Virus record (IMG/VR): IMGVR_UViG_3300013212_000088
Span: 128,001 to 192,000 of that record
Length of the DNA: 64,000 nt
Strand: one strand, 5' to 3'
Source of the DNA: a virus
Taxonomy: Duplodnaviria; Caudoviricetes
Shown here: positions 1-64,000 of the stretch, piece after piece
Position numbering within the stretch: the stretch's first letter is position 1
How the letters are laid out: every line of letters starts with the position of its first letter
The notes under the pieces: model-generated
Seen by the model: only the letters and a program-made list of their open reading frames with translations
The model's database searches: none
Told to the model about the DNA's origin: nothing
Made by a program: the position numbers and the translations under genes

Positions 1-2
1 TT

Positions 3-167
3 AGACAATCCGCCACAATGTATAAAGAAGATTTTGAGAAACATCTTGAAAAACTTCCAATTGCTAAGTTCCCAAGAATCACAACAATTGTCACCCCAGC
101 GTTCAATATGCCTGGTGGTAGATCAAGATTCTTTAGATACATTTGGAATCTTGGTACTGGTGTTTGA
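3..167 (+). CDS. 3' end of a gene cut by the window edge (hypothetical protein)
   Basis: Open frame from base 3 (..RQSATMYKEDFEKHLEK..YIWNLGTGV*) ending in a TGA at 165-167 that overlaps the next ATG at 167 (TGATG coupling). Not in the ORF track. Confidence 0.5.
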   Translation, partial: RQSATMYKEDFEKHLEKLPIAKFPRITTIVTPAFNMPGGRSRFFRYIWNLGTGV

Positions 168-883
168 TGAATTATATTGTCATTGAGCATAAGAGTGTAG
201 AAAATACACAAAATATATTAGATTTAGTTGATTATGAAAAAACTGAAATCATTTTGCTCAATGACAAAAAAGTTAGAGGAATCAAAACCAAACTAAAGTC
301 ACATACACTGAACATTGAAAATCTTTGTTCATTTGTAAAGTTATTAAAGCCCACAGACAAAATCTTGTTTATAGATAACAATGTGGGTTTTATTCTTCCC
401 AAAAGCATTAATGGTATTTTCTTAAAACATCGCAAAAATCAAATAAGTATTGCATGTCAAAGTAATGGGAATAATGAACTTTACATTGCTCAAGTTATGG
501 GGTTTATTCCAGATATAGTTACAAAAAATTGGTCTGACGATTATATAGATATAGCAGATTTAAACCACACTGAACTTGAAGAAGAACTTATCACAAACAT
601 TAATTTTTTACTAGAGTCAAATATATTAGAGTTCTTAAACTTCAATCAATACAAAGTTTACAATATTAATTACAAAGTAAGATCCATTTGTATCTCACCA
701 AAACTTTTCCTATATACATTTAAAAATAAAAGACCATATAGTTTGCCAGATGTTATTTACAATACACTATTGCAAGACTTTACAAAATATTTAATTTCTG
801 GCTGTTGGGTATCAGACAATCCACAAATGTATAAGTTTATAAATGAACGTAAAAGATTTGAGAATAGTAATCTCATCATATAA
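167..883 (+). CDS. Hypothetical protein in the glycosylation-related block
   Basis: ORF track 143..883; ATG at 167 (MNYIVIEHK) preferred because it couples to the upstream TGA. No diagnostic motif. Confidence 0.55.
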   Translation: MNYIVIEHKSVENTQNILDLVDYEKTEIILLNDKKVRGIKTKLKSHTLNIENLCSFVKLLKPTDKILFIDNNVGFILPKSINGIFLKHRKNQISIACQSNGNNELYIAQVMGFIPDIVTKNWSDDYIDIADLNHTELEEELITNINFLLESNILEFLNFNQYKVYNINYKVRSICISPKLFLYTFKNKRPYSLPDVIYNTLLQDFTKYLISGCWVSDNPQMYKFINERKRFENSNLII

Positions 884-1508
884 AACTTCATACCAAAACT
901 CTGGCAAAAAATTAATTGAGAGCTTGGTATACGATAACAACTTTAGTTCAGACCAGATTTTATTGGTAATTGGTGGGTATGACAAAAGAGAACAATTTAA
1001 ATATTTAAATTGTAAAGCCATTAAAGTAGCTCACAACTCTTACGATCATACTGGACTAATTGAAGTTATTGAAAGTGAAGAACAATCAAAATACTGGTTT
1101 TCTACTCATGACACTTGTATTGCTGGACCTAATTTTATATCTTCAATATTAAAATACAAAGTTAATAAAGATTTTGTAGCTATGACTGAAATGGGCTGGC
1201 TCAATATGGGGATATTTAGTCAGAGTTTTCTACAAAAAAACAAGTCATTTATACTATCCCTTAAGAATTGTTCAAAAATAAGAGCAATTTTAAGTGAAAA
1301 AACATTCACTCGATTAGGAGATTATCAATTTTTAACACAAAATTCTAAAGTTCACCGCTCAATTGAAAACCAGAATATTTACGAAGACGATAAAAAAAGA
1401 AATGTTTTGTATTTTGAAGAGCTAGATTTCTATAAATATCAAAGTTACATAGCTGTGTCTATTATGAAACCAAACTTTTCAGAGCACAAAAAAGAGGAAC
1501 TGTTCTAA
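843..1508 (+). CDS. Putative GT-A-like glycosyltransferase
   Basis: N-terminal strand IVISSY, 'KYWFSTHDTC' at the position of a DxD-like motif, and 'NMGIFS'; neighbours another GT. Confidence 0.45.
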   Translation: MNVKDLRIVISSYKTSYQNSGKKLIESLVYDNNFSSDQILLVIGGYDKREQFKYLNCKAIKVAHNSYDHTGLIEVIESEEQSKYWFSTHDTCIAGPNFISSILKYKVNKDFVAMTEMGWLNMGIFSQSFLQKNKSFILSLKNCSKIRAILSEKTFTRLGDYQFLTQNSKVHRSIENQNIYEDDKKRNVLYFEELDFYKYQSYIAVSIMKPNFSEHKKEELF

Positions 1509-3097
1509 TGTTTTTAGATGAACTAACTCCAGAACGTGCTTTGATATCTCATGGTTATTTAGGAACAAAAGGAGATATGGGTTACCCAATTATCCCTTCA
1601 ATAAACGGAACTAACTTCAATAGATGTTTAAGTGCTCATGCAAGCTCAATACTCAAATACAAACTATCCAAAAAATACAAATCATTCCATACATACATCG
1701 GTCTAAATGATTCATCTTCAGTTGATGCAAGAGTAGTTTTTCAAATACTATGTGATTCAGGAATTGTTTATGAAAGTTCTGAAATAAAACCATATGACAA
1801 AATAATTCCAATTGAAATAAGTTTAGAAGATTGTGAGTATTTAGAATTAAGATGCATAAACAAAGGAAACGATTTTGCTCATTCTGTTTGGATTAACCCG
1901 CAGATAAATGAAGAAAAACTAAAAGTATTTACTGGGCCATTTAACAATTCAAAAGCGCACTTAGATTTTGAAAAAAGAAAGTCTAATATAGCAGTAGTTT
2001 TGTTTGCTACAGAAAATGTGTCTCAATATCTTTACACTTTTATAAAATCATTCAAAACAAACTCAAAGCTAGAAGATTATGAAATATACATCACATGCCC
2101 AGACAATTCAAGTACAGTAAAAAATATTGCAAAACACTTTGATTGTGTTTTTGTAAGACTAGAGGCAACTTTAAATTACCCCATCAAATCTCCTGTGGAC
2201 TTGAAAGATGCTTCTTATTTTATTGCACGACACATAGATTGTAACTTTGTAATAATTTCAGATATAGACATTATCATAAATGGAGACTTAAATCCAAGTT
2301 TAATTGAAAATAAGATTGGTATTTGTAGAGATTACAATACTGAGCAATTTACTTTTGGCCAGTTAGTTGAAACAGAGTGGAGCGCTTACAGTGGCAACGA
2401 GAAGAGTAAAGAACTTTTAAAATTGAGCGAAGATGAGTTTAAAAACAAATCAATTATTAATTGTGGATATGTTACTGCTGACAAAAAAACGTTAAGCAGT
2501 TTAGATTCAGAATTAAGGAAAATGTTGCCATTCTCCCAATTTTATTTGTTTGACTGTAATGGATCATTCTGCAGAGAACAAGCCCTTATAAATCTAGGAT
2601 TGATCAGATCTAACAATTTTGAAATACTAGAGGATAACTTTAATCACCAATTATTACATGCTGATCCAAATAATTCATCTGTAATCCACTTGAATGGAAA
2701 AGAAAGTAAACAAAAATATAAATATTTAATTGATGAATGGCTAGATCTTAAGTTTGAAGATCTAAAAATATCGATCATAGATAAAGAAATAAAAGATAAA
2801 AATAAAATACTTAATTGGACACATGAGCATATAAAACATTCAATAAAATTAGATTTTAATGATTTTATATCAGCTAAAAAAATAATTAACGAAGCGTTTG
2901 ACTTAGTATTTATTGATCTAAGAAGAGATTTATCTAACCTAAAAATTGTCATGCATCTTATTGAAAAACATCTTGAAAAAGGAAAAGTGATTGGTCTTTG
3001 CTCTAATCAAGAATACAAGAACTTACAAACAATTCAATGTAATTACGAAATTATTGGAGAACATGGGAAAGTATTGCTGGTCCATATTAAAAAATAA
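1508..3097 (+). CDS. Multidomain protein: NPCBM/NEW2 carbohydrate-binding module + GT8-like glycosyltransferase + methyltransferase-like tail
   Basis: N-term 'CLSAHASSILKYKL..FHTYIGLND..VVFQI..HSVWINP' (NPCBM pattern); middle 'IISDIDIII', 'INCG', 'EQALIN', 'VIHLNG' (GT8 pattern); C-term 'FDLVFID'. Confidence 0.7.
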   Translation: MFLDELTPERALISHGYLGTKGDMGYPIIPSINGTNFNRCLSAHASSILKYKLSKKYKSFHTYIGLNDSSSVDARVVFQILCDSGIVYESSEIKPYDKIIPIEISLEDCEYLELRCINKGNDFAHSVWINPQINEEKLKVFTGPFNNSKAHLDFEKRKSNIAVVLFATENVSQYLYTFIKSFKTNSKLEDYEIYITCPDNSSTVKNIAKHFDCVFVRLEATLNYPIKSPVDLKDASYFIARHIDCNFVIISDIDIIINGDLNPSLIENKIGICRDYNTEQFTFGQLVETEWSAYSGNEKSKELLKLSEDEFKNKSIINCGYVTADKKTLSSLDSELRKMLPFSQFYLFDCNGSFCREQALINLGLIRSNNFEILEDNFNHQLLHADPNNSSVIHLNGKESKQKYKYLIDEWLDLKFEDLKISIIDKEIKDKNKILNWTHEHIKHSIKLDFNDFISAKKIINEAFDLVFIDLRRDLSNLKIVMHLIEKHLEKGKVIGLCSNQEYKNLQTIQCNYEIIGEHGKVLLVHIKK

Positions 3098-3099
3098 AA

Positions 3100-4446
3100 A
3101 TGAAAGAACTAGAAGTACAAAAATATCTAAGATCAGGAAAAACTCTGATCAACTTGAAACAAGAATATAAAATTGATTTTACAGTCAATACCGAACAAAA
3201 CTCTGCGGTATTGAACTACAGTCCGTTAACCCCTATGGGAACAGAAATTGGCAAAGAGAGCAGAGCTTTAATTCTAAATCTTGATAATTGGAATGTTATA
3301 GCCAAATCAATGAATGCTTTCGATGTACCTACTAGCCTAAAAACACCTGAAATTATCAAGGATTTTAACTGGAATAGTGCTTTTGCAATCACTAAGTATG
3401 ATGGATGTTTAATGGTGCTGTATTTTCATCAAAATCAATGGTTGGTAGGGACAAGATTTTCTACAGATAGTAATTGTAATGTTTACTCTCCAAACTCAGG
3501 GGAATCAGAATTGAAATGGATTGATTTGTTTAAACAAACACTTCAAGACTATGGATACTCATTTCAAGACTTTACCAATAATCTCTCTTCAGACAAATAT
3601 TACAGCTTTGAACTTTGTAGTAGATATAACAGAAATATTGTAATTTACGAAGAATCTATAATCAAAATAATTTCAATTGTTGATTCATCAACTCTAAACG
3701 AGATTGATATTGATAGCTTTCACTTACAAGAGTTTTTACCTAAAAAGATTAAAGTTGATAATTTGAATAGTGTTTATGACTTAATCAAACAAAATGACAA
3801 TCCAATTGAAGTAGAGGGATTTGTAGTAGTCGATTTTAATTTTAAAAGATTAAAAGTTAAGAATGATAAATACACTAATTTAGGATTTAAAAACTACAGT
3901 ACAGATGATGTAGAAGCACTTAAAGAATACGCTTCAATAATTTTGACAACACCAAGTATTACAGAATGGTATTGCGTTACATGTAACCCTAATCCTGGGT
4001 TTGGAAGTCCTTCTAACAATTGTGTCGAAGTTCCAATCGGAGAAAACTTATTTTTCGCTCCTGAACAAAATTGTATTGTGACCGGTCCTTTTTCAACATC
4101 AGTAGAATGTACAAACTCTTGTTTAGGCATTGATGGCAATGAAGGTGGACCACTAAGTATTCAATCAAACAAAATGTGCGCTACTCAATGGAGTCCTAAA
4201 AACCAATCAATTAGAGAACCTGTTGGATTAATAAATCAATTTGTAGAAATGCTCAATTGGTTTAACAATTCATTCAATGAGTTTCAAAAGACTAACAATG
4301 AAAGTATTAGAGATTTACTAATTTCTATTTGGGAATATGCTTTCTTTCAATTACAAGAAGGAAAGAGTATTAGTGAAATTATTAATTCTTCTTCTGAAGT
4401 AGATCAAATCTTAGCTTTAGAGAAATTTGAACAATTAGTAAATTAA
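3100..4446 (+). CDS. T4 Rnl1-like RNA ligase with Cys-rich C-terminal insertion
   Basis: Nucleotidyltransferase motif I KYDG, 'FEL' (III), 'EGFVV' (IV), 'RLKVK' (V); N-terminal 'ESRALIL..WNVIAKS' typical of Rnl1-like ligases. Confidence 0.8.
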   Translation: MKELEVQKYLRSGKTLINLKQEYKIDFTVNTEQNSAVLNYSPLTPMGTEIGKESRALILNLDNWNVIAKSMNAFDVPTSLKTPEIIKDFNWNSAFAITKYDGCLMVLYFHQNQWLVGTRFSTDSNCNVYSPNSGESELKWIDLFKQTLQDYGYSFQDFTNNLSSDKYYSFELCSRYNRNIVIYEESIIKIISIVDSSTLNEIDIDSFHLQEFLPKKIKVDNLNSVYDLIKQNDNPIEVEGFVVVDFNFKRLKVKNDKYTNLGFKNYSTDDVEALKEYASIILTTPSITEWYCVTCNPNPGFGSPSNNCVEVPIGENLFFAPEQNCIVTGPFSTSVECTNSCLGIDGNEGGPLSIQSNKMCATQWSPKNQSIREPVGLINQFVEMLNWFNNSFNEFQKTNNESIRDLLISIWEYAFFQLQEGKSISEIINSSSEVDQILALEKFEQLVN

Positions 4447-4453
4447 TATATAA

Positions 4454-4479
4454 AGGTTAAATTTATTTCTTTTATATAA
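4454..4479 (+). promoter_or_regulatory. Variant candidate late promoter (AGG-N19-ATAA) ahead of the neck/tail operon
   Basis: aGG ttaaatttatttcttttat ATAA in the AT-rich gap 4447-4565; spacer is one base longer than in the other copies. Confidence 0.3.
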
Positions 4480-4565
4480 TCTTTATAGTATTAATACTAA
4501 TTATTCTATTTAATAGAATTCCCTTAATTATCGGGTGTAAAAAAAAAGAAAAAGTTGGAGCAATT

Positions 4566-4994
4566 ATGACTAGTAACATTAAATCAGCATTAAAGAACAT
4601 TAAGCCTAAAGTGGCTTCCAAATCAGGCATCACTCAAAGAGTTGCTCAGATGATGGACGAGATGAACCAATTTGATGCAATGGGCGCAGCAGACATGATG
4701 GGTGGGTTAGATAAGCTTGAAACAAACAATTCTGTCTTGATGAATGACCCACAACAATATGGCAGCCCAAACATTTCAAAGTATGCATTACCAAGAGAAG
4801 ATAACAGCGTTCAAACAGATGACAATTACACAATTCACACATTCAAGATTGACATTAAAACTCCAAAGGGTGACATGTTCCCAAAATCAGATGTAATGAA
4901 AGCTGTTGGCGATGCTGTTGAAGGTTTGGGTAATATGGAAGTGATGGGCTTTTCATATCAAAAGGCAGATAAGGAAAGCTCCAAGAAATCGTAG
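4566..4994 (+). CDS. Hypothetical protein
   Basis: 142 aa ORF with GGAG Shine-Dalgarno; carries the KVAS motif seen in head proteins. Confidence 0.6.
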   Translation: MTSNIKSALKNIKPKVASKSGITQRVAQMMDEMNQFDAMGAADMMGGLDKLETNNSVLMNDPQQYGSPNISKYALPREDNSVQTDDNYTIHTFKIDIKTPKGDMFPKSDVMKAVGDAVEGLGNMEVMGFSYQKADKESSKKS

Positions 4995-5003
4995 GAGCCA
5001 TAA

Positions 5004-5564
5004 ATGTCGGAAGAAGATATCAAGAAACTTCGCCACTCGTTCACAAACCCTTTTAGAGAAGATTTACCAAAGCCCAAAATCAATCAGTTTGGCCATACAA
5101 TTTTGACCGACAATGATATTTGTGAGTTAGATCTTTCCGAGTTTAAAATAGAGCAAAATCCTGATGGTTCTGTATCATTAAACAAGCCCTTAATGCAGAA
5201 CTTTATGGATACTTATGTTCAGCAAGCTAAGCCTGAATCTGAAAATTCTGAAGTGTTTGTAAATCCAATTGAAAATGACTTACTAACAAAGCTAATTTCA
5301 GAACTTGACGATATGAAAGAAGATAAATCAAAACCTTTCATCTCCAAACCTAATAGTAAGACAACAGTAGATAAGAAAGATAGCGTTCAGAAACCAGAAG
5401 ATTTTAAGAGCTGCTTTAATAAAGATTGTATGTATTGCTTACCCATAGATGCTAAATACTGTCTTAAATGTGGTACTGCTCAAATGCCAAAGTATTGCAC
5501 TGAATGTGGTTACAGTTTTCCAGGAATGGAAAAGTTCTGCCCCGACTGTGGAACAAAAAGATAG
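5004..5564 (+). CDS. Double zinc ribbon protein
   Basis: C-terminal CLKCG, CTECG and CPDCG knuckles plus CFNKDC; AGGAG SD. Confidence 0.75.
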   Translation: MSEEDIKKLRHSFTNPFREDLPKPKINQFGHTILTDNDICELDLSEFKIEQNPDGSVSLNKPLMQNFMDTYVQQAKPESENSEVFVNPIENDLLTKLISELDDMKEDKSKPFISKPNSKTTVDKKDSVQKPEDFKSCFNKDCMYCLPIDAKYCLKCGTAQMPKYCTECGYSFPGMEKFCPDCGTKR

Positions 5565-5587
5565 GTACTGACAACATTTTTCAAGAA
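5563..5587 (+). promoter_or_regulatory. Candidate phage late promoter AGG-N18-AGAA
   Basis: AGG tactgacaacatttttca AGAA, 10 nt before the ATG at 5598. Confidence 0.55.
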
Positions 5588-5597
5588 AATCTAGATT

Positions 5598-6284
5598 ATG
5601 AAACGTACATGGTATCAAACTGCTAAACAATGCACAGCTCTAAGAAAGAGCACTCTTAGGGTTGACCTTGCCGTTTTCATCGATGATGAACAGTCATTTA
5701 CTTCTGAAAACGTTTTGATGTCTACAGTCAAATCATTTCTTACGGCAGCAATTGTTAAAGGAATTGATGTCATTGGAATACTTTCTGCAGTCAATCCAAA
5801 TGCTGGATGGATTGCTTGGCAAATGGCTATTGACCAACAAATGGATATTGCAGTCTTGCCTGGACAAGTTTACAAATGCCTTGAAGGCGAAGTAATCTAT
5901 GTCTACAAAATAAAAGAAACGATGAAATCAGGTTTAGATTTAGCTAAAGCTTGTGCTTATGCACACAAAATTGGTGGATATGTAATAGCTACTAATTTAT
6001 CAAAACAAAAAGCTTCTGAGTTAGATAAACTTCAAGGAAGTGTTTACTCACCTGATGGAGTGGAAGTTTACAACCAAAAAAATGGAAGTTTTAGAGACAT
6101 AGATATTAATTTACCGAAGTTTGTTACCTCAGCTTCAACTTCGGCAAATGGCTTGGAACAGTCAAATACTTTTAGCTTAATTGAAAGAAAAGAAGCAGAG
6201 AGAATTGGATTATTAGCGCCAAATCAAGGTATAGACTTTGAACCTAAATATTTAAAGCCAAAATCTGGAGTACCAAATGCCTAG
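5598..6284 (+). CDS. Degenerate PHP-fold protein
   Basis: 'RVDLAVFI', 'AAIVKGIDVIGI', 'IAVLPGQ', 'AHKIGGYVIA' and 'DGVEVYN' follow the PHP layout, but the motif I histidines are replaced. Confidence 0.55.
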   Translation: MKRTWYQTAKQCTALRKSTLRVDLAVFIDDEQSFTSENVLMSTVKSFLTAAIVKGIDVIGILSAVNPNAGWIAWQMAIDQQMDIAVLPGQVYKCLEGEVIYVYKIKETMKSGLDLAKACAYAHKIGGYVIATNLSKQKASELDKLQGSVYSPDGVEVYNQKNGSFRDIDINLPKFVTSASTSANGLEQSNTFSLIERKEAERIGLLAPNQGIDFEPKYLKPKSGVPNA

Positions 6285-6771
6285 AGCCTATTGCACAACG
6301 TCTGATGTCAAACAATATCTTCCACCTAATGTTGTGGCGGAAGGGGATAATCCAACCCCCAATTTTAGAAATCCAGCTCCAGAAACTGCTACAAACATCG
6401 ATTTAGATTTTTTTATTGAACAGGCTTCATCACAAATTGACGCTAACTTGTCAATTCAATATGATGTACCGTTGAAGCAAATGAATCTTGGTGGAGATTT
6501 GTCATATCCTCACCCTATTCCAGTTATTTGTGCAATCTTAGCTGCTCAGATGTATTATTCACAAGCATTACAGGGAGCTGATAGACAATTTTCAGAAGCT
6601 CAAAAAGATAGGTTTGAATGGGCAATGAATGAATTAGTCAGAATACAAAACGGTGAAATAAGATTGTTTGGTCAGAGAAATACACGAGGAGATAGATTCG
6701 TAAGGTCTACTCTAAGAGGAATACCTACTAACCCTAGAAAAGATGGCTCTTCAAAGGGTAAAAGTCAATAA
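6277..6771 (+). CDS. Head-tail connector, Mu gp36/DUF1320-like
   Basis: 'YCTTSDV', 'IEQASSQIDANL..QYDVPL', 'IC AILA', 'RFEWAMNELVRIQNGEIRL' match the DUF1320 pattern. Confidence 0.75.
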   Translation: MPRAYCTTSDVKQYLPPNVVAEGDNPTPNFRNPAPETATNIDLDFFIEQASSQIDANLSIQYDVPLKQMNLGGDLSYPHPIPVICAILAAQMYYSQALQGADRQFSEAQKDRFEWAMNELVRIQNGEIRLFGQRNTRGDRFVRSTLRGIPTNPRKDGSSKGKSQ

Positions 6772-6780
6772 GGTTAAAAA

Positions 6781-7557
6781 ATGGTTGAACGAATATATGA
6801 CACACTTAAAGGCATACTATACAATGATCTTCCAAAAAATGCTAAAGATCAGGTTGTCGTATATGATCGTCCGATAATTGGCTGGTACTTTGGAGACAGA
6901 GATGTTAAACCATCTAGTTTGTCATTAATTTTTTATGGCACTTCTACTCCTTTAAAAGACGTATCTTTAGGACTACAAGAATACGAGCATAAGATCACAG
7001 TTGGTGTTGATGCTGGTGCTGATAATGTTGAGCTATCAGAAAGACTTGTCCTTGAAGCAACTAGATTAGTACTAAGTGTTTTAAGAAGACATAGGAGGAT
7101 GTGGGTTTTAGAGCCATGTCCTATTTGCGGAAAGTTTATGCTGTCTCCTCAACACTACGCTATAGATCATAATGCAATTTTTTCATCTTATTCTGCTGCT
7201 GCTCAAACAAACTTTGATAATCAGTGGGCTGAAACCCATGATGCGTCAGTTTCTGCACCAACACTGCCATCTTCAGGTTTAGCTGCAGAATCATTTTTAA
7301 GAGTTTACGAAGCTGTTGGAGCAGGAACCACTGTCTCAGGTTTGAACACTACAGCACGTAAAAATATCCAACAAATGCAAAATGACTATGTTGATCCAAT
7401 AAGAATACTTTACGATATTACATGTAGTGATGTAAAACCATCCGATGATGGCAGGTCTCAAGCTTTGTTAAAAAATGGAACCATTACTGTTACTGCAAAA
7501 GAATTGGTAAAACAAACTATATACGGTCCTGATAATGTACCTACTACAGCATTCTAA
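6781..7557 (+). CDS. Putative neck/tail-completion protein with CxxC insertion
   Basis: Directly follows the connector gene; contains CPICG. Role inferred from position only. Confidence 0.4.
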   Translation: MVERIYDTLKGILYNDLPKNAKDQVVVYDRPIIGWYFGDRDVKPSSLSLIFYGTSTPLKDVSLGLQEYEHKITVGVDAGADNVELSERLVLEATRLVLSVLRRHRRMWVLEPCPICGKFMLSPQHYAIDHNAIFSSYSAAAQTNFDNQWAETHDASVSAPTLPSSGLAAESFLRVYEAVGAGTTVSGLNTTARKNIQQMQNDYVDPIRILYDITCSDVKPSDDGRSQALLKNGTITVTAKELVKQTIYGPDNVPTTAF

Positions 7558-7559
7558 AA

Positions 7560-10500
7560 ATGAGCAAAACAACAAGAACTGGGATAGAAATCTTAGCAAA
7601 TACAATTGGAAGATCTAAGAATAAGATTAAAGACTCTTTTGGTAATTTAACTAAAAGAAGAGGCTTTAATTTGAAAGCCGAAAGTACATTTACCAGAATT
7701 AAAACTTCTAATACTTTTCACGACTATGATTTAGCCTCGAAATCCACCGATGGGTATTCAGACCCTGAGTTTTTAACTTATGATGTAGAGGATCCAATTG
7801 GTTTTGGTATTCAGGGCGGAGAGATTGCTGTCAATCCCAAACTTACATATCCTTTTCCAATTTATTCTGCAGGAACTTGGAATCCATCTTATGATGGACC
7901 TCCATCATTAGAAGGCTGGAATGTTTGGCTTTATAACGGATGGGAAGATTATATCCCACCACATATGTATGATTCAGTAAGAACTTCAAATACAAGTTTT
8001 TATGCTCCTTATGGTGGAGAATATACTGGTAAATCCTCTTCTGTTAGAAATGCAGTAAGCGCAGCTAGAGCAACATTATCGGGCCCTCACAAATACAATG
8101 GTAATTATTCTTTACCACTTAACTTAGCAGATTATGTTCAAGTACCTAAATTTGAAAATTCTAGATGGATTTCACTTCGTAATACATATGGGACAAATAT
8201 TGATCGTGATGGTGATTTAGCCGATCCATTAGACGGAGGTTCACTATCTAAAAATATTAAAGTTAAATTACATAAAGATGTTTTAACTGGATTCAAACTT
8301 ATTGATCCAAGGGCTGATGAACCTCAAGATATCAAGCTTATGTATCACAATAATTTAATTCAAAATTTTACTTCCTCATGGCAATCTGTTACATTACCAA
8401 CAGATTACACATCGCTAACTTATCTTGACTTTAAAATATATCCATACAATGCTTTTATCGAAGACAATTTAAACTTTGATCAGACTGTAAACTCTGAAGA
8501 CTATTGGATTCTTGAAATAAATCTTCCTAGCTCTTCAGGATTCACTTGGACAAATGATTATTTTTGGCACATAGCAATATATTGGAACTCAACCGATAAT
8601 TTAACTCAAAACTCACATACATCTTGGGAATTTGATTTACTGTCCTTTGATATGGAAGATATTGCAATTGACAGTACTGATGGATCCATTGATGTTGCCA
8701 GCTCTGACTTATTGATTTGGAACAAAAAAAGCTTCTTCAAACAAAATATAACAAATTGTCTTAGTTATGAAAAGACTGGATATTTTGATCAAAATGTTTA
8801 TTTGATCTCTAAAGACAAAACTCTTTTTGAGTTTAAAGACGGAGAATACTCTGATCCACAAGCGCCTTTTAGATATTCACTTTCAGACACTATTCCCGCA
8901 GCTCCAAAAGGCGAAACCACATCGCTTGTTGGATATAATATTCCTGCCAAAAATCAGATATTTCCGGTATTAATTTGCAGTAAAAACTTAGGCTCGCAAT
9001 TTGACACTCCAACTGCTAACTACTTCATATTTGAAGGTGATGCTTGTGATAGAGAGTGTATATCTGACTTTACTGATTTTGATAATTATCCAACGGTAAA
9101 TAATGATTACGATGTTCTTTTTAGATGTATTTTAACAAGACCGGTAGATGAAGTGTTTGATGTCAAACAGACATCAACTTTGGTAAATGCTGATTTTAGA
9201 ATATTAACTGCAGATGGTATTAGATTTAACTACACAGATATTTTAAATACATCTAGTGTTGTTTACATAGAAAAGATTGCGATTAATTTTTCTAAATATG
9301 TTTCACAAGATTCTGATGTTGCAGAGTTACTAGTACCTTCATTTTATAGATTTTTAGATAATTTAAGAAATAACGATTACTCTTTTACTTATGACAATTT
9401 GACTAGAGCAATTATTCCAGATTCAATACGTCTTGTGTTTGCCAATATAAATGAGCTTTTATCAATCTCAACATTAGATCAATTTAATTATCAAAACATA
9501 ATTCATTTCTTACTTAAAAAGCCAACAGATGCATTAGTCAAAAACCCTAATTTTGAACCTAGAGGAATACAATTTAGTTATGATAGTATTGAAAATCTTA
9601 CAGATCTTTTTGTTCAAGTACCTAGCACAAATTTGGCAATCCTAACTTGTGATAATCTTAAAAATTATAATTTGAAGTTACCACTAGCTTCTAGTTTTGA
9701 AGTTTACCAAGAACTTTCTTTGTTATGTGAAGCTATTGACCCTAATATATCTGGTAACAAAATTGGACTAGACTACACATTCAAGCTTTCTTTAGAAGAT
9801 GAGAATCAGAATATTCTTAAAAAAGATTTGTACCTAAATGCTTCCAAGTTCTTCTTGTCTGATGAAGATTACAATAAAAGAGTTTTAAAAGGACAATCCG
9901 TTATTGGTTATTACAAAACAGGAACTGACGAAGAAAAGGCAGCGAAAGCAGATGGAACATTAGAAACAATTCCTGATTACTATCTCTATGGTTATGCTGG
10001 TTGTATTCCAGATTTATCTATGGAAAAAGCTAAGCCAATTCAAACAAGGGTTGTTGGTAGTGATAAACAAGAAGGCCAAACAAGAGAACAGTTTATTGCT
10101 TCTTTACCTGAAGGGCAAGACGTTGATGAAGCGCTTGCAAATTATGAAGGTGAGTTTATTGAAATTAATTTGAATAAATATCCTGAAAAATGGGTGTCAA
10201 TCAAAGAAATTGGAATGACAACTTCTAAGTTTACATTTGATACAAACCCATACTGGAATGTTAATTTTTATGGGTTAATTGGCGGAAATGGTAAATCTCA
10301 AAACTTACAACAGGCAGACGATTATTATCCATACTCAAGAGATAATGTAGTTGCAGATTCTTTTACTATTTCTGACAAGGGTTTAGATACTGCTGATAAT
10401 TCAATTCAAGTTATAGAAAATATTTACAGCCAGGAAACTGAATATGACAATACTTATTATTCACAAGTATCTTCAACAACCGGATTGGCAGTAACAAACA

Positions 10501-12263
10501 CAACATTTGCTATAAAAATCTCACCATTAGCCGATAATAATTCTCAAAGCTTTAAACTAAGACTTTCTAATTCGATTCCTTTTCTCAGTACAGGAAAGTT
10601 AAAAGTCGATTTATATTCTTCGGCTTTAGGTTCAACACAGCCACAATCTATAATCAAATCAGGTTTAAATATTGCCCTTACTGATATAGAAACAGAAATA
10701 TCAGAACACAAGTTTGGCTTAAACGCAAGTTTATCAGCTGGTGACTATTGGTTAGTTTTTAATTCTAATCAGACGTTTAAAGAATATGCAACTAACACAG
10801 CAGGTACGGTTCAAGCATCAGGTACTAATGTTACGGGTACTGGGACTACATTTACAAATTATTTAGTTAATTCACAAATTGGTTTTGGTTCAACATTACC
10901 TTCCAGTATCTCAACTTGGTACACTATATCTAACATTGCAAGTGACACGGCTTTAACTTTAACTTCTTCTGCAGGATCCGTTTCTGCAGGATCAGATTAT
11001 GTGATAAAACATCAATTTAAAATCTGGGGTGTTTCTACAGGATCTACTACTCTTTATGGGCAAGAAAGAGATACTTCATGGAGTCCTTTAACATTCAGAC
11101 CTTACATTAGATTCTATCAACCAAGCGGAGAAATATATGGGGTTTTCAACAGGACAGACTACAGCATAGATAGCGTTTTGCCTCCACCAAATATGCAAAG
11201 AGAAAACCTGCCTATTTACAGATTAGAGGGATACCAATCATTTACTTCAAAAGAAATAAACCCTCCAAGGAAATTGCAACTTTATCCTAGAGCCTTTTAT
11301 GGGGGATTACTCAAAGATACAATTGGAACAGTTTCAGTTGTATCAGGCACAGCCGTAACTGGGGCCAATAACACTGATTTTACTTTGTTTGAAGGAGAGT
11401 CTGTTCAAATAGGATTTGGTTCCAGAAACCCTATTGATATTACTAACTGGTATGATGTTGCATCAATTGGCTCTACGAATACACTTACTATTTCTGGATT
11501 TGCAACTACAACTTCTAATGTCGATTACTTGTTCAGATTTGATCCAGAATGGCATTACGCAAAATACAGTAAAGACATTTATGTTTACTTAAAATATTAT
11601 TCAAAAGGCGTTCTAAAAGAAAACTATATCACTTTAAATAGAAATCCTTCATGGGAAACTTGGTGGTTTATAAAAAACTCATCAAGCATTAATGATATAA
11701 GTAGAACAATTGAATTAGAACAGCAATCTGATGTTTCTGTAATTACAAAGAATCTTAATTTTAATAACTTTAGTGTATCAGGTTCAACTGAATATATTCA
11801 AGCTAAGTCAAAAGCAGTTTTTAAACCTCAATCTAGCGGAACTTATAATTTTAGATTTTATTCAAGCTATGGCATCAAGGTGTTTATAAATGAAGAACCT
11901 TTACCTTTGATTGACAAACTTGATAATACAAACTCAGGTACAGGACACACATTCAATTTGACTTTATCAAGTGATGAGTACACTACTTTTGAAGTTTTGC
12001 ATACTCATAAAACTGATACATTAAACTCTACAGCTCATCCACAGCTCTTGGCAGGTGAATATAAATTGTCTGCATCAGTAACTTGGAATTATATAGATGA
12101 TACTTTCTACAATTTAGCATCACAAGCACCAGTTGATATTGATCCAGATGATGAAGTCATTGAAAAAATTGCATTCTTAACCGTTGGTAAAACACTTGAG
12201 GAGATTTCAACTCCAACTCATGGCGTCCCACCTGGAGATAAAATTGTTTTTAGGAATAAATAA
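7560..12263 (+). CDS. Very large putative tail/baseplate protein with C-terminal PA14-like domain
   Basis: 1567 aa, Thr/Ser/Asn rich; two 'GTV..GT.VTG..T.F..QIGFG..WY' repeats; 'FKPQSSGTYNFRFYSSYGIKVFIN' is PA14-like. Confidence 0.6.
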   Translation: MSKTTRTGIEILANTIGRSKNKIKDSFGNLTKRRGFNLKAESTFTRIKTSNTFHDYDLASKSTDGYSDPEFLTYDVEDPIGFGIQGGEIAVNPKLTYPFPIYSAGTWNPSYDGPPSLEGWNVWLYNGWEDYIPPHMYDSVRTSNTSFYAPYGGEYTGKSSSVRNAVSAARATLSGPHKYNGNYSLPLNLADYVQVPKFENSRWISLRNTYGTNIDRDGDLADPLDGGSLSKNIKVKLHKDVLTGFKLIDPRADEPQDIKLMYHNNLIQNFTSSWQSVTLPTDYTSLTYLDFKIYPYNAFIEDNLNFDQTVNSEDYWILEINLPSSSGFTWTNDYFWHIAIYWNSTDNLTQNSHTSWEFDLLSFDMEDIAIDSTDGSIDVASSDLLIWNKKSFFKQNITNCLSYEKTGYFDQNVYLISKDKTLFEFKDGEYSDPQAPFRYSLSDTIPAAPKGETTSLVGYNIPAKNQIFPVLICSKNLGSQFDTPTANYFIFEGDACDRECISDFTDFDNYPTVNNDYDVLFRCILTRPVDEVFDVKQTSTLVNADFRILTADGIRFNYTDILNTSSVVYIEKIAINFSKYVSQDSDVAELLVPSFYRFLDNLRNNDYSFTYDNLTRAIIPDSIRLVFANINELLSISTLDQFNYQNIIHFLLKKPTDALVKNPNFEPRGIQFSYDSIENLTDLFVQVPSTNLAILTCDNLKNYNLKLPLASSFEVYQELSLLCEAIDPNISGNKIGLDYTFKLSLEDENQNILKKDLYLNASKFFLSDEDYNKRVLKGQSVIGYYKTGTDEEKAAKADGTLETIPDYYLYGYAGCIPDLSMEKAKPIQTRVVGSDKQEGQTREQFIASLPEGQDVDEALANYEGEFIEINLNKYPEKWVSIKEIGMTTSKFTFDTNPYWNVNFYGLIGGNGKSQNLQQADDYYPYSRDNVVADSFTISDKGLDTADNSIQVIENIYSQETEYDNTYYSQVSSTTGLAVTNTTFAIKISPLADNNSQSFKLRLSNSIPFLSTGKLKVDLYSSALGSTQPQSIIKSGLNIALTDIETEISEHKFGLNASLSAGDYWLVFNSNQTFKEYATNTAGTVQASGTNVTGTGTTFTNYLVNSQIGFGSTLPSSISTWYTISNIASDTALTLTSSAGSVSAGSDYVIKHQFKIWGVSTGSTTLYGQERDTSWSPLTFRPYIRFYQPSGEIYGVFNRTDYSIDSVLPPPNMQRENLPIYRLEGYQSFTSKEINPPRKLQLYPRAFYGGLLKDTIGTVSVVSGTAVTGANNTDFTLFEGESVQIGFGSRNPIDITNWYDVASIGSTNTLTISGFATTTSNVDYLFRFDPEWHYAKYSKDIYVYLKYYSKGVLKENYITLNRNPSWETWWFIKNSSSINDISRTIELEQQSDVSVITKNLNFNNFSVSGSTEYIQAKSKAVFKPQSSGTYNFRFYSSYGIKVFINEEPLPLIDKLDNTNSGTGHTFNLTLSSDEYTTFEVLHTHKTDTLNSTAHPQLLAGEYKLSASVTWNYIDDTFYNLASQAPVDIDPDDEVIEKIAFLTVGKTLEEISTPTHGVPPGDKIVFRNK

Positions 12264-13192
12264 TGGCAGCACCTAACCCTAATTCTGTTTTTGCAATGAA
12301 CAACTTGGTTTTAAAAATTAATTTATTAGACCAAGTGAATGATCTTGCTAAATCTATAAAAGAATATTCAATAGGCAAAGCAGATGTAACAAGAGATATT
12401 GATCTTTATTATGGTGCAGCTTTTGTTGAAACTACTGATCCAGACAAATTACAAAAACATATTGTAATAGGTAAGGGCTTAGAGAAATCTTCAATAAATA
12501 ACATTGCTGAAATTATTGCTTCTGGAGATCTAAGTGAAAATGAAATTGGAATATCAATTTTGTATGCAGACCCTAGCACTGATGTTATTAGAAGACAACA
12601 AATAAGTGGAGAATACGAAATAGTTTCAAATTGCTATGCTTTTGGATCAATCTTTATTGAAACAGGAACAGTAGGAGGCGATTTTACAAGTTCAATTTCA
12701 GCAGCCACACTTTTAGGAGCAAATAATAAGACTATATTTGTCTCCAAGGATATTAGTTTAGAAGAAGCTATTGATCTAGTTAAGAATAATATAATTGAAG
12801 ATATAACTCCAATATCAGATGCTTCATCAAATTATGGTGATTATTCTTATTTAAAAATATATGATTTTGTATTAAATATCAATTATTACGATGGTACTTT
12901 TCAAAATAGCAGAGTTGATATTTTTCCTGTAGATAGAAGAAAGGTGAGAAGTTTTTTCCCTTTTGCCACTGAAGAGCTTGCAGTTTTTTTGACTCCTAGA
13001 TTGATAAGAAGTGAGAGAAATATAGCAAGCAGGCAATCTACTATAAGGACTGAAATTAAAAACATAATAAAAGAATGGGTTTATATTCCGAATTGGAGTC
13101 CTAATTTCATTAATTACTGGAAGACATCTGCAATTGCGATGCCAGAACCATTAAAATTATTCTTGAGAAATGAATTAGGTATAATTATTTAA
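12263..13192 (+). CDS. Putative virion structural protein
   Basis: 309 aa; TAATG-coupled within the tail operon. Confidence 0.5.
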   Translation: MAAPNPNSVFAMNNLVLKINLLDQVNDLAKSIKEYSIGKADVTRDIDLYYGAAFVETTDPDKLQKHIVIGKGLEKSSINNIAEIIASGDLSENEIGISILYADPSTDVIRRQQISGEYEIVSNCYAFGSIFIETGTVGGDFTSSISAATLLGANNKTIFVSKDISLEEAIDLVKNNIIEDITPISDASSNYGDYSYLKIYDFVLNINYYDGTFQNSRVDIFPVDRRKVRSFFPFATEELAVFLTPRLIRSERNIASRQSTIRTEIKNIIKEWVYIPNWSPNFINYWKTSAIAMPEPLKLFLRNELGIII

Positions 13193-13193
13193 T

Positions 13194-15761
13194 ATGGCTA
13201 TATCATCAAAAATAGAAGAAGTTGTATATGAAGTTTCTAAAATAGCAGGCGAAGTTTATGAAACTTTGTCAAACAGCATAGGCTCTGTAGACACTCCATC
13301 ATCTGCAATTTTTGAAATCAACAACTTACTAAACTTAGCCAATTCTGAAGCTCCTTATTTCTCTGTCTTAGAAACTACACCGGTAAGTTTTGAAATTACC
13401 TATGACACAACAAACCCATACTATGTATATGTATCAAGTGGACAAGTTGTTTACAATGGTAATGTAATTAATATTGTTCCTCAAGAAATATCAATCAGAA
13501 GAAGTTTTAGTCAATTATATTCTGATCTTTATGTTTATGGTATGGTAGTGGGCCTTCCTATTGATGAGGTACAAAAGGCAACTCAGGCATGGTTCACAGA
13601 AACTACATCTACTGCTTCGATTGGATCAACTTTAATTTATATTGCTGATTCGACTGTTCCAGAATCTTTAGGATTTCCATTAGAAGCACAAGTAGGTAGA
13701 TTTTATTTAAGATTTATTGGTTTTAATGATGATAAAACCGCTTTGTTAATAGATCCAGGTCAAAATCTTGGAACTATTGCATCTCCTGTTTATGGTCAAT
13801 TACAAAGCTCAATTACATCTGGTTCTGCAATTAGATTTAATTATCAGCCTAGACTGCAATCAATCTCAGGCTTCCCAATTTTAACAGGTGACGGAACTGC
13901 AATGCCTGAAGATTTTGGTTATTATCCACCACTACCTACTTCATGGCTGCCTATTGGAAAGCTACTTGTAAATAATCCTGGTGATCAAAGTGTTGTATTA
14001 AACTCAGGAGAACCAGCTATAGTTTCGACCTTAGTTGCTTTACCTTTTAATAATTCTTCAAATCCTATATTTGGTGATAGTGAAGATAATGACAGAGTAA
14101 TTTCAGCTTGCGAAAACGCCTTAACAGATCTTTCTCAATTAAAGTCAAGTACAATCATTTCAGATGTTGCTCAGGGTTTAAAGTCTCTTTCATTAAAATT
14201 AAATACTACTGGACAAACTAGTTTAAGAAAAATATGGTCTGAACAGCCCTTTAGACCTAAGAGCAATTTCTCTAAAGGCTTGTCGTTTACAGGCTTAGAA
14301 AGATTTGAATTTCCTTATTCATTTTGTCAGGCATATTATGAGCTTACAAATGAAGACTTACAGCATACTTTCGCAATATTTAGAGGTGATTTAGTAGCAA
14401 ACAATTCTAGGTTAATTGGCTCTACAGGAATAGGAAATAATTTTACTGCAACCTCACTTAATGCTCCAGGAAGTTTATCTAGTCTTGAAAGGGGTACACA
14501 TATCTATGGTGGTAGTGTTGTCAAAAGTATTACAGGAACAACTGCTGGGGAAACAGTTCCAAAGTATATAGATATCACTACAAATACAGTTTCAAACAAT
14601 AATTATCTAATTGAGCTTAACTGGACCAATGTTGCCGATGCTCTTTTCTATCATGTATATAAAAGAGGTAACTTTGCTGCTGATTTAATGGAATATAGAT
14701 TAACTGTGGCTGATGAAATACAAAAGCAACCTAAGTTTGATAATACATCTGTTACTGACGATTCTAATGTTTCAATGTCTTTATCTTATGTTGCTATAAA
14801 AATTGAACCAGATAATGATGGTTTCTGTGGTGGTATTTCTGTAAAACATTTATTTGGTCCAGAAACATATACAATTAAAAACACAAATGCATATATTTCT
14901 GCAACTCTTTATGATTCAGTAGCAGAAACAGTAACATCTGCAGAAACTGATGCAACTCTTGATGATGATGATACTTTATATGTGCCTGATATATCTGCAC
15001 CTCTTACAAATGAAGTTAAGCTTTACTTGGGTGATATTACAGACCAAAGTGATGAGTACACATTCAAGTTTAAAAAAGGCGTCAATTTAACTAGTGGAAA
15101 TATTTATTGGTTAGTTCTTTATAAATCTGCAAATGCCACAGTTATTGATCCAGAAACTCTAGCTGAAAGCACCGGAACAGTTTACCTTAGGGGAGAAGAC
15201 AGAACTGGAGTTGGAACTTATGGTGAAATTAAACTTTGGAAATCAGCAACCTTAGCTACAGGATTTAATAACTGGACAACTTATGACAGTGGTGGTGATG
15301 AAAATATATACAACCCATATTACAAGTTGAGAGGATATCTTGACAATGGGCTTGCTGTTAAGTACCCAGTTAGAAGAGGATTAAAGTTCACTAGTAGAAT
15401 CTCTTTGATCCCAAGAAGATTATCAATTTATGTACCTCCTGTTGACAATATATCTGCAGCAGTTTCTGAATATTTTTCTGCTGCTTATGACGGGTTAGAA
15501 ACTGAAGATACAACAACAAAAAATGAAATGGTTGTTACTGTTACTGCAAGAAATGGGGCAACAGGAACCCCAACAACTTTCACACAAACAATTCCTCAAT
15601 ACACATTAAGAGATACAAGATTTACTTTAGGTAACACTGCTGATTTATTTGATCGAATTGATGATGTAACAGTAACCCCAGGAACTAACTTACAAAGAAC
15701 TAATAATGGACCTATAAAATGGTCTCTTTATGACTTCTTCACTGTAGAAACACTACCGTAA
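13194..15761 (+). CDS. Putative virion structural (baseplate/tail) protein
   Basis: 855 aa, beta-rich composition; lies in the co-directional tail operon. Confidence 0.5.
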   Translation: MAISSKIEEVVYEVSKIAGEVYETLSNSIGSVDTPSSAIFEINNLLNLANSEAPYFSVLETTPVSFEITYDTTNPYYVYVSSGQVVYNGNVINIVPQEISIRRSFSQLYSDLYVYGMVVGLPIDEVQKATQAWFTETTSTASIGSTLIYIADSTVPESLGFPLEAQVGRFYLRFIGFNDDKTALLIDPGQNLGTIASPVYGQLQSSITSGSAIRFNYQPRLQSISGFPILTGDGTAMPEDFGYYPPLPTSWLPIGKLLVNNPGDQSVVLNSGEPAIVSTLVALPFNNSSNPIFGDSEDNDRVISACENALTDLSQLKSSTIISDVAQGLKSLSLKLNTTGQTSLRKIWSEQPFRPKSNFSKGLSFTGLERFEFPYSFCQAYYELTNEDLQHTFAIFRGDLVANNSRLIGSTGIGNNFTATSLNAPGSLSSLERGTHIYGGSVVKSITGTTAGETVPKYIDITTNTVSNNNYLIELNWTNVADALFYHVYKRGNFAADLMEYRLTVADEIQKQPKFDNTSVTDDSNVSMSLSYVAIKIEPDNDGFCGGISVKHLFGPETYTIKNTNAYISATLYDSVAETVTSAETDATLDDDDTLYVPDISAPLTNEVKLYLGDITDQSDEYTFKFKKGVNLTSGNIYWLVLYKSANATVIDPETLAESTGTVYLRGEDRTGVGTYGEIKLWKSATLATGFNNWTTYDSGGDENIYNPYYKLRGYLDNGLAVKYPVRRGLKFTSRISLIPRRLSIYVPPVDNISAAVSEYFSAAYDGLETEDTTTKNEMVVTVTARNGATGTPTTFTQTIPQYTLRDTRFTLGNTADLFDRIDDVTVTPGTNLQRTNNGPIKWSLYDFFTVETLP

Positions 15762-17110
15762 TGAACGATTTAAGAAGTCAGTATTCTAGTTTAGGGTTTA
15801 ATCCTGGATATTACGATCTATTGGTTTTGGATCGTAATATCTCTATAGAGCCCGACTTTAACTTTAATTTTAATAATCTTGATTACAACAAAATACTTAA
15901 TGTAGAAAACTTAGAATTTTCTTTTTCTCAAGATGCTACTAATTTTACAAGACTAGCTGGTGAAGGTGCTGATCCAAATAATTTTGGTTTAGGTAAAGCT
16001 GATTTTTCTGCATCATTCAATATGCTGCTTAAAGTTCCATCTACTGGATATGTAGATTTTGGTTTCGCTAATTTATGGGATTGTGCAACTCTGGCATATA
16101 AAGGCACTGGTAATTCAGCTTCAGGTAGATTAATCAACAATAACAATCCCGTTGGTATAGGTACAACTTTCATAGTTGTAGACAATATTGCTGACTTTGC
16201 TGCTTTACCAACACCATTTAGTCTATATTTTAAGAAGTTTAGCGGTACAGCATCAACTGAAACTAAAACTGTAACCTCTATTGATAAAGCAAATAGAAGA
16301 TTGTTTTTTTCATCAGGAACAGCATATACTCATGTATTAAGTAATACTTTTGTATGGGCAAAGCCAACTAACCCAGGAACAAACAGAGAGCCTACTTTTT
16401 CTTTAGTTTCTTTATTTCAGGGTTTGATGAGTGGTTGTCTTGTAAATAAATTAACATTAGATGTAAAGCCTGGTGAAGATATTGATGTAAATATTGAAGT
16501 TAAGTTTACAAATGTTGACAGAAAATATCAAATAGATGCTTTTGCTAATTATGAATCATTAGATTCTAATATATCGAAATATAAAGTTCAAAGAGCTGCA
16601 AATGGGTCCGAAGTAAGAATTAATAATACTTCATATACTGCAGGCGGATTTGGTTTAACTAATGCTTTTGGTCATCCATTTTTTCAAGGATTTGTAGGAT
16701 TAGGAATGACCAGTTTCTTAGTCAAAGAAATGACTATTACTATCGATAATCAATTAGAGCCAGTTTATGGTCTACATTCTATTTCAAGCGATGTTCACAT
16801 AAGAAGACGTGAAAATCTTAAGCCTTATGCATTAGTTTCAAGTGGAAGAAAGATAGAAGGGGTAATCAAATATTTATCTCCTATAGCTCCTTGGACATTA
16901 GCAGAAAAATTAGCTGGACCTTCAAGTATAAATAATGGTGGGATAGAAATTGATTTTGGAACCTTTAAAATATCTTTTTCAGAAGTAGTATGGTCAGGTT
17001 CAAAAGCTTCTTCACCAATGTCTGATAATCAGACTAAAGAAATTAAGTTTAGTGTTGCAACTGAAAAACTTGAAATAAATCCTGTTTTAAATTTTTCTAG
17101 TAGTTTTTAA
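15761..17110 (+). CDS. Tail tube-like protein
   Basis: 'VNKLTLDVKPGEDIDVNIEVKF', 'MTITIDNQLEPVY' and 'GRKIEGVIKY' resemble the tail-tube fold pattern. Confidence 0.6.
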   Translation: MNDLRSQYSSLGFNPGYYDLLVLDRNISIEPDFNFNFNNLDYNKILNVENLEFSFSQDATNFTRLAGEGADPNNFGLGKADFSASFNMLLKVPSTGYVDFGFANLWDCATLAYKGTGNSASGRLINNNNPVGIGTTFIVVDNIADFAALPTPFSLYFKKFSGTASTETKTVTSIDKANRRLFFSSGTAYTHVLSNTFVWAKPTNPGTNREPTFSLVSLFQGLMSGCLVNKLTLDVKPGEDIDVNIEVKFTNVDRKYQIDAFANYESLDSNISKYKVQRAANGSEVRINNTSYTAGGFGLTNAFGHPFFQGFVGLGMTSFLVKEMTITIDNQLEPVYGLHSISSDVHIRRRENLKPYALVSSGRKIEGVIKYLSPIAPWTLAEKLAGPSSINNGGIEIDFGTFKISFSEVVWSGSKASSPMSDNQTKEIKFSVATEKLEINPVLNFSSSF

Positions 17111-17119
17111 GGAATTAGG

Positions 17120-17521
17120 ATGAGTATATTTGTTAATCCAGAAGAAACATTTCCAATTGTAGTGAAATTAAAAGTTAAGAATGAAGTAGATGGTGTTATT
17201 ACTTCTATCAAAATATGCAAACCAGACGAAGAAGGCGAAGATATTATTTCATTGATATGTGATGCTAAAGGAAGAGATTTTGAAACCATGTCTCAAATTT
17301 TAGAAGAAGCAACTATCATTAATGCAGTAACTGGCAACCCAATGGTCAGAACATACATCTTGTGCAAATTAATTATTTTAAGTTTCTTCAGATCTTGGAA
17401 TCTTAAAGACTCTGAAACTGGAAATCTAATTCCAATTACAAATGAAAATATTGGTAAAACAAGGCATGAAATTATTAGGGCATTAGCTCAGGAATGGCTC
17501 AAGCTCACAAGTGGTAAATAA
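17120..17521 (+). CDS. Putative tail assembly chaperone
   Basis: 133 aa gene right after the tube-like gene; 'FFRSWNLKD..IPITNENI..IIRAL' is chaperone-like. Confidence 0.5.
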   Translation: MSIFVNPEETFPIVVKLKVKNEVDGVITSIKICKPDEEGEDIISLICDAKGRDFETMSQILEEATIINAVTGNPMVRTYILCKLIILSFFRSWNLKDSETGNLIPITNENIGKTRHEIIRALAQEWLKLTSGK

Positions 17522-18843
17522 TGTTAGAATACAGAAACAATGTTTATAATGGGGTACCTGCAAAAGGTCATAGCTTATATGTTATGGCCTTCAATGACTT
17601 TAACCCTAGAATAAATAATCTGTTTAGAATCTCACTTGGAACTGGATACACGTTAAACACTAGTAAAAAAACTATTCCTGGATTTGTTTTAGATTTATAT
17701 GATCTACCAAACAGAATGCCAGGAGTGGAATTAAGACAAATTGATCTTGATGGTGTTAGCACTCAGAGAGCAGCATTTCCATTTGATATTGAAAAATATC
17801 ATAGATTATGGGCAACTAATTTTTCAGATGATTCAGGATCTAAAGTCTTTCAAAAATTAGATACATTCTGGCCTTTTGCTCTGGATAATAAACTTAAGTT
17901 TTCTGAACAGACATATACAATTCCAAGCATTAAGTTCTCCCCTTTGATTTCAGAAGATGGTGAGAATCAACAATCTTCTGCTGAAAATGTGATATACAAA
18001 GCAGCTGTTATCCCAATGTTTCCTTTAATGTTTGTAACTAGCGTTTCTAATCACTTTACATATGGGCCTGTGTTTATGGAATCATTTTCTATAGACTTAA
18101 ATGGATTTAATAGTCTTAAAGAAGTTGAAATATCTTGTAGGTTTGCTGGTGGTAAATCATTTATCAGTCCACCAGATATACCAATTTTAGAGCCTAACAG
18201 AGCTGTTCCAAAGGTTATTAAAAATGGTGATTTAGAGCCTGAAGAAATACTTGATTATAGAAATTATAGAGTAGCTTCACTACAAGATTGTTTAGTAAGC
18301 ACAACTATATTTGACGCTCCTAGTAGCTTTAAAGCTTTAAAAACTTTACTGTTCAACAAAGCAAAAGTAACAGCGCCGACAGTAAAAACTAAAGATCAAA
18401 AAAATATTGTAATATCAACCAAAACAGTAGCAAGTAAAGTTATTGCTATGAGCTTGACCATAAATCAAGGAGTTGAATTAAGATTTACTACTCCTGTTGC
18501 TGAAGGCATTTATTTGGGTGATTTAGTTGGGCCAAAATATGCAGCTTTGAAAACAAGAACTGTTACTGGTAACATTTCAATTTATAGAGCTAAAACATCT
18601 AACTTCCTTGATGTTTACCCAGAATCTCCACTGACAATGTATTTTGGAAATAATTTCTTATTTCATTTTAGAAACGTAGACTGGGGTAATCCTAGTTTTT
18701 CTTTAAGTCCAGAAGGTGGAGAAATACATACTTGGTCATTTTCCGCCAGAATCCCTCAAGGTGCTGGGTTTTGGGGTAATACTTTAGGTGGGCCAGTTTC
18801 AGAAATTGATTTAGACCACGCAGAGATATTAAGATTACAATGA
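17521..18843 (+). CDS. Second tail tube-like protein
   Basis: 'FMESFSIDL..VEISCRFAG', 'MSLTINQGVELRF' and 'RTVTGNISIY' parallel the 15761 protein. Confidence 0.45.
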   Translation: MLEYRNNVYNGVPAKGHSLYVMAFNDFNPRINNLFRISLGTGYTLNTSKKTIPGFVLDLYDLPNRMPGVELRQIDLDGVSTQRAAFPFDIEKYHRLWATNFSDDSGSKVFQKLDTFWPFALDNKLKFSEQTYTIPSIKFSPLISEDGENQQSSAENVIYKAAVIPMFPLMFVTSVSNHFTYGPVFMESFSIDLNGFNSLKEVEISCRFAGGKSFISPPDIPILEPNRAVPKVIKNGDLEPEEILDYRNYRVASLQDCLVSTTIFDAPSSFKALKTLLFNKAKVTAPTVKTKDQKNIVISTKTVASKVIAMSLTINQGVELRFTTPVAEGIYLGDLVGPKYAALKTRTVTGNISIYRAKTSNFLDVYPESPLTMYFGNNFLFHFRNVDWGNPSFSLSPEGGEIHTWSFSARIPQGAGFWGNTLGGPVSEIDLDHAEILRLQ

Positions 18844-19562
18844 CACACGAAGAAGCTTTAAAAGTTATGATGGGCATGGGAGATATGATGCAAAGTGACA
18901 ATGCACCAGTTGAAACCAAAGACGAAATGCCCCAGATAGAAAAAGACCAATATATCTTCAAAGTAAAAATTGGAGATAATTTAGCCATCTTTTGTGTAAG
19001 GGATTTAAAATGGCACGAGTCTTTATCGATAGAAGCTAAATCATTCAGAGTGGAAGAATCTGATTTGTATTTTTCAGGAGAATATCAAAGAAGAGAAATA
19101 CTGAAAAAAGCAATTGTGTGGGTTTATGATCTTATTAATGAAAAGATTAAAGTTAATAATGATGACACAATTTTAAATCAACTAAATCAAGACTATGTTG
19201 ATGAGTTATGGTCTCAATATTTCAAGTACACCAACATTGATGCAAAGGAAGCTAACCTCATATATACTTCTGCATTGAAATACTTTAAGGGTGAAAGCCA
19301 AAACTCATACCCTGTTTTGCCATTGATTATTGAAGTAGACTTTATGCTTAAGGGTGTAATTTCTATGTCAAGAGAAGAGTTTAGAACATTGTCTTCTAAT
19401 GACCTTGAGAGATTGCAATTAATTATGACTGCAAGAGCTGACGCATTAGGTTTGGCGTATCAACAAATAGTCCCACCAAAAGCACCTGAGCAAGATGGAT
19501 TTGACAGTGAATTGATGAACTCTTTACCACCACATCTAAAAGCAGCTATGAAATATGCTTAG
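18840..19562 (+). CDS. Putative tail assembly chaperone / hypothetical protein
   Basis: ATGA-coupled; helical, 'VRDLKWHESLSIE' and 'VDELWSQY'; last gene of the tail operon. Confidence 0.4.
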   Translation: MTHEEALKVMMGMGDMMQSDNAPVETKDEMPQIEKDQYIFKVKIGDNLAIFCVRDLKWHESLSIEAKSFRVEESDLYFSGEYQRREILKKAIVWVYDLINEKIKVNNDDTILNQLNQDYVDELWSQYFKYTNIDAKEANLIYTSALKYFKGESQNSYPVLPLIIEVDFMLKGVISMSREEFRTLSSNDLERLQLIMTARADALGLAYQQIVPPKAPEQDGFDSELMNSLPPHLKAAMKYA

Positions 19563-19897
19563 TGTTTAAAATATTTTTCTAAATGTTGATTGTCATTTTT
19601 TAATTTAGAAGATTTAATAATTGCAGAGTAAGGCTTTGTCATATCTTCAATTTCTTTTTTAACACCTTCAGTTATGTCTGACAATTCATCAACATAAATA
19701 ACTACTGCATTTTTAGCCTTGCTTGGAGTAATATTGTGTATTCCATAGCTGCCCATAAACTTTTCAGAAATATCATCGGAAACAATATCTAACTCATCCA
19801 AATCTTCTTCTTCATATTTACTTTTCTTAGATAAAGATTCTCTATGCTTTCTATTGTTGTATCCATCAAAATCATCGTTAAATCTGTTCATTACCAA
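19559..19897 (-). CDS. Hypothetical acidic protein
   Basis: 112 aa ORF convergent with the tail operon. Confidence 0.55.
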   Translation of the reverse strand: MVMNRFNDDFDGYNNRKHRESLSKKSKYEEEDLDELDIVSDDISEKFMGSYGIHNITPSKAKNAVVIYVDELSDITEGVKKEIEDMTKPYSAIIKSSKLKNDNQHLEKYFKH

Positions 19898-19905
19898 TCA
19901 TCCAA

Positions 19906-20298
19906 TTAAATACCGCAGTTAGTATTCAACCAATTAAATATTTGTAAATTTTCGCTACTTCTATCTACTACATTAAACTGACTAAAGGTTGTTACACCAG
20001 TTAGACCAATGCCGACAGAAGTTCCGATACCACTCAAAATTATTCTTCTGGCTTCATCTGCAAAAACTGTCATTGTAGCTGAAGTTAGAGATAAAAAATT
20101 AGATTGAATTAAATCTTCTCTAGCGGTTAAAAGTGTAGTGTCACCAATACCAGAATAAATATCACTTAAATTATATACTTCTAGATATCTTTTAGATAAC
20201 GGAGCTTCATCATTATCAAGCAAATATTTTATTTGAACATTGTTATTATGAAAATCAAGGTCTTCTATTGTGTAGTTAACTGTAATACCTATTGCCAT
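19906..20298 (-). CDS. Hypothetical protein
   Basis: 130 aa ORF, TAATG-coupled to the upstream gene, GGAG SD. Confidence 0.55.
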   Translation of the reverse strand: MAIGITVNYTIEDLDFHNNNVQIKYLLDNDEAPLSKRYLEVYNLSDIYSGIGDTTLLTAREDLIQSNFLSLTSATMTVFADEARRIILSGIGTSVGIGLTGVTTFSQFNVVDRSSENLQIFNWLNTNCGI

Positions 20299-21134
20299 TA
20301 TTTTTCTCCAAGATTATTTAAGTCTTCAGCTAAACCCGATATATATGATATTTGAGATTTGATATCTTTTAATTTTTCAAATAAATCTTCATTTAAGTTT
20401 TGTGGATTTTCTGTAATATAATATGATTCTGTTCCTACTGTTGCCGAAGAAAACTTTGGGTTAATTCTTGTAACAACTAAACTGTTGATAATTTCATCCA
20501 ACTTGTAAGCAATACTTACAAGTTCATTTCCATGTTCAGCAAGTTGATTTGTTATCTCGCTAGTGTTTGCTTGTGGTAGCTCCATTGAATCTCTTCTTAT
20601 ATCCATTTCTTGTTTTGAAATGTCATTATTTTTCATCCATTTTTGTTGAGCTGGAGTTGGCGGTGTGTAGATTGTAACATTAACGTTACCTCCAGAAACA
20701 TTTACTCTCAAGGCACCAGTGAGTTCAGATAAAATATGTCTATCTGATCTATCGGTTAAAGCGGAAGGATCTACATCTAATTTATGTACTAAAAACTTAT
20801 CAAACATAACATGGGATTTCAAGTTCGGAGTTTGTGTTCCATCTGGTAATACATAAAAAGCATCAATCCCAGTTCTGTCTTGGAAGTATGTTGAAGTTTC
20901 ATTTGAAGGATCAGCCATACTTGAACCAGTTAATTTAGTAGAAATAGTTCTTAAAGTTTCATTAATTGCCTTTAACATAGCTTCTTCTGAGCCATACTTT
21001 TCAATTAATTTTCTTTTTATTGTGTCAGCGTCTTCAGTAGCAGGATCAATATATGAACCTGATCTTAATTCACTTTGGATCATATCTTCAGCTGTTTGTT
21101 TTGAAATAGCTGTTTTAATTCTTGAGTACCACAT
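20298..21134 (-). CDS. Hypothetical protein with MWY..KTA N-terminus
   Basis: Start moved to ATG 21134 (MWYSRIKTAISK), one base after the upstream TAA; contains 'YVLPDG..SH..GALRV'. Confidence 0.6.
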   Translation of the reverse strand: MWYSRIKTAISKQTAEDMIQSELRSGSYIDPATEDADTIKRKLIEKYGSEEAMLKAINETLRTISTKLTGSSMADPSNETSTYFQDRTGIDAFYVLPDGTQTPNLKSHVMFDKFLVHKLDVDPSALTDRSDRHILSELTGALRVNVSGGNVNVTIYTPPTPAQQKWMKNNDISKQEMDIRRDSMELPQANTSEITNQLAEHGNELVSIAYKLDEIINSLVVTRINPKFSSATVGTESYYITENPQNLNEDLFEKLKDIKSQISYISGLAEDLNNLGEK

Positions 21135-21135
21135 A

Positions 21136-22506
21136 TTAACTACCTTTCTTCCTTGATACTTTGTAATATAATTCAACAGGATGCTCGGAAACTAAACTTG
21201 CCCAAAATCCAGGATGTATTTCTTCTGGTGAAACCTTAACTTTGTAAACTTTAAATGATGACCTTCTGTCGTTACAGTAGTTAGTATCACCAAAATCAAT
21301 AGCTTCTTGCGGAGATGTGGCTAATAAAGAACCTGCTCTTAGTGATTGTAAATTAATTCTAGAACCATGATAAAATACATACTTATCGCCTTCTCTTTGA
21401 ACTTTATGTCTTTCGCACCATTGTTCATTAGATTCTGGTTCGATTTGAGCTTTTTTAACGCTTGCTGTGATTACTGGATTACGAGGATCAAACTCAATGT
21501 TTTCTCTGGCATGTTTGATATTTTCAGGATTCCAAGTAATGTAATGTTTTATCGTCTTATTATTGGAATACATTCTGAAAAATTCATTAGGATTCATAAC
21601 AATACTGTCGTGACCTAAGGAATTAACAAATCTTTGAAATATTTCACCCTTAAAGATAACACCTTGATCTTGGTCATGAAATTCTAAAATCCCTTTCAAT
21701 CTATCCATCATCATTGTTGCAGATGACATACCATCAACAGATCCAGTTGTATATTGAATTAAGTCTTCGCAAATTTCATAAGCAGTATCAGATTCAAAAT
21801 AATCAAGTAAAATGTTGTAAAGTTTAAAAATTGCTGTTTTGTAAGAATTATTATCAGATTCATCAACATCATTATCATTCAAAAAATCTAATGATTCATT
21901 TGTATCATCAATAAAAGTTTTTTCTGGATGTTCAGCATCATTTTCAGATGTCAAGTGTAAGGGATTTTTCATCCTTACGTGTGCTGGAATTACTCTAGGT
22001 GTATTTGGTCCTAAAACTGTATCTCTGGCAATTTGTCTTATCAAATAATTTGGGTTATACGGCTTGCGGTTTTCTAGAAAATAATCTTCATATCTTGGAT
22101 CATGGCCATAATTATTCCATAAATAATATTGGTCTAGATCATCTTCTTCACCTAATTGATACTCTAGATTTTCTATATTTACAAGTTGGTCAGGTCCAGT
22201 GCCAGTATAATTCTTGTTGGCATCTTCTTGGTCTGAGGTAAAGTAAAAACCCCGACCAAACACATTGGAAGCTGTTCCTTTGTTGATATCAAATTGGTTA
22301 AACTGGTGTGTAGTACCATGATAAACAGGCTGATTAGGTACCACATGACCCCTAGACCAATCACTATAAAATAAACTAGGGGTTGGTTTTTGTGTTTCTA
22401 ATAATTCTTGCCTCGGCTGCCTTTCAGTTTTAGGTTTTTCTTTAACTGGTTCTTGAGCAACACCCATCCCAGGCAATTGTAATTGTTGTGAATATTTGTA
22501 CCACAT
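21136..22506 (-). CDS. Protein with two ADP-ribosyltransferase-like domains (ART-PolyVal-like + short ART)
   Basis: Domain 1: 'VYHGT..F..FD', 'GRGFYFTSD', 'AHVRMKNPL', 'YITWNPENIK', 'FDPRNP'. Domain 2: 'FYHGS..LRAGSLLATS..A..FG..YKVKV'. Start moved to MWYKYSQQ (22506). Confidence 0.7.
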   Translation of the reverse strand: MWYKYSQQLQLPGMGVAQEPVKEKPKTERQPRQELLETQKPTPSLFYSDWSRGHVVPNQPVYHGTTHQFNQFDINKGTASNVFGRGFYFTSDQEDANKNYTGTGPDQLVNIENLEYQLGEEDDLDQYYLWNNYGHDPRYEDYFLENRKPYNPNYLIRQIARDTVLGPNTPRVIPAHVRMKNPLHLTSENDAEHPEKTFIDDTNESLDFLNDNDVDESDNNSYKTAIFKLYNILLDYFESDTAYEICEDLIQYTTGSVDGMSSATMMMDRLKGILEFHDQDQGVIFKGEIFQRFVNSLGHDSIVMNPNEFFRMYSNNKTIKHYITWNPENIKHARENIEFDPRNPVITASVKKAQIEPESNEQWCERHKVQREGDKYVFYHGSRINLQSLRAGSLLATSPQEAIDFGDTNYCNDRRSSFKVYKVKVSPEEIHPGFWASLVSEHPVELYYKVSRKKGS

Positions 22507-22516
22507 ATTAAATCTT

Positions 22517-22541
22517 TTACCGATTTGTGTGTTTTTCACCT
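22517..22541 (-). promoter_or_regulatory. Variant candidate late promoter AGG-N18-GTAA
   Basis: AGG tgaaaaacacacaaatcg GTAA, 10 nt before ATG 22506; same spacing as at 5598 and 57470. Confidence 0.4.
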
Positions 22542-22554
22542 GTAAAAGAATAAT

Positions 22555-22923
22555 ATGCTTAAGAAATCTTGTGTGATAGAAGAGACTTTTTCTGCAAATA
22601 AAATGTACACACCTATTGCTCGTGGGCAAATGGCTAAAAGCAAAAAATATAATGATTGGATTGCAAAACATACACCAATTTTAAAAGAAAAAATGGAGCC
22701 AGCTAAAGAGTTTCCAATTGATGTTGATATTCTTGTTATGGCTAGTTGGGATTGGAAATATAAAAACGATACAGATAATTTAATTAAGCCTATTGTAGAT
22801 TTGCTAAAAAGAGCAGATATTATCCCCGATGATACAACTAGATACGTAAACTCAGTAAAGGTTAGATATTTGCAAGGGTTTAAGCAGTCAGTGATTTGTA
22901 TTTCTTATGCTATTACTGAATAA
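22555..22923 (+). CDS. rusA: RusA-family Holliday junction resolvase
   Basis: 'FSANKMY' N-terminus, 'KNDTDNLIKPIVDLL..IIPDD..V' carrying the RusA DxDN..K..D..DD catalytic set. Confidence 0.85.
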   Translation: MLKKSCVIEETFSANKMYTPIARGQMAKSKKYNDWIAKHTPILKEKMEPAKEFPIDVDILVMASWDWKYKNDTDNLIKPIVDLLKRADIIPDDTTRYVNSVKVRYLQGFKQSVICISYAITE

Positions 22924-22950
22924 AAAACCCTCCATATGGAGGGTTTTTTT
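22922..22950. terminator. Bidirectional intrinsic terminator
   Basis: Perfect palindrome aaaaaaccctccatatggagggtttttt between convergent genes. Confidence 0.9.
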
Positions 22951-22951
22951 A

Positions 22952-23332
22952 TTAGCTAAGAAGTTCGATGTAGTCTGTAATTTTTTTCAATTTCTCATCA
23001 GGTGAAATATTCTGTCTATCAAGCTTTAGTTCTTGAATAATCTTTGAAATATTATAATTGACAGATTTTGGGTTTGTGCCTTTTGGGTGTACATAGCAAG
23101 GACCCAATAAAGATTTACTCATAACAAAAGATGAGGAAGAACCGATTATGGAAGAATCTTTAGCTGATTTAAGTAAACTGTTATCAAAGAAGTTTTCCAT
23201 AGCGTATTTCATATCAACTTTGATATTACATGCTCTTGAAAAATTATAAAAATCTTGATCACTAAAAGTAACTCCATTAGCTACACAAACATAAATAAAA
23301 TTCCAAAGAAATTGATTTTTATTAAAATTCAT
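22952..23332 (-). CDS. Hypothetical protein
   Basis: 126 aa ORF with GAGG SD and a sigma70-like promoter upstream. Confidence 0.6.
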   Translation of the reverse strand: MNFNKNQFLWNFIYVCVANGVTFSDQDFYNFSRACNIKVDMKYAMENFFDNSLLKSAKDSSIIGSSSSFVMSKSLLGPCYVHPKGTNPKSVNYNISKIIQELKLDRQNISPDEKLKKITDYIELLS

Positions 23333-23352
23333 TATTATATACCTCTTTAAAT

Positions 23353-23380
23353 ATCATACCATTAATAAATGAGCTGTCAA
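23353..23380 (-). promoter_or_regulatory. Sigma70-type promoter TTGACA-N16-TATGAT with extended -10
   Basis: Minus strand ttgaca gctcatttattaaTGg TATGAT; the -35 lies in one arm of the hairpin at 23366-23402. Confidence 0.6.
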
Positions 23381-23402
23381 GAATTACTTGACAGCTCATT
23401 TA
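23366..23402 (-). terminator. 16-bp perfect hairpin downstream of the GH5 gene
   Basis: taaatgagctgtcaag-aatta-cttgacagctcattta, a few bases past the GH5 stop. Confidence 0.7.
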
Positions 23403-23409
23403 CATTCAA

Positions 23410-25755
23410 TTAAACAGGCTTGATGTATTGAATAAACTTAGCAAGATAAGCTGTTAATTTTGCAACAGTTGCCTTTTTAAGCATAAGGTTATAATCAGCC
23501 AAAGCCTTGTTATATAAATCAGCTCTAAATAGAGCAATCTCTTTACTTGCTAATGCAGATACTTCATTCTCATCAGTGTACTTTGCATCAATTTCTGCAA
23601 TATCTACAAGCTCTAAATTACCTACAGCAGATTCAAAATACTGCTTTGTTTCTTCATCTTGTAGAACATCATAAACATCCATAGAATCTTTGATGTAAAG
23701 TTTTAAATCTTCTTTTAATGATAATAATGATTGATTAAGTTTTGTATTTAATAAACTATCAATTTCTGCTTTAGTAATTGAATCAACAGGTAAAGGCGAT
23801 GGAGTTGGAGCAGGATTAGGCGTAGGCTGTGGATTTGGTTGAGGGATTGGCTGAATAGCATTTCCTTCACCAATAAAATTACCACTATCCCAATTTTGCA
23901 TATGCTTAGCTTGCATTTGACCTACATCAGTCAATTTTACATTTGCAAGATTACCATCTTCAACCATTGGACATGCATCTTCACCCATTCTCGTCCAGGC
24001 CCAAGTTGCAAACCCAATAACATTTGGATATAACTTTGAAATCTTCTGCATCTCAATGTTAATGCCTTTCTGCCATTCAATATCTCCGCAGCCATACTCT
24101 TCAATAATTACTGCTACACCCTTATCCAATATTGGTTTTAGGTTAGGAATAACTTCTGTTGCGCCGTTATAAGCATGGTAAGCGTATGCGTCAACTAAGA
24201 GAGGATCGATTAAATCATTTGCTTCAGGGCTAGTATTTTCTTTTGACCACTTAGATGTTGGACAAATAAGAAAAGCGTCAGCATCGATAGACCTATAAAT
24301 TGTTGCTGCCTTTTGAAGAATAGGCTTACATAAACTCCAATCTCCAATATCGTTAGGTTCGTTTGTAAGACAAACCCACACTGGTAAACCCTTCCAATTA
24401 TTAGCCATAAGTTCAATAAGTTTATAAAAACCTTCTGACTTTTCGTATAAATCATTGCCTGTTGGAATGTGTTGAGGTCCAACAATGACATGGCACCCAG
24501 CGGTGAGCATTTTCCCAATAGTGTCTTGAATTCTATTTCTATAAATATGGTCAGAAATATATTTGTCTGGATTAAACAAAAATCTTAAAAACTTATGACC
24601 AAGATACTTTAATGAACCAAAATATCCAATTCTATTATAGTCGGGTGATTCTGACCATAAATATTGGTTACCATAATTACCGCCTCTTATAGCTGTAATT
24701 GCATTAGCGCCAGTTGTGCCTTCATAAATATTGTATGGAGTGCCATCGAGATTTACCAATTGTCCATTACCAACTCTAAGTCTTGGAGGAAGCTTTGAGT
24801 CAGGACATTTTGTGACCCAGCTATCACCACCAACTTGAATGTTAATACCAGGCCAAACCCAGTTTTGTAGTTTCCAATTGTAATCAAATAATCCAAACTG
24901 CAAATTATGAATACCACTGACAGCAGGATAATCAAAAACTATTTCACCTTCAGAATACCAATATGGATCAGGTCCATCAGCTACCTTTGTTGCACCGTCA
25001 GGAAGAACATTTGCGCCGTCCCTTCTAGCGTATGCAATCCAAGGTTGTTGAAACATTGAAGCACCTTTAGCTAATAAGAACCAACCACCCCAAGTAGTAA
25101 ATGTTTTGGCTGGCATTTTGATTACATATGGAATGTGTAACTTACCATCAGGAGCTGGGTCTTGAATTTTGCTAGTCAAGATTTCTACAAATGGAGTTTT
25201 AACTCTTTTTTGTTTGGTAGTAATCTCAAATGAAACATTTTCAGCCATCTGATCTGCAAGAACTGCCCAATGATAAGTAAAGAAAATAAATCTGAAACTG
25301 TCATATTTTCCAACATCAAATGTGCTAATATCAAAGTTAAAAGTTTGAGTTTCTCCAGAGAACAAACTAAACTTAAAGTATTTTTTAGCTGCATCATCAT
25401 TAGGAACCCAGTTAATCCATTGCTCTGTAATTTGTCCAGTTGTTGGGTTTGTGTAAGTTCTTCTCATCCAAACTTGACATAAATCTGCGTCAATTGGTGC
25501 TGATGGGTTTGTTGTTCTGATCTTTAAGTTTACGTCTCCAAGATCTACAGTTGGAATTAATTCAAGTTTTTCAAAAAATGATGCAAATGAAGATACTTGA
25601 AAATCTTCAAATTTGCTCTTGTTTACTTTGTCAATTAAATTGAAATCTTCTTGTAATTGTTGATTCGGCTGATAAAAGATTTCACTAATTTCTACGCCTT
25701 TTTCTTGCACCTGGTCAAAATCAGTAGGTAGTTTTTTGTTAAAAAAATTAAACAT
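23410..25755 (-). CDS. GH5-family glycoside hydrolase with N-terminal beta domains, Pro-rich linker and helical C-terminus
   Basis: GH5 signature set: 'FLRF', 'TNEP' (acid/base), 'YHAY', 'IEEYG' (nucleophile), 'WAW'; PQPNPQPTPNPAPTP linker. Start moved to ATG 25755 (AAGGAG SD). Confidence 0.8.
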   Translation of the reverse strand: MFNFFNKKLPTDFDQVQEKGVEISEIFYQPNQQLQEDFNLIDKVNKSKFEDFQVSSFASFFEKLELIPTVDLGDVNLKIRTTNPSAPIDADLCQVWMRRTYTNPTTGQITEQWINWVPNDDAAKKYFKFSLFSGETQTFNFDISTFDVGKYDSFRFIFFTYHWAVLADQMAENVSFEITTKQKRVKTPFVEILTSKIQDPAPDGKLHIPYVIKMPAKTFTTWGGWFLLAKGASMFQQPWIAYARRDGANVLPDGATKVADGPDPYWYSEGEIVFDYPAVSGIHNLQFGLFDYNWKLQNWVWPGINIQVGGDSWVTKCPDSKLPPRLRVGNGQLVNLDGTPYNIYEGTTGANAITAIRGGNYGNQYLWSESPDYNRIGYFGSLKYLGHKFLRFLFNPDKYISDHIYRNRIQDTIGKMLTAGCHVIVGPQHIPTGNDLYEKSEGFYKLIELMANNWKGLPVWVCLTNEPNDIGDWSLCKPILQKAATIYRSIDADAFLICPTSKWSKENTSPEANDLIDPLLVDAYAYHAYNGATEVIPNLKPILDKGVAVIIEEYGCGDIEWQKGINIEMQKISKLYPNVIGFATWAWTRMGEDACPMVEDGNLANVKLTDVGQMQAKHMQNWDSGNFIGEGNAIQPIPQPNPQPTPNPAPTPSPLPVDSITKAEIDSLLNTKLNQSLLSLKEDLKLYIKDSMDVYDVLQDEETKQYFESAVGNLELVDIAEIDAKYTDENEVSALASKEIALFRADLYNKALADYNLMLKKATVAKLTAYLAKFIQYIKPV

Positions 25756-25795
25756 ATACACTCCTTTGAGCCATAAAGCTCTTGTGGTAATAATA

Positions 25796-25820
25796 TTGTT
25801 ATAAACGCTTTGAAAATCCA
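25796..25820 (-). promoter_or_regulatory. Variant candidate late promoter TGG-N18-ACAA for the GH5 gene
   Basis: tGG attttcaaagcgtttata ACAA, 40 nt upstream of ATG 25755. Confidence 0.35.
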
Positions 25821-25826
25821 TTATCA

Positions 25827-25855
25827 TTGCAATGCTTAATAATGAAGACTATAAT
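25827..25855 (+). promoter_or_regulatory. Sigma70-type early promoter TTGCAA-N17-TATAAT
   Basis: ttgcaa tgcttaataatgaagac tataat, 5 nt before ATG 25861 with no SD; likely a leaderless first gene. Confidence 0.75.
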
Positions 25856-25860
25856 CTTGT

Positions 25861-26091
25861 ATGTTCATTTTTTCAAAAGCCTTCCCATTAATGAAAAAAG
25901 GTTATAGAATCCGTCATAAAAGATGGCCCGAGCTTTATTTCATTTTACTTAAAGAAAATAAAGTTTACGATAGTAGTGGAAATCTATACAGCGAAGATTT
26001 TGAAGACTATTTAATTAAAAATTCTGATGTTCAAGATAACGCTGGGCATATTTGGGAACTTTATTATGAAGTTTTAGATGAAAACTTATGA
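25861..26091 (+). CDS. DUF2829/Tad2-like protein (diverged)
   Basis: 'FSKAFPLMKKGYRIRHKRW' matches the Tad2 N-terminal pattern; C-terminal 'DNAGHIWEL' is a degenerate 'D..A.DW'. Confidence 0.55.
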   Translation: MFIFSKAFPLMKKGYRIRHKRWPELYFILLKENKVYDSSGNLYSEDFEDYLIKNSDVQDNAGHIWELYYEVLDENL

Positions 26092-26402
26092 ACGAAAAAG
26101 AGTGGATTGAGAAAATTAAAAAAGAATGCATATTAAACATTGGCAATTTTGATGTAAAATATGCAATCCAATTAGTGGGTCGTTCTGGAAGTAAAATTGG
26201 AATTGTTTCTCTTAACAAAAGATTCATGTCTGTTGATATAATCGATAAAGTTAAATATGAAAGATTTTACGATAACTTTTATTCAAGAAACAACAAAGAG
26301 GCTAGACCACCTTTGGTAATCGATTATCACATTGAGCATCCTATAACACAAAAAGGATTTAAAGTTCTTTGGCATTTTTATTATGGAAAATTTAAAAAGT
26401 AA
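26088..26402 (+). CDS. Hypothetical early protein
   Basis: 104 aa, ATGA-coupled. Confidence 0.6.
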   Translation: MNEKEWIEKIKKECILNIGNFDVKYAIQLVGRSGSKIGIVSLNKRFMSVDIIDKVKYERFYDNFYSRNNKEARPPLVIDYHIEHPITQKGFKVLWHFYYGKFKK

Positions 26403-26992
26403 TGGCAAGATTTAAGCATAGTTTTTTCAGATACATACCAAGTACTGATGAGAGACAATCTTTTTTTAAGTTTGTAGAGACGTTCGAAACTGATAATGAT
26501 TCAGTTCCAAAGTATGATGATCATTATTGCATTGATCATATTGTCAATTTAGACAATGGGCAAATGAGAGTTAAAAATCATTCAGCACCAGAATATTGCG
26601 TGTCCAAATATGTAGGATGGTCTTTAAGCCTACCTCCCGTCGAAAAGACAAATAAACAAGAAATATATGTAGTTATTCATAGAAGTTCTTTTGCTCACAA
26701 AAGAATTGAATTTGATGAGTTTTTAGAGCCAAAAGATAAGCGATATACTCAAGATGAATGGAACTCTCTCTTATCTTCAATTGAAAAGAAGTTCAATAGA
26801 CAAAAAGAATGGGCTAAAGAAGGTATCAGAGTTCCAAGTCAATATGAAGATGGAACTCAAGTATTTAGAGCTGAAGAAGAGTTTAGAGCATTTTCATTAG
26901 GAAGACGTGCTTATTTCCTTTATCATTTAGTAAATAGTCATAAGTTTACTCATCTAGTTCGTAGGTTGAATATTGGGTATACAAGTGGATAA
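26402..26992 (+). CDS. Hypothetical early protein
   Basis: 196 aa, TAATG-coupled. Confidence 0.6.
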   Translation: MARFKHSFFRYIPSTDERQSFFKFVETFETDNDSVPKYDDHYCIDHIVNLDNGQMRVKNHSAPEYCVSKYVGWSLSLPPVEKTNKQEIYVVIHRSSFAHKRIEFDEFLEPKDKRYTQDEWNSLLSSIEKKFNRQKEWAKEGIRVPSQYEDGTQVFRAEEEFRAFSLGRRAYFLYHLVNSHKFTHLVRRLNIGYTSG

Positions 26993-27233
26993 AACTACCA
27001 TCATCAATTGTGATTGCTTGTGTCATTCTTTACATGTACGTCCAGATACAGAATTAAAAACTGTGGATATATCACTTTGGAATTATGGTTTTAATGATGG
27101 TAAATTACATTGGAAAAAAAGATTACAAATTCTTATTGATGGATTTGCTTACTCAGATTTAGTTGTTTTAGATAAAGAAGAGCTTGATAAATTAATTATT
27201 GCACTGGAGGAAGCCCGTGGAAGAATTGCCTAA
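26985..27233 (+). CDS. Hypothetical early protein with CxCxCH motif
   Basis: 'NCDCLCHSLHV'; GTG start at 26985 preferred over TTG 26973. Confidence 0.6.
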   Translation: MDKTTIINCDCLCHSLHVRPDTELKTVDISLWNYGFNDGKLHWKKRLQILIDGFAYSDLVVLDKEELDKLIIALEEARGRIA

Positions 27234-28068
27234 AAACCAAAAAGAGTACTATCATAACAAAGTTCGTGAGTTTGAAAAGCGCACAGGAAAAAGTATGAAT
27301 GTTAAGGGTGTTAGTAAAATGTATGATTGTAATATTGAATATGCTATATATGACACTCCAGCTGCTATGAACATGATGCAAAAACACGGATGCTATATCT
27401 ATCACAGTTTATTAGCAGAAGAAGACCCTCGCCCTAATGGTACTGACTGGCAGATGTATGCTTTCGCTTATGTAAATGGCAAGGTATACAAATACTATTA
27501 TGAAACCAAACAATGGGGTGCAGAAGTTAAAGATTTTACACATCACCAAAATGAAGACAAAACTTGGAAAGCTGCGAAGTTGGATAAGGCTAATTTCCCA
27601 TATACTTTAGATCCAGGTGAAGATTACTTACCTTATGCAGTCGAAAACAAGCATATTGGCTCTAATTTTGATGATTTTTTAAAGACAAATAAAATTGAAC
27701 TAAAAAGAGATATCAATTGGGCTGTAAAAATGCTTAATGCTGGAAAGATGATGTCTAGAGAAGGTAATCCTAGTCTTACATTATTTCCTAAAAAATATGA
27801 CCATGCAGAATCCACAATCACCACAGAAGATCTTTTTGCTGAAGATTGGGTTGTGGTGCAGAGTAAATCATTCAAAGATGTAGTGGATGATTTAAATGCT
27901 GGAAAAACAATCAGACGTAAAAGTTGGCATTCTGATTGGGGTGTTGGTAAATATGCTAGATACGGCAAAATTATTTATTTAGATTTAATTGCTGATGACT
28001 GGGAAGTTGTTGATGTCGTAGCTGAAGTTGATAAAATTCAAAAAGACCTAAAAGATGGAAAAATTTAG
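27217..28068 (+). CDS. Fusion protein: unknown N-domain + antitoxin-like peptide + two tandem DUF2829/Tad2-like domains
   Basis: GTG 27217 with GGAGG SD; 'WAVKMLNAGKMMSREG..EDLFAEDWVVV' and 'FKDVVDDLNAGKTIRRKSW..DLIADDWEVV'. Confidence 0.7.
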   Translation: MEELPKNQKEYYHNKVREFEKRTGKSMNVKGVSKMYDCNIEYAIYDTPAAMNMMQKHGCYIYHSLLAEEDPRPNGTDWQMYAFAYVNGKVYKYYYETKQWGAEVKDFTHHQNEDKTWKAAKLDKANFPYTLDPGEDYLPYAVENKHIGSNFDDFLKTNKIELKRDINWAVKMLNAGKMMSREGNPSLTLFPKKYDHAESTITTEDLFAEDWVVVQSKSFKDVVDDLNAGKTIRRKSWHSDWGVGKYARYGKIIYLDLIADDWEVVDVVAEVDKIQKDLKDGKI

Positions 28069-28255
28069 TGCAATTTTATTATCAGCAATTTTTGTCTGTT
28101 CCTTATGTAGCTGGGCTTACTTTCTTATAGGATCATTTAAAGTTGTTATTAAGAAAGATCGATCTTTCTTGCAATTCACTTCTTCTTTTCTTATAATTAG
28201 TGGAATGTTAAGTAGTTTGTTTTTCTTGGTTCTGAGAGTATTTTATGGAAGCTGA
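28055..28255 (+). CDS. Small membrane protein (two hydrophobic segments)
   Basis: 66 aa with two long hydrophobic stretches separated by KKDR. Confidence 0.6.
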   Translation: MEKFSAILLSAIFVCSLCSWAYFLIGSFKVVIKKDRSFLQFTSSFLIISGMLSSLFFLVLRVFYGS

Positions 28256-28514
28256 GCCTAGAATTTACAGTGAAGAATATGTAAGAGGGCGTATATGGTC
28301 TTTTACTAGATTTAATAAATATTTACGACAAATTGCTCATATTTTTTGTGAAGAGTTTCAATATGACAAAGATGACATTATTGAAGTTAGTCTTTGTGAT
28401 GATGGCAAAACAGTCTGGGTTCATTTTGACTCTGGCACAATTGGTTTTGCTTCTGAATTACTTTGGGATAACAATGTAAGAGAAACATTTAGAAAAAATT
28501 ATAAGGTAGACTAA
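28245..28514 (+). CDS. Hypothetical early protein
   Basis: 89 aa, overlaps both neighbours. Confidence 0.6.
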   Translation: MEAEPRIYSEEYVRGRIWSFTRFNKYLRQIAHIFCEEFQYDKDDIIEVSLCDDGKTVWVHFDSGTIGFASELLWDNNVRETFRKNYKVD

Positions 28515-28729
28515 TGCTGCCAATACCACATGATATAATTGAAAAGCTAAATGATGGATATTTTTTAATTGTTAAAGATGAAAAAAATATTACAGCTTGG
28601 CGAATCAAAGATGGTGAGCTTCAAAATAGGTGCAAGCATAAAACTGGTACAACTCATTGGATGACAATAAAGTATCTTATCTTGCCCATGGAAGCTGAAT
28701 ATTCGTTTAAGAAGATGAATGGAGAATGA
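28514..28729 (+). CDS. Small paralogue family B, member 1
   Basis: 'IPHDIIEKLNDG..WRIKDG..W' shared with 28739 and 30649. Confidence 0.6.
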   Translation: MLPIPHDIIEKLNDGYFLIVKDEKNITAWRIKDGELQNRCKHKTGTTHWMTIKYLILPMEAEYSFKKMNGE

Positions 28730-28738
28730 GTGGAATAA

Positions 28739-28969
28739 ATGTTTAATATTTCTTTTGATATAATATACAAATTGAAAATGGGCTTTGTCGTTGTTCAAAA
28801 GCATGACAATGGTGTTTCAAAATGGAGAATCTTAGGCGATAGATTTGAGTCTTGCTTTTGTGATGAAAGTGTAACCGAGAACATCTGGGTTAAAGCTGAT
28901 GTATTGACTCTTGATCCTAATGCTTCTTATAGTTTTGTTCCAAAAACAAAAAATAAAAATGACTGGTAG
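28739..28969 (+). CDS. Small paralogue family B, member 2
   Basis: 'ISFDIIYKLKMG..WRILGD..W'. Confidence 0.6.
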   Translation: MFNISFDIIYKLKMGFVVVQKHDNGVSKWRILGDRFESCFCDESVTENIWVKADVLTLDPNASYSFVPKTKNKNDW

Positions 28970-29228
28970 AGAAGTATTAACACATTTACACGCTGGCTAC
29001 ACTCTTAGGCGAAAAGAATGGGAGCCTGACCAAAAGTGTAAAGCTTATTTTAGTGAGGATATGTGGTCTGTAAAGATTAATATTAACGACCCAATATTAG
29101 GAGCTTTAGACACTCATTTAGTACCACAATGGGTTCCTGAAAAGCCTGAGTTTTCCAATTATGTATGCTACTATGATATTATTGATAACGGTGATTTATT
29201 AGAAGACGATTGGGAAATCGTAGAATGA
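28959..29228 (+). CDS. DUF2829/Tad2-like protein
   Basis: 'MTGREVLTHLHAGYTLRRKEW..DLLEDDWEIVE'; start moved to ATG 28959. Confidence 0.7.
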   Translation: MTGREVLTHLHAGYTLRRKEWEPDQKCKAYFSEDMWSVKININDPILGALDTHLVPQWVPEKPEFSNYVCYYDIIDNGDLLEDDWEIVE

Positions 29229-29452
29229 AATTCTCAGAAGTAGTTGATGCTTTAATGGAATACAAGCCAATATCGAGAAGTGGTTGGGCTGATGGCAAAT
29301 TTTTGTATCTTGATAAAGAACAAAATTGGTTTGCTTACCATATCAAAGAAGATTACGAAGAAGATGATTACGAATGCATCACCTATAGACTTAATTTATC
29401 ACCTGAAGACATATTTGCTAATGATTGGGAGATTTTAGATGAAGTTCTCTGA
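29225..29452 (+). CDS. DUF2829/Tad2-like protein
   Basis: 'MKFSEVVDALMEYKPISRSGW..LSPEDIFANDWEIL'; ATGA-coupled start at 29225. Confidence 0.8.
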   Translation: MKFSEVVDALMEYKPISRSGWADGKFLYLDKEQNWFAYHIKEDYEEDDYECITYRLNLSPEDIFANDWEILDEVL

Positions 29453-29705
29453 AGTTATTGACGCTTTAATGGAAGGTAAACCAATCTCAAGAACTGGTTG
29501 GGAAAATAACAACTATATCTTCTATGACAAAAATGACAATTGTTTTGTATTTGTAAATTATCCAGATGACATTGAAAAAAGATATGAATTGGCATCTGTA
29601 GGTCTTGATTTATACCCCCGTGATATAATTGCTGATGATTGGGATATTGATGATTGGGATCCAGACCATATTGTTGACGCTAACAAAAAGGTAGATGAAG
29701 AATGA
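29439..29705 (+). CDS. DUF2829/Tad2-like protein
   Basis: 'MKFSEVIDALMEGKPISRTGW..LYPRDIIADDWDI'. Confidence 0.8.
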   Translation: MKFSEVIDALMEGKPISRTGWENNNYIFYDKNDNCFVFVNYPDDIEKRYELASVGLDLYPRDIIADDWDIDDWDPDHIVDANKKVDEE

Positions 29706-29720
29706 CTTGGAGATGCTGGA

Positions 29721-29939
29721 ATGAAATTTTCTGAAGTAGTTGACTCATTAATGGCTGGTAAACGTGTGCGTAAGACCAATTGGGAAAGCAAAACTGCTTT
29801 CTTTCTCTACGACAAGGAAGATAACACTTTTGATTTCTACGAAGTCTTAGATGGAGAAGTATGTAGGACTCAATTTTACACGGAGCTTAATCTTACTCCT
29901 AAAGATTTGATGTCTGACTTCTGGGAGGTTGTAGAATGA
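29721..29939 (+). CDS. DUF2829/Tad2-like protein
   Basis: 'MKFSEVVDSLMAGKRVRKTNW..LTPKDLMSDFWEVVE'. Confidence 0.8.
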   Translation: MKFSEVVDSLMAGKRVRKTNWESKTAFFLYDKEDNTFDFYEVLDGEVCRTQFYTELNLTPKDLMSDFWEVVE

Positions 29940-30649
29940 CTGGAATTGAAGCTTTATCCCTGTTAAAAGATGGCAAAACTTTAAGAAGAGAATCCTGGGA
30001 ACCTCATGAAAAATGTAAAGCTTTAGATTTCTTTGGTCAATGGATTGTACACCTGATAAAAGAACATGATGATGAAAAGTTAGACAAAGAATTAGAGTCA
30101 ATATTTCAAAACAGTTTTACATTTACAAAGACCACTTTTGATGATTTCTTTGGATTATTTGATACAATAGATGCTGGAGAATTTCTTCATGATGATTGGC
30201 AAATTCAAAATGGCGAAAAAGAGAGACAAATAATTATAGAAAATATTATTATTCAAGCAGTTGACTGTTATCGACATGACTATTGGAAAGTAAGTTTAGA
30301 TTTGCTTGCCCAATTAAATATTTTTGATGCTATAAGTGATGATTCTTATTTGGGTAATGGGTCAGAACCTCTAAATGAAGATGGTTATGCCTATCTTGAA
30401 ATTGATTCTGATTGTAGTATTTTTGATAAAGCGATGAAGTTCTACAAAAAAGAATATTCGCTTGATTTAGATACACTTACAGAAGCTTATTGTGACGAAT
30501 ATGAAGATTATCGTGACTGGCTTGATCAATTAGATTCATATGATGTAGAGCTCTTAGATGAAAAAGGCTATACTGTTGATAATGTTCCTGAAGATTTATC
30601 TGCTGTTTTGATGGCGGATGAAGATGACGAAGAAGAGGATGAAGATTAA
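29936..30649 (+). CDS. DUF2829/Tad2-like domain fused to a strongly acidic C-terminal domain
   Basis: 'MTGIEALSLLKDGKTLRRESW..EFLHDDWQI', then ~140 aa rich in D/E/Y ending DEDDEEEDED. Confidence 0.7.
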   Translation: MTGIEALSLLKDGKTLRRESWEPHEKCKALDFFGQWIVHLIKEHDDEKLDKELESIFQNSFTFTKTTFDDFFGLFDTIDAGEFLHDDWQIQNGEKERQIIIENIIIQAVDCYRHDYWKVSLDLLAQLNIFDAISDDSYLGNGSEPLNEDGYAYLEIDSDCSIFDKAMKFYKKEYSLDLDTLTEAYCDEYEDYRDWLDQLDSYDVELLDEKGYTVDNVPEDLSAVLMADEDDEEEDED

Positions 30650-30879
30650 TGTTAAATATCAATTTTGATTTATTTTATGAATTGAAACAAGGTTCTGTAA
30701 TTTCTAATACAGATAAGGATGTTGTCAAATATTGGAGAATGGTTGATGGTAATTTAGAAACAAGAATGGTCATCAATAAAGATGCACAAGATGATTGGTA
30801 TGTCACTGATCTATTTGTATTCCCTGTAGATGGAAAGTTTAATATTGAAGAGCGTTTTGAAAGATTTAGTTATGGATGA
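30649..30879 (+). CDS. Small paralogue family B, member 3
   Basis: 'INFDLFYELKQG..WRMVDG..DDWY'. Confidence 0.6.
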   Translation: MLNINFDLFYELKQGSVISNTDKDVVKYWRMVDGNLETRMVINKDAQDDWYVTDLFVFPVDGKFNIEERFERFSYG

Positions 30880-31111
30880 AAACAAAGCTAAACGCCTTGA
30901 AAATATCGGCTTTAAAGTGGGGACACTAGCTGATTTTCTTAATCTTAACCCAGAAGAACAATCACAAATTGATAATGTCATAATTAAAAACGGCAAGCCA
31001 ATTGGTATTTGTGATTGTTTGGGTAAAGGAAAAGGATCTTGTAAAGGCAATGGATGGATAAGAGATGGAGCTGGATATCAAAGATGTCCTTACTTTACAT
31101 CTTTCGAGTAA
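30872..31111 (+). CDS. XRE-antitoxin-like N-terminal segment fused to a Cys/Gly zinc finger
   Basis: Start moved to ATG 30872: 'MDENKAKRLENIGFKVGTLADFLNLNPEE' then 'CDCLGKGKGSCKGNGW..CP'. Confidence 0.55.
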   Translation: MDENKAKRLENIGFKVGTLADFLNLNPEEQSQIDNVIIKNGKPIGICDCLGKGKGSCKGNGWIRDGAGYQRCPYFTSFE

Positions 31112-31117
31112 ATAATT

Positions 31118-31372
31118 ATGAAATTCGTACAAACTCTGAAACATCTTAAACAGGGATTCAAAGCACGTAGAAAAAGTTGGGATGAATTATTTTGGATTTC
31201 TCTTGGTAATACTAAACAAGATGATGAAGGTGAGTTCGATGAAACTATTCTTGATAATAGCGAGCTTACTCCAGAAACATTTTTCTTAATTAATTTACAC
31301 GAAGGCATTGAAGCTTTTTGCCCATACTTACAAGACATAGAAGCTGATGATTGGATGATAGTAGAGGATTAA
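31118..31372 (+). CDS. DUF2829/Tad2-like protein
   Basis: 'MKFVQTLKHLKQGFKARRKSW..FCPYLQDIEADDWMIVE', very close to the Tad2 consensus at both ends. Confidence 0.85.
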   Translation: MKFVQTLKHLKQGFKARRKSWDELFWISLGNTKQDDEGEFDETILDNSELTPETFFLINLHEGIEAFCPYLQDIEADDWMIVED

Positions 31373-31373
31373 G

Positions 31374-31565
31374 ATGAAAGAAAAAGTTAGTGATCTTAAG
31401 TTTACAGGGTTTATTTGTTTTTCCATAGGCGCTGTATTAATTTACAATACATGGAATCGGAGTGGAACTTTGCCTGCAGACTTTCTTCTTGGTGCTTTAA
31501 CTGCATGGGCATTGAGATCTGGTTTTGCATATTTTAAAAGCGCAGAGAATCTTGAGGATGAATAA
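31374..31565 (+). CDS. Small membrane protein
   Basis: 63 aa, two hydrophobic segments. Confidence 0.55.
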   Translation: MKEKVSDLKFTGFICFSIGAVLIYNTWNRSGTLPADFLLGALTAWALRSGFAYFKSAENLEDE

Positions 31566-31570
31566 GGACG

Positions 31571-32002
31571 ATGAGCCAAAACAAATCAAAATTGATCCAG
31601 AAGAAATCAAAAGACTCCTCAAAATTATCTACGACTACAGAAAAAAACAACTTTAGTATTGCTGAAGAAGTATATCCAGATGAACCTGAAAAGCTAGAGA
31701 GATACAAAAAACAACGAGATGAAAGGGGATTTGACGATACTGAAACTTGGCACTTAGATAAATCCCTTACTCTTTTTTTAATTCCACGTTTAAAAAGATT
31801 TATAGAACTTAATAATGGATTTCCTTCCGGACAAACCGAAGAATCGTTTAATGAAAAACTTAACTTCATTCTTAAATCATTCGAAGAATATTATTATAGT
31901 GAAAATGATGAAGTATCTTTAGAATTAGAGAAAGAAAGATTAAGTAATGCTAAAAAGGCTGCTGCTTTATTAGGAGAAATCTGGTTTGATCTTTGGTGGT
32001 AA
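31571..32002 (+). CDS. Conserved phage hypothetical protein
   Basis: 'RGFDDTETWHLDKSL..FLIPRLKRF..GFP..WFDLWW' pattern recalled from many phage hypothetical proteins. Confidence 0.65.
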   Translation: MSQNKSKLIQKKSKDSSKLSTTTEKNNFSIAEEVYPDEPEKLERYKKQRDERGFDDTETWHLDKSLTLFLIPRLKRFIELNNGFPSGQTEESFNEKLNFILKSFEEYYYSENDEVSLELEKERLSNAKKAAALLGEIWFDLWW

Positions 32003-32004
32003 CA

Positions 32005-32250
32005 ATGAAGTTGCACGATATTCTCAAAGAAGAGGATGATGATTATTTTTTCTATAGAGAAGATAATATTGATAAGTTCTATTACAAAACTAAAAAGCTT
32101 ATTTATTCTATTCCACAAAAAAGTTATATAAGAGGTATAGAACAAAAGGTTGATCCCAATGGTCTTGAAGATGTTTTTATAAGTTTTCTTTACGATTCTA
32201 TATTTAGTTTTGAAGAAGCAATTTCAGACCTTTGGATTAAGGTTAAATAG
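32005..32250 (+). CDS. Hypothetical protein, possibly a very diverged Tad2-like member
   Basis: Ends 'FSFEEAISDLWIKVK', echoing 'D..ADDW.IV'; N-terminus is only weakly similar. Confidence 0.45.
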   Translation: MKLHDILKEEDDDYFFYREDNIDKFYYKTKKLIYSIPQKSYIRGIEQKVDPNGLEDVFISFLYDSIFSFEEAISDLWIKVK

Positions 32251-32825
32251 TGAAACATTACTATCAAAATATACATGGCTGGTTTGATTATGAGAAATTA
32301 TTTGAAACAGCAATACAAAATTGTCCAGAAAATGGAAAAATTGTAGAATTAGGTTGTTGGAAAGGTAAAAGTTCTTCTTACCTTATTGTTGAAGCATATA
32401 ATTCCAATAAAAACATAGATATCAATTTTGTTGATACATGGGCTGGATCTCCTGAGCATTTAGATCCATCATTAGGCACATACGAAGAAGGGCTTGCTTC
32501 AGATCCAGATTTTGTATATAAAGTTTTTCTAAATAATATTAATAAAACTTCTTATCCAAAAAACATACATAGGATGCACACATTTCAAGCATCCAAATTA
32601 TTTGAAGATAATTCTATAGATTTTTTGTATATTGACACAGCGCATGAGTTTAAACATGTAGAAAAAGAAATTTCCATGTGGTATCCAAAAGTTAAGTCAG
32701 GTGGAAGAATAGCTGGACATGATATATTTTATCCAGGTGTAATGAGAGCTGTTAAAGATTTTTCTAGAAAGTATGACGTCGAAATAAAAAAAATCAATTC
32801 AAGTTGGATTGGGGTAAAATCATAA
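32250..32825 (+). CDS. Class I SAM-dependent methyltransferase (Methyltransf_24-like)
   Basis: 'VELGCWKGKSS', 'VDTWAGS', 'DFLYIDTAHEF', 'IAGHD'. Confidence 0.85.
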   Translation: MKHYYQNIHGWFDYEKLFETAIQNCPENGKIVELGCWKGKSSSYLIVEAYNSNKNIDINFVDTWAGSPEHLDPSLGTYEEGLASDPDFVYKVFLNNINKTSYPKNIHRMHTFQASKLFEDNSIDFLYIDTAHEFKHVEKEISMWYPKVKSGGRIAGHDIFYPGVMRAVKDFSRKYDVEIKKINSSWIGVKS

Positions 32826-33403
32826 TGGAACATTTTTATGAAGAAATTCAAGGTTGGTTTGATTACCAAAATGTTTATGACATTGCAATTAAAACATCAC
32901 CAGAAAATTCTATATTAGTTGAAATCGGATGCTGGAAGGGTAAGAGTTCTTGCTATCTTTTGACACAAGCTTACAATTCTGGGAAAATGCTAAATCTGTC
33001 TTTTATTGATACATGGGCAGGCTCTATTGAGCATTTAGACCCTGAATGCGAATTTCATGAACCAGATCTCTTAACTAATAAAGATCATGTTTGGGATGTA
33101 TTCAACAAAAATATTGCAAGAGTTAATTACCCTAAATCTTTATTCAGAAGGGATACATTTGACGCTGTGAACTATTTTGAAGATAATTCAATTGCGTTTT
33201 TATATATAGATACAGCACATGAGTATGAACATGTAATAAAGGAAATAGATGCCTGGTACCCTAAGGTTAAATTAGGTGGTATTATAGCTGGTCACGATTA
33301 TTTTACCCCGACAGTCAACAAGGCAGTAAATGAGTTCTTTGAAATAAGACCTCATCCGCTAATTTCTTTAAATGCCAGCTGGATTGCCTTTAAAAATTAT
33401 TAA
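32825..33403 (+). CDS. Class I SAM-dependent methyltransferase, tandem paralogue of 32250
   Basis: 'VEIGCWKGKSS', 'IDTWAGS', 'YIDTAHEY', 'IAGHDY'; TAATG-coupled start at 32825. Confidence 0.85.
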   Translation: MEHFYEEIQGWFDYQNVYDIAIKTSPENSILVEIGCWKGKSSCYLLTQAYNSGKMLNLSFIDTWAGSIEHLDPECEFHEPDLLTNKDHVWDVFNKNIARVNYPKSLFRRDTFDAVNYFEDNSIAFLYIDTAHEYEHVIKEIDAWYPKVKLGGIIAGHDYFTPTVNKAVNEFFEIRPHPLISLNASWIAFKNY

Positions 33404-33631
33404 ATGATTACACAATTATGCTGCGCTAAAGATGGAAACATATGTGAAATACTTAGCGTAGCAGGTAAAAATAGATCTAGGTTTGCAGAGCTTGGTTTTA
33501 ACAAAGGTGTGAGTGTAGAAGTTATATCACACATAGAAGATTCTCTAAGATTAAATATAAGAAATTACTGTATTGCCTTGCGAAAGTCAGAAGCAGAAGA
33601 TATAACAGTAAGAATCATAGAAAGTAAGTAA
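33404..33631 (+). CDS. feoA: FeoA-family protein
   Basis: 'G..CEILSV..RSRFAELGFNKGVSVEVI..LRLNIRNYCIALRKSEAEDITV' matches the FeoA SH3-like pattern (R..ELG..G..V.V..ALR..EA..I.V). Confidence 0.8.
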   Translation: MITQLCCAKDGNICEILSVAGKNRSRFAELGFNKGVSVEVISHIEDSLRLNIRNYCIALRKSEAEDITVRIIESK

Positions 33632-33823
33632 ATGCATCAAAAACATACCATAACTCTAGTAGATAACAATTTTAAAGAAAAGTCAATTACACTAACTCAT
33701 CAACAATTAGTATCTCTTAATGAATGGCTGAATGTATATTTAAAGAATTCTGTTCCTTTAAAATATCAACAAGTAAAAACTCATTATCTGACTTCAAAAG
33801 AAATATACAATTTAGAACTCTAG
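33632..33823 (+). CDS. Hypothetical protein
   Basis: 63 aa ORF abutting feoA. Confidence 0.5.
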   Translation: MHQKHTITLVDNNFKEKSITLTHQQLVSLNEWLNVYLKNSVPLKYQQVKTHYLTSKEIYNLEL

Positions 33824-33847
33824 TATAATATCTAACGGAGCAAAACA

Positions 33848-34411
33848 ATGACCTGGAAAGATATTAGAGATAGAAAAGAAGATTCAATTAGAGAAAGCAC
33901 AGGTAATCCAATGAGTAAATCATTTGAAGTAAACGGCAAAATTTATAATTCATACACTGAATATTCAAATTCAGATGAACATAAAGAATTATTAAAAATT
34001 CAAGAAGAAGCTTTGGAACAATATGAGCAAAAAGCCAAAGAATATTATGATTCTTTGGGAATAGATAATCAGCTTTTATTATTCTTTCATATCACAAATG
34101 TAATTTTTAAAAACTATTTTAAAGATAACAGCTCATATAGAGGCTTACTTTATGATAAGTTTGGTTTTGGTCCTGAAGCTTACAGTTTAGGTATGGATAG
34201 CGGTATGTTTTCTCTTCATAATGCTATATCCACTCCTGAAGATTCAGAAGAAAGATTTAATGCTTTAGTCAAATTTTTAAAGCTTGAATTATCACAAAAA
34301 GAATTAAATTCTTTGAGAAATATTTTTCTTTATGGATTTGATAGCACTAAATCTTTAGATAACATCAATACTGGTCAACAGAAGTTTGATTTTACAAAAG
34401 ACCCTGAATAA
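33848..34411 (+). CDS. Hypothetical protein
   Basis: 187 aa with GGAG SD. Confidence 0.65.
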   Translation: MTWKDIRDRKEDSIRESTGNPMSKSFEVNGKIYNSYTEYSNSDEHKELLKIQEEALEQYEQKAKEYYDSLGIDNQLLLFFHITNVIFKNYFKDNSSYRGLLYDKFGFGPEAYSLGMDSGMFSLHNAISTPEDSEERFNALVKFLKLELSQKELNSLRNIFLYGFDSTKSLDNINTGQQKFDFTKDPE

Positions 34412-34419
34412 GGGTCTTT
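34397..34419. terminator. Hairpin/terminator ending the early + strand array
   Basis: aaagaccct-gaata-agggtcttt spanning the stop codon at a convergent junction. Confidence 0.6.
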
Positions 34420-34422
34420 GCT

Positions 34423-34527
34423 TTACGAACCACTAGCAAGCCAAAAAACAAAAGATATAAAAGCTGCAATTGTTAAAAAAGCAACTCCGCAAATTAAATA
34501 CTCTAGAAACGAAAGCCCCTTCTTCAT
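34423..34527 (-). CDS. 34-aa prepilin-like membrane peptide (not in the ORF track)
   Basis: MKKG/LSFLEYLICGVAFLTIAAFISFVFWLASGS; GGAGG SD 8 nt upstream; class III signal pattern K-G|L-S-F-L-E with Glu at +5 and a hydrophobic helix. Confidence 0.65.
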   Translation of the reverse strand: MKKGLSFLEYLICGVAFLTIAAFISFVFWLASGS

Positions 34528-34576
34528 TGAAAAATCCTCCTAAAGATTTTTTCTCAACAAAGAAGGGGTTTACTTG

Positions 34577-35386
34577 TTAAATTACAAAACTAAATGTATT
34601 TAAATGGTTGTTTCTAATCTTGTCTGCATGTTCTGTTCTGTCCCATTGATGATAAATGTAGAAAGTTTCATTATTCTTAGTTTGAACTTTTTTACCATCA
34701 AAATTACATGGAACAAAACCCCATTTAATTCCTTCACCAGTAGCACAAAATGAATCAGTGAATGGGGAACAAACCATAATTTTAGGATTAGACATTAAGT
34801 ATGGATAAAGATAATTTAAAGTTGCCTGATCAGTGTTAGATTTACTTATTCTATTACTGTTAATCCAAAGCAATAAAAACAATTGACTTACAGCAAAAGG
34901 CTTTCCGCCAATTGTTCCACCATTAACAACATAATATTCCATAAAATCATCTTTATGTGCAGATAAAAATGAATGATAATATTTCATGTCATAAAAGTTC
35001 CATTCATTTGTTTTGATTTGAATACCCTCATTAACAACAAAAACATCTTTATCTGGGTGTTGCTTCATAAACTCGAATGGGTCTTTTTGAATGATTACGT
35101 CTCTAAAGTCAACATGCATAACATATTCATAATTATCAAAGTTCTCGACTAACCATTGATAATAAGACATGAATCTATCTCTTGGCCCATTTAAAATAGG
35201 GTTTTTAACTTCAACTACTGCTGTAAAGTATTTCTTAAATGTGTCAATTTGTTGTTGAGTTAAGTCTTTTACAAAACAGATTTTATCAAATGTGTTAAAC
35301 TTTGATAATGTAGTTAAAAATATATCAGCATCTACAGATTCAGCAAAATCTTTTCCCTGAACAAACGTTAGTAATGCATTTTTCAT
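34577..35386 (-). CDS. Putative GT-A glycosyltransferase
   Basis: 'VMHVDFRDVIIQKDPF', 'VNGGTIGG', 'DQATLNY', 'HQWDR'; start moved to MKNALL (35386). Confidence 0.65.
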   Translation of the reverse strand: MKNALLTFVQGKDFAESVDADIFLTTLSKFNTFDKICFVKDLTQQQIDTFKKYFTAVVEVKNPILNGPRDRFMSYYQWLVENFDNYEYVMHVDFRDVIIQKDPFEFMKQHPDKDVFVVNEGIQIKTNEWNFYDMKYYHSFLSAHKDDFMEYYVVNGGTIGGKPFAVSQLFLLLWINSNRISKSNTDQATLNYLYPYLMSNPKIMVCSPFTDSFCATGEGIKWGFVPCNFDGKKVQTKNNETFYIYHQWDRTEHADKIRNNHLNTFSFVI

Positions 35387-35411
35387 ATAGGTATTGTACA
35401 ATCTAAGTGTC

Positions 35412-36389
35412 ATGATAGTAAGTAAAACTCCATATAGAATAAGTTTTTTTGGTGGTGGTTCAGACTTACCATCCTATTATATGCAAGAAGAAGGATGCGT
35501 AATTTCTACTTCTATTGATAAATATCTTTACATAACTACTAGTAAAAAGTTTGATCAATCTATTAGACTTAGCTATTCTGTTACTGAAAATGTATCTGAA
35601 ACTAAACATCTTCAACATGATATTGTAAGAAATATCCTCGAAGTGTTTAAAGTAAAAACAGGAATTGAAATTACTTCTGTTTCTGATTTGCCTTCCAGCG
35701 GTACAGGCATGGGATCTTCTAGTGCTTTTGCTGTTGGTTTGATAAATGCACTCTTTAAATATACAAATGGCGCCAAACCTAATCCAGAAGCCTTAGCTCT
35801 TATGGCTTGCGCAGTTGAAATAGATATGTGCGAAAAAACAATTGGAAAACAAGACCAATTTGCTTGCGCTTATGGTGGATTCAATGAGTTTATTTTTAAG
35901 AAGAATAGTGTCATAGCTAATCCAATACAAATATCTCAAGATGTTAAAAAAGAATTAGAAGATAATATGCTTCTTCTTTACACTAACACTTCAAGACTAG
36001 CTAACGAAATTTTGAAAGAACAAAGCCAGAATACAGAATCTAATTTGACAACAATGAACAACCTTAAAGAAATGGTCAAATTGGCTCATATTTTCAAAGA
36101 TAATGTAATTAATCATAAATTAGAAAATGTAGGCGAAATGTTAGATTATTCATGGCAATTAAAGAAGAATCTAACATTAAACATATCTAACCCTGAATTA
36201 GATGAGCTTTATGAATATTGCAAAAAGCTTGGGGCAAAAGGTGGAAAGATTTTAGGAGCTGGTGGTGGAGGATTTATGCTTATATATGCTGACCCAAAAT
36301 CACAAGAAAAAATCAAAAAGGAATTGAGAAGATACAAACCTTTCAATGTAAAAATTGCTACTGAGGGTTCTAAATCTCAAGAGGTATAA
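35412..36389 (+). CDS. hddA: GHMP sugar-phosphate kinase, HddA (heptose-7-phosphate kinase) type
   Basis: 'SKTPYRISFFGGGSD', 'PSSGTGMGSSSA', 'GKQDQ..AYGG', 'GGKILGAGGGGF'; start at MIVSK (35412). Confidence 0.8.
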   Translation: MIVSKTPYRISFFGGGSDLPSYYMQEEGCVISTSIDKYLYITTSKKFDQSIRLSYSVTENVSETKHLQHDIVRNILEVFKVKTGIEITSVSDLPSSGTGMGSSSAFAVGLINALFKYTNGAKPNPEALALMACAVEIDMCEKTIGKQDQFACAYGGFNEFIFKKNSVIANPIQISQDVKKELEDNMLLLYTNTSRLANEILKEQSQNTESNLTTMNNLKEMVKLAHIFKDNVINHKLENVGEMLDYSWQLKKNLTLNISNPELDELYEYCKKLGAKGGKILGAGGGGFMLIYADPKSQEKIKKELRRYKPFNVKIATEGSKSQEV

Positions 36390-36396
36390 TAAAATT

Positions 36397-36951
36397 ATGT
36401 ATGTTAATAAAGATTTACCACCACATTTAGGCGGACATGACAACGAAACGCATCTTGATAATGGTGTTTTAGATTATATGATTTCTAAGTACAAAGTAGA
36501 ATCATATTTGGACGTAGGATGCGGACCAGGAGGAATGGTTGAATTAGCTGCCTCTAAAGGTTTAAGTGTTCTTGGAATTGATGGTGACTTTACTTTAAAC
36601 CACAAAGAAAAAACATTAATTCATGACTACACAAAAGGTTCAGCTGATATTATTAAAAAGTTTGATATGGCTTGGAGCTGTGAGTTTCTTGAACATGTTG
36701 AAGAAAAATATATGCCTTATTACATGGATTCATTCAAAAAAGCAAAGTATGTAGTATGCACTTATGCTGTGCCAGGACAATGGGGACATCATCATGTTAA
36801 TTGCCAAACCATGGATTATTGGAAGCAAAAGTTTTCTGATTATGGATTTAAGTTTTCAGCAACAGAAACATTAAAACTTAGAGAAGCTTCTACAATGCCA
36901 GCAATTCATTTTAAAAGATCTGGAATGTTTTTCTTTAATCTAAACCCATAG
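36397..36951 (+). CDS. Class I SAM-dependent methyltransferase
   Basis: 'LDVGCGPG', 'GIDG', 'FDMAWSCEFLEHV', 'GHHHVN'; start moved to ATG 36397. Confidence 0.8.
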   Translation: MYVNKDLPPHLGGHDNETHLDNGVLDYMISKYKVESYLDVGCGPGGMVELAASKGLSVLGIDGDFTLNHKEKTLIHDYTKGSADIIKKFDMAWSCEFLEHVEEKYMPYYMDSFKKAKYVVCTYAVPGQWGHHHVNCQTMDYWKQKFSDYGFKFSATETLKLREASTMPAIHFKRSGMFFFNLNP

Positions 36952-37384
36952 TTTTGTATCTTCCTATTACATCAGAGCATATACCATAACACATAGAAAT
37001 ATCAGAATAAGAATGGTTTTCTGGCATTACACATATAGAGCCTTGAATTAAATCTTCTCCAGTGTAAGTCCAAATGCGCCCTTTAGAAGTTAAAGTGTAA
37101 TTGTCATTCTGGTGCCAAAAGTATTCACTCTTCATATCAGCTTTACTCATAAAAAGTAAGGCTTCTTTATTTTTACAGTGAACAAATAGCTTGTCATTAT
37201 TTAAGAAGTCTAATTCAATTTTATAAACAGGTTTGTCATGACCTAAAAATAAATTATCTTCAATTACATAAAGATCTATTTCTACGTGATAACCCAAACC
37301 AATAGCCCTAATTATATAATCAGGGCTATTTTCATTTTGCTCATTTATAGAAGTGACGTTACCTCTATGAGAAATTAAAACCAT
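36935..37384 (-). CDS. Short GDPD/PLC-like phosphodiesterase-fold protein
   Basis: 'ISHRGN..EN', 'VEIDL', 'LGHD', 'HCKN', 'GICSD' follow the glycerophosphodiesterase motif order. Confidence 0.65.
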   Translation of the reverse strand: MVLISHRGNVTSINEQNENSPDYIIRAIGLGYHVEIDLYVIEDNLFLGHDKPVYKIELDFLNNDKLFVHCKNKEALLFMSKADMKSEYFWHQNDNYTLTSKGRIWTYTGEDLIQGSICVMPENHSYSDISMCYGICSDVIGRYKTMGLD

Positions 37385-38043
37385 TATCTTTTCTTTGCTA
37401 GTGTATCAAATTGGGTAATTACCAACTTGTATCCTAATAATTGTAGTCTTTTAGTTAGCAAAGCTACATCTGCCTTATCTGAATGAGAATTAGATTCAAA
37501 ATAAATCTGATCTGGGCACTTATCATACTCAACAAAGTAATCTAAAGCTGCATTTACTAATTTACAATCATATCCCTCAACATCAACCTTTAAATACTTA
37601 ATATAACCAATTTCATATTCATCAACTAAGTTTTTAAAGGTAAGACATTTAACTGTGTCTACATTTACCATGCCCAATTCCAAAAGGTTGTAGGTAGTAA
37701 ACTTAGACTTGTCTTCAGCTAGATGCCATTCGTAAGGATTGTAGTAGTAAGCCACATGAAAATCATGAGGTTTATTCACAGTATTACAGCCAGCCAACCA
37801 ACCCCCTAAATTATGTTTATTAATTACATCTTCATGTACATAATAGAAAACAATTGTTCCATCACCCAAATCTTCATCTGACACCAAAGCTGCATTAACT
37901 TTGACTACATTTGGCTTATCTGGCAATTTATCTTGATACATTTTAATTGGCTCAACAGACAATCCAACAGTATTATCATCAGCCTTTTCAATCAAGGTAT
38001 CAAAAAAACAAGTCCCAACCTCTACAAAGTCGTAAGTTTTCAT
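37384..38043 (-). CDS. FkbM-like methyltransferase
   Basis: 'FVEVGT', 'SVEP', 'VNAAL', 'YLKVDVEGYD', 'IYFE'. Confidence 0.75.
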   Translation of the reverse strand: MKTYDFVEVGTCFFDTLIEKADDNTVGLSVEPIKMYQDKLPDKPNVVKVNAALVSDEDLGDGTIVFYYVHEDVINKHNLGGWLAGCNTVNKPHDFHVAYYYNPYEWHLAEDKSKFTTYNLLELGMVNVDTVKCLTFKNLVDEYEIGYIKYLKVDVEGYDCKLVNAALDYFVEYDKCPDQIYFESNSHSDKADVALLTKRLQLLGYKLVITQFDTLAKKR

Positions 38044-39215
38044 TCAACTAGGCCCCACTTGTTAATTGCTTGAAGATATTCATTTTCAAAAGTTTTATCG
38101 ATAGCCTGTCTCATAGCTTTAGCTCCTGCAACTGTTCCTGAAGGATGACCATGTAGCGCTCCACCACAATTTGCAAGGTAATTGATTCCAAACTTTTCAG
38201 TGATAGTATTGACAATTCCAGGGTGCATTCCACAAGACAATGCTGGAACTACATTTCTAGAGTGCAAAATACCCATAGTGTTTTTAAGATCGTTTTCATC
38301 ATCACTTGCGTAGCCGCCCCACATTCCAGTATGAATAAAGTCAACGCCCATTAAACCTGCTAAGTAGCAAATTACACTCCAATCAATATGAAAAGCATGC
38401 TTCTTGTTTGTAAGGATCTTATCGCCACTCTTTTGGAAGTGCATAAACAATGGAAGGTCTAATTCTCTTACAGACTTGTAAACACCCATTCCTGACCAGA
38501 AATTGATGTGAATACCGTTCCCGCCCTCTTGATGAATAAACTTAACTCTATCAAGTATGTGAGCTGGATCTGCATTGACACAGAAACAGTAAACTACATT
38601 CTTATCTCTAATGTATTCCGAGATAATAGGAACTCTTTCTTCTAATCTACATACTTCAGGGTTGGACATGATTTCATCTTCCTTGATGAAATTAACTCCA
38701 CCCTCAACCATTTCTTTTACCATATCGAGAAGAATACCAGGGCTCATTCCAGTTTTAGGCTTGCAGATACCGCCTAATAATGGTCTATTATGTGACTTGG
38801 TAAATTCTCTTGCACCAGTAATACCAAACTTAGGTAATTTAAAATATTTATCAATTACCCAATTAGGAATAATAAGATTTTCGAGCCAACATGTTTCAAT
38901 AGTGTCAATGTCTAACTGTCCACCCATCAAAAAACATAGAAGTTGAGAAATACCATCCGTAGAAAAGTCAATATTTGTTACAGGAAATCCAATTTCAACA
39001 CGACCAGAGTTAAGCTCAAGGTCTGAACAATTTTTTACAACACAAGAATGATTGTAAAATAACTCATCTGTTTCTCTTTCAAGTCTTACTAAAGGATTGC
39101 CAACGCTCTGGCCAATTGCAAGATTCCATGCAGCATCCCTTACGCCTTTTGAAGATTCTAAAAAATAAAATCCTTTGATATATCTTTCAGAATCAATTTC
39201 ATCTACAAAAATCAT
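38040..39215 (-). CDS. RuBisCO-like protein (form IV)
   Basis: 'GGICKPKTG', 'GGVNFIKEDE', 'DFIHTG', 'PALSCGMHPG', 'CGGALHGHP'; loop-6 Lys missing ('MWGGY') and the His294 equivalent replaced by Gln. Confidence 0.9.
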   Translation of the reverse strand: MIFVDEIDSERYIKGFYFLESSKGVRDAAWNLAIGQSVGNPLVRLERETDELFYNHSCVVKNCSDLELNSGRVEIGFPVTNIDFSTDGISQLLCFLMGGQLDIDTIETCWLENLIIPNWVIDKYFKLPKFGITGAREFTKSHNRPLLGGICKPKTGMSPGILLDMVKEMVEGGVNFIKEDEIMSNPEVCRLEERVPIISEYIRDKNVVYCFCVNADPAHILDRVKFIHQEGGNGIHINFWSGMGVYKSVRELDLPLFMHFQKSGDKILTNKKHAFHIDWSVICYLAGLMGVDFIHTGMWGGYASDDENDLKNTMGILHSRNVVPALSCGMHPGIVNTITEKFGINYLANCGGALHGHPSGTVAGAKAMRQAIDKTFENEYLQAINKWGLVE

Positions 39216-39538
39216 TCTTTCACCTCATATTTATCCCCAGGAACAGATGGAGACTTTACACATACAATTGTACAGTCTTCAAGAAATTCTGGTTGTGCAA
39301 TTTCATTTTTTTCAATTAAAAATATACTACCTGGGCTTAAACTTTTACCATTAATAATCATTTTACCCGATATCAAAACATTGACTTCAACTGCTTCTTT
39401 GTGATAATGCTTGGGCCACTCTTCACCTTTTGGATGAAATAAAACACCAACCTCAAACTTATCAGTCTTGTAAATGGATGGGTCAAAGTTTCCTATAAAC
39501 CAACCCCTAAACATATTTTCTAAGTTATCAATTATCAT
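39212..39538 (-). CDS. Cupin-fold protein
   Basis: 'HYHKEAVEVNVLISGKM..PGSIF' cupin motif; ATGA-coupled start at 39538. Confidence 0.75.
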   Translation of the reverse strand: MIIDNLENMFRGWFIGNFDPSIYKTDKFEVGVLFHPKGEEWPKHYHKEAVEVNVLISGKMIINGKSLSPGSIFLIEKNEIAQPEFLEDCTIVCVKSPSVPGDKYEVKE

Positions 39539-40143
39539 CTTTTTGTAATAAAAGTCATTCCCCAATCAGTTTTTTCAACACATCTTTTGGAAATTTCATA
39601 TTTATCATTTTTTAAATTATTCACTAAATTTGTAGGTCCAGGATGAAAATTGGTGTCATGAAAAGCAATTATTCCATCTTTAGAAAGTAATTCAATATAT
39701 CGCCAGTCATTTAAAACTTGATTAATACTTGCCCAGCTATCAATAAAAATAAAATCAAATTCTTCAACACTGTGAGACTTAGCAAAACTTAAAACTTCCT
39801 CAATATTAGATGAATCAGTGGTTATGGTAAAAACATTATTTTTGATGTCATTCAAATCTGACTTATCTTTTATGTCTACTCCAAAATATTTAGTAGATGT
39901 GAGTTTGCTGTCAAGTAAAAGCTTAGTAAATGATCTGTCTGACCTATTACCAACACCTATTTCTAAAATTGAATTACAGTTATTCCTTATCGTCCCGAAA
40001 TAATGTATCAAAATACTTATATTTGCATCTGATACTTCTTTAGGAGGCTCAAATGTAGTAGGCCAATCAGAATCATCATGGTCAGTATATGTTCTAATTT
40101 CTTTATATAAATCTCTTTTAATTAATTCATCAATAGTTATCAT
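39535..40143 (-). CDS. Class I SAM-dependent methyltransferase-like protein
   Basis: 'ILEIGVG', 'GVDI', 'FDFIFID', 'IAFHDT'. Confidence 0.75.
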   Translation of the reverse strand: MITIDELIKRDLYKEIRTYTDHDDSDWPTTFEPPKEVSDANISILIHYFGTIRNNCNSILEIGVGNRSDRSFTKLLLDSKLTSTKYFGVDIKDKSDLNDIKNNVFTITTDSSNIEEVLSFAKSHSVEEFDFIFIDSWASINQVLNDWRYIELLSKDGIIAFHDTNFHPGPTNLVNNLKNDKYEISKRCVEKTDWGMTFITKR

Positions 40144-40852
40144 TTGGGTTTTCCTTTAAAAACAAATCCAAATCTTCTTCAGTGCCTATAGCCCAATGCT
40201 GGCAATTAGGAATATGATAGATACCAACTTTATATCCACCTTCTACTAATTTATTATACGAAGGACCAATGTAAAACTCACCATTCGGAGCTCTTTCATT
40301 AGAAGCAATCATAGAATTAGCACTTTCTACAAAATATCTTCCTGATTTCCAAAAGTGTATTCCATTCAAAGAAATGTTACTTATTATTTGCTTCTCTTGG
40401 ATTTCTGTTACATTGCCTGATTTATCTAATTTAGCGTAACTGTTTTTATTCGTGTCTGCAAAATAAGTAACAACAAAACCATCTTTAGGATAGTTGTTAC
40501 AAAAAGATTGAAATGTTTTTTTATCCCAATGCATTATTTGATCGCAGTTGGTTATAATTAAAGGTTCTGAATTATTGATTAAATCTTTAGCTAATAAAGC
40601 AGTACAAGCTGGGCCTTCTGTCAAATGATCAACAGAAATAACAGTGCAATTACAAATCGAATGCAGTATTTCATCAACCTTATAATCTCTAATATGCTCT
40701 TCTTTAACAATAAATATATAATTACCATCAATTCCTAAAGATTTGATTACAGCCTCAATCATATACTCGTTGTTGAATTTTATAAGGGGTTTGGGTACTT
40801 TACTATTTGGAAATCTACTTCCTAGACCAGCCATAGGAATTAAAATATTCAT
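40130..40852 (-). CDS. Sugar-phosphate nucleotidyltransferase (NTP_transferase family)
   Basis: 'ILIPMAGLGSRF..PKPLI', 'TEGPACT', 'NCDQ', 'EKQ', 'NGEFY', 'GTEEDL'. Confidence 0.85.
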   Translation of the reverse strand: MNILIPMAGLGSRFPNSKVPKPLIKFNNEYMIEAVIKSLGIDGNYIFIVKEEHIRDYKVDEILHSICNCTVISVDHLTEGPACTALLAKDLINNSEPLIITNCDQIMHWDKKTFQSFCNNYPKDGFVVTYFADTNKNSYAKLDKSGNVTEIQEKQIISNISLNGIHFWKSGRYFVESANSMIASNERAPNGEFYIGPSYNKLVEGGYKVGIYHIPNCQHWAIGTEEDLDLFLKENPNDNY

Positions 40853-40882
40853 AATTATATTTTACCACTTATAAAAAGACAC

Positions 40883-40916
40883 AAAAAAACAGGGGAAGAA
40901 AAATCTTCCCCTGTTT
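40883..40916 (-). terminator. Intrinsic terminator after the major capsid gene
   Basis: aaacaggggaaga-aaaa-tcttcccctgttt followed by a T-run on the minus strand. Confidence 0.85.
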
Positions 40917-40923
40917 AATATTA

Positions 40924-40956
40924 ATAATAGGGGAAGAATAAATCTTACCCTATTAT
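40924..40956 (-). terminator. Second, related hairpin between capsid stop and main terminator
   Basis: ataataggggaaga-ataaa-tcttaccctattat (one mismatch); shares the ggggaaga/tctt core with the hairpin at 40887. Confidence 0.5.
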
Positions 40957-40975
40957 AGTTAACCATGCTATGGTT

Positions 40976-41830
40976 TTAACTGACTGTAATTTTACTCACA
41001 GCAAAATCGTTGATGAGAGCAAATCCGAGCTCTTCGTAAACAACCCATCCGAGACGAAGTCTCTTTGGATCGTCAGCTGGAAGAACGGTAATGTCTTGGC
41101 GAACTGGCATTGCACCAACGAATTGGGCAGGTGCTAGGACGTAGACAGCGTTCTTAGGAACCATGGTGCTGACGTGGATGTCTGCAGAGTAGATATGGCC
41201 GTAGAGACCGGTCATAAGGATGTCTCTTTGAGTTGCCTCATCGAAGAATTCCTTACCCCAGTTTCTGATATCCTTGTATCTTTGTGGGTGAAGAACAACC
41301 TTAGCACCGATGAGTTCGTGCTCTTCAATGAGAGTCAACGCAAGGTTGATGTTCTCTGGTTGAAGAGTACCGGAAACACTGATGGATTGGTCGGTTGGAA
41401 CACCGGCATTGATGACCTTGAAGACTTCAGTATCTTCTTGTCTTTGGAGGGAGTCCTTAGCACGGACTTGAGCTCTATCGACAATGTAGAATCTTCTTTG
41501 GCGAATCTCATTGAGTCTGATTTGTGGGTGAGCAGCAAGTTCAATTGTTGGAACGAGGAGCTCTTCAGCTTCGACTTCTGCGGATGGAACACCACCACGC
41601 TTAGGAATGACGTAGGACTTTACAGCAACGTCTCTTTCGTAGCGAGCAAGTGCGCCTTGTGGAAGCTCATCGACCATCAATAACTTACGACCAATTGCTT
41701 GGTACATAAGGGAGGTCTTGATTGGCTCGACCATAGCTTGTGCAAGAGCTGTACGACCTTCAGCGGTCTCGAGCGCCATTGCAATAATGGCCTCTCTTTG
41801 CTCGTTTGAGTTTCTCTTAATCATTGACAT
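40976..41830 (-). CDS. Major capsid protein (compact HK97 fold)
   Basis: 'ALAQAMVEPIK..YQAIGRKLLMVDELPQG', 'RAKDSLQRQEDTEVF', 'GWVVYEELGFALINDFAV'; last gene of the portal-protease-scaffold run; strong SD and C-ending codon bias. Confidence 0.8.
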   Translation of the reverse strand: MSMIKRNSNEQREAIIAMALETAEGRTALAQAMVEPIKTSLMYQAIGRKLLMVDELPQGALARYERDVAVKSYVIPKRGGVPSAEVEAEELLVPTIELAAHPQIRLNEIRQRRFYIVDRAQVRAKDSLQRQEDTEVFKVINAGVPTDQSISVSGTLQPENINLALTLIEEHELIGAKVVLHPQRYKDIRNWGKEFFDEATQRDILMTGLYGHIYSADIHVSTMVPKNAVYVLAPAQFVGAMPVRQDITVLPADDPKRLRLGWVVYEELGFALINDFAVSKITVS

Positions 41831-41858
41831 TTTATTTTCTCCTTTTAAGTCCTAACTA

Positions 41859-42494
41859 TTAGATGGCTCTCTCGAAGTAAGCTTGGGTGAAGTAGAGTAA
41901 GCCAGCAGCTGAGTCATACTTGTCAACAATACCTACAACTGGGCCATGCGCCTTGTTTGCTAATTCAACCATCTTGCCACTGTCATCAACAGCAACAGTA
42001 AGGTAAGCACCTGGAGCATATGTAGCGGTAGAACCGTCTGTACCAGCAGCTGAAGTAGCTGCAGAGGTAAATTGGTCGGTAACGAATTGTCCACCTGGGG
42101 TGTTAAATACGCCAACGCCTCTTCTTGGACCTTCGTAGCCTGAAGATTGTGCAGAAAGATTGGTAACGCCATTAACGTTTTCAGCTTGGAAATCGCCAAT
42201 TGCTCTCTTTGCAGCAACGTAGAAGCCGTTGTTGTTTGATTGGAAGACACCGGAACCATCGATGTAGTTGGAACCAACTGGATCAGCAAGGATCATGGTG
42301 TTGTCGGTTCTTGCAGTATCATCTGCGGAGAAACCAACGAAGCCGCCAACGATAGCGCCAGAAGCTCTATCAGCTAAAACTACTCTACCAACATTGGATG
42401 TATCACGAGCTAAACAAGCTCCAGCATGCCATGAAGCATTAGCTGCTGTATCGTAATTTGCAACGATGACTGAATTTAATGCACGAATTGCCAT
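41859..42494 (-). CDS. Putative capsid decoration/cement protein
   Basis: Ala/Gly-rich 211 aa just upstream of the capsid gene with the same codon bias; 'YAPGAYLTV..GKM..VVGIV'. Confidence 0.55.
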   Translation of the reverse strand: MAIRALNSVIVANYDTAANASWHAGACLARDTSNVGRVVLADRASGAIVGGFVGFSADDTARTDNTMILADPVGSNYIDGSGVFQSNNNGFYVAAKRAIGDFQAENVNGVTNLSAQSSGYEGPRRGVGVFNTPGGQFVTDQFTSAATSAAGTDGSTATYAPGAYLTVAVDDSGKMVELANKAHGPVVGIVDKYDSAAGLLYFTQAYFERAI

Positions 42495-42526
42495 TTTTTT
42501 ATTCTCCTAAAATTAATTTGTGAGGA

Positions 42527-44128
42527 CTAATCCTCGATTTGTGGCATTGACCAAGTACCCTTAAGGGCAGCTTGGATGTCAAGAGCTGCACTATTGGACG
42601 AACCATAAAGTGCAGGGGAAGTAGAAATACCCATCGTGGAGGCAGTTCTAACATTGAGTCTTTCTGCAGATGCTGCAGCAACACGCTCTGCGGATGCTTG
42701 GGCTGATCTGAGAAGTAATTGGGTGTTTTTGATCATAACGTCTGCTCTGATACCATCTTCGAGAAGTTGGCCAGCATAGTCGTCTGTTTCATTGGAATTG
42801 ATAATTCCAGCTAATGCTAATTTGGTTGCACAGGAATAAGCTGCCTTAATTCTTGCTGTATCAACTGAAACGCTTGCTTTGATACCATCAGGCATCATTT
42901 CTTTAACTTCAGTTGCAGTATTGTTTTGTTCAACTAAGCCATCAACTAATGTTTTGGTTGTTTCACCATCGGCTGCTGATTCAACTTTCTTACCAGAACA
43001 TGTTTCACACTCAGCCATTTCAGCTTCAGCTTCAGTCATGCTTTTTCTTGTTCCACATTTTTCACACTTGTAAGCATGTTTCATGCCTGCTTCATGTTCA
43101 TCTTTTTGTGCAACAGTTGTTTTACGTGCTTGAAGATCCATTTCAGATGGAATCTCAAAACCCTTTAATTTAGCTTCGCCTGTAGTAGGAACTACACGGT
43201 CCATTTGCTTCCAATCTACTTCGTACTCAAAGTCTGAACTCTCTCCAGAACCTTCGAATCCAACAGCATCCATGGAATCCTTGAATTGAAGATTTTTAGG
43301 GTTCTTAGTAGGAACCTTTGTCTTAGCGAAATCTGGGTTTTCACCCTTCATTGAGTTTTCGCCATCTAACTTCATGGTTGGATACTTCATTTCACCTGGA
43401 TACTGATTCATTTCGTCACTGTATTTAAAACTGCCTGACGCCTCAACATGCTCCTCTTCAGAAGCAAATTTGCGAAGGATCTCTTCTCTCTCCGCACGGC
43501 GAGCAGCTAATGATTGTCTATTCATTTTGTTGTCTCTCCTGCTATTTTTATGCATTTGGCTCTCATCGGAATTAACTTCCATATCATCATCATCTGAGTC
43601 CATGTCCATTTCTTCTGACATATCGTCGTCTTCCATGTCCATATCTTCATCAGAATCATTTCCGCCTAATACCCTGTCAAGCGCCTCTTGCACTGCCTTT
43701 TGTGCGGCGTCAACCATATCAGCGGGAACTTCAATTTCAAAAGTTGCGATATCGTTATCTTCTACTTCGCTTGCTTCTTCATCATCTTCATCAATATTTA
43801 AATCATTAGCACCATCTAATGGCATGTCTTCTTCGTCATCGTTAGTCATTTCTTTTGCGAAGTCTGCAGTCTCTTCATGGCTGTCATCAAGGTTTAAAAA
43901 TCCACCAGATGTCTCTTTTGTAAAGCCTGCCTCTCTTGCAAGATTTGGAAGATACTTTGCTCTGATAGCTTTAGCCACTGCAATTGCTTCACTTTCATTA
44001 AGTGATGCAGTGCGTTGCATGTCTGCTACACATGTTTGGAAATCTTCCTTATCGGTTGCTTTCAATTCGGCTAAACGAAGAGCGACAAATTTATCTTGAA
44101 TACCAGCTGTCTTCGTACTATTTTTCAT
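42527..44128 (-). CDS. Putative scaffolding protein (acidic, with zinc finger)
   Basis: Position between protease and capsid genes; D/E-rich low-complexity tract; CEKC..CETC. Confidence 0.55.
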   Translation of the reverse strand: MKNSTKTAGIQDKFVALRLAELKATDKEDFQTCVADMQRTASLNESEAIAVAKAIRAKYLPNLAREAGFTKETSGGFLNLDDSHEETADFAKEMTNDDEEDMPLDGANDLNIDEDDEEASEVEDNDIATFEIEVPADMVDAAQKAVQEALDRVLGGNDSDEDMDMEDDDMSEEMDMDSDDDDMEVNSDESQMHKNSRRDNKMNRQSLAARRAEREEILRKFASEEEHVEASGSFKYSDEMNQYPGEMKYPTMKLDGENSMKGENPDFAKTKVPTKNPKNLQFKDSMDAVGFEGSGESSDFEYEVDWKQMDRVVPTTGEAKLKGFEIPSEMDLQARKTTVAQKDEHEAGMKHAYKCEKCGTRKSMTEAEAEMAECETCSGKKVESAADGETTKTLVDGLVEQNNTATEVKEMMPDGIKASVSVDTARIKAAYSCATKLALAGIINSNETDDYAGQLLEDGIRADVMIKNTQLLLRSAQASAERVAAASAERLNVRTASTMGISTSPALYGSSNSAALDIQAALKGTWSMPQIED

Positions 44129-44160
44129 TTGTTTGTGCTGCTTCCCTCATTTATTCACGC

Positions 44161-44184
44161 TCAACTACTCGGCAAAGTAGTTGA
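44161..44184 (-). promoter_or_regulatory. Hairpin in the 5' leader of the scaffold-decoration-capsid transcript
   Basis: tcaactact-cggcaa-agtagttga, with no U-tract. Confidence 0.45.
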
Positions 44185-44198
44185 TATTAGTAAATACT

Positions 44199-44223
44199 TT
44201 CTTTAATAAAGTATTTTTTTCCT
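44199..44223 (-). promoter_or_regulatory. Candidate phage late promoter AGG-N18-AGAA
   Basis: AGG aaaaaaatactttattaa AGAA upstream of the scaffold gene; overlapped by an inverted repeat aaatacttt..aaagtattt (44192-44216). Confidence 0.6.
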
Positions 44224-44245
44224 TCTTTAGTTTTAACTTTTACAA

Positions 44246-44284
44246 TAAAATAGGGAACTATTTATTGGATAATTCCCTATTTTT
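44246..44284 (-). terminator. Terminator-like hairpin after the protease gene
   Basis: taaaatagggaa..ttccctatttt with a long loop, just past the protease stop. Confidence 0.55.
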
Positions 44285-44299
44285 ACTATATTTTAAGTA

Positions 44300-47200
44300 T
44301 TAGTCAATCCAAGTAATTGTAACGTCAAGTTTGCTTGGATTTTTCTTGTTTTGAGCAACGGTGGTTTTGGAAATATTTCCGCAAGAATGGCAGAAAGAAG
44401 TATCCTTAACCTTGTTAGCTTCTCTATTACCGCACTTAGGGCAGACCATACCAATTGGCAATCTTCTAGATGCTGTTCTGGTAAATCCTTCCTTTGCAGT
44501 TTCAAGATAAACATCTGCATCAACTGTAGCTGCCAATCTAAATAAGCCCTTAACAGAAGCTGTAGCTGGTAAACCAGGCATACCTGGTGCAGGCGCTCCA
44601 GGAGCTGCAGGTGCAGGTGCACCCATAGGACCGCCAACTGGCGCTCCAGCAGCAGGATCTAAATCTCCCATACCACGCATTTCTCCCATATCTGCCTCTG
44701 GTTCTTCATCCTTCTCGCCTTGTCCGCCTGTTCCATCAGAAATAAGCTTTAAGGACATTTGAATCTCATAAGTAGATCCACATGAATTACAGGAACCCTT
44801 TGATTCAGCAACATCTACATCATCAGAACCACAAACTGGGCAAACAGTACCCCATGGTTTCTTGTCACCAGGTTCCGACATTGCATCCATGTCTTCACCA
44901 ATAGGGGCATCTGCTGCCATTGGGTCTGTGGTCATAGCAGAAATGCCTGCTCCATTAAATGCTCCAGCGTTCATACCCATGTCAGGTGCTGCAGGAGCGG
45001 CCATTCCACCACCCATACCTTGTCCTGGAGCAGCCATTTGAGCATATCTATTTAAGATTCTGCTTCTTCTTTCATTTCTTGCCATTCTAGCTTCTTCAGT
45101 CATGAGAACTTGTGGTTCACCCATTTCTTCTTCAGGGCCAATTTCTCCACCAACCATAGGAACTTCAGAAACACTTTGTGCAGAGAATGATTTTGATGTT
45201 CTGGAAGATACGGTTGCAGTAATGTCACCATAAGCAGAAACGTTCAAATCTGTGAATGAGAATGTGTTAGGATCTACTGTAAATCCATTGCCTTGAAGAA
45301 CTTCCATTGCTTTTTGTCTAAAAGCATCTTCAAATCCCTCATCATTTGGCTTAAGACCATCTAAATCTTCAGTTCTACAAACAAATCTAATTGAATCAGA
45401 TGTTTCATGAGTAACTTGCATTGCTGCTGTTCTTTCAGCATTTTGCTTTGTTTCAATAGCTTTAACAATTAACTTTTCAGCTAATTCACCATCAGATACA
45501 AGCTTCTTAGCAGCTGTTACAATTGATTTAGTTGAAAGGTTGAAATTAGTAGCATAATCTGCCAACCATCCAATAACATTTGTTGAAAGATCAGTTTTAG
45601 AAGCAACTCTTTCGCCCCAGAATTCTCTTCTAGCTCTTGATTTCAATCTTGCACTAGTAGCAGAAGCTGTTCTTGCTTTGTTAACCTCAGCAACCATGGC
45701 TTCTTCATCCATTTCTTCAACTTCTTCAGCAACTTCTTCTGCAGTCGCTCCTGCTTCTTCTGCAGACATTGCCATAGCAGAGATAACTGACTTTAAATCG
45801 TTCTTAGAAATTAAAGCATCTCCAGTAACATTGCCTCTAAGTGCAGTTCTGAGTTCTTCTGATTTGGAAACCTTAGCTTTTGCTTCAGATGTAGAACCTT
45901 TAGCATTTGACATTTTTAATTCAGCAAGTTTTGTTACAGATTCCATTGTAAAATCAACTTCACTGGCTGCAACTCTAAGTGCTTCAGCAAGATCACCAGC
46001 AGTTACTGTCTTAGAAACTTTATTTCCTAAGGATGCAAGTACAGCTGTTAAAGGTGAAGTTGAAACTCTTTCACTCTTAAAGAAATCTGCTTTAGATGCA
46101 AGTTTTGCACGAACACTTGTACCAGCTGATGCTGTTGCAATCATTTCAGGTAAAAGTTCTTCATTTGCAAGTTTTGTTGAAGCTTCTACAACTTCAGATG
46201 GTGTGGAGTATGATTCAACTACAGCTTCGCCTAATGCTTCAACTGTATGAACCATAACTTCATGAGCTGGAGCAGAACCTTCTACTCTACAGCATTCCAA
46301 TCTTTCGTTAAGTCCTTCTTCAGAAACACCCTTATTAGCTTGTGCAACTAATTCAGATAAAGCTTCTTTGACATCAGCATCATTTACTTTATGACCATAA
46401 AGGCCAGCTGAGGTTAATGCTTCTTCACCATACTCTGCATTATCTTTTCTTAAAGATTCTAAAGATTCTTCTCTAGTCTTATCAGCATTAGGATCTGCAT
46501 GCATTGTTGCAACTCCGTCAGCTAAAGTCTTATAAGGAACGCCTTTTCTTTCGCCCTTAAGTTCTAATTCTTTGACATCTTTATCCATGTGAGGGGCCTT
46601 GATTGCAGTTTTAACAAAATCTTTAAGAAGATCTGCTGCAACTCTAGCACCTTGACCACTTTCCATGGCAGAAAGTTGTTGTTCAGAAAGAATTGGTTCC
46701 CAGTTTGATCTATTACCATTAGTGAATCCGGTAATAGAACCATCTGTTGAAAGAACTAAACGATTACCAGCCCCATCCTCAACCTTAAAATCGATTGTAA
46801 CGGCGGCTGCTAATTTTTTGCGTTGTTCAGACGCTATCTTAGCAAAATGATCCATTTGATTATTTCCCTCCGCCCTAAGAGAATGGGGCGTATTGTTTCT
46901 AATATTTTTATTTCGTTCATTAGCAACTCTAATAACGTTTTGAGTAACAGAAGCAATAGATGTATTATCTGACAATGCTTCTTTGAATTGAATCAATCCC
47001 TTAGTTAGTTTTATAAATGAACTATCTTTGGGTTGAGTTGATGTGCTGGCAAAGACTTCTCTTCTGCCATCTTTAGATGCCCATACAAGATTATGTGATG
47101 AAGAAGCTAATGCAACAGCTCCTCCAACGCCTTGCTGTCCACTTGTAAATAATGCAGGCTCTATCATTCTGCCTACATTTCCTGCTGGCATATAATTGGC

Positions 47201-48505
47201 AGGAGCAACATTACCTTGTTGAGGTTGTTGTGGTTGTTGTTGTGGTTGTTGAGGTTGTTGTTGTAATTGCTGTTGGTTTAGAGGTTGTCGTTCTTGACCT
47301 CCTCCAGTGTCAATTCCATCATCAATCATGTCTTGCATTGTTGATTGAAGATCTGCCATTGATTTAGTAATTTTGCCTACGTGCACTAAATCAACATTGT
47401 CTTTACGTGCAAACATATTCATCACAGCTACTTCTAAAAAGTTAAGTGATAAATTGATAAGATCTAAAATATTTAAACCAGCCCTAGGGTCAATTCCCAA
47501 AGCTCCTAAAACTGCTTGGACTGTTGAGTTTTGGTTTGCCCCTTCTCCAGCCATCAATTGTCCGCCTACTAAAGTACCGGCAGATTGAGCTAATTTAATT
47601 GAAGTTCTAGCGGTATTTTCTGCTACTCTTAAACATTCTTCATATTCGTGTCTTACAGTTGGGTCTGATGGAGCGCCTTGTTGAGCAACCACAATATTTG
47701 CAATTAATTCAGAAGCTTTCTTTTCAGCATCAGTGGCAGCATTAAGAATATCGTCAACATCGTAGATTTCTTTAATTTCACAAGTATCAAAGGCACCATC
47801 ACCTACACAAGAAAGCTCAATGAATTTTAAATCATAGTTTTCTTCATAAATGGATTTACCTGAACCGTTTTCTTTTTTGCCTTTCCATTTTTTGAGACAA
47901 GAACAATATTCTTTTTCTGTGTATGCTTTATTTCCGCACTTAGAACATATTCCATAGGCAACCGAACAGCCCATTGATACATCATGAATTACACCAGTGC
48001 GGATATTTCTAGCAATATCAGGATAAGCTTCTTCATCTACGAAAAAAGTACAATAAACACAATTTTCAGATTCTTCCCATTCAGCATAAACGACCATGCC
48101 TTTAGCTTGCTCAATATCATCATTCTTATGGTTAGTGTAAATTGGTACACCTTCGAATGTTTTATAAGCTGGGATTTTCTCGCCCTTAACTTCAACTTCT
48201 TTTAATAATTCAGCTTTAGAAAAATAGTCTCCATTATGATTGACTGTATCTGCATCAATGGATCTAGCTCTTACCCAAAGAAGTTTAGCGTCCTTACGAG
48301 CTTTCATTTCTTTGACAATATCGAAATCTTTATATTTTTCTAAAACTTCTGAAGGATCTGCATACAAAGATTGCAAACCAATCTTAGCAGCCTCTCTCAT
48401 TTGTTTGGAAGCAGTTTTAAGCATATGTTCTCTTGCAGTATTTCTGTCATGTTCGGTGAGAAAACTATTAATTGTTATAGGCCCACCTATTGCTACTCTG
48501 TACAT
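44300..48505 (-). CDS. Giant prohead protease with long C-terminal extension and terminal zinc ribbons
   Basis: 'NHNGDYF', 'YTNH' (His), 'DVSMGC' (Ser), 'FIELSCV..GA' in the first ~260 aa; C-terminal CPVC/CNSC/CPKC/CHSC. Start moved to ATG 48505 (AGGAG SD). Confidence 0.75.
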   Translation of the reverse strand: MYRVAIGGPITINSFLTEHDRNTAREHMLKTASKQMREAAKIGLQSLYADPSEVLEKYKDFDIVKEMKARKDAKLLWVRARSIDADTVNHNGDYFSKAELLKEVEVKGEKIPAYKTFEGVPIYTNHKNDDIEQAKGMVVYAEWEESENCVYCTFFVDEEAYPDIARNIRTGVIHDVSMGCSVAYGICSKCGNKAYTEKEYCSCLKKWKGKKENGSGKSIYEENYDLKFIELSCVGDGAFDTCEIKEIYDVDDILNAATDAEKKASELIANIVVAQQGAPSDPTVRHEYEECLRVAENTARTSIKLAQSAGTLVGGQLMAGEGANQNSTVQAVLGALGIDPRAGLNILDLINLSLNFLEVAVMNMFARKDNVDLVHVGKITKSMADLQSTMQDMIDDGIDTGGGQERQPLNQQQLQQQPQQPQQQPQQPQQGNVAPANYMPAGNVGRMIEPALFTSGQQGVGGAVALASSSHNLVWASKDGRREVFASTSTQPKDSSFIKLTKGLIQFKEALSDNTSIASVTQNVIRVANERNKNIRNNTPHSLRAEGNNQMDHFAKIASEQRKKLAAAVTIDFKVEDGAGNRLVLSTDGSITGFTNGNRSNWEPILSEQQLSAMESGQGARVAADLLKDFVKTAIKAPHMDKDVKELELKGERKGVPYKTLADGVATMHADPNADKTREESLESLRKDNAEYGEEALTSAGLYGHKVNDADVKEALSELVAQANKGVSEEGLNERLECCRVEGSAPAHEVMVHTVEALGEAVVESYSTPSEVVEASTKLANEELLPEMIATASAGTSVRAKLASKADFFKSERVSTSPLTAVLASLGNKVSKTVTAGDLAEALRVAASEVDFTMESVTKLAELKMSNAKGSTSEAKAKVSKSEELRTALRGNVTGDALISKNDLKSVISAMAMSAEEAGATAEEVAEEVEEMDEEAMVAEVNKARTASATSARLKSRARREFWGERVASKTDLSTNVIGWLADYATNFNLSTKSIVTAAKKLVSDGELAEKLIVKAIETKQNAERTAAMQVTHETSDSIRFVCRTEDLDGLKPNDEGFEDAFRQKAMEVLQGNGFTVDPNTFSFTDLNVSAYGDITATVSSRTSKSFSAQSVSEVPMVGGEIGPEEEMGEPQVLMTEEARMARNERRSRILNRYAQMAAPGQGMGGGMAAPAAPDMGMNAGAFNGAGISAMTTDPMAADAPIGEDMDAMSEPGDKKPWGTVCPVCGSDDVDVAESKGSCNSCGSTYEIQMSLKLISDGTGGQGEKDEEPEADMGEMRGMGDLDPAAGAPVGGPMGAPAPAAPGAPAPGMPGLPATASVKGLFRLAATVDADVYLETAKEGFTRTASRRLPIGMVCPKCGNREANKVKDTSFCHSCGNISKTTVAQNKKNPSKLDVTITWID
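47212..47285 (-). repeat. Gln/Pro low-complexity repeat inside the protease gene
   Basis: (caa/cct) tract encoding QQQLQQQPQQPQQQPQQPQQG. Confidence 0.8.
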
Positions 48506-48570
48506 AAATAAATTTTTCTCCTGCAATTGTTTAATGCTGAAACAATTTTAGACATTTACTCTAATTTCTC

Positions 48571-48595
48571 TTCTCAGTTTTTCTCTAAAAATCCT
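48571..48595 (-). promoter_or_regulatory. Candidate phage late promoter AGG-N18-AGAA
   Basis: AGG atttttagagaaaaactg AGAA, just downstream of the portal terminator and upstream of the protease gene. Confidence 0.6.
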
Positions 48596-48606
48596 GTTCA
48601 AACAAT

Positions 48607-48634
48607 AAAACCTATCGAAATCGATAGGTTTTTT
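48607..48634. terminator. Intrinsic terminator after the portal gene
   Basis: aaaacctatcga-aa-tcgataggtttttt. Confidence 0.8.
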
Positions 48635-48652
48635 GTACACATTCAAGAAGAA

Positions 48653-51031
48653 TTAAATCTTTATTTCATCTGGATCTTGTGCTTGAGATTTTCCACTTTT
48701 CTTTCGTATTGCTTGCATAACAACATTCAATACATCTTGTGGATGATCATTTAATTCTTTATCTGTAAATCTCAACATAACCCATCCATTAGAAGCAAGT
48801 TCAATATCTCTTCTTTTATCTTTTGCAATTTTTTCAGGATTGTTATGCCAAATTTCGCCATCTGCTTCAACTCCAATCTTAAGTGTTGGAATTGCTGCAT
48901 CTAATTGATAATCCATAGTAGGACCGGCTGAATATTGGGCATACAATGGATACGGTAGGTTAATAGAAAGTAAAAGACCATAAAGCTTCTTTTCTATTGA
49001 AGTAAACATTTGAGTTGTTGGTTTTTCCATTTTCTTTGCAGCATATACATTTCTTGTATCTTCACTATTTGCAAAGCTGTATTGTTCATATTCTGCGGCA
49101 TAATTTAATGCTTTTGAATAAGGACCACCAAAAGGTAATGGACTTATAACACCACCAAAACCATCATAAGTTTCAGGTACAGATCCAAGCCTACCACGTC
49201 CAGAAACAGGTGATAAACTTCTAAGAAAGCCTTCATGCGCTGCTGATTTAAATCTTCTTCCAGCAACCCTTACATTAATCAAACTTGAATTACTTTCCAA
49301 GTTTTCATAGTAAAGTTCATTCATAATAGAAGAAGCTAGTCTATAGTTTTGAATTGAGTTATTAGCCATAGGCATACCTGGCATTCCACCACCCATGCCT
49401 CCCATACCACCAGGAGGAGGAGGTGTCATTCCCATACCAGGAGCACCCATACCCATGTCCCCTCCACCAGCAGCTCCGAATCCTTGTCCAGTTACATCAC
49501 CAGATTGAAAACCATTATTAGTATCTAAATTGCCAAATGCTGGGTTTTGAACAAAGTTAGACCCTTGTTCAAATCTAAGTCTTTCAATTTCTTGATCAGG
49601 GTCTAGTCCAAATTGCTCAATAAGAGTCATGTTTGAAATAACACCATTTGAGTTAGCAGTGACAAGCATCTGCAACTTACCAGTGTCATCTCTTAATTGA
49701 AGATCATCAAACTTAATTGTAGGAAAGATAATTTCTTCTTGTCCTCTAACGCCTTCAATTGTAAAACCATTCCATTCAGCAACAGGTTTGAATACACATT
49801 GTTCAACCCATCTTGCCACTTCTCTTCTAAATGTCTCTAATCTCTGAGCCATTGCAAGGAGACCAACTTGAGCATTGCCATATGTTGGACCTTCACCATT
49901 GAGGAGAGCTTTGTTGAGCATTACACCATCTAGGATTTCTTGATCAATTAATTCATATTCATTAGTTAACTGGAGTACCTTTCCAGAAGCGCCAACATAA
50001 TCAAAGTCAAAAGCATGGTGAGTAACTAATGTAAGGTTAGGGTCGTTAGCAATTGCAGCCAACTCATCTTGAACTGAATCGAGGTCTTCTTGTGACGCTG
50101 GTCTTTGATCATTTCCTACCTTTACAACTTTAACTGGAAGGATATGTCTTTCTGCAACAATCCATTGAGATTGTCTTAATTTATCTTTATATGCTAATGT
50201 TGGAAATAATGGTCTGATAAGTGGGGTACCATAATCTTCCCAAGGGTTTGATCCATGTTTGAAATGGTGAATAGAAATAGGAGATAGTGGAATAGGATCT
50301 CCTTTCAATATAAGTTTTTTTACATTGTCAGGAATAGCATCATAATATTCTCTTGGTTGTCTCTCATTTACAATTTTGATTTCTTCAGGAGATGGTCTGT
50401 AAGTGTACATTCCAGGCTGATCAATCATACTAGGGGATTTAAGAACACTATCAGGATTTAATAAACATACAGATTTCCATGTTGCTCCATCATGTTTACA
50501 AGCTTCATTCTTTTCTTCGTCCCAGTTAGATCCTTGGCAATGCTCACAATCCAATGAAAGAAGAACAAATGCATCTCCAAGTAAGTGATAAACCTTTGAG
50601 ATTTCAGGAAGCCATTTTTGAAAGTTAATTTTTTCGATTAACTTTTCAAAATAATCTTTTACATATGATGAAGAACATTCCAATTTCCAACCAGAGAAAG
50701 GATAATTGGAATAAAAGTTAATAGCTGCAGCAATTTTTGGCTCGTTGTTTCTCCACCAGTTTGCCCAAAGATAAACTTCACGTCTAGCATTTGGAATCGA
50801 AAAAGACGTAGGAGTTAAAAATGGAGAATAGAAGTTTGGTGCGGTGGTCATTGTATTATTACCACCGGACATTTGTGCAGTTTTAGAATTAACAGAAGGG
50901 CCTAATCCACTTGTAATTCTAGAATAAGCATATTGACCTGAATATTCTGCCGATGAAACTTTCTCTCCCGATACATTTTGTGCTGCTGTTTTTAAAACGT
51001 TTGCTAATGTAGGCGCATTCTTGGAAATCAT
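48653..51031 (-). CDS. Portal protein with C-terminal DUF559 (Vsr-like) endonuclease domain
   Basis: Portal pattern 'EPKIAAAINFYSNYPFS', 'VYHLLGDAF', 'YGTPLIRP', 'VVKVG'; C-term 'IEKKLY..QY..LDAAIP..IGVEADGEIWH..KDKRRD..L..GW..LRF'. Confidence 0.8.
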   Translation of the reverse strand: MISKNAPTLANVLKTAAQNVSGEKVSSAEYSGQYAYSRITSGLGPSVNSKTAQMSGGNNTMTTAPNFYSPFLTPTSFSIPNARREVYLWANWWRNNEPKIAAAINFYSNYPFSGWKLECSSSYVKDYFEKLIEKINFQKWLPEISKVYHLLGDAFVLLSLDCEHCQGSNWDEEKNEACKHDGATWKSVCLLNPDSVLKSPSMIDQPGMYTYRPSPEEIKIVNERQPREYYDAIPDNVKKLILKGDPIPLSPISIHHFKHGSNPWEDYGTPLIRPLFPTLAYKDKLRQSQWIVAERHILPVKVVKVGNDQRPASQEDLDSVQDELAAIANDPNLTLVTHHAFDFDYVGASGKVLQLTNEYELIDQEILDGVMLNKALLNGEGPTYGNAQVGLLAMAQRLETFRREVARWVEQCVFKPVAEWNGFTIEGVRGQEEIIFPTIKFDDLQLRDDTGKLQMLVTANSNGVISNMTLIEQFGLDPDQEIERLRFEQGSNFVQNPAFGNLDTNNGFQSGDVTGQGFGAAGGGDMGMGAPGMGMTPPPPGGMGGMGGGMPGMPMANNSIQNYRLASSIMNELYYENLESNSSLINVRVAGRRFKSAAHEGFLRSLSPVSGRGRLGSVPETYDGFGGVISPLPFGGPYSKALNYAAEYEQYSFANSEDTRNVYAAKKMEKPTTQMFTSIEKKLYGLLLSINLPYPLYAQYSAGPTMDYQLDAAIPTLKIGVEADGEIWHNNPEKIAKDKRRDIELASNGWVMLRFTDKELNDHPQDVLNVVMQAIRKKSGKSQAQDPDEIKI

Positions 51032-51063
51032 ATTTTATTTATACCCACATTGAGATTTTATTA

Positions 51064-51576
51064 TTATATAAGTGTTCTTGCTGAAGGCAAATCACCAGTA
51101 AAAAGAGGATTTGATTTTGAAGATGCAAAGAACGATGGTGAACCAATGCCTGTTTGAAGTATGTTGCCATTTCCAGCTTCAGAAGATTGTTTATTGATTG
51201 GATCTACATTGATAGCTGAATCTCTGGAAGCTTCTAAAGCAGTTTCAATAGTGATAAAAGCATCATGATAAGGTGATTTTAATCTATTTCTTTTTGAAGC
51301 TTCTTGGTCAACAACTTGATGAGGTCTTTTTATTAAAAGATCCCAAAGTTCTTTTTGCTGCTCCATAGACATTTCATAATATTCTTCTAAAGTTTGTCCC
51401 ATTTCTTCAAGAATTGTTAGTAAATCTTCATTTAATTCATCATAATTCTTGAATTCAGGAGAATCTTTTAATTTTTCTTGAGGTTCTTGTTCAATTTTTT
51501 GATTTGAAACAGGCAAAAGAGGAGTGGATTTTACAACCCCTCCTCCAAACTGTGCCTTTTTAATTCTGTACCACAT
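51064..51576 (-). CDS. Hypothetical head-region protein (MWYRIKKAQ N-terminus)
   Basis: 170 aa; TAATG-coupled. Confidence 0.6.
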   Translation of the reverse strand: MWYRIKKAQFGGGVVKSTPLLPVSNQKIEQEPQEKLKDSPEFKNYDELNEDLLTILEEMGQTLEEYYEMSMEQQKELWDLLIKRPHQVVDQEASKRNRLKSPYHDAFITIETALEASRDSAINVDPINKQSSEAGNGNILQTGIGSPSFFASSKSNPLFTGDLPSARTLI

Positions 51577-53144
51577 TAGTCTTCTTCTCTTGATTCTTCT
51601 AAAATATAATCTAATCCTAATTGTTTTGCAAAATCTTTCAAATCATCAGCAGAAAATTGGTGTCCCCAATTCTCTGAATCATCTTCAAGCATTTCTTCAA
51701 TTGTTTTATCTAATTTTTTGTTAGTTCTTTTATCTTCTAGCATAGAATCAAAAGACTTTTCATCCTTAGATGCAGTTTTATTTAAATGATCTGATAAACT
51801 TTTTTCGTCACCGTCACCAGCATCTTCATTAATTTCTTCAGATACATTTACAGGATTTTCTTTCATTTCATTAATTTTTTCAATAGTGGATTTATCTTCT
51901 TCGCCTTTTCTGTCGTAAAGTCCAGCATTGTCTTCTAAATTAACTTCAATCTTTTCATCTAAATTAACTTTTGTATTATATTTATCTACAAGAAGATCAA
52001 ATAAAGATTTCTTTTGCTCACCCTTGCGTGGTAATTGATCTTCTATAGTTTTAGAATGATCTGATTGAGCAGTTCTTTTATTAAGTTTCTTGTCATCAAC
52101 AGTGTGACCATAACCAACTGCAGGTAAATCAGCTAATTGTTTTTCCATGCTGTCATCTGTATTAGGTTTTTCTTTTCTGAGTTTGGCTGCTTTAAGATCA
52201 CTGTCTTCAAACATCTTTTCATAGCCAACTTCATCTTCATGAGTTTTTCTTTCGCCATCTTTGATATTTAATAAATTGGCTTCATTATCAGGATGTCTTG
52301 TTGTGTCTAATCTTCCCATAACAACATCATGGGATTGGAATGATTGTTTCATCCAAGCTTCATAATTACATCTAACATTTCCGTCAGCATCTAATCTTGA
52401 ATCAATACAATTCCATCTACACTTTGATGATTCCATTGGAACGGCAGAACCAAACTCTACCTTACCTTTAGGACACATTAAAATTGGTTCACCGTCTGTA
52501 GTTGCTAATGTAGTGTAAGCAACTCTGGTATTTCTTGGAGTTGAAATTGCATCATACATATTTTTAGCAATCTTTGATGCGTTAGCTATATGAGCATAAC
52601 CACCATTGCTTAGCATTTTATCAATTTCGACAAGGGCATCATATTCTTTAATATTTGCAACTTTCATCAATTTTTCAACTGTTGCAATAGATTCTGCTTG
52701 CCATAAACCAGTGGATTTCTTTGGTAAATTACTTGCAATTCTTTCCATTGTAAATGCATCGTTTTCATTACCTAATGCACAGTTAATGGAGGCAAATAAA
52801 TGTCTTAGTTCTTTTCTAATATAAGCATTTCTTGTTTCAGAAAGGGTGTTTGCTAAATGCTTCATAGCGTGATGCATATCTTCTGGTGATTGCATTCTGA
52901 AGATTTTGACAACATGCTTAGGACCGCCCATATTTAAAAGTTTTGCGCCTACTGGGTCTGAAGCATCAATATCACCATCTTCTAAATCATTGAATGGTGT
53001 TTCTGGCATAGAGTGCATAGGAGAGAGATTGCCCATAATTTTCTGGAGCATATCTAAAATCCCTGTACCCCCAATTAATTTTCCAACTGTTTTAGGGTTA
53101 TGTGATTGAAGTTTCATTTTTATTGTGTAATTTTTCTTTTCCAT
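51576..53144 (-). CDS. Hypothetical head-region protein with Cys cluster and (S/T)xExxL repeats
   Basis: CPKG..CRWNC..C; repeated 'SMEKQL/TIEDQL/TIEEML'. Confidence 0.6.
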   Translation of the reverse strand: MEKKNYTIKMKLQSHNPKTVGKLIGGTGILDMLQKIMGNLSPMHSMPETPFNDLEDGDIDASDPVGAKLLNMGGPKHVVKIFRMQSPEDMHHAMKHLANTLSETRNAYIRKELRHLFASINCALGNENDAFTMERIASNLPKKSTGLWQAESIATVEKLMKVANIKEYDALVEIDKMLSNGGYAHIANASKIAKNMYDAISTPRNTRVAYTTLATTDGEPILMCPKGKVEFGSAVPMESSKCRWNCIDSRLDADGNVRCNYEAWMKQSFQSHDVVMGRLDTTRHPDNEANLLNIKDGERKTHEDEVGYEKMFEDSDLKAAKLRKEKPNTDDSMEKQLADLPAVGYGHTVDDKKLNKRTAQSDHSKTIEDQLPRKGEQKKSLFDLLVDKYNTKVNLDEKIEVNLEDNAGLYDRKGEEDKSTIEKINEMKENPVNVSEEINEDAGDGDEKSLSDHLNKTASKDEKSFDSMLEDKRTNKKLDKTIEEMLEDDSENWGHQFSADDLKDFAKQLGLDYILEESREED

Positions 53145-53150
53145 TTTTCC

Positions 53151-54080
53151 TTACCCTAAATCTAAGTTTTTAAGATCCATTCCTCTATTTTTAAGTTCAG
53201 TTTTAACTTTAGCAAGCTCTTCTTTAGCGCCTTCTTTACTAGCTGCTTCTTTAAAATCACCTTGAGGAGTGTCTTTGTTATAAGCTAGCAAATCATCTAA
53301 ATAGTATGCTCTTGAAATTAATTCTGGTGTTGATCTCTTTCCAAAATCTGGTTTAGTATCATAATCGTAAGCTGCAACTTTGACATTTAATTCTTGGGAT
53401 GCTTTTTTTGGCTTTTCGTCCTTTTCATCCTTGGAGTCTTTTTTAATCTTCTTGTTGTAGTCTCTTACAATGTCAACAGCACGTTCAATTGTTTCACCAT
53501 TCCAGTATTTTTGCTTACTTAAATATCTAACAATGTCTTTCTTTTCAAGTCCATGATCCAAAAGCTTCCCTACTTTCCCCATTAAAACACGGAAAGGATT
53601 GCCTCTAGTTTTTTTCTTTTTCTTTAATTGTGCTTGTCTACTATTGAAAGCCATAATTGTGCTACCTACTTTTTCAGATTGCTGTGAATTAACATCTTTA
53701 ATATGATTTAACTTATGCTTCATTCTGCTGGCTAATTCTTGAGGGGTTGGGTCATATTTACCAGTTGAAGGATTCTTAGTTCTCTTCTTTGGATCGTTAG
53801 CATAATCAATTGAATTCATAAGCTGAGAAACCATCTTTCGATATTCTTCTCTTGTAATTTGAGGAAATATTTCTTCTAAATCAGTTTTGATATCATTTAT
53901 ATTTTGGCTATTTGAATTTTCAAACTTATCCAAAATTACAAGCATATCTTTAATAGAAATGCCTTCAGAACTTTCTGGATTTCCTTGAGAACCATCAGCT
54001 CCTACTACATTTAGATCAAGATTACTAATTCCCATTGCAGGGTTAGAAGCAAGACCAGATAAAGAATATTTCCTTTCCAT
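53151..54080 (-). CDS. Hypothetical head-region protein
   Basis: 309 aa; 'RGNPFRVLMGKVGKLLDHG'. Confidence 0.6.
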   Translation of the reverse strand: MERKYSLSGLASNPAMGISNLDLNVVGADGSQGNPESSEGISIKDMLVILDKFENSNSQNINDIKTDLEEIFPQITREEYRKMVSQLMNSIDYANDPKKRTKNPSTGKYDPTPQELASRMKHKLNHIKDVNSQQSEKVGSTIMAFNSRQAQLKKKKKTRGNPFRVLMGKVGKLLDHGLEKKDIVRYLSKQKYWNGETIERAVDIVRDYNKKIKKDSKDEKDEKPKKASQELNVKVAAYDYDTKPDFGKRSTPELISRAYYLDDLLAYNKDTPQGDFKEAASKEGAKEELAKVKTELKNRGMDLKNLDLG

Positions 54081-54081
54081 A

Positions 54082-54894
54082 TTAAATTTTGTCTATATCT
54101 AAATTGATACTCACATTATTGTAAATGTCATGAATTGTTTGAGCTCTATTTACTGCTCTATTTTCAAGATCTTCTGTATGACTCTTCTTTAATCCAAGTC
54201 TTTGCTCTCTTGATTTCTCGTGCATAGCAACTCTTTGTGTTTCTCTATTATCCAAAGCATCTGTGTCAACCATGCCAAATTGTGAACTATGTTGGCCTTC
54301 GTTAGCAGTTCTTAAGACAGAGTGTGCTCTGTTTGTTACGACACTAGATTTTCTAATTTGATTGAGTTGTCTTTCTTCCCATGAAGCATGCTTTGTAGCT
54401 TGTGCTTCTCTTCTTTGAGCATGATTAACCATAGCTTGTTGGCTTGTGCTTTCTTGGCTATTTAAAAACTCTTCGGAAAGGGCAATCATATCTGGGTTAA
54501 AAATAGAAGCGCTTTTGCTGAGCATTGCATTCATGTATTCATCTGCAGAGTAAGCCTGCAAACCTGATGTAATGGTTCTGGCGTTCATGCCTTCATCGTA
54601 ATCAGATCCTGCTCTTCTGATAGTATTAGTGCCAAAAAGATCTTCATTGTTGAAGTTGTATTTTGGTTCTTCGTATACAGATGGGCCTTGAATCTTTTCC
54701 CATGACTTTGTGAAGTTTTCTGCTGTTTTTTGATTACCAATTGTTTGCTTAGAAATCTTGATTCTATTTTCTGTAGAATTTTGCTTCAATTCAGCATATG
54801 GATCATCAAAAGCTTCATAACTAGCGCCAACGAATTTCTTTTCCATGTATGATGGAATGTTTTCTGTTTCTGAAACTTTTCTGAATTTGCTCAT
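54082..54894 (-). CDS. Hypothetical head-region protein
   Basis: 270 aa with AGGA SD. Confidence 0.6.
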   Translation of the reverse strand: MSKFRKVSETENIPSYMEKKFVGASYEAFDDPYAELKQNSTENRIKISKQTIGNQKTAENFTKSWEKIQGPSVYEEPKYNFNNEDLFGTNTIRRAGSDYDEGMNARTITSGLQAYSADEYMNAMLSKSASIFNPDMIALSEEFLNSQESTSQQAMVNHAQRREAQATKHASWEERQLNQIRKSSVVTNRAHSVLRTANEGQHSSQFGMVDTDALDNRETQRVAMHEKSREQRLGLKKSHTEDLENRAVNRAQTIHDIYNNVSINLDIDKI

Positions 54895-54923
54895 TTTTGC
54901 ATCCTATTCTTTCCCAAGTCTTA

Positions 54924-54947
54924 ATCCCAGAGCTTTCGCTCTGGGAT
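54924..54947 (-). promoter_or_regulatory. GNRA-capped hairpin between genes
   Basis: Minus strand atcccagagc-GAAA-gctctgggat, not followed by a U-tract. Confidence 0.55.
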
Positions 54948-54969
54948 ATTTTAAACTTGAGGATTTTAA

Positions 54970-56025
54970 TTAACTATTTTTAAATAACTCGTCTACCCAT
55001 TCTGGGTCGCCATAACCGAGCTCATTCTTCCAATAATCTTTGCATCTGTTAATATTTGCTGAATCTAATTCAGATTCTTTAATCATATTAGCTACAACTG
55101 TCTTCTTTACATTTGTATTCAAATTAGAAGCCATAACTTGCTTAATTTCTACAACAGCTGGCTTTTCTGCAACAGTGGTGTTAAGCATAGCTTCTACATA
55201 TTCAACTGGGAAGCCAGATGCAATTGCTTTAGCAGCAAATGCTTTCTTAGCGTTATTGTTGAGTTGTGATGCTTTTGCAAATGAATCATTTGTGTTTGCT
55301 GTCTTAACAGTCTTCTTTTGAGTGTCTGCAGCAGTCTTTACAAGATTCTCTCTGTAAGCTCTTCTTTGTGCAAGCTTAAGATCGTTTGCTTGTGCAGTTT
55401 TGATGTTAGTTTCAATTTGACTTGCTAATCTTAATCTTCTTTCATGTCTTGCAGCAAGAATTGTTTTTGCCAATCTTACATCACCATTTGCTACAGCAGC
55501 TTCTACTGCTTCTGCAGAAAGTTGAGAAGGATTTGTAAAAACGATTTTAGATGCAGTCTTCATTTTGGAAGCATATCCACAAGTACAAGGCATTTTGCTA
55601 CATTTGCATTGTTTTGCAGTCTTCATTTTGTCTGACTTTTCATCTTCATCATCTTCATCATCTTCATCATCTTCATCAGTGTCAACATCGAAATCTTCAT
55701 CTTCTTCAGATTCTTCGTCTTCATCTTCTTCAGACTCATCTTCGTCAGATTCTTTGTCATCTTCCTCCACTGAAGCCCACTTAGCCATGACCATTGCTTC
55801 ATCGTGGCCTTCATCAGAGCCTTCAGCAATGTTGTCAAAAGTGCTTTCATATTTCTCATGAAGTGCCTTCATAAGCTCATCTGGGACTTCCTTTTTGCCT
55901 TCGTCCTCACCTTCTTCCATAGCGGCAAGTCTTTGACCAAATGCATCCCAATTGATGCCCGTAAAAACAAGCTCAGAATCCAATCCAGATTCTTGATACT
56001 TGTTTGGGAAAATTCTATCTGCCAT
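54970..56025 (-). CDS. Acidic, scaffold-like head protein
   Basis: Long D/E tract, CKC..CTC and many KTA motifs; GAGGAG SD. Confidence 0.6.
   Translation of the reverse strand: MADRIFPNKYQESGLDSELVFTGINWDAFGQRLAAMEEGEDEGKKEVPDELMKALHEKYESTFDNIAEGSDEGHDEAMVMAKWASVEEDDKESDEDESEEDEDEESEEDEDFDVDTDEDDEDDEDDEDEKSDKMKTAKQCKCSKMPCTCGYASKMKTASKIVFTNPSQLSAEAVEAAVANGDVRLAKTILAARHERRLRLASQIETNIKTAQANDLKLAQRRAYRENLVKTAADTQKKTVKTANTNDSFAKASQLNNNAKKAFAAKAIASGFPVEYVEAMLNTTVAEKPAVVEIKQVMASNLNTNVKKTVVANMIKESELDSANINRCKDYWKNELGYGDPEWVDELFKNS
55636..55760 (-). repeat. Asp/Glu low-complexity (gatgaa)n tract
   Basis: Tandem tcttcatca units on the + strand encoding DEDDEDDEDDEDE. Confidence 0.8.
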
Positions 56026-56107
56026 TGTTTAATTTCTCCTCAAGTTCAATCCTTTTAATCTTTTTAAAGATTGTGATTAAGTAAGCAATTGATACTTAAT
56101 AAAAACC

Positions 56108-56132
56108 TTCTATAAAAAATACTTTTAACCCT
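56108..56132 (-). promoter_or_regulatory. Candidate phage late promoter AGG-N18-AGAA
   Basis: AGG gttaaaagtattttttat AGAA upstream of the 56025 gene. Confidence 0.6.
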
Positions 56133-56147
56133 GCTTTTTAGGCATTA

Positions 56148-56525
56148 TTAATTACTTTTACGGAAAACTATTTTGTTATCCTTGTATTCTAATTTATCTC
56201 CAACTTCAATACCCAGTTTTTCAAATGTATCTTTATTAGCTTCAACTACATATTTTATAAAATTACTGTCTGGAGAAACACTTTTAGTTTGTTCAGCTTC
56301 CAAATCTTTAAAGTCAACAATCTCATGATCTGAGTTTAAAAATGCTAATGTTAATGGATATGAAACATTCTTATTCCAAAATGAATGCTTGCCTTTTGTT
56401 GGAAAGATAAAATAAGCAACTTCGAAATCTTCTAAAGGTTCAGAATGCATAAGACCCTTTTGTAATAATTTTTCATTATCTGCAAGGAGTCTTAATTTAA
56501 ACTCATCTTCAAAATCTTCTGTCAG
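56148..56525 (-). CDS. DUF192-family protein with no in-frame ATG for its conserved N-terminus
   Basis: 'LADNEKLLQKGLMHSEPL..F.FP..FWNKNVSYPL..AFLN..IVD..YVVEAN' is DUF192-like; the AD..GLM motif lies upstream of the first ATG (56450). Confidence 0.7.
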   Translation of the reverse strand: MTEDFEDEFKLRLLADNEKLLQKGLMHSEPLEDFEVAYFIFPTKGKHSFWNKNVSYPLTLAFLNSDHEIVDFKDLEAEQTKSVSPDSNFIKYVVEANKDTFEKLGIEVGDKLEYKDNKIVFRKSN

Positions 56526-57002
56526 TCATATTTTCTTGAATGTTGACTTTTTGGAAGCAACTTTAACATTTTTAGCTTCTATTAAATCAAACTTTTCTTT
56601 CTTTCTAGCTTTCTTAAACTCATTAACTGGATCTTTCAAGTAAGCATCTCTAAGAGCAACTCTGCCTTTAGAAGTAAGTGCAACAGTTCTGCCACTTCCT
56701 GTTAATAATCCAGCTGTTTTAAGAGCAAGAAGATCATTGTCATTAATTGTTTTGGGAACATTGCAAACCTTAGCATCCTTGAGGTTATTAATCATATTTG
56801 CAGCTGTAACTACATCATTTTGATTCTTCTCAATTTCTTTAAGTAAATCAATGTGCTTTTGGCTTACAATTACTTTTGCTTCTCTAACAGGACTGGAAAA
56901 ACCTAAAAGTTGAATTTGCATATCTGAAAGACCTAAAGAAGACATTTGTACATTGTCATTATCTTCAGGAAAGTTGTTTAAAGATTGAATCGGTAAGGGC
57001 AT
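56526..57002 (-). CDS. Hypothetical protein with winged-helix-like segment
   Basis: 'LLALKTAGLLTGSGRTVALTSKGRVAL' resembles a wing motif. Confidence 0.55.
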   Translation of the reverse strand: MPLPIQSLNNFPEDNDNVQMSSLGLSDMQIQLLGFSSPVREAKVIVSQKHIDLLKEIEKNQNDVVTAANMINNLKDAKVCNVPKTINDNDLLALKTAGLLTGSGRTVALTSKGRVALRDAYLKDPVNEFKKARKKEKFDLIEAKNVKVASKKSTFKKI

Positions 57003-57011
57003 AATTTTCTC

Positions 57012-57470
57012 CTATCTTGGGTTTCTGTTCAAATGACCATTGCCATCTGAAACATTTTGTTCATAAGTATTTTCGAATAAAAATTCACTCAAATCACCAC
57101 GGCTTACATTGTCACTTAACCCAATATTTTTTGACTCTGGAGCTGGATCTTCATAAGTAATTCCATATCCAGAAGCACCATGAAGTTTCGCTTCTGTATT
57201 GAATAATTCTGGATTAGAAGCTTCGTCGTCTTTAGACTCAGGAACTCTAAATCTGTCTTGCTTATCTAGTCTTTTTTGATCAATTTCAACATCTTCTGCT
57301 GTATCATCGAAAGGCACAACTCTGTTTTCTGTGCTGGTAGTCATGAAGTTGCCATAATATTGAGCAATTTTAGTAAGTTTAAAAGTTATTTTGTCAGACT
57401 CACGAAGTTTCCCCCGCTTGTCTAATGAGTGTGCAAGTTTTAATAATCTAACAATTTCACTTCTATGCAT
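57012..57470 (-). CDS. Hypothetical protein with 'KLAHSLDKRGKLRESD' N-terminal motif
   Basis: 152 aa; begins with an LA..LD..G....D helix then KIAQ. Confidence 0.6.
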   Translation of the reverse strand: MHRSEIVRLLKLAHSLDKRGKLRESDKITFKLTKIAQYYGNFMTTSTENRVVPFDDTAEDVEIDQKRLDKQDRFRVPESKDDEASNPELFNTEAKLHGASGYGITYEDPAPESKNIGLSDNVSRGDLSEFLFENTYEQNVSDGNGHLNRNPR

Positions 57471-57480
57471 AATTTGTGTT

Positions 57481-57505
57481 TTATAATTTTTAAACTGAAA
57501 TTCCT
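57481..57505 (-). promoter_or_regulatory. Candidate phage late promoter AGG-N18-ATAA
   Basis: AGG aatttcagtttaaaaatt ATAA, 10 nt before ATG 57470. Confidence 0.55.
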
Positions 57506-58614
57506 GCTAATTCTCTTTTACATACGTTCAATGCATTCGCAATAGTCATATCCATATCGTAATATCTGTAATTCCCCAAGCGTCCACCAATAATTAAGTT
57601 ATTAGTAAACTTTTGGTAATATTGTTTATATCTCTCATAAATTAGATTGTTCGTTTCGTCATTAACTGCATAATATGGTTGACTATTCAAATCTTTAGAA
57701 TCATATTTTTTTGAATATTCATAAGTAATTAAGTCGTATTTAGATTTACCTTTTGTGAAATGTTTGTGTTGGATTATTCTATTCCAGGATGTATTTTCAT
57801 TAGGATAATTCATTTGTGAACATCCTTGAAAATCAGTCATAACTTCATAATTTTTGAAATCTAAAGATCTATATTCTAAATCTCCATACATATAATCAAA
57901 ATATCTTTGAATTTGACCGGTATACACTATTTTATGAGCTTTAGATTCCCAATATGATCTGTCACTAAAGAAATCAACATTTAATTCAATATCAATACCC
58001 TTAAGCATTTTTTCAAATATTGGTGTATATCCGCTTACTGGTATGCCTTGATAAATATCTTGGTCTGGATAATAACTATCGTCATATGTATATCTAATTG
58101 GTAATCTTTTTATGATTGAGGATGGTAAATATTTAGGTTCTTTACCCCATTGTTTTTTCGTGTACCCATATATTAAAGTTTCGTAAATAGTGGGTCCAAC
58201 AAATGATAAAATATGTTCTTCTAAGTTTTTAGGATTTTCGCAAGGAACAATTTCAGATTGTATTTTTGCTATGGCTTTATCAGGTGTATTCACTTCTGGC
58301 CATATTTGATTAATTGTTGATAGGTTTACAGGCAAAGAATATGTTTTGCCTTTGTTTATAGCTTTAACCCTATGAGAATAATTATTGAATTCTGTAAACT
58401 CATTCAAATAGTCCCAAATATATTTTTTGGATGTATGAAATATGTGTGGGCCATATTTGTGAATATGATAATCTTCATACGGCTCTGTGTAGCAGTTTCC
58501 GCCGATATGATTTCTTTGATCAATAACTAAAACTTTCTTTCCTGTTTTATTTGCTTCATATGCAAAAATGGAGCCGAATAATCCGGCTCCAATAATCAAA
58601 TAGTCATATTTCAT
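57490..58614 (-). CDS. glf: UDP-galactopyranose mutase
   Basis: 'YDYLIIGAGLFG', 'HIGGNCY', 'HKYGPHIFHT', 'GYTKKQWG', 'LEYRSL', 'GGRLGNYRYYDMD'. Confidence 0.95.
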   Translation of the reverse strand: MKYDYLIIGAGLFGSIFAYEANKTGKKVLVIDQRNHIGGNCYTEPYEDYHIHKYGPHIFHTSKKYIWDYLNEFTEFNNYSHRVKAINKGKTYSLPVNLSTINQIWPEVNTPDKAIAKIQSEIVPCENPKNLEEHILSFVGPTIYETLIYGYTKKQWGKEPKYLPSSIIKRLPIRYTYDDSYYPDQDIYQGIPVSGYTPIFEKMLKGIDIELNVDFFSDRSYWESKAHKIVYTGQIQRYFDYMYGDLEYRSLDFKNYEVMTDFQGCSQMNYPNENTSWNRIIQHKHFTKGKSKYDLITYEYSKKYDSKDLNSQPYYAVNDETNNLIYERYKQYYQKFTNNLIIGGRLGNYRYYDMDMTIANALNVCKRELAGISV

Positions 58615-58623
58615 ACATATATT

Positions 58624-59577
58624 TTACAAATTAGATCCTGCCCATGGCACTCTTGGGAAATTGCCTTGTCCTTTCAATCCAGGATTATCATCAAAGCCAA
58701 CTTCTTCATCACCTTGTTTATGTCTATCATATTCATTGTTCAATGCATATTCTTGTGTATGTAGTTGCTGTTCTATTGTTTTGTCATTTTCATTAGGATC
58801 ATAATTTTCTGCAGAACTTTTACCTGAAAATGATGGATATGCTGCATCTGGATCTAATGTATCTAAAATAGTTGTTTCATTCCTAAAACCATCTTGATTA
58901 GGTGTGTATTCTGTTCTTTGTTCTGCAAAATATTTATCAAGATCTGCGCCTTCGGTTAATAACGGAGTTTTACCAAGATGTGCGTTTGAAAATTGTGCAT
59001 CATAGAATGGATTATCATCAGGACCAGAAGGGGTAATATTATCTCTTCTTCTAGTTGTAAAATCCTTAGCTAGCTTTGTAAATTGTTTTGAAGAATAATG
59101 CACTCTTTCAGGTTTAATCTGTTCAGGAGTTTCATCTTCATAATCAAACTTTTGCTTTTCTTTGTATTTTCTTCTACTGGAAAGTGATTCTTCCATTGAG
59201 ATGTAAGATTCTTTATTATCAGTATGCTTGCTTTTGTTTGCTTCAGCTTCCATCAAAGCCTTATGGTCTCTCAATTTAGCTCTTAGTTTAATTCTTTCTC
59301 TTTCAACTGGATCAAGAATGTCAATGTTCCCTAATACATCATCTTCTTTTGATGTATGAAAAGGCACTAATCTTGCTTCAAAGTTTCTGTTTGCATCATC
59401 ATCTGGCGGGTTATGGGTTCTGGCTAAAATTGATTCAAAGCCTTGGTCTGTCATGAACAGGTTGTAGTCACCATAATTTCCGCCGCCAGGACTACCACCA
59501 GGAGACCAAGCACCAGAGCCCGCACCTCCAACACCACCAAAACCAGCAGCTATTTTAATATTCTTTTTTGAAGACAT
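58624..59577 (-). CDS. Hypothetical head-region protein with Gly-rich N-terminus
   Basis: 317 aa; 'KIAAGFGGVGGAGSG'. Confidence 0.6.
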   Translation of the reverse strand: MSSKKNIKIAAGFGGVGGAGSGAWSPGGSPGGGNYGDYNLFMTDQGFESILARTHNPPDDDANRNFEARLVPFHTSKEDDVLGNIDILDPVERERIKLRAKLRDHKALMEAEANKSKHTDNKESYISMEESLSSRRKYKEKQKFDYEDETPEQIKPERVHYSSKQFTKLAKDFTTRRRDNITPSGPDDNPFYDAQFSNAHLGKTPLLTEGADLDKYFAEQRTEYTPNQDGFRNETTILDTLDPDAAYPSFSGKSSAENYDPNENDKTIEQQLHTQEYALNNEYDRHKQGDEEVGFDDNPGLKGQGNFPRVPWAGSNL

Positions 59578-59603
59578 TTGTTGAGAACCTCAAAGACGGA
59601 TAA

Positions 59604-61730
59604 TTATCTTATTCTTCCGCTCATATTAATCGTCCTTGACTTAGGTAATTGTTTTGCAATTTTAGCAAATAGTGCTTCATAAGCTACAGCTGCTACTGCA
59701 TCACAAATATCATCGTGATATCCAGATAGTGCTTCAATTGCAAATCTTTTACCTTTCCATTTTTTTTGAAGAAATAAGAATTGAGATTTAGCTTCTTTAA
59801 TTTCATTTAAAGGATGCTTATTTCCTGATTTATCTAAATATGCTCCACCGGAAACATCATAAATATCGATTCTGTCTTCTCTAATTAAAGTAGCCAATTC
59901 TGTGTAGATACTTTCTTTGTAGTTTTTATTAAATTGTTTTTCAACAATTGGTACACCTAAGCTTTGAAGTTTTATTACTGAAGATTGTGAGTTCCATTGG
60001 TCTATGCTTACTTGTCTAAATCTAAATCTTTTGTGTAAGTCTAAAACATATTCTTCAATAGTTTTTTCTTCAATTGGTTGATTCTTTGTCAATGGATTCC
60101 AGAAATGAATATGATCAATGACAATCCTTCTCATAATTCTTCCATCTGCACCCATTTGTCCAATAATAGCTTCAGTGTGTGCAACAGCTAAAGCATAGTA
60201 GTCAGATGTTCTTGCAGGGTCTAAATGGCAGAAATAATCATGCATTCCAAATCCTTTCTCAATTCTTCTTACCATGGACATTGATGAAAAGAATCTGTTA
60301 ATGTCATCTTCAGCAAACATAGGGTCAGAGGATGAAGCTCCAAACTCTGCTCCATATTGCATTTGATATTCTGTAGGATTTTTCTTCTTTTCTGACTCTA
60401 AGAAATCTCTATCAATATTGGGATTTACAAGCCAAGTAGGACCACGCATAACAAGTGTGGATGGATCATCTAGTCTGTTTTCGTGCAAATCATAAAGCAA
60501 ACCAATAGGGCCTTTAGGGTTTGAAAGCATCATCATCTTGCCATCTCTACCAAAAGTAGCAAGAGAAGGCTTTAGATCATTATATAAATCATAGTCAAGA
60601 CCAGAATCAGGATTGTCCCCAGCCATAGCAGCAATTTCGTCCATGATCACACTCCAACAAGTGAGACCAACGAGACCTGAAGCACTACTAGAACCACATT
60701 TTAAAACTAATGAACCAGAAAATAAGTTAAGACCCGCAGTTTCTCTTCTTTCATTTTCTTTACGGTCATTTTCAGTAAAAAAGCGCATTTCTAATTCTGT
60801 ATCTTTACCAATATAAGGTTGAAAAAATGGTGAAGCTAGAACAGTTTGTTTTAGTTTTGCGAAGATAGCATTTTTAGCTTGCTCCTCATTTTTAGCCACG
60901 TTTAAGAGATAAATGGCATCAAACTCCATCAAGCCATATCTTGCTTGAGGATGTCCCATAGAAATTAGCCTATAAAGTTCATATAAACCAATTGCAGAAA
61001 CAAGAAAGGATTTACCACTACGTCTTCCAAGCACCAATACTAATTCTTGAAACTTATATCTGTTTTCGCATTTGTCCATAATTTGCATTCTTAATTTTGG
61101 ATCAAACTCTTCAGAATATAATAAATCTTTCTCTGTTTGGAAGTTGTCTATATATGGTCTTTCTTGGAGTTGTTCAATCTTTTTAAATGCATCTGGGTTA
61201 GTTGCGTTATCTATTTCATTTTCAAATCTTTGTTGGATAATATCTTTATCCATACGATCACAAGTCAGACAAGGCGAATTAATTACAGAAAATGAAGCTT
61301 TAAAGGGCCTGTTTTGTTTATGCATTTCAACAGATTTATGTTCATTTTTCTTTACAAAGTCCCAAACACATCCGCTACATCCAACTCTTTCTTCTTCTGG
61401 AATATCTTGAATTATTAAATCTGTATTTCCTTCTTGTCCCATATAGAAACATTTTAGAATAAGTCTTTGTAAAGGATATGGCTTTAAATTACAAAAGTAA
61501 GGATGCTCAATAAAAGTTACAATGTCAACAATCTGATCAGGATTAAATCTTGTTTTCTCGGGTTTTAGCGGAGGGGCAATTTCAGATCTTACATTAGGCG
61601 CAACTTCATCAGCAAACTCTTCTGCATATTCACTGTCTTTGAACTTTTCTGACGCTAAATTTGCTTGTTGAATTAGTTGTTGTCTAACTTCAGCTTGTGT
61701 CAATGTAGCTTTGGATGCGTTTTTTCTCAT
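59604..61730 (-). CDS. terL: Terminase large subunit
   Basis: Walker A 'VLGRRSGKS', Walker B 'VIMDE', coupling motif 'LSNP', RNase H-like 'HLDPA' and 'HDDICDAVA'. Confidence 0.92.
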   Translation of the reverse strand: MRKNASKATLTQAEVRQQLIQQANLASEKFKDSEYAEEFADEVAPNVRSEIAPPLKPEKTRFNPDQIVDIVTFIEHPYFCNLKPYPLQRLILKCFYMGQEGNTDLIIQDIPEEERVGCSGCVWDFVKKNEHKSVEMHKQNRPFKASFSVINSPCLTCDRMDKDIIQQRFENEIDNATNPDAFKKIEQLQERPYIDNFQTEKDLLYSEEFDPKLRMQIMDKCENRYKFQELVLVLGRRSGKSFLVSAIGLYELYRLISMGHPQARYGLMEFDAIYLLNVAKNEEQAKNAIFAKLKQTVLASPFFQPYIGKDTELEMRFFTENDRKENERRETAGLNLFSGSLVLKCGSSSASGLVGLTCWSVIMDEIAAMAGDNPDSGLDYDLYNDLKPSLATFGRDGKMMMLSNPKGPIGLLYDLHENRLDDPSTLVMRGPTWLVNPNIDRDFLESEKKKNPTEYQMQYGAEFGASSSDPMFAEDDINRFFSSMSMVRRIEKGFGMHDYFCHLDPARTSDYYALAVAHTEAIIGQMGADGRIMRRIVIDHIHFWNPLTKNQPIEEKTIEEYVLDLHKRFRFRQVSIDQWNSQSSVIKLQSLGVPIVEKQFNKNYKESIYTELATLIREDRIDIYDVSGGAYLDKSGNKHPLNEIKEAKSQFLFLQKKWKGKRFAIEALSGYHDDICDAVAAVAYEALFAKIAKQLPKSRTINMSGRIR

Positions 61731-62416
61731 TAATTTTCTTGCTTAAGCTTTTCTCTAAGCTTTTTAAGTTCGTCTCTAACTAGTCTTTTGTCATGTTCAC
61801 TTTCAAACTTGTCATGAAGTTCAGCTAATATCTCAAAAATATTAATTGCAAATACACCTTGGTCATCTCTTTTTGCTTTAATGTCTAAGATCTTGCTAAT
61901 AAGTTTTTCAACCATTGCAGCTCTTTTCAATTTCAAATCATTATTTTTACTACAATCAATTCCTCTAACATCATCAAGTTCAACCATTAAAGCAGTGAGG
62001 GCTAATTGATTTTCTCTAAAGATCCAAGGTGCAATTAATTCTTCTTGATGTTCATAACTCTTTAAACCAGAAGTCATAAGTTTCTTAAAATCACAATGTT
62101 GATCCATGTGAGTTGAAACTTGTGTCCAGTTTAACTTTACTCCATAATGCCTTTCAAAAAACTTAATTACAGCTTGGGATTTTTTTCCGCTTTCAAGAAA
62201 TACGTGTTCTGCTAAGTTTCTTAAATGGGAAGAGCAAATAGCACATCTTACCTCTATAAATTGAGGGTATGTGATGTCTGCCATGTGATCAACTGGTAGA
62301 GGAATTAAAGGCTTGTCAGTCTCTTTGATATCTTTGAAATATCTAGTAGAAGTTTCTGGTAAGTTTTCTTCTACTTGAACTAATGAATTGATGATGTTGT
62401 CTTTAGAGTTAGCCAT
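61730..62416 (-). CDS. Zinc-binding protein, candidate terminase small subunit
   Basis: CAIC..H..HC motif with helical C-terminus; TAATG-coupled to terL. Role inferred from position. Confidence 0.45.
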   Translation of the reverse strand: MANSKDNIINSLVQVEENLPETSTRYFKDIKETDKPLIPLPVDHMADITYPQFIEVRCAICSSHLRNLAEHVFLESGKKSQAVIKFFERHYGVKLNWTQVSTHMDQHCDFKKLMTSGLKSYEHQEELIAPWIFRENQLALTALMVELDDVRGIDCSKNNDLKLKRAAMVEKLISKILDIKAKRDDQGVFAINIFEILAELHDKFESEHDKRLVRDELKKLREKLKQEN

Positions 62417-62441
62417 ATTACTATAATTTTACAGATAAAAG

Positions 62442-62467
62442 AAAAACCCGTCGAAAACGACGGGTTT
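62442..62467 (-). terminator. Intrinsic terminator
   Basis: aaaaacccgtcg-aaaa-cgacgggttt. Confidence 0.85.
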
Positions 62468-62486
62468 AAAATTAATATTTATATAA

Positions 62487-63206
62487 TTAAAAGTCTAATG
62501 CTCTTTTCAATCTTTGGTAAGGGGAAACTTTATCTGCAGCTGAAATCATAAATTCGTCAGCAATACCGAATGTTTCATAATTACCCTTGGTAAATTTATC
62601 TGATGAAGAAATACCAGCAGCTAAATTAACTGTGGCTTCACCTTTTCTGGTTGCAACTTTAAAAATCTTATTTGATTTATCAGCTGCAGTAACAACAGGC
62701 TTATCATTTTGTGCTACTAAAACTGAGTTTAGCAAAGCTTCTTCAATCCATGGTTTGAGTTCAGTATGTAAATTGCTTTTACCATTAGCTGATGTTTTAG
62801 CTAATTCTGCTAATCTAACCCATGAATCAAATGATTTCTCATCCGCTTTAACAATTGCATAAGGACCAGAACAAAGTCTCTTAGCAAACTCTTTAGCACT
62901 TAATTTTATTAGACTTCTTTCTATAATTGGAGCACAATCGGCATACTTTGTTGGTACTACTGAAACTTCGATTGTATTTTTATCAGCTACTGCATCTTTC
63001 TCATCAAAAACTTTAGAAGCAACTCTCTTAGCGAGATCTAAATCAAAGTTCTCTACAGCTAAGAGTTCAACCACATCGCTCTTGCTTAACCCTTTTTCTT
63101 TGAGATTCGAGGCCATTCTTTTAGCTACAAGATAAGCTCCATCTGCATGTTGCTTAAGCTCGTTGCGCCAATTGTAAATAAAGTCATCATTATTTTTTTC
63201 GGACAC
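62487..63206 (-). CDS. Hypothetical protein
   Basis: GTG 63206 with GGGGAG SD preferred over TTG 63251; RMAS/RVAS motifs. Confidence 0.6.
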   Translation of the reverse strand: MSEKNNDDFIYNWRNELKQHADGAYLVAKRMASNLKEKGLSKSDVVELLAVENFDLDLAKRVASKVFDEKDAVADKNTIEVSVVPTKYADCAPIIERSLIKLSAKEFAKRLCSGPYAIVKADEKSFDSWVRLAELAKTSANGKSNLHTELKPWIEEALLNSVLVAQNDKPVVTAADKSNKIFKVATRKGEATVNLAAGISSSDKFTKGNYETFGIADEFMISAADKVSPYQRLKRALDF

Positions 63207-63240
63207 TTTAGACTCCCCTTGAATGAATAAATTTGCAAAT

Positions 63241-63265
63241 TTATATGTCAAAATAAAAAACCCCT
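63241..63265 (-). promoter_or_regulatory. Candidate phage late promoter AGG-N18-ATAA
   Basis: AGG ggttttttattttgacat ATAA; the AGG is part of the terminator stem. Confidence 0.5.
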
Positions 63266-63285
63266 AAGACTAATTAGGGGTTTTT
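63256..63285. terminator. Intrinsic terminator after the sigma factor gene
   Basis: aaaaacccctaa-gactaa-ttaggggttttt. Confidence 0.85.
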
Positions 63286-63339
63286 AAAGTTCAACATACC
63301 AATATAATACAAATAACTTAGCAAAAATATTCCATCGGT

Positions 63340-63894
63340 TTAAAAGCAATCACTCAAAATAGACCTCAATTTGTCTAATGCTCTGTCAAGTCTCTTACTA
63401 AATGCCGCTTGTTGGATACCAAGTTTTTCTGCAGCTTCTTCTTGTGTCATTTCTTGGAAAAAATAAAGTTCTATTGCTTCTCTTTGTTTTTCGTTTAATT
63501 GGTCCATCGCTTCATCAATTACAATCTCATTATTGACTCTGTTAAATGGATCAAAATATGAATGAATTACTAATAATTCACTTGATTCAGTTCTAACATC
63601 AAATGTACTTTTAAAATGAGATAAAAGAGCATGATCTATTCTTGTTGATAAATAATATGAAAAATAAGATAAGGCAGGGTCATAATTCTTACTTAATTTC
63701 TGCAAGACAAAGATAGACTCGTGAACCAAATCTTCCTTGAAAGAAACTAAGTTTTTATCTTTTGCTAGACATCTGGTAATTGCTGAAAAAATTAAAGGTT
63801 TATAAAAGCTAAACAATTCAAAAAGTGCTGGACTGTCATCTTCTTTTATCTTTTTAACTAATTCATTAATGTATATGTAATGTTCATCAATCAT
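63340..63894 (-). CDS. Phage-encoded sigma70-family (ECF-like) sigma factor
   Basis: Region 2 'LFSFYKPLI..EDLVHES..YDP..FSYY'; region 4 'LNEKQREAIELYFFQEMTQEEAAEKLGIQQAAFSKRLDRALDKLR'. Confidence 0.88.
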   Translation of the reverse strand: MIDEHYIYINELVKKIKEDDSPALFELFSFYKPLIFSAITRCLAKDKNLVSFKEDLVHESIFVLQKLSKNYDPALSYFSYYLSTRIDHALLSHFKSTFDVRTESSELLVIHSYFDPFNRVNNEIVIDEAMDQLNEKQREAIELYFFQEMTQEEAAEKLGIQQAAFSKRLDRALDKLRSILSDCF

Positions 63895-64000
63895 TATTAT
63901 AGTTATACGACATGACTTGATACAATCTCTTGTTCGACAAACACAATGAATAGTATGGAAAGACTATTTCTGTACTTAAATTGTTTCTTAAGTCAACAAC

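Follow-up and report, generated by a model that had tools for sequence, protein, structure and literature searches.

Organization of the locus

The 64,000-nucleotide stretch of DNA analyzed here (the window) belongs to a freshwater jumbo phage and carries a tight six-gene operon on the minus strand (40852-36935), right after the capsid gene. In gene order, the operon encodes a sugar-phosphate nucleotidyltransferase (NT-A, hereafter NT; 40130..40852, 240 aa); a Methyltransf_24-like class I SAM methyltransferase (39535..40143, 202 aa); a single-domain metal cupin (39212..39538, 108 aa counted from ATG), recognized by motif, profile, and fold; a RuBisCO-like protein (RLP; 38040..39215, 391 aa); an accessory FkbM-like methyltransferase, a weak call (37384..38043, 219 aa); and a truncated GDPD-like phosphodiesterase (36935..37384, 149 aa). 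As read off the sequence, the NT and methyltransferase genes overlap by 14 nt, the methyltransferase/cupin, cupin/RLP, and RLP/FkbM junctions are ATGA, and the FkbM/GDPD junction is TAATG. A sequence-only reading had described six coupled open reading frames joined by ATGA, TAATG, or short overlaps, and the coordinates and junction sequences bear this out. The listed open reading frame of the cupin begins at an upstream TTG (39565); the ATG-equivalent start is found in 20/20 aligned homologues.

Directly upstream, and outside the pathway considered below, lies the gene for an HK97-fold major capsid protein (40976..41830, minus strand; NF042927 6e-56, above cut-off). The same order of capsid gene and operon occurs in two relatives, L003 and L004. 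The scan placed an intrinsic terminator between capsid gene and operon (40887..40916, minus strand; 13-bp stem followed by a T-run), and a TATAAT-like box stands immediately 5' of the NT start codon (sequence of 40853-40975).

At the other end, a class I SAM methyltransferase gene on the plus strand (36355..36951, 198 aa; PF13489 1.4e-6, PF08241 1.2e-5) is convergent with the GDPD-like gene, their 3' ends overlapping by 17 nt. It is accompanied by a second convergent neighbor, encoding a GHMP sugar kinase (35394..36389, plus strand; PF00288 and PF08544) that is closest to HddA/WcbL, with PDB matches 4usm/4usk (4e-37) and 3k85 and 4n3o (~1e-36) and a score of 161 bits against NF049969 (HddA; cut-off 600). 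Among the viral loci compared, L003 and L004 are the only ones in which this kinase accompanies the operon. HddA and WcbL are heptose-7-phosphate kinases; the phage enzyme is a possible source of sugar 1-phosphate. A 278-aa protein (34577..35413, minus strand), a candidate transferase, likewise retains its place next to the operon in both related jumbo phages (tblastn, 92% identity in L003, 59% in L004); it had zero matches in Pfam, NCBIfam, or PDB. No WavE or glycosyltransferase gene was found adjoining the operon in the present phage.

The RuBisCO-like protein

The RLP belongs to the RuBisCO large-subunit superfamily by its TIM-barrel domain (PF00016 1e-33, 117 bits, cut-off 30.1). It matched 99 RuBisCO or RLP chains in PDB at E <= 0.001, the best being the form III enzyme 2cwx (7e-32), and 2726 relatives were retrieved at E <= 1e-10. 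It reaches no NCBIfam equivalog cut-off (TIGR03326, 162 bits vs 497; OiaX model, 1.4e-37).

In the alignment, K175, K177, K201, D203, E204, H327, S379, G381, and G403 are retained, and H294Q, R295K, H298D, K334Y, N123G, G380C, and G404A are substituted; the motif alignment of the present protein adds E60Q, T65N, and W66P. The active-site signature is near-invariant clade-wide: K175, K177, K201, D203, and E204 are invariant in the 25/25 clade members examined, and K334, N123, and H294 are replaced throughout. The full catalytic set of bona fide RuBisCO (forms I–III), which includes N123, H294, K334, and E60, is not present; the pattern is that of form IV RLPs in general, which keep K201 with D203/E204 and K175 and have lost the carboxylation residues. 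The residues named in the sequence-only reading (K175/K177 and K201-x-D-E kept, Lys334 and His294 lost) were identified correctly, and its assignment of a form IV, non-carboxylating RLP is supported by this pattern. The residues for enolization and metal binding and the P1 glycine loops (G381, G403) are kept and the P2 phosphate site is altered (R295K, H298D), so that the substrate class of the RLP is uncertain.

The RLP clade, which includes the phage protein, viral contigs, and a protein from a Beckwithbacteria MAG (L061), is monophyletic (100/100 support, stem 1.76) in a tree whose reference set was composed without MtnW, DeepYkr, and Photo sequences; OiaX, acid-sugar RLPs, and forms I and III fall outside it. 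Identity with the MtnW/YkrW enolase was rejected, the scores lying far below the equivalog cut-offs (NF007095, 128 bits vs 409; TIGR03332, 102 vs 514). No mtn (methionine-salvage) genes were found near the operon. Position 123, a glycine here, holds the catalytic lysine in MtnW.

The RLP is a member of the 'Form IV-like' group of phages and Beckwithbacteria of Jaffe, Castelle, Dupont & Banfield (2019, Mol Biol Evol; PMC6389311); the Beckwithbacteria MAG protein is 52% identical and branches within the group. This clade was described from many IMG/VR phage contigs, including those of very large phages, as divergent from other RLPs with catalytic residues partly conserved; its function was left open, and nucleotidyltransferases and glycosyl genes are unmentioned in the text (PMC6389311). 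The phage RLPs themselves are already published; the present analysis adds the conserved linkage of NT, cupin, and RLP, the gene fusions, and an RLP-less bacterial cassette, all described below, the last of these being new.

OiaX/OiaC and the acid-sugar RLPs of apiose, erythronate, and threonate catabolism are of the same superfamily and equally non-carboxylating, and use a phosphorylated keto-sugar acid via a carbamyl-Lys/Mg2+ site. They differ from the phage RLP in sequence (25-29% identity), in forming a separate well-supported branch, in keeping H294, R295, and K334, and in their catabolic context with kinases and aldo-keto reductases and no nucleotidyltransferase.

The nucleotidyltransferase, cupin, and accessory proteins

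The NT carries a G-x-G-x-R-F...K-P-L signature, in which G9, G11, R13, and K21 are invariant in the alignment, and matches PF00483 (3.8e-5, above cut-off) and PF12804 (1.2e-5); the nearest NCBIfam models are of the GlmU and RmlA types, all far under cut-off. Compared with PDB, the family profile matched 4evw ('NDP-sugar pyrophosphorylase') over its full length (2e-32), followed by GMPP and RmlA (1e-8 to 1e-11); weak matches were obtained with LicC and with inositol-1-phosphate and MEP cytidylyltransferases. By signature and profile, the NT is a member of the sugar-1-phosphate nucleotidyltransferase (RmlA/GlmU/GMPP) superfamily; an equally possible substrate is a non-glycosidic phosphate monoester.

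In the cupin, the motif G-x5-HxH-x4-E-x6-G is invariant in the alignment, with H44, H46, and E51 as predicted ligands. As single sequences, neither the cupin nor the GDPD-like protein had a Pfam match, and the cupin had none in NCBIfam. In fold searches with the AF2 model (pLDDT 96), the best Swiss-Prot matches were the C-terminal phosphomannose-isomerase (PMI) cupins of ManC, AlgA, and XanB (2e-6 to 2e-5), and 175 cupins in PDB matched at E <= 0.001, including the archaeal mini-PMI 7zvm/7zvy, KdgF, and ectoine synthase; this search discriminates poorly, as ectoine synthase, KdgF, and DMSP lyases score alike. By motif and model, the protein is a metal-binding, PMI-like member of the cupin superfamily with putative isomerase activity. 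ManC/AlgA/XanB is a bifunctional type II phosphomannose isomerase and GDP-mannose pyrophosphorylase. It likewise teams a sugar-1-phosphate nucleotidyltransferase with a His-His-Glu cupin, and GMPP is among the best PDB matches of the NT; in the phage, however, NT and cupin are separate small proteins of ~20% identity to it, and an RLP is added.

The Methyltransf_24-like protein is also a weak call, scoring slightly under the cut-off of PF13578 (5.2e-5); homologues occur in 28/53 viral loci at varying positions, sometimes as a fusion with a GDPD-like protein (L014, 9241-10401). The FkbM-like protein falls short of both family models (PF05050 5e-4, 20.6 bits vs 22.7; TIGR01444 2e-4, 21.9 vs 37.7). 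In the closest relative, a HAD-nucleotidyltransferase fusion replaces the FkbM-like and GDPD-like genes.

The GDPD-like protein shows the motifs HRGN...EN...E-x-D...HD, with H6, R7, G8, N9, E18, N19, E35, D37, H49, and D50 invariant in the alignment, and its profile matched GDPDs (3i10, 3e-6; 7e0v, 7e-5). The top Foldseek matches of its AF2 model (pLDDT 94.7) were GDPDs with a probability of ~1.0 and a TM of only 0.4-0.6, the 149 aa aligning to a partial barrel; no PDB match reached E <= 0.001. On these models it is a truncated, atypical relative of GDPDs in which about one third of the barrel is missing. Homologues are present in 42/53 viral loci.

Conservation and genomic context

An NT gene lies upstream of the RLP gene in 49/49 informative viral loci, and the cupin gene is present in 48 of these, with both genes preceding the RLP gene in all 48. 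Rearranged trios occur as RLP, NT, cupin in a closed Verrucomicrobiae chromosome and as RLP, cupin, NT in Turneriella, where a GT2 gene lies ahead on the opposite strand; CPR MAGs have the trio too. In DPANN loci the RLP-NT pair persists, and a cupin was not detected there at the threshold used. NT-RLP fusions of ~637 aa occur among the relatives. The set of NT, cupin, and RLP postulated in the sequence-only reading is consequently conserved elsewhere.

Cassette loci are flanked by genes for WavE, GT2, GT4, GT6, GT8, GT11, NAD epimerases, CMP-sugar synthetases, and UDP-glucose dehydrogenase. No mutase or phosphatase was found in the conserved core. Outside the present phage and its two relatives, phages carry the cassette in different genomic places.

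Cultured bacteria have a cassette devoid of RLP, consisting of a phosphodiesterase, a beta-phosphoglucomutase-like HAD protein, a second nucleotidyltransferase (NT-B), a cupin, NT-A, and WavE; in Ruegeria it adjoins O-antigen ligase and flippase genes, with further copies in Pseudomonas, Roseinatronobacter, Scandinavium, and Acetobacter. Because these bacteria keep the cupin and NT pair without an RLP, the latter seems to be an upstream feeder step that is optional. The cassette logic is not one of simple substitution, since some loci hold an RLP and a HAD-NT-B fusion together.

Proposed pathway and alternatives

With moderate confidence, the operon can be read as one copy of a mobile cassette for making a nucleotide-activated sugar or sugar-like phosphate destined for a glycan. 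Since the trio of NT, cupin, and RLP recurs in many phages and in some bacteria and archaea, its probable product is an unusual activated sugar used in a surface glycan. The conserved linkage of the RLP with NT and cupin, together with the glycan-biosynthesis surroundings, makes an anabolic role in the synthesis of a nucleotide-activated donor the best reading. The sequence-only reading had put forward such an anabolic pathway of RLP, cupin, and NT; linkage and setting argue for this part of it, whereas the FkbM-like methyltransferase lies outside the conserved core, with homologues only in L003 and L043 (2/53 viral loci). Neither a branched product, nor a virion or DNA target in preference to a host surface glycan, nor a particular order of steps finds support in these data.

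From the observed gene identities, linkage, fusions, glycan context, and active-site pattern, the following chemistry, substrate, product, and target can be proposed. The RLP, via its carbamyl-Lys/Mg2+ site (K201, D203, E204) and K175, would enolize a phosphorylated ketose and re-protonate the resulting enediol, forming an isomer or epimer, carboxylation being impossible. The PMI-domain-like metal cupin (cf. the ManC/AlgA fusions) would interconvert ketose and aldose phosphate; a 1-phosphate might be supplied by the adjoining HddA-like GHMP kinase or by a host mutase; and the NT would form the NDP-sugar. Tailoring by the methyltransferases and transfer to the glycan by a transferase encoded elsewhere would follow, and the mini-GDPD may act as a phosphoester hydrolase or in phospho-transfer.

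The pathway to GDP-D-glycero-alpha-D-manno-heptose (GmhA, HddA, GmhB, HddC) runs from an isomerase through an anomeric kinase and a phosphatase to a nucleotidyltransferase. The step logic is similar, the neighboring phage kinase is closest to HddA/WcbL, and HddC-type proteins match the NT profile (2.5e-6). The phage system differs in that no gene reaches the equivalog cut-offs, a cupin stands instead of the SIS isomerase, a GmhB-type phosphatase is lacking, and the kinase lies outside the conserved cassette. A tentative extension, possible rather than probable, is that the Form IV-like RLP is the first anabolic member of the RuBisCO superfamily in glycan synthesis, shifting or inverting a carbonyl or stereocenter on a common ketose phosphate (possibly C5/C7) to yield a rare sugar, from which cupin and NT would make an NDP-donor, in a jumbo phage for late virion decoration or host-surface remodeling.

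A rather unlikely variant would have the cassette produce a donor of a phospho-substituent instead of a glycosyl donor: the product of the RLP would be a ketose, polyol, or acid, small and phosphorylated, whose phosphate monoester the NT would activate directly (in the style of LicC, TarI, or CDP-6-fructose enzymes), and a WavE-type or GDPD-like enzyme would attach phospho-X to the glycan by a phosphodiester. To our knowledge, all characterized RLP and RuBisCO substrates have a CH2-OPO3 group beside the carbonyl, and the P1 site is kept here; the weak cytidylyltransferase matches of the NT profile, the phosphodiesterase-fold protein in 42/53 loci and in the RLP-less bacterial cassette, and the NT-RLP fusions, consistent with consecutive steps, point the same way. 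Yet the strongest relatives of the NT are sugar-1-phosphate enzymes (4evw, GMPP, RmlA), aldose formation would suit a PMI-like cupin, a transferase of the CDP-alcohol or LicD/TagF type was not encountered, and the mini-GDPD has an incomplete barrel. It is hardly conceivable that the RLP is a true carboxylase whose auxiliary gene would serve carbon fixation or an AMP/pentose-bisphosphate pathway; although form III enzymes give its top HMM and PDB scores and the clade also occurs in CPR/DPANN genomes with form III RuBisCO, the replacement of K334, N123, and H294 clade-wide and of E60, T65, and W66 in the present protein speaks against it, as do the separate canonical form III gene retained in DPANN genomes and the absence of phosphoribulokinase, AMP phosphorylase, and R15P isomerase from the cassette.

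In the MTA-isoprenoid shunt of R. rubrum and R. palustris (RPA2169/RPA2170), a DeepYkr RLP converts 5-methylthioribulose-1-phosphate, a ketose 1-phosphate, by an enolization-based 1,3-isomerization; the cupin encoded next to it then strips the methylthio group from the product, yielding DXP (PMC5893883). A similar module recycling the by-products of the many SAM enzymes of these islands seems very improbable for the phage. Such an experimentally established unit of RLP and small cupin does have its counterpart here, in islands rich in SAM methyltransferases and some with radical-SAM genes, but the cassette has no MtnP, MtnA, or MtnK, an NT that plays no part in the shunt is linked to the RLP and in places fused with it, the clade and near-invariant active-site signature of the RLP are distinct, its scores lie far below the methionine-salvage cut-offs, and the setting is a glycan cluster, not sulfur salvage. 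Returning to the nucleotide-activated sugar, its target may be questioned: phages are established to add sugars to DNA bases and sometimes to virion proteins, and the activated sugar might be put on the phage's own DNA (base hypermodification) or virion rather than on a surface glycan of the host. The position of the operon directly after the major capsid gene in this phage and two relatives, with no host-type ligase or flippase nearby within the 64-kb window, would agree with this, an improbable reading given that the cassette is placed differently in other phages, that bacterial copies adjoin O-antigen ligase, flippase, and WavE genes, and that a strong terminator separates capsid gene and operon. 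A DNA or virion destination concerns the target only, and is compatible with the chemistry proposed for the glycan donor.

Layout of the operon

Six minus-strand open reading frames fill positions 40852–36935 and encode, in order, a nucleotidyltransferase (NT), a Methyltransf_24-like methyltransferase, a cupin, the RuBisCO-like protein (RLP, 39215–38040), an FkbM-like methyltransferase and a truncated GDPD-like protein (mini-GDPD). Read from the sequence, three of the gene junctions are ATGA overlaps, one is a 14-nt overlap and one is TAATG. For the cupin, the most likely start is the ATG at 39538 (108 aa) rather than the upstream TTG given by the ORF finder, since 20 of 20 aligned homologues begin at the ATG-equivalent position. 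A terminator with a 13-bp stem (40916–40887) lies 3' of the capsid gene and upstream of the operon, which, with the tight gene junctions, sets the operon apart as a compact unit. Ahead of the NT gene there is a TATAAT-like box; promoter-like matches in the operon region are no more frequent than in shuffled sequence, and no promoter is claimed. The spacer between capsid gene and operon (40853–40975) holds two hairpins, the second a strong intrinsic terminator; one lake-metagenome contig omits 84 bases here (40916 to 41001), so the spacer differs between strains. At the other end (36935–36951), the GDPD-like gene, on the minus strand, converges with a methyltransferase gene on the plus strand; their 3' ends overlap by 17 nt, with no terminator between them.

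The source record (261 kb, estimated 73% complete) represents a jumbo tailed phage, as judged from the HK97-fold capsid gene, portal and large terminase, all encoded in the window. Metagenomes from several studies, of lakes and of other freshwaters, contain DNA near-identical to that of the phage.

Identity of the gene products

The RLP is identified unambiguously (PF00016 at 1e-33), with the Pyrococcus form III enzyme as best PDB match (2cwx, 7e-32). The NT scores above the PF00483 cut-off; its family profile matches 4evw, an unassigned structural-genomics entry named 'NDP-sugar pyrophosphorylase', over the full length (2e-32), followed by mannose-1-phosphate guanylyltransferases and RmlA. 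As a single sequence the cupin has no Pfam match; the motif G-x5-HxH-x4-E-x6-G is invariant in its alignment and the fold is predicted at pLDDT 96. In Swiss-Prot its fold comes closest to the phosphomannose-isomerase cupins at the C-terminus of bifunctional ManC, AlgA and XanB, and many other cupins score close to these. The mini-GDPD (149 aa) carries the GDPD catalytic motifs HRGN, EN, E-x-D and HD (profile match 3e-6; predicted fold pLDDT 94.7) and is regarded as a truncated relative because only part of the barrel is covered. Both methyltransferases score under the curated cut-offs of their families. A predicted RLP–NT complex scored 0.00 in a control-free run, which speaks neither for nor against binding.

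Active site and placement of the RLP

The sequence-only reading had noted that the RLP keeps the equivalents of K175, K177 and the K201-x-D-E motif and lacks Lys334 and His294. This is correct by alignment with one form I enzyme, two form III enzymes, OiaX and three acid-sugar RLPs: K175, K177, K201, D203, E204, H327, S379, G381 and G403 are kept, and the changes are N123G, H294Q, R295K, H298D, K334Y, G380C and G404A. This whole pattern is common, at every site, to 22 of 24 other members of the clade. In a separate motif alignment, E60, T65 and W66 are Q, N and P in this protein. The metal/carbamate site, the enolising lysine and the C1-phosphate loops are thus retained, the distal phosphate site is altered and the residues for carboxylation are lost.

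The RLP falls far under every NCBIfam equivalog cut-off (form III, 162 vs 497 bits; OiaX, 130 vs 700; the two MtnW models, 128 vs 409 and 102 vs 514). In a maximum-likelihood tree it falls in a clade of viral contigs and of proteins from MAGs of Patescibacteria, Beckwithbacteria, Saccharibacteria, Verrucomicrobiae, Planctomycetales, Saprospirales, Turneriella and DPANN archaea; this clade, with 100/100 support and a long stem, includes neither forms I and III nor OiaX and the acid-sugar RLPs; the tree was built without MtnW, DeepYkr and IV-Photo references, so that placement relative to these rests on the HMM scores and on Jaffe et al. (PMC6389311). The clade is the 'Form IV-like' group of those authors, who described it from about 90 phage fragments and Beckwithbacteria and left its function open (PMC6389311). 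The family is a large one: at E ≤ 1e-10 there are 2726 relatives, and marine surveys are the source of many. Among the isolated phages of INPHARED, megablast and tblastn gave no match to the operon or the RLP, so within viruses the clade is known from uncultivated ones only. Two DPANN MAGs, of Woesearchaeota (locus L074, genome G003) and Nanoarchaeia (L075, G002), encode a Form IV-like RLP plus a separate canonical form III RuBisCO in which all catalytic residues are present.

Conservation of the gene set

Fifty-three viral loci were compared, 49 of them long enough upstream of the RLP to be judged. The NT is present in all 49, and the cupin lies shortly before the RLP on the same strand in 48, seven of which have a WavE-family gene between the two. 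Over all 53 loci, a GDPD-like gene occurs in 42, a Methyltransf_24 gene in 28 and an FkbM-like gene in only two. The set persists through rearrangement in cellular genomes: a closed Verrucomicrobiae chromosome has the order RLP, NT, cupin; Turneriella has RLP, cupin, NT, with a GT2 gene adjacent; CPR bacteria have GDPD-like, cupin, RLP, with the NT divergent; and DPANN archaea have RLP, NT. NT–RLP fusion proteins of about 637 aa also exist. The sequence-only reading would have been undermined by a gene set not kept together elsewhere; the viral loci, the rearranged cellular loci and the fusions clearly show that it is.

The flanks of the viral loci encode WavE-family proteins, glycosyltransferases (GT2, GT4, GT6, GT8, GT11), NAD-dependent epimerases, CMP-sugar synthetases, UDP-glucose dehydrogenase, pyruvyl transferase and asparagine synthase. 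A WavE-like gene was not found in the window or the phage genome by six-frame search, an insensitive method that also missed the window's own NT.

Cassettes without the RLP

With cupin and NT as queries, tblastn against plasmids retrieved side-by-side orthologues (35–45% identity) in cultured bacteria, namely Ruegeria, Roseinatronobacter, Pseudomonas, Scandinavium and Acetobacter. The recurring order, which contains no RLP, is GDPD-like phosphodiesterase, HAD hydrolase, second nucleotidyltransferase (NT-B), cupin, NT, WavE (L089, 7004–11146; L090, 6153–9309 and 13543–14604; L092, 6001–10179; L091, 7986–15122; L093, 5761–8330). In Ruegeria and Scandinavium the cassette adjoins genes for O-antigen ligase, flippase or ABC transporters. 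Its phosphodiesterase is homologous to the phage mini-GDPD, its HAD protein is closest to the beta-phosphoglucomutase (beta-PGM) family, under cut-off, and its nucleotidyltransferases match PF00483 though annotated as 'glycosyltransferase family 2'. The plasmid cassette (in Pseudomonas, that of P. alcaligenes and P. aeruginosa) is an uncharacterised equivalent of the phage module, minus the RLP, and its hosts are genetically tractable.

The beta-PGM-family HAD domain and NT-B, a sugar-1-phosphate nucleotidyltransferase, are fused into proteins of 454–456 aa in two RLP-bearing phage loci (L004, 9180–10544; L024, 5575–6945). The phage's closest relative is L004; there the fusion directly follows the RLP and replaces the FkbM-like and mini-GDPD genes. 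Taken together, cassettes with and without the RLP indicate that the cupin–NT pair works either way, and the RLP is best understood as an upstream step that is optional, the genes downstream being swappable. A strict replacement of the beta-PGM-like HAD and NT-B by the RLP does not hold as a rule; L004, L024, L056 and L057 have both.

Proposed pathway and target

Characterised RLPs abstract a proton beside the carbonyl of a phosphorylated keto-sugar at a carbamyl-Lys/Mg2+ site and then re-protonate, the outcome being that of an enolase, 1,3-isomerase, epimerase or decarboxylase. In ManC and AlgA a cupin isomerase is paired with a nucleotidyltransferase. In the MTA-isoprenoid shunt, an RLP of the DeepYkr type has been proven by experiment to form a pair with an adjacent cupin (PMC5893883).

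In the most likely scheme, the RLP would isomerise or epimerise a ketose phosphate, the cupin would carry out a ketose–aldose conversion, a kinase or mutase would supply the 1-phosphate, the NT would make the NDP-sugar and the methyltransferases would tailor it. We infer all of these chemical steps by combining RLP chemistry, the DeepYkr–cupin pair and the ManC/AlgA pairing with the genomic evidence. A serious alternative is that the NT activates the RLP product directly, as the donor of a phospho-substituent. Hints of a C7 sugar, and no more than hints, come from the HddA-like kinase of this phage and, at other loci, from genes resembling those for GmhA and sugar-phosphate cyclases.

Virion, DNA and host surface are all possible targets. 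In this phage and its two relatives the operon comes after the capsid gene, with a strong terminator between; in other genomes the cassette is at other sites or next to O-antigen genes of host type. Contigs from three metatranscriptomes cover the capsid gene, and the operon is met by two short contigs only (319 nt at 96% identity on the FkbM-like gene; 125 nt at 90% on the RLP), too little to argue for expression or silence.

Significance

Phage RLPs have been published; searches of the literature for an RLP with nucleotidyltransferase and cupin, and for jumbo phage, post-2019 'IV-like' and auxiliary metabolic gene, found no link to nucleotide-sugar synthesis. Added here are the RLP-less bacterial cassette, the HAD–nucleotidyltransferase fusions, the clade-wide residue signature and the DeepYkr–cupin precedent. 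The operon is genuine and its conservation is good; its enzymology lends itself to testing and is of specialist interest, and the branched or methylated NDP-sugar of the sequence-only reading is a hypothetical product. The large phage-borne 'Form IV-like' branch comprises thousands of sequences from lakes, oceans and CPR and DPANN genomes, and its function has been a question since 2019. The conserved association with NT and cupin makes this a question for the bench, in the form of a pathway whose partner enzymes can be named; the fusions and the RLP-less version strengthen it, and cultivable carriers of the latter (Ruegeria, Pseudomonas, Acetobacter, Scandinavium) give a genetic handle on the downstream half. 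If the scheme is true, the RuBisCO superfamily, which has drawn attention mostly for carbon fixation and sulfur salvage, would be extended by a novel type of reaction and by a physiological role new to it, glycan precursor synthesis, and a sugar made by many aquatic phages during infection would be identified.

Neighbouring genes and related loci

Within the window, the operon is neighboured by an HddA/WcbL-like GHMP sugar kinase gene and three more methyltransferase genes. A 278-aa protein beside it (34577–35413), kept in the two related jumbo phages, gave no family match and no PDB match. Upstream of the island, two tandem Methyltransf_24/TylF-like paralogues of 191 and 199 aa (32250–33403, plus strand) bring the methyltransferase-like genes, with four others, to six within 9 kb.

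In a subgroup of the viral loci (L020, L026, L030–L032, L036, L040, L041, L054 and L055; e.g., L032, 2100–6444), genes for an APH-like kinase, a cyclase, an SDR and a radical-SAM enzyme come after the RLP gene. The cyclase is a dehydroquinate-synthase-like sugar-phosphate cyclase (aroB model, 211 bits, below cut-off), and in this subgroup the pathway may branch towards a cyclitol or C7 product.

Several adjacent genes at 25861–31372 of the window have Tad2-like (PF11195) domains (e.g., 27199–28068 and 29936–30649). Outside the window, the phage genome has two GT2-like glycosyltransferase matches (G000:C1:235318-235590 and 243747-243893), candidate users of the activated sugar.

Follow-up and report, generated by a model that had tools for sequence, protein, structure and literature searches.

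A portal protein with a C-terminal Vsr-fold nuclease domain in giant phages related to phage G

Can the portal of a tailed phage carry a nuclease of its own, and what would such a domain do inside the head? The question is raised by gene P0001 of an uncultured freshwater giant phage (IMG/VR record IMGVR_UViG_3300013212_000088), contained in the window analyzed here, a stretch of 64,000 nt corresponding to positions 128,001–192,000 of that record. To our knowledge, portals are viewed as passive rings and sensors, and all the packaging cuts of tailed phages are credited either to terminase or to helper nucleases that are distinct proteins. An earlier note, made from the sequence without database searches, described the gene as a portal fused to a DUF559 endonuclease.

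The portal gene and its C-terminal extension

Both parts of the fusion lie in one open reading frame and exceed their Pfam cut-offs, with Portal_Mu (PF06074) spanning residues 219–463 (41.6 bits, cut-off 23.9) and DUF559 residues 704–775 (32.5 bits, cut-off 20.6; 37 bits in the genome search), which bears out that description and confirms that the portal-nuclease fusion in this gene is real. Likewise, PHROGs comparisons matched portal families along residues 46–489 (best E 3.8e-39) and phrog_503 along residues 663–782; REase_MTES_1575 reached 34 bits, under its own cut-off, and no Hint/intein domain was found in P0001 with Pfam. The segment delimited in the earlier note (48,690–49,560, residues ~491–780) comprises the tether, the spacer and the nuclease (Table 1).

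Table 1. Position of P0001, its parts and the neighboring head genes in the 64,000 nt window.
Feature	Coordinates	Strand	Remarks
Portal-nuclease ORF P0001	48653..51031	(-)	Single uninterrupted 792-aa ORF
N-terminal variable region	50855..51031	(-)	Residues 1–59; poorly conserved, low pLDDT
Portal core	49544..50854	(-)	Residues ~60–496; canonical portal fold; last helix (478–495) is the crown
CxxC...CxH insert, putative zinc knuckle	50492..50548	(-)	C162, C165, C178, H180; within portal core
Disordered Gly/Met/Pro-rich tether	49367..49543	(-)	Residues 497–555; pLDDT ~33; composition scan
Helical spacer	49019..49366	(-)	Residues 556–671; helix 559–589; conserved PV(S/T)GRG motif
DUF559/Vsr-fold EDxHD nuclease domain	48692..49018	(-)	Residues 672–780; Pfam DUF559, profile and Foldseek matches
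Catalytic motif E722-A-D724-G-E-I-W-H729	48845..48868	(-)	Intein between E722 and residue 723 in ten relatives
Prohead protease-scaffold polyprotein, 1408 aa	44300..48526	(-)	Directly downstream of portal; similar G/M/P linkers
Major head protein, 284 aa	40976..41830	(-)	phrog_2522, E 1.6e-68
Large terminase TerL, 708 aa	59604..61730	(-)	phrog_2 at residues 216–688; ATPase and RNase-H-type nuclease motifs

The gene product is the portal protein of the phage. Its core was modeled by AF2 with a pLDDT of 80–95 and, in Foldseek comparisons, matched over 100 chains of solved portals (best E 1.7e-9, TMt ~0.6), including the portals of HFTV1, G20c, T4 (gp20) and lambda (E 1e-9 to 1e-6); additionally, the gene is located in the head module, between those for TerL and the protease-scaffold and major head proteins, all of them on the (-) strand. 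Portals are dodecamers in which the C-termini extend inwards from the crown, into the capsid. Because the portal fold is canonical and portal C-termini face inwards, we infer that each procapsid would be built with about twelve tethered nuclease domains around the capsid-side opening of the DNA channel.

Across the clade described below, the region joining core and nuclease ranges from 85 to 207 aa (median 109), with 58% of G, P, M or A, and the mean pairwise identity of the tether is 0.41. The Gly/Met/Pro linker noticed earlier was found as such (residues 509–566), but the several KxA-type motifs attributed to the following region were not, since a single K-S-A (K595) is conserved, and this only within the near subclade. 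The helical spacer (~115 aa) is itself specific to the near subclade, its HMM producing no match in more distant members, and shows a dN/dS of 0.13–0.37; it was poorly modeled in a short construct and better in the full-length model. We could not assign it to a known domain with Pfam, NCBIfam or the ESM Atlas, and neither Pfam nor NCBIfam matched a NUMOD or HTH DNA-binding module in residues 497–671. Its resemblance to the C-terminal end of the protease-scaffold polyprotein was limited to an 18-residue motif and was not significant (BLASTP E 4.5; hhalign E 0.014, probability 3%).

The terminal domain (AF2 pLDDT 82–93) has the fold and the set of active-site residues of NGO0050 (3HRL; profile E 1e-6, Foldseek TMt 0.82), of I-Bth0305I, the prototype EDxHD homing endonuclease (3R3P; profile E 8e-5, TMt 0.73), and of Escherichia coli Vsr (1CW0/1VSR; Foldseek probability 1.00). 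According to the active-site map of PMC3239194, Vsr residues E25, D51, the F62 position, H64, H69 and D97 correspond to portal residues E680, D711, E722, D724, H729 and D738. These six are invariant in alignments A1 and A2 and, among 86 cluster representatives, D711 and H729 occur in all 86, E722 and D724 in 84 and D738 in 83. The catalytic set read earlier as intact is indeed complete, with D711, E722-A-D724-G...H729, R741-D742 and G749-W750 all present, and the active-site residues predict that the portal C-terminus is a catalytically complete EDxHD/Vsr-fold nuclease. The dN/dS of the domain (0.03–0.08) is close to that of the portal core (0.03–0.06); being under such strong purifying selection, the domain is not degraded, and one of the two conditions that the earlier note had set for its own refutation thus fails. 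It is not a Vsr mismatch endonuclease proper, as it scored 16–21 bits against TIGR00632, far under the cut-off of 97.85, and residues 672–792 contain no Cys, hence no zinc site.

Distribution, descent and inteins

How often homologous portals carry the domain, a check proposed in the earlier note, has a clear answer: it is present in 113/113 complete representatives (clusters at 50% identity) of one monophyletic clade and absent from 16/16 outgroup portals. The latter include gp14 of Bacillus (Lysinibacillus) phage G (Donellivirus gee), the closest cultured relative, which is 32% identical over residues 41–496 and has the same Portal_Mu-like fold and head-module context, but is 648 aa long and lacks both the DUF559 domain and the CxxC...CxH insert; this insert is invariant in alignment A1 and falls in a gap of the alignment with gp14. 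No free-standing DUF559 was found in phage G by tblastn with the domain, nor any DUF559 in the available sequence of two fusion-less records of the sister clade. The fusion was found in no cultured phage of the collection searched, and our literature search, of incomplete coverage, retrieved no published description of it.

The same architecture occurs in over 230 independent clusters of sequences from five sources (JGI, ENA, NCBI, Logan and MGnify), and the covalent link is kept across ~70 IMG/VR loci with one exception; in none of them was the domain seen split off as an independent gene with a start of its own. The low-complexity tether is a frequent breakpoint of assemblies, with several loci stopping there at contig ends, and locus L056 has an in-frame TGA inside the tether, all of which could hint at the loss of a stop codon, at a chimera or at wrongly joined contigs. 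However, every complete in-clade relative has the fusion, and an artefact, the other refuting condition of the earlier note, is therefore already refuted.

Identities of the portal core and the nuclease domain co-vary (Mantel r 0.61, a value reached in 0/999 permutations), and divergence within the clade extends to ~32% core identity with no loss or degeneration of the domain. According to these comparisons, the fusion was gained a single time, at the root of a large group of uncultured giant phages related to phage G, and has since been inherited vertically with the portal core and never lost.

The portal family is an exceptional target for mobile elements, with one to five inteins in each of 93 of its 114 representatives. 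Inteins typically occupy conserved functional motifs, and in ten representatives one is inserted exactly in the E|xDG catalytic motif, a natural marker of the importance of that site. Together with I-Bth0305I being the closest solved relative, this abundance of inteins could suggest that the gene of a free-standing EDxHD homing endonuclease was once inserted behind that of the portal, became fused in frame and persists by cutting portal alleles that lack it (marker exclusion). We consider this improbable. A homing gene that has become fixed in a clade finds no more alleles to cut and should decay, whereas this domain keeps its low dN/dS; unlike I-Bth0305I, NGO0050 and Vsr, it is neither free-standing nor borne by an intron or intein, its distribution is not sporadic, and it lacks a NUMOD/HTH region detectable by Pfam or NCBIfam. 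The domain is monophyletic, never lost, in frame with the portal and outside any intein, and the single gain, the vertical co-inheritance with the core and the absence of loss thus oppose an active homing element.

Possible roles of a nuclease at the portal

The earlier note put forward three functions and gave preference to none: a domain that is clipped and ejected, one that assists in DNA-end processing, and a domesticated homing nuclease. Another possibility, that the portal domain substitutes for a missing terminase nuclease, was discarded because TerL retains its acidic RNase-H-type motifs, with D504, D510, D577, D673, D674 and D677 conserved in at least 95% of 58 relatives. TerL is divergent: PHROGs matched it, but Pfam Terminase_6N/6C and a sequence search of the PDB gave no match. 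The portal nuclease would then add to that of the terminase, not replace it.

The reading that we favor, with a probability of about 0.45, is that the nuclease domains remain at or near the portal and do housekeeping on the phage's own DNA during its passage; we place it ahead of release by the prohead protease and of a homing remnant. The tethered domains would act in cis on the DNA being threaded through the portal, perhaps nicking it, trimming it, or holding and releasing the first-packaged end, and their cutting specificity would come from position and not from a DNA-binding domain. In agreement with this, the covalent link is kept in nearly all loci, the portal fold is canonical, and most members of the clade have only a low-complexity tether with no candidate DNA-binding module. 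Additionally, phage helicases, which are DNA translocases, can likewise end in a DUF559 domain, and no MuF family match was found in P0001 or elsewhere in the 261-kb record. The module would fill the slot taken in other phages by portal-bound DNA-binding head proteins of the MuF/SPP1 gp7 type. Several observations weigh against it. The terminase nuclease motifs are intact, twelve active nucleases beside densely packed DNA look dangerous, and we know of no packaging or ejection step that requires an intracapsid cut. Likewise, phage G and the sister clade manage without the domain, and its function is therefore a clade-specific addition and not a universal need. A stronger form of this reading, which we regard as rather doubtful, makes the portal itself an enzyme acting on the genome during threading, for example through site- or structure-specific nicks, or through a quality-control or termination cut made from inside the head.

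The nuclease fold might also serve only as a DNA clamp or as a structural plug at the inner portal mouth, such as an anchor for the leading end or an internal core. The position at the crown and a 12-fold arrangement, which could form an internal body, would suit such a role, and Vsr holds its nicked product tightly. Nevertheless, binding-only descendants of nucleases usually lose their catalytic residues, whereas here all the residues for metal binding and general-base catalysis are strictly or almost strictly conserved throughout the clade and the intein targets the catalytic motif itself, all of which makes a non-catalytic role improbable.

A further observation against permanent tethering is that the tether resembles the linkers of the adjoining protease-scaffold polyprotein, which must be proteolysed, and this resemblance makes release by the protease plausible. 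The prohead protease encoded next door would cut the tether at maturation, and the freed nuclease of ~12–27 kDa, twelve per head, would exit with the DNA and, once in a new cell, act on DNA of the host, of plasmids or of competing phages, in the manner of the predicted MuF-nuclease toxins or of the packaged proteins of T4. We consider this outcome possible but, on balance, unlikely. The disorder, low complexity and variable length of the tether would suit it, MuF proteins sit in the same position C-terminal to the portal, and DUF559 also occurs as a stand-alone protein of ~105 aa (3HRL), suggesting that the domain could work alone. Conversely, unlike polymorphic effectors, the same domain is found in all the complete representatives, with no swapping and evolving as slowly as the core; fission is not seen in the ~70 loci; and the next gene codes for the protease, not for an immunity-like function. 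Neither did the 261-kb record, with a completeness of 73%, contain ThyA-like, TGT/DpdA or QueC hypermodification genes that might shield the phage's own DNA. A cleavage motif was not demonstrable either: no site could be assigned because the family of the protease part is only weakly hinted at by NCBIfam (HK97-type prohead protease) and the PDB yielded no match. The sequence S-I-E-K-K-L (residues 678–683) was rejected as cleavage evidence, since it equals the N-terminal T-x-x-E-x-x-L helix of the DUF559 family.

Comparison with known head nucleases and significance

The nearest parallels are of two kinds. MuF/SPP1 gp7 minor head proteins and MuF toxins are, like the portal extension, modules fused to or located directly after the portal; they are bound to it inside the head, where the extension would also lie. 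The toxins often have a terminal nuclease domain that is predicted to accompany the DNA, and in a set of 191 predicted MuF toxins nuclease domains were present in over half (Jamet et al., 2017; PMC5576092). The portal fusion differs in that it has no detectable MuF domain, no swapped toxin domains but one fixed nuclease, and no immunity gene, and in that covalent fusion would provide 12 copies, compared with one or two bound copies of MuF proteins.

The second kind comprises accessory packaging nucleases, which are not known to act in the capsid interior but work at the outer face of the portal, towards the terminase. HNH proteins of the HK97 gp74 type adjoin terminase genes. T4 endonuclease VII is reported to bind the portal gp20 (Golz and Kemper, 1999, as cited in PMC9958956) and T4 gp4 to be a head-completion nuclease (Benler et al., 2020, as discussed in PMC7824862). 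Endonuclease VII, gp4 and the HNH proteins are, like the portal domain, second nucleases besides TerL that are physically or functionally coupled to the portal or packaging apparatus, but they are separate proteins of other folds (endonuclease VII, TnsA-like REase and HNH).

In this clade of giant phages, large and widespread in the environment, the portal bears, on what would be its inner face, a nuclease domain whose predicted active site is complete and which is kept as strictly as the portal core. If the portal proved to be an enzyme, it would bring a second, portal-borne nuclease activity, apart from terminase, into the packaging machine of tailed phages. Tethered domains would imply a hitherto unrecognized DNA-processing step inside the capsid, and released domains a new way of loading an enzyme to be injected, in exactly twelve copies per head.

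Organization of the portal-nuclease protein

The 261-kb IMG/VR virus record from which the window derives (estimated completeness 73%) has a head module on one strand in the order large terminase (TerL), portal, protease-scaffold and major head protein. In the portal ORF, Pfam models matched Portal_Mu (residues 219–463; 41.6 bits vs. a cut-off of 23.9) and DUF559 (residues 704–775; 32.5 bits vs. 20.6), with a match below threshold to REase_MTES_1575, and residues 46–489 corresponded to portal families from PHROGs. With both domains above the Pfam cut-offs in a single ORF, and the same architecture in relatives, the portal-DUF559 fusion proposed in the earlier note is genuine. The closest cultured relative of this portal is gp14 of Bacillus phage G (32% identity, residues 41–496), which has 648 aa and, unlike the window protein, lacks the DUF559 domain.

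Features of the portal-nuclease protein, its head module and selected relatives (residues refer to the protein named)
Feature	Position	Strand	Description
Portal-nuclease ORF	window 48653–51031	minus	one ORF, 792 codons
Variable N-terminus	residues 1–59		poor conservation, low pLDDT
Portal core	residues 60–496		last helix 478–495; pLDDT 80–95
CxxC...CxH insert in core	window 50492–50548	minus	C162, C165, C178, H180; invariant in clade
Gly/Met/Pro-rich segment (tether)	residues 497–555		pLDDT ~33, read as disordered
Helical spacer	residues 556–671		helix 559–589, motif PV(S/T)GRG; moderate conservation
Short helix motif, portal	residues 562–575 (window ~49307–49348)	minus	similar in protease-scaffold
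Nuclease domain	residues 672–780		compact alpha/beta; pLDDT 82–93
TerL	window 59604–61730	minus	head module, PHROGs
TerL N-terminal extension	TerL residues 1–215	minus	~215 aa, ahead of Walker A motif
Prohead protease-scaffold protein	window 44300–48526	minus	head module; 1408 aa
Short helix motif, protease-scaffold	residues ~1329–1342 (window ~44501–44542)	minus	similar in portal
Major head protein	window 40976–41830	minus	head module
In-frame TGA, locus L056	L056:11678–11680		in tether, between portal core and spacer plus nuclease
Protease-scaffold polyprotein, locus L056	L056:12664–17967		1767 aa; ~360-aa insertion right after VSMG motif
Relatives compared for inteins	proteins P0123–P0239		e.g., P0234, 3003 aa; P0229, 2602 aa

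Domain boundaries were taken from an alignment of 22 relatives (A1) and two AlphaFold2 models. The full-length model matched more than 100 solved portal chains, including those of HFTV1, G20c, T4 gp20 and lambda, and by this match the core shares their fold. The C-terminal model matched the DUF559 protein NGO0050 (3HRL; TMt 0.82), the catalytic domain of the homing endonuclease I-Bth0305I (3R3P; TMt 0.73) and also E. coli Vsr; 3HRL and 3R3P were also found by the C-terminal profile from sequence alone (E 1e-6 and 8e-5, respectively). Across the clade, core and nuclease are connected by 85–207 residues (median 109), largely Gly/Pro/Met/Ala, whereas the helical spacer is confined to the subclade of the window portal; the universal part is therefore portal, floppy tether and nuclease.

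The CxxC...CxH insert, a possible wing-region zinc knuckle, faces a gap in phage G gp14 (residues 162–180 of the window portal). Separately, the portal and the protease-scaffold protein have a similar helix motif, [YF]-R-[LF]-A-[SA]-x4-[DE]-[IV]-Y, after a G/M/P-rich linker in both (hhalign E 0.014, with a probability of only 3%); this may be coincidence or point to an interior docking element common to the two proteins.

Distribution, age and selection of the fusion

All of the 120 best 90%-identity clusters from JGI, ENA, NCBI, Logan and MGnify, evident fragments aside, showed the same architecture. In an unbiased search, the portal core alone was compared with 1.84 billion 50%-identity representatives, and domain HMMs built from A1 were then applied: the C-terminal domain was present in almost all complete relatives with a core identity of at least ~39% and absent from those below ~37%. 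A maximum-likelihood tree of the core, inteins left out, grouped the 113 complete representatives that bear the domain in a single clade, which contains no complete domain-less member (five in-clade sequences end <60 residues past the core and look truncated), while the domain was absent from the 16 outgroup portals, phage G among them. Pairwise identities of core and nuclease co-vary (Mantel r 0.61; 0/999 permutations as high), which favours vertical inheritance of the two together over repeated gain. In comparisons with five close relatives, dN/dS was 0.03–0.08 for the nuclease domain and 0.03–0.06 for the core; for the spacer it was 0.13–0.37.

Among ~70 IMG/VR loci, the fusion occurs in every 3′-complete one except L056 (IMGVR_UViG_3300012000_000088), where homologous sequence continues in frame beyond the TGA without a convincing new start; this codon could be a nonsense mutation, a sequencing error or a site of readthrough. 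Several contigs terminate inside the low-complexity tether. In two sister-clade records (L083/L084; G001, G002), whose portal P0247 has 596 aa and no nuclease, we found no DUF559 in the available DNA (130–169 kb, ~80% complete). Likewise, no portal of the cultured phages in INPHARED carries the domain; the nearest DUF559 domains there are in helicase C-termini, in I-Bth0305I or beside methyltransferase genes.

The shared architecture, the single clade and the low dN/dS exclude both an assembly artefact or lost stop codon and a degraded domain, the outcomes that the earlier note had set against its claim, and its proposed check on the frequency of the domain in homologous portals gives 113 complete representatives in one clade and 0/16 outside it. 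The fusion is real, ancient and under selection. Gained once, without loss or decay, and with no DNA-binding module detected, the domain does not behave as an active homing element, and we consider it improbable that the nuclease is the remnant of a selfish element.

Active site and inteins

Residues E25, D51, the F62 position, H64, H69 and D97 of Vsr correspond to E170, D196, a conserved acidic residue, N208, H213 and D222 of I-Bth0305I, the F62 position being acidic in the EDxHD family (PMC3239194). From our reading of a profile alignment, the portal equivalents are E680, D711, E722, D724, H729 and D738, invariant in alignments A1 and A2. Among 86 representatives of 50%-identity clusters, D711 and H729 are conserved in 86, E722 and D724 in 84 and D738 in 83, as is E680 in all 82 with a residue at that position; the catalytic set is intact. 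A purely structural role for the domain is hardly probable. A Vsr orthologue was rejected, given a family score of 16–21 bits vs. a cut-off of 97.85 and no cysteine in the domain for a Vsr-type zinc site.

Inteins crowd the portal genes of the clade: of 114 cluster representatives, 93 have between one and five insertions, holding Hint and LAGLIDADG domains in the four scanned, and the sites recur at core-HMM positions ~31, ~50, ~105, ~290 and ~326 and in the nuclease motif E|xDG. The window portal has none. In ten representatives the nuclease domain itself houses an intein. The eight with the N-extein end recovered have the common junction ...GVE | C-L-H-P ... S-H-N | C-D-G..WH, which splits the E-x-D-G motif directly after E722. 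Conserved functional motifs are characteristic intein sites, and protein splicing must restore the interrupted motif exactly; an intein in the catalytic motif is an independent pointer to the importance of the nuclease. The insertion in the L056 protease-scaffold polyprotein, which begins C-F-P-K-G-T and ends V-H-N, then C, resembles an intein too, sitting where the prohead protease has its presumed catalytic serine motif.

Possible role of the tethered nuclease

To our knowledge, the C-terminus exits the crown toward the capsid interior in all solved portals. With the canonical fold, this would place twelve nuclease domains around the inner opening of the DNA channel in each procapsid. We favour, with a probability of roughly 0.45, a role in cis at the portal on the phage's own DNA, since portal and nuclease always stay covalently linked, the nuclease is as slow to evolve as the core, DUF559 is appended to DNA translocases elsewhere and a MuF/gp7-type portal-bound DNA-binding protein is missing; in most members there is also no candidate module for DNA binding, and the location at the portal would then provide the substrate. 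In the main rival, which we hold to be rather unlikely, the tether is cut by the prohead protease from the adjacent gene, and the released nuclease accompanies the DNA. The polyprotein of the protease itself contains G/M/P linkers similar to the tether, but we identified no cleavage site, and in the incomplete 261-kb record we found no DNA-hypermodification genes to protect the phage's own genome; thymidylate-synthase-like, TGT/DpdA and QueC families had no match in this 73% of the genome.

Replacement of the terminase nuclease was rejected: TerL, a divergent protein missed by the Pfam models Terminase_6N/6C, retains Walker motifs and RNase-H-type acidic residues (D504, D510, D577, D673, D674 and D677, each at least 95% conserved in 58 relatives). 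Its N-terminal extension has two Cys pairs (C-S-G-C and C-L-T-C) and is covered by no family match. MuF toxins are portal-associated head proteins with terminal nuclease domains (PMC5576092); this identity was also rejected, as neither the portal-nuclease protein nor the whole 261-kb record has a match to MuF (PF04233), and neither domain swapping nor an immunity-like gene was seen.

Nucleases coupled to packaging have precedents in T4 endonuclease VII, which binds gp20 (Golz and Kemper, 1999, as listed in PMC9958956), in T4 gp4 (Benler et al., 2020, as discussed in PMC7824862) and in HNH proteins next to terminase genes, although these are separate proteins with other folds and not fused to the portal. 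Our full-text literature search, of incomplete coverage and hence absence of evidence only, turned up no account of a portal fused to DUF559, and the jumbo-phage survey PMC7824862 mentions neither Vsr nor DUF559. The fusion combines known kinds, portal proteins and virion-associated nucleases, rather than being a new category, and the function of the fused nuclease is testable.
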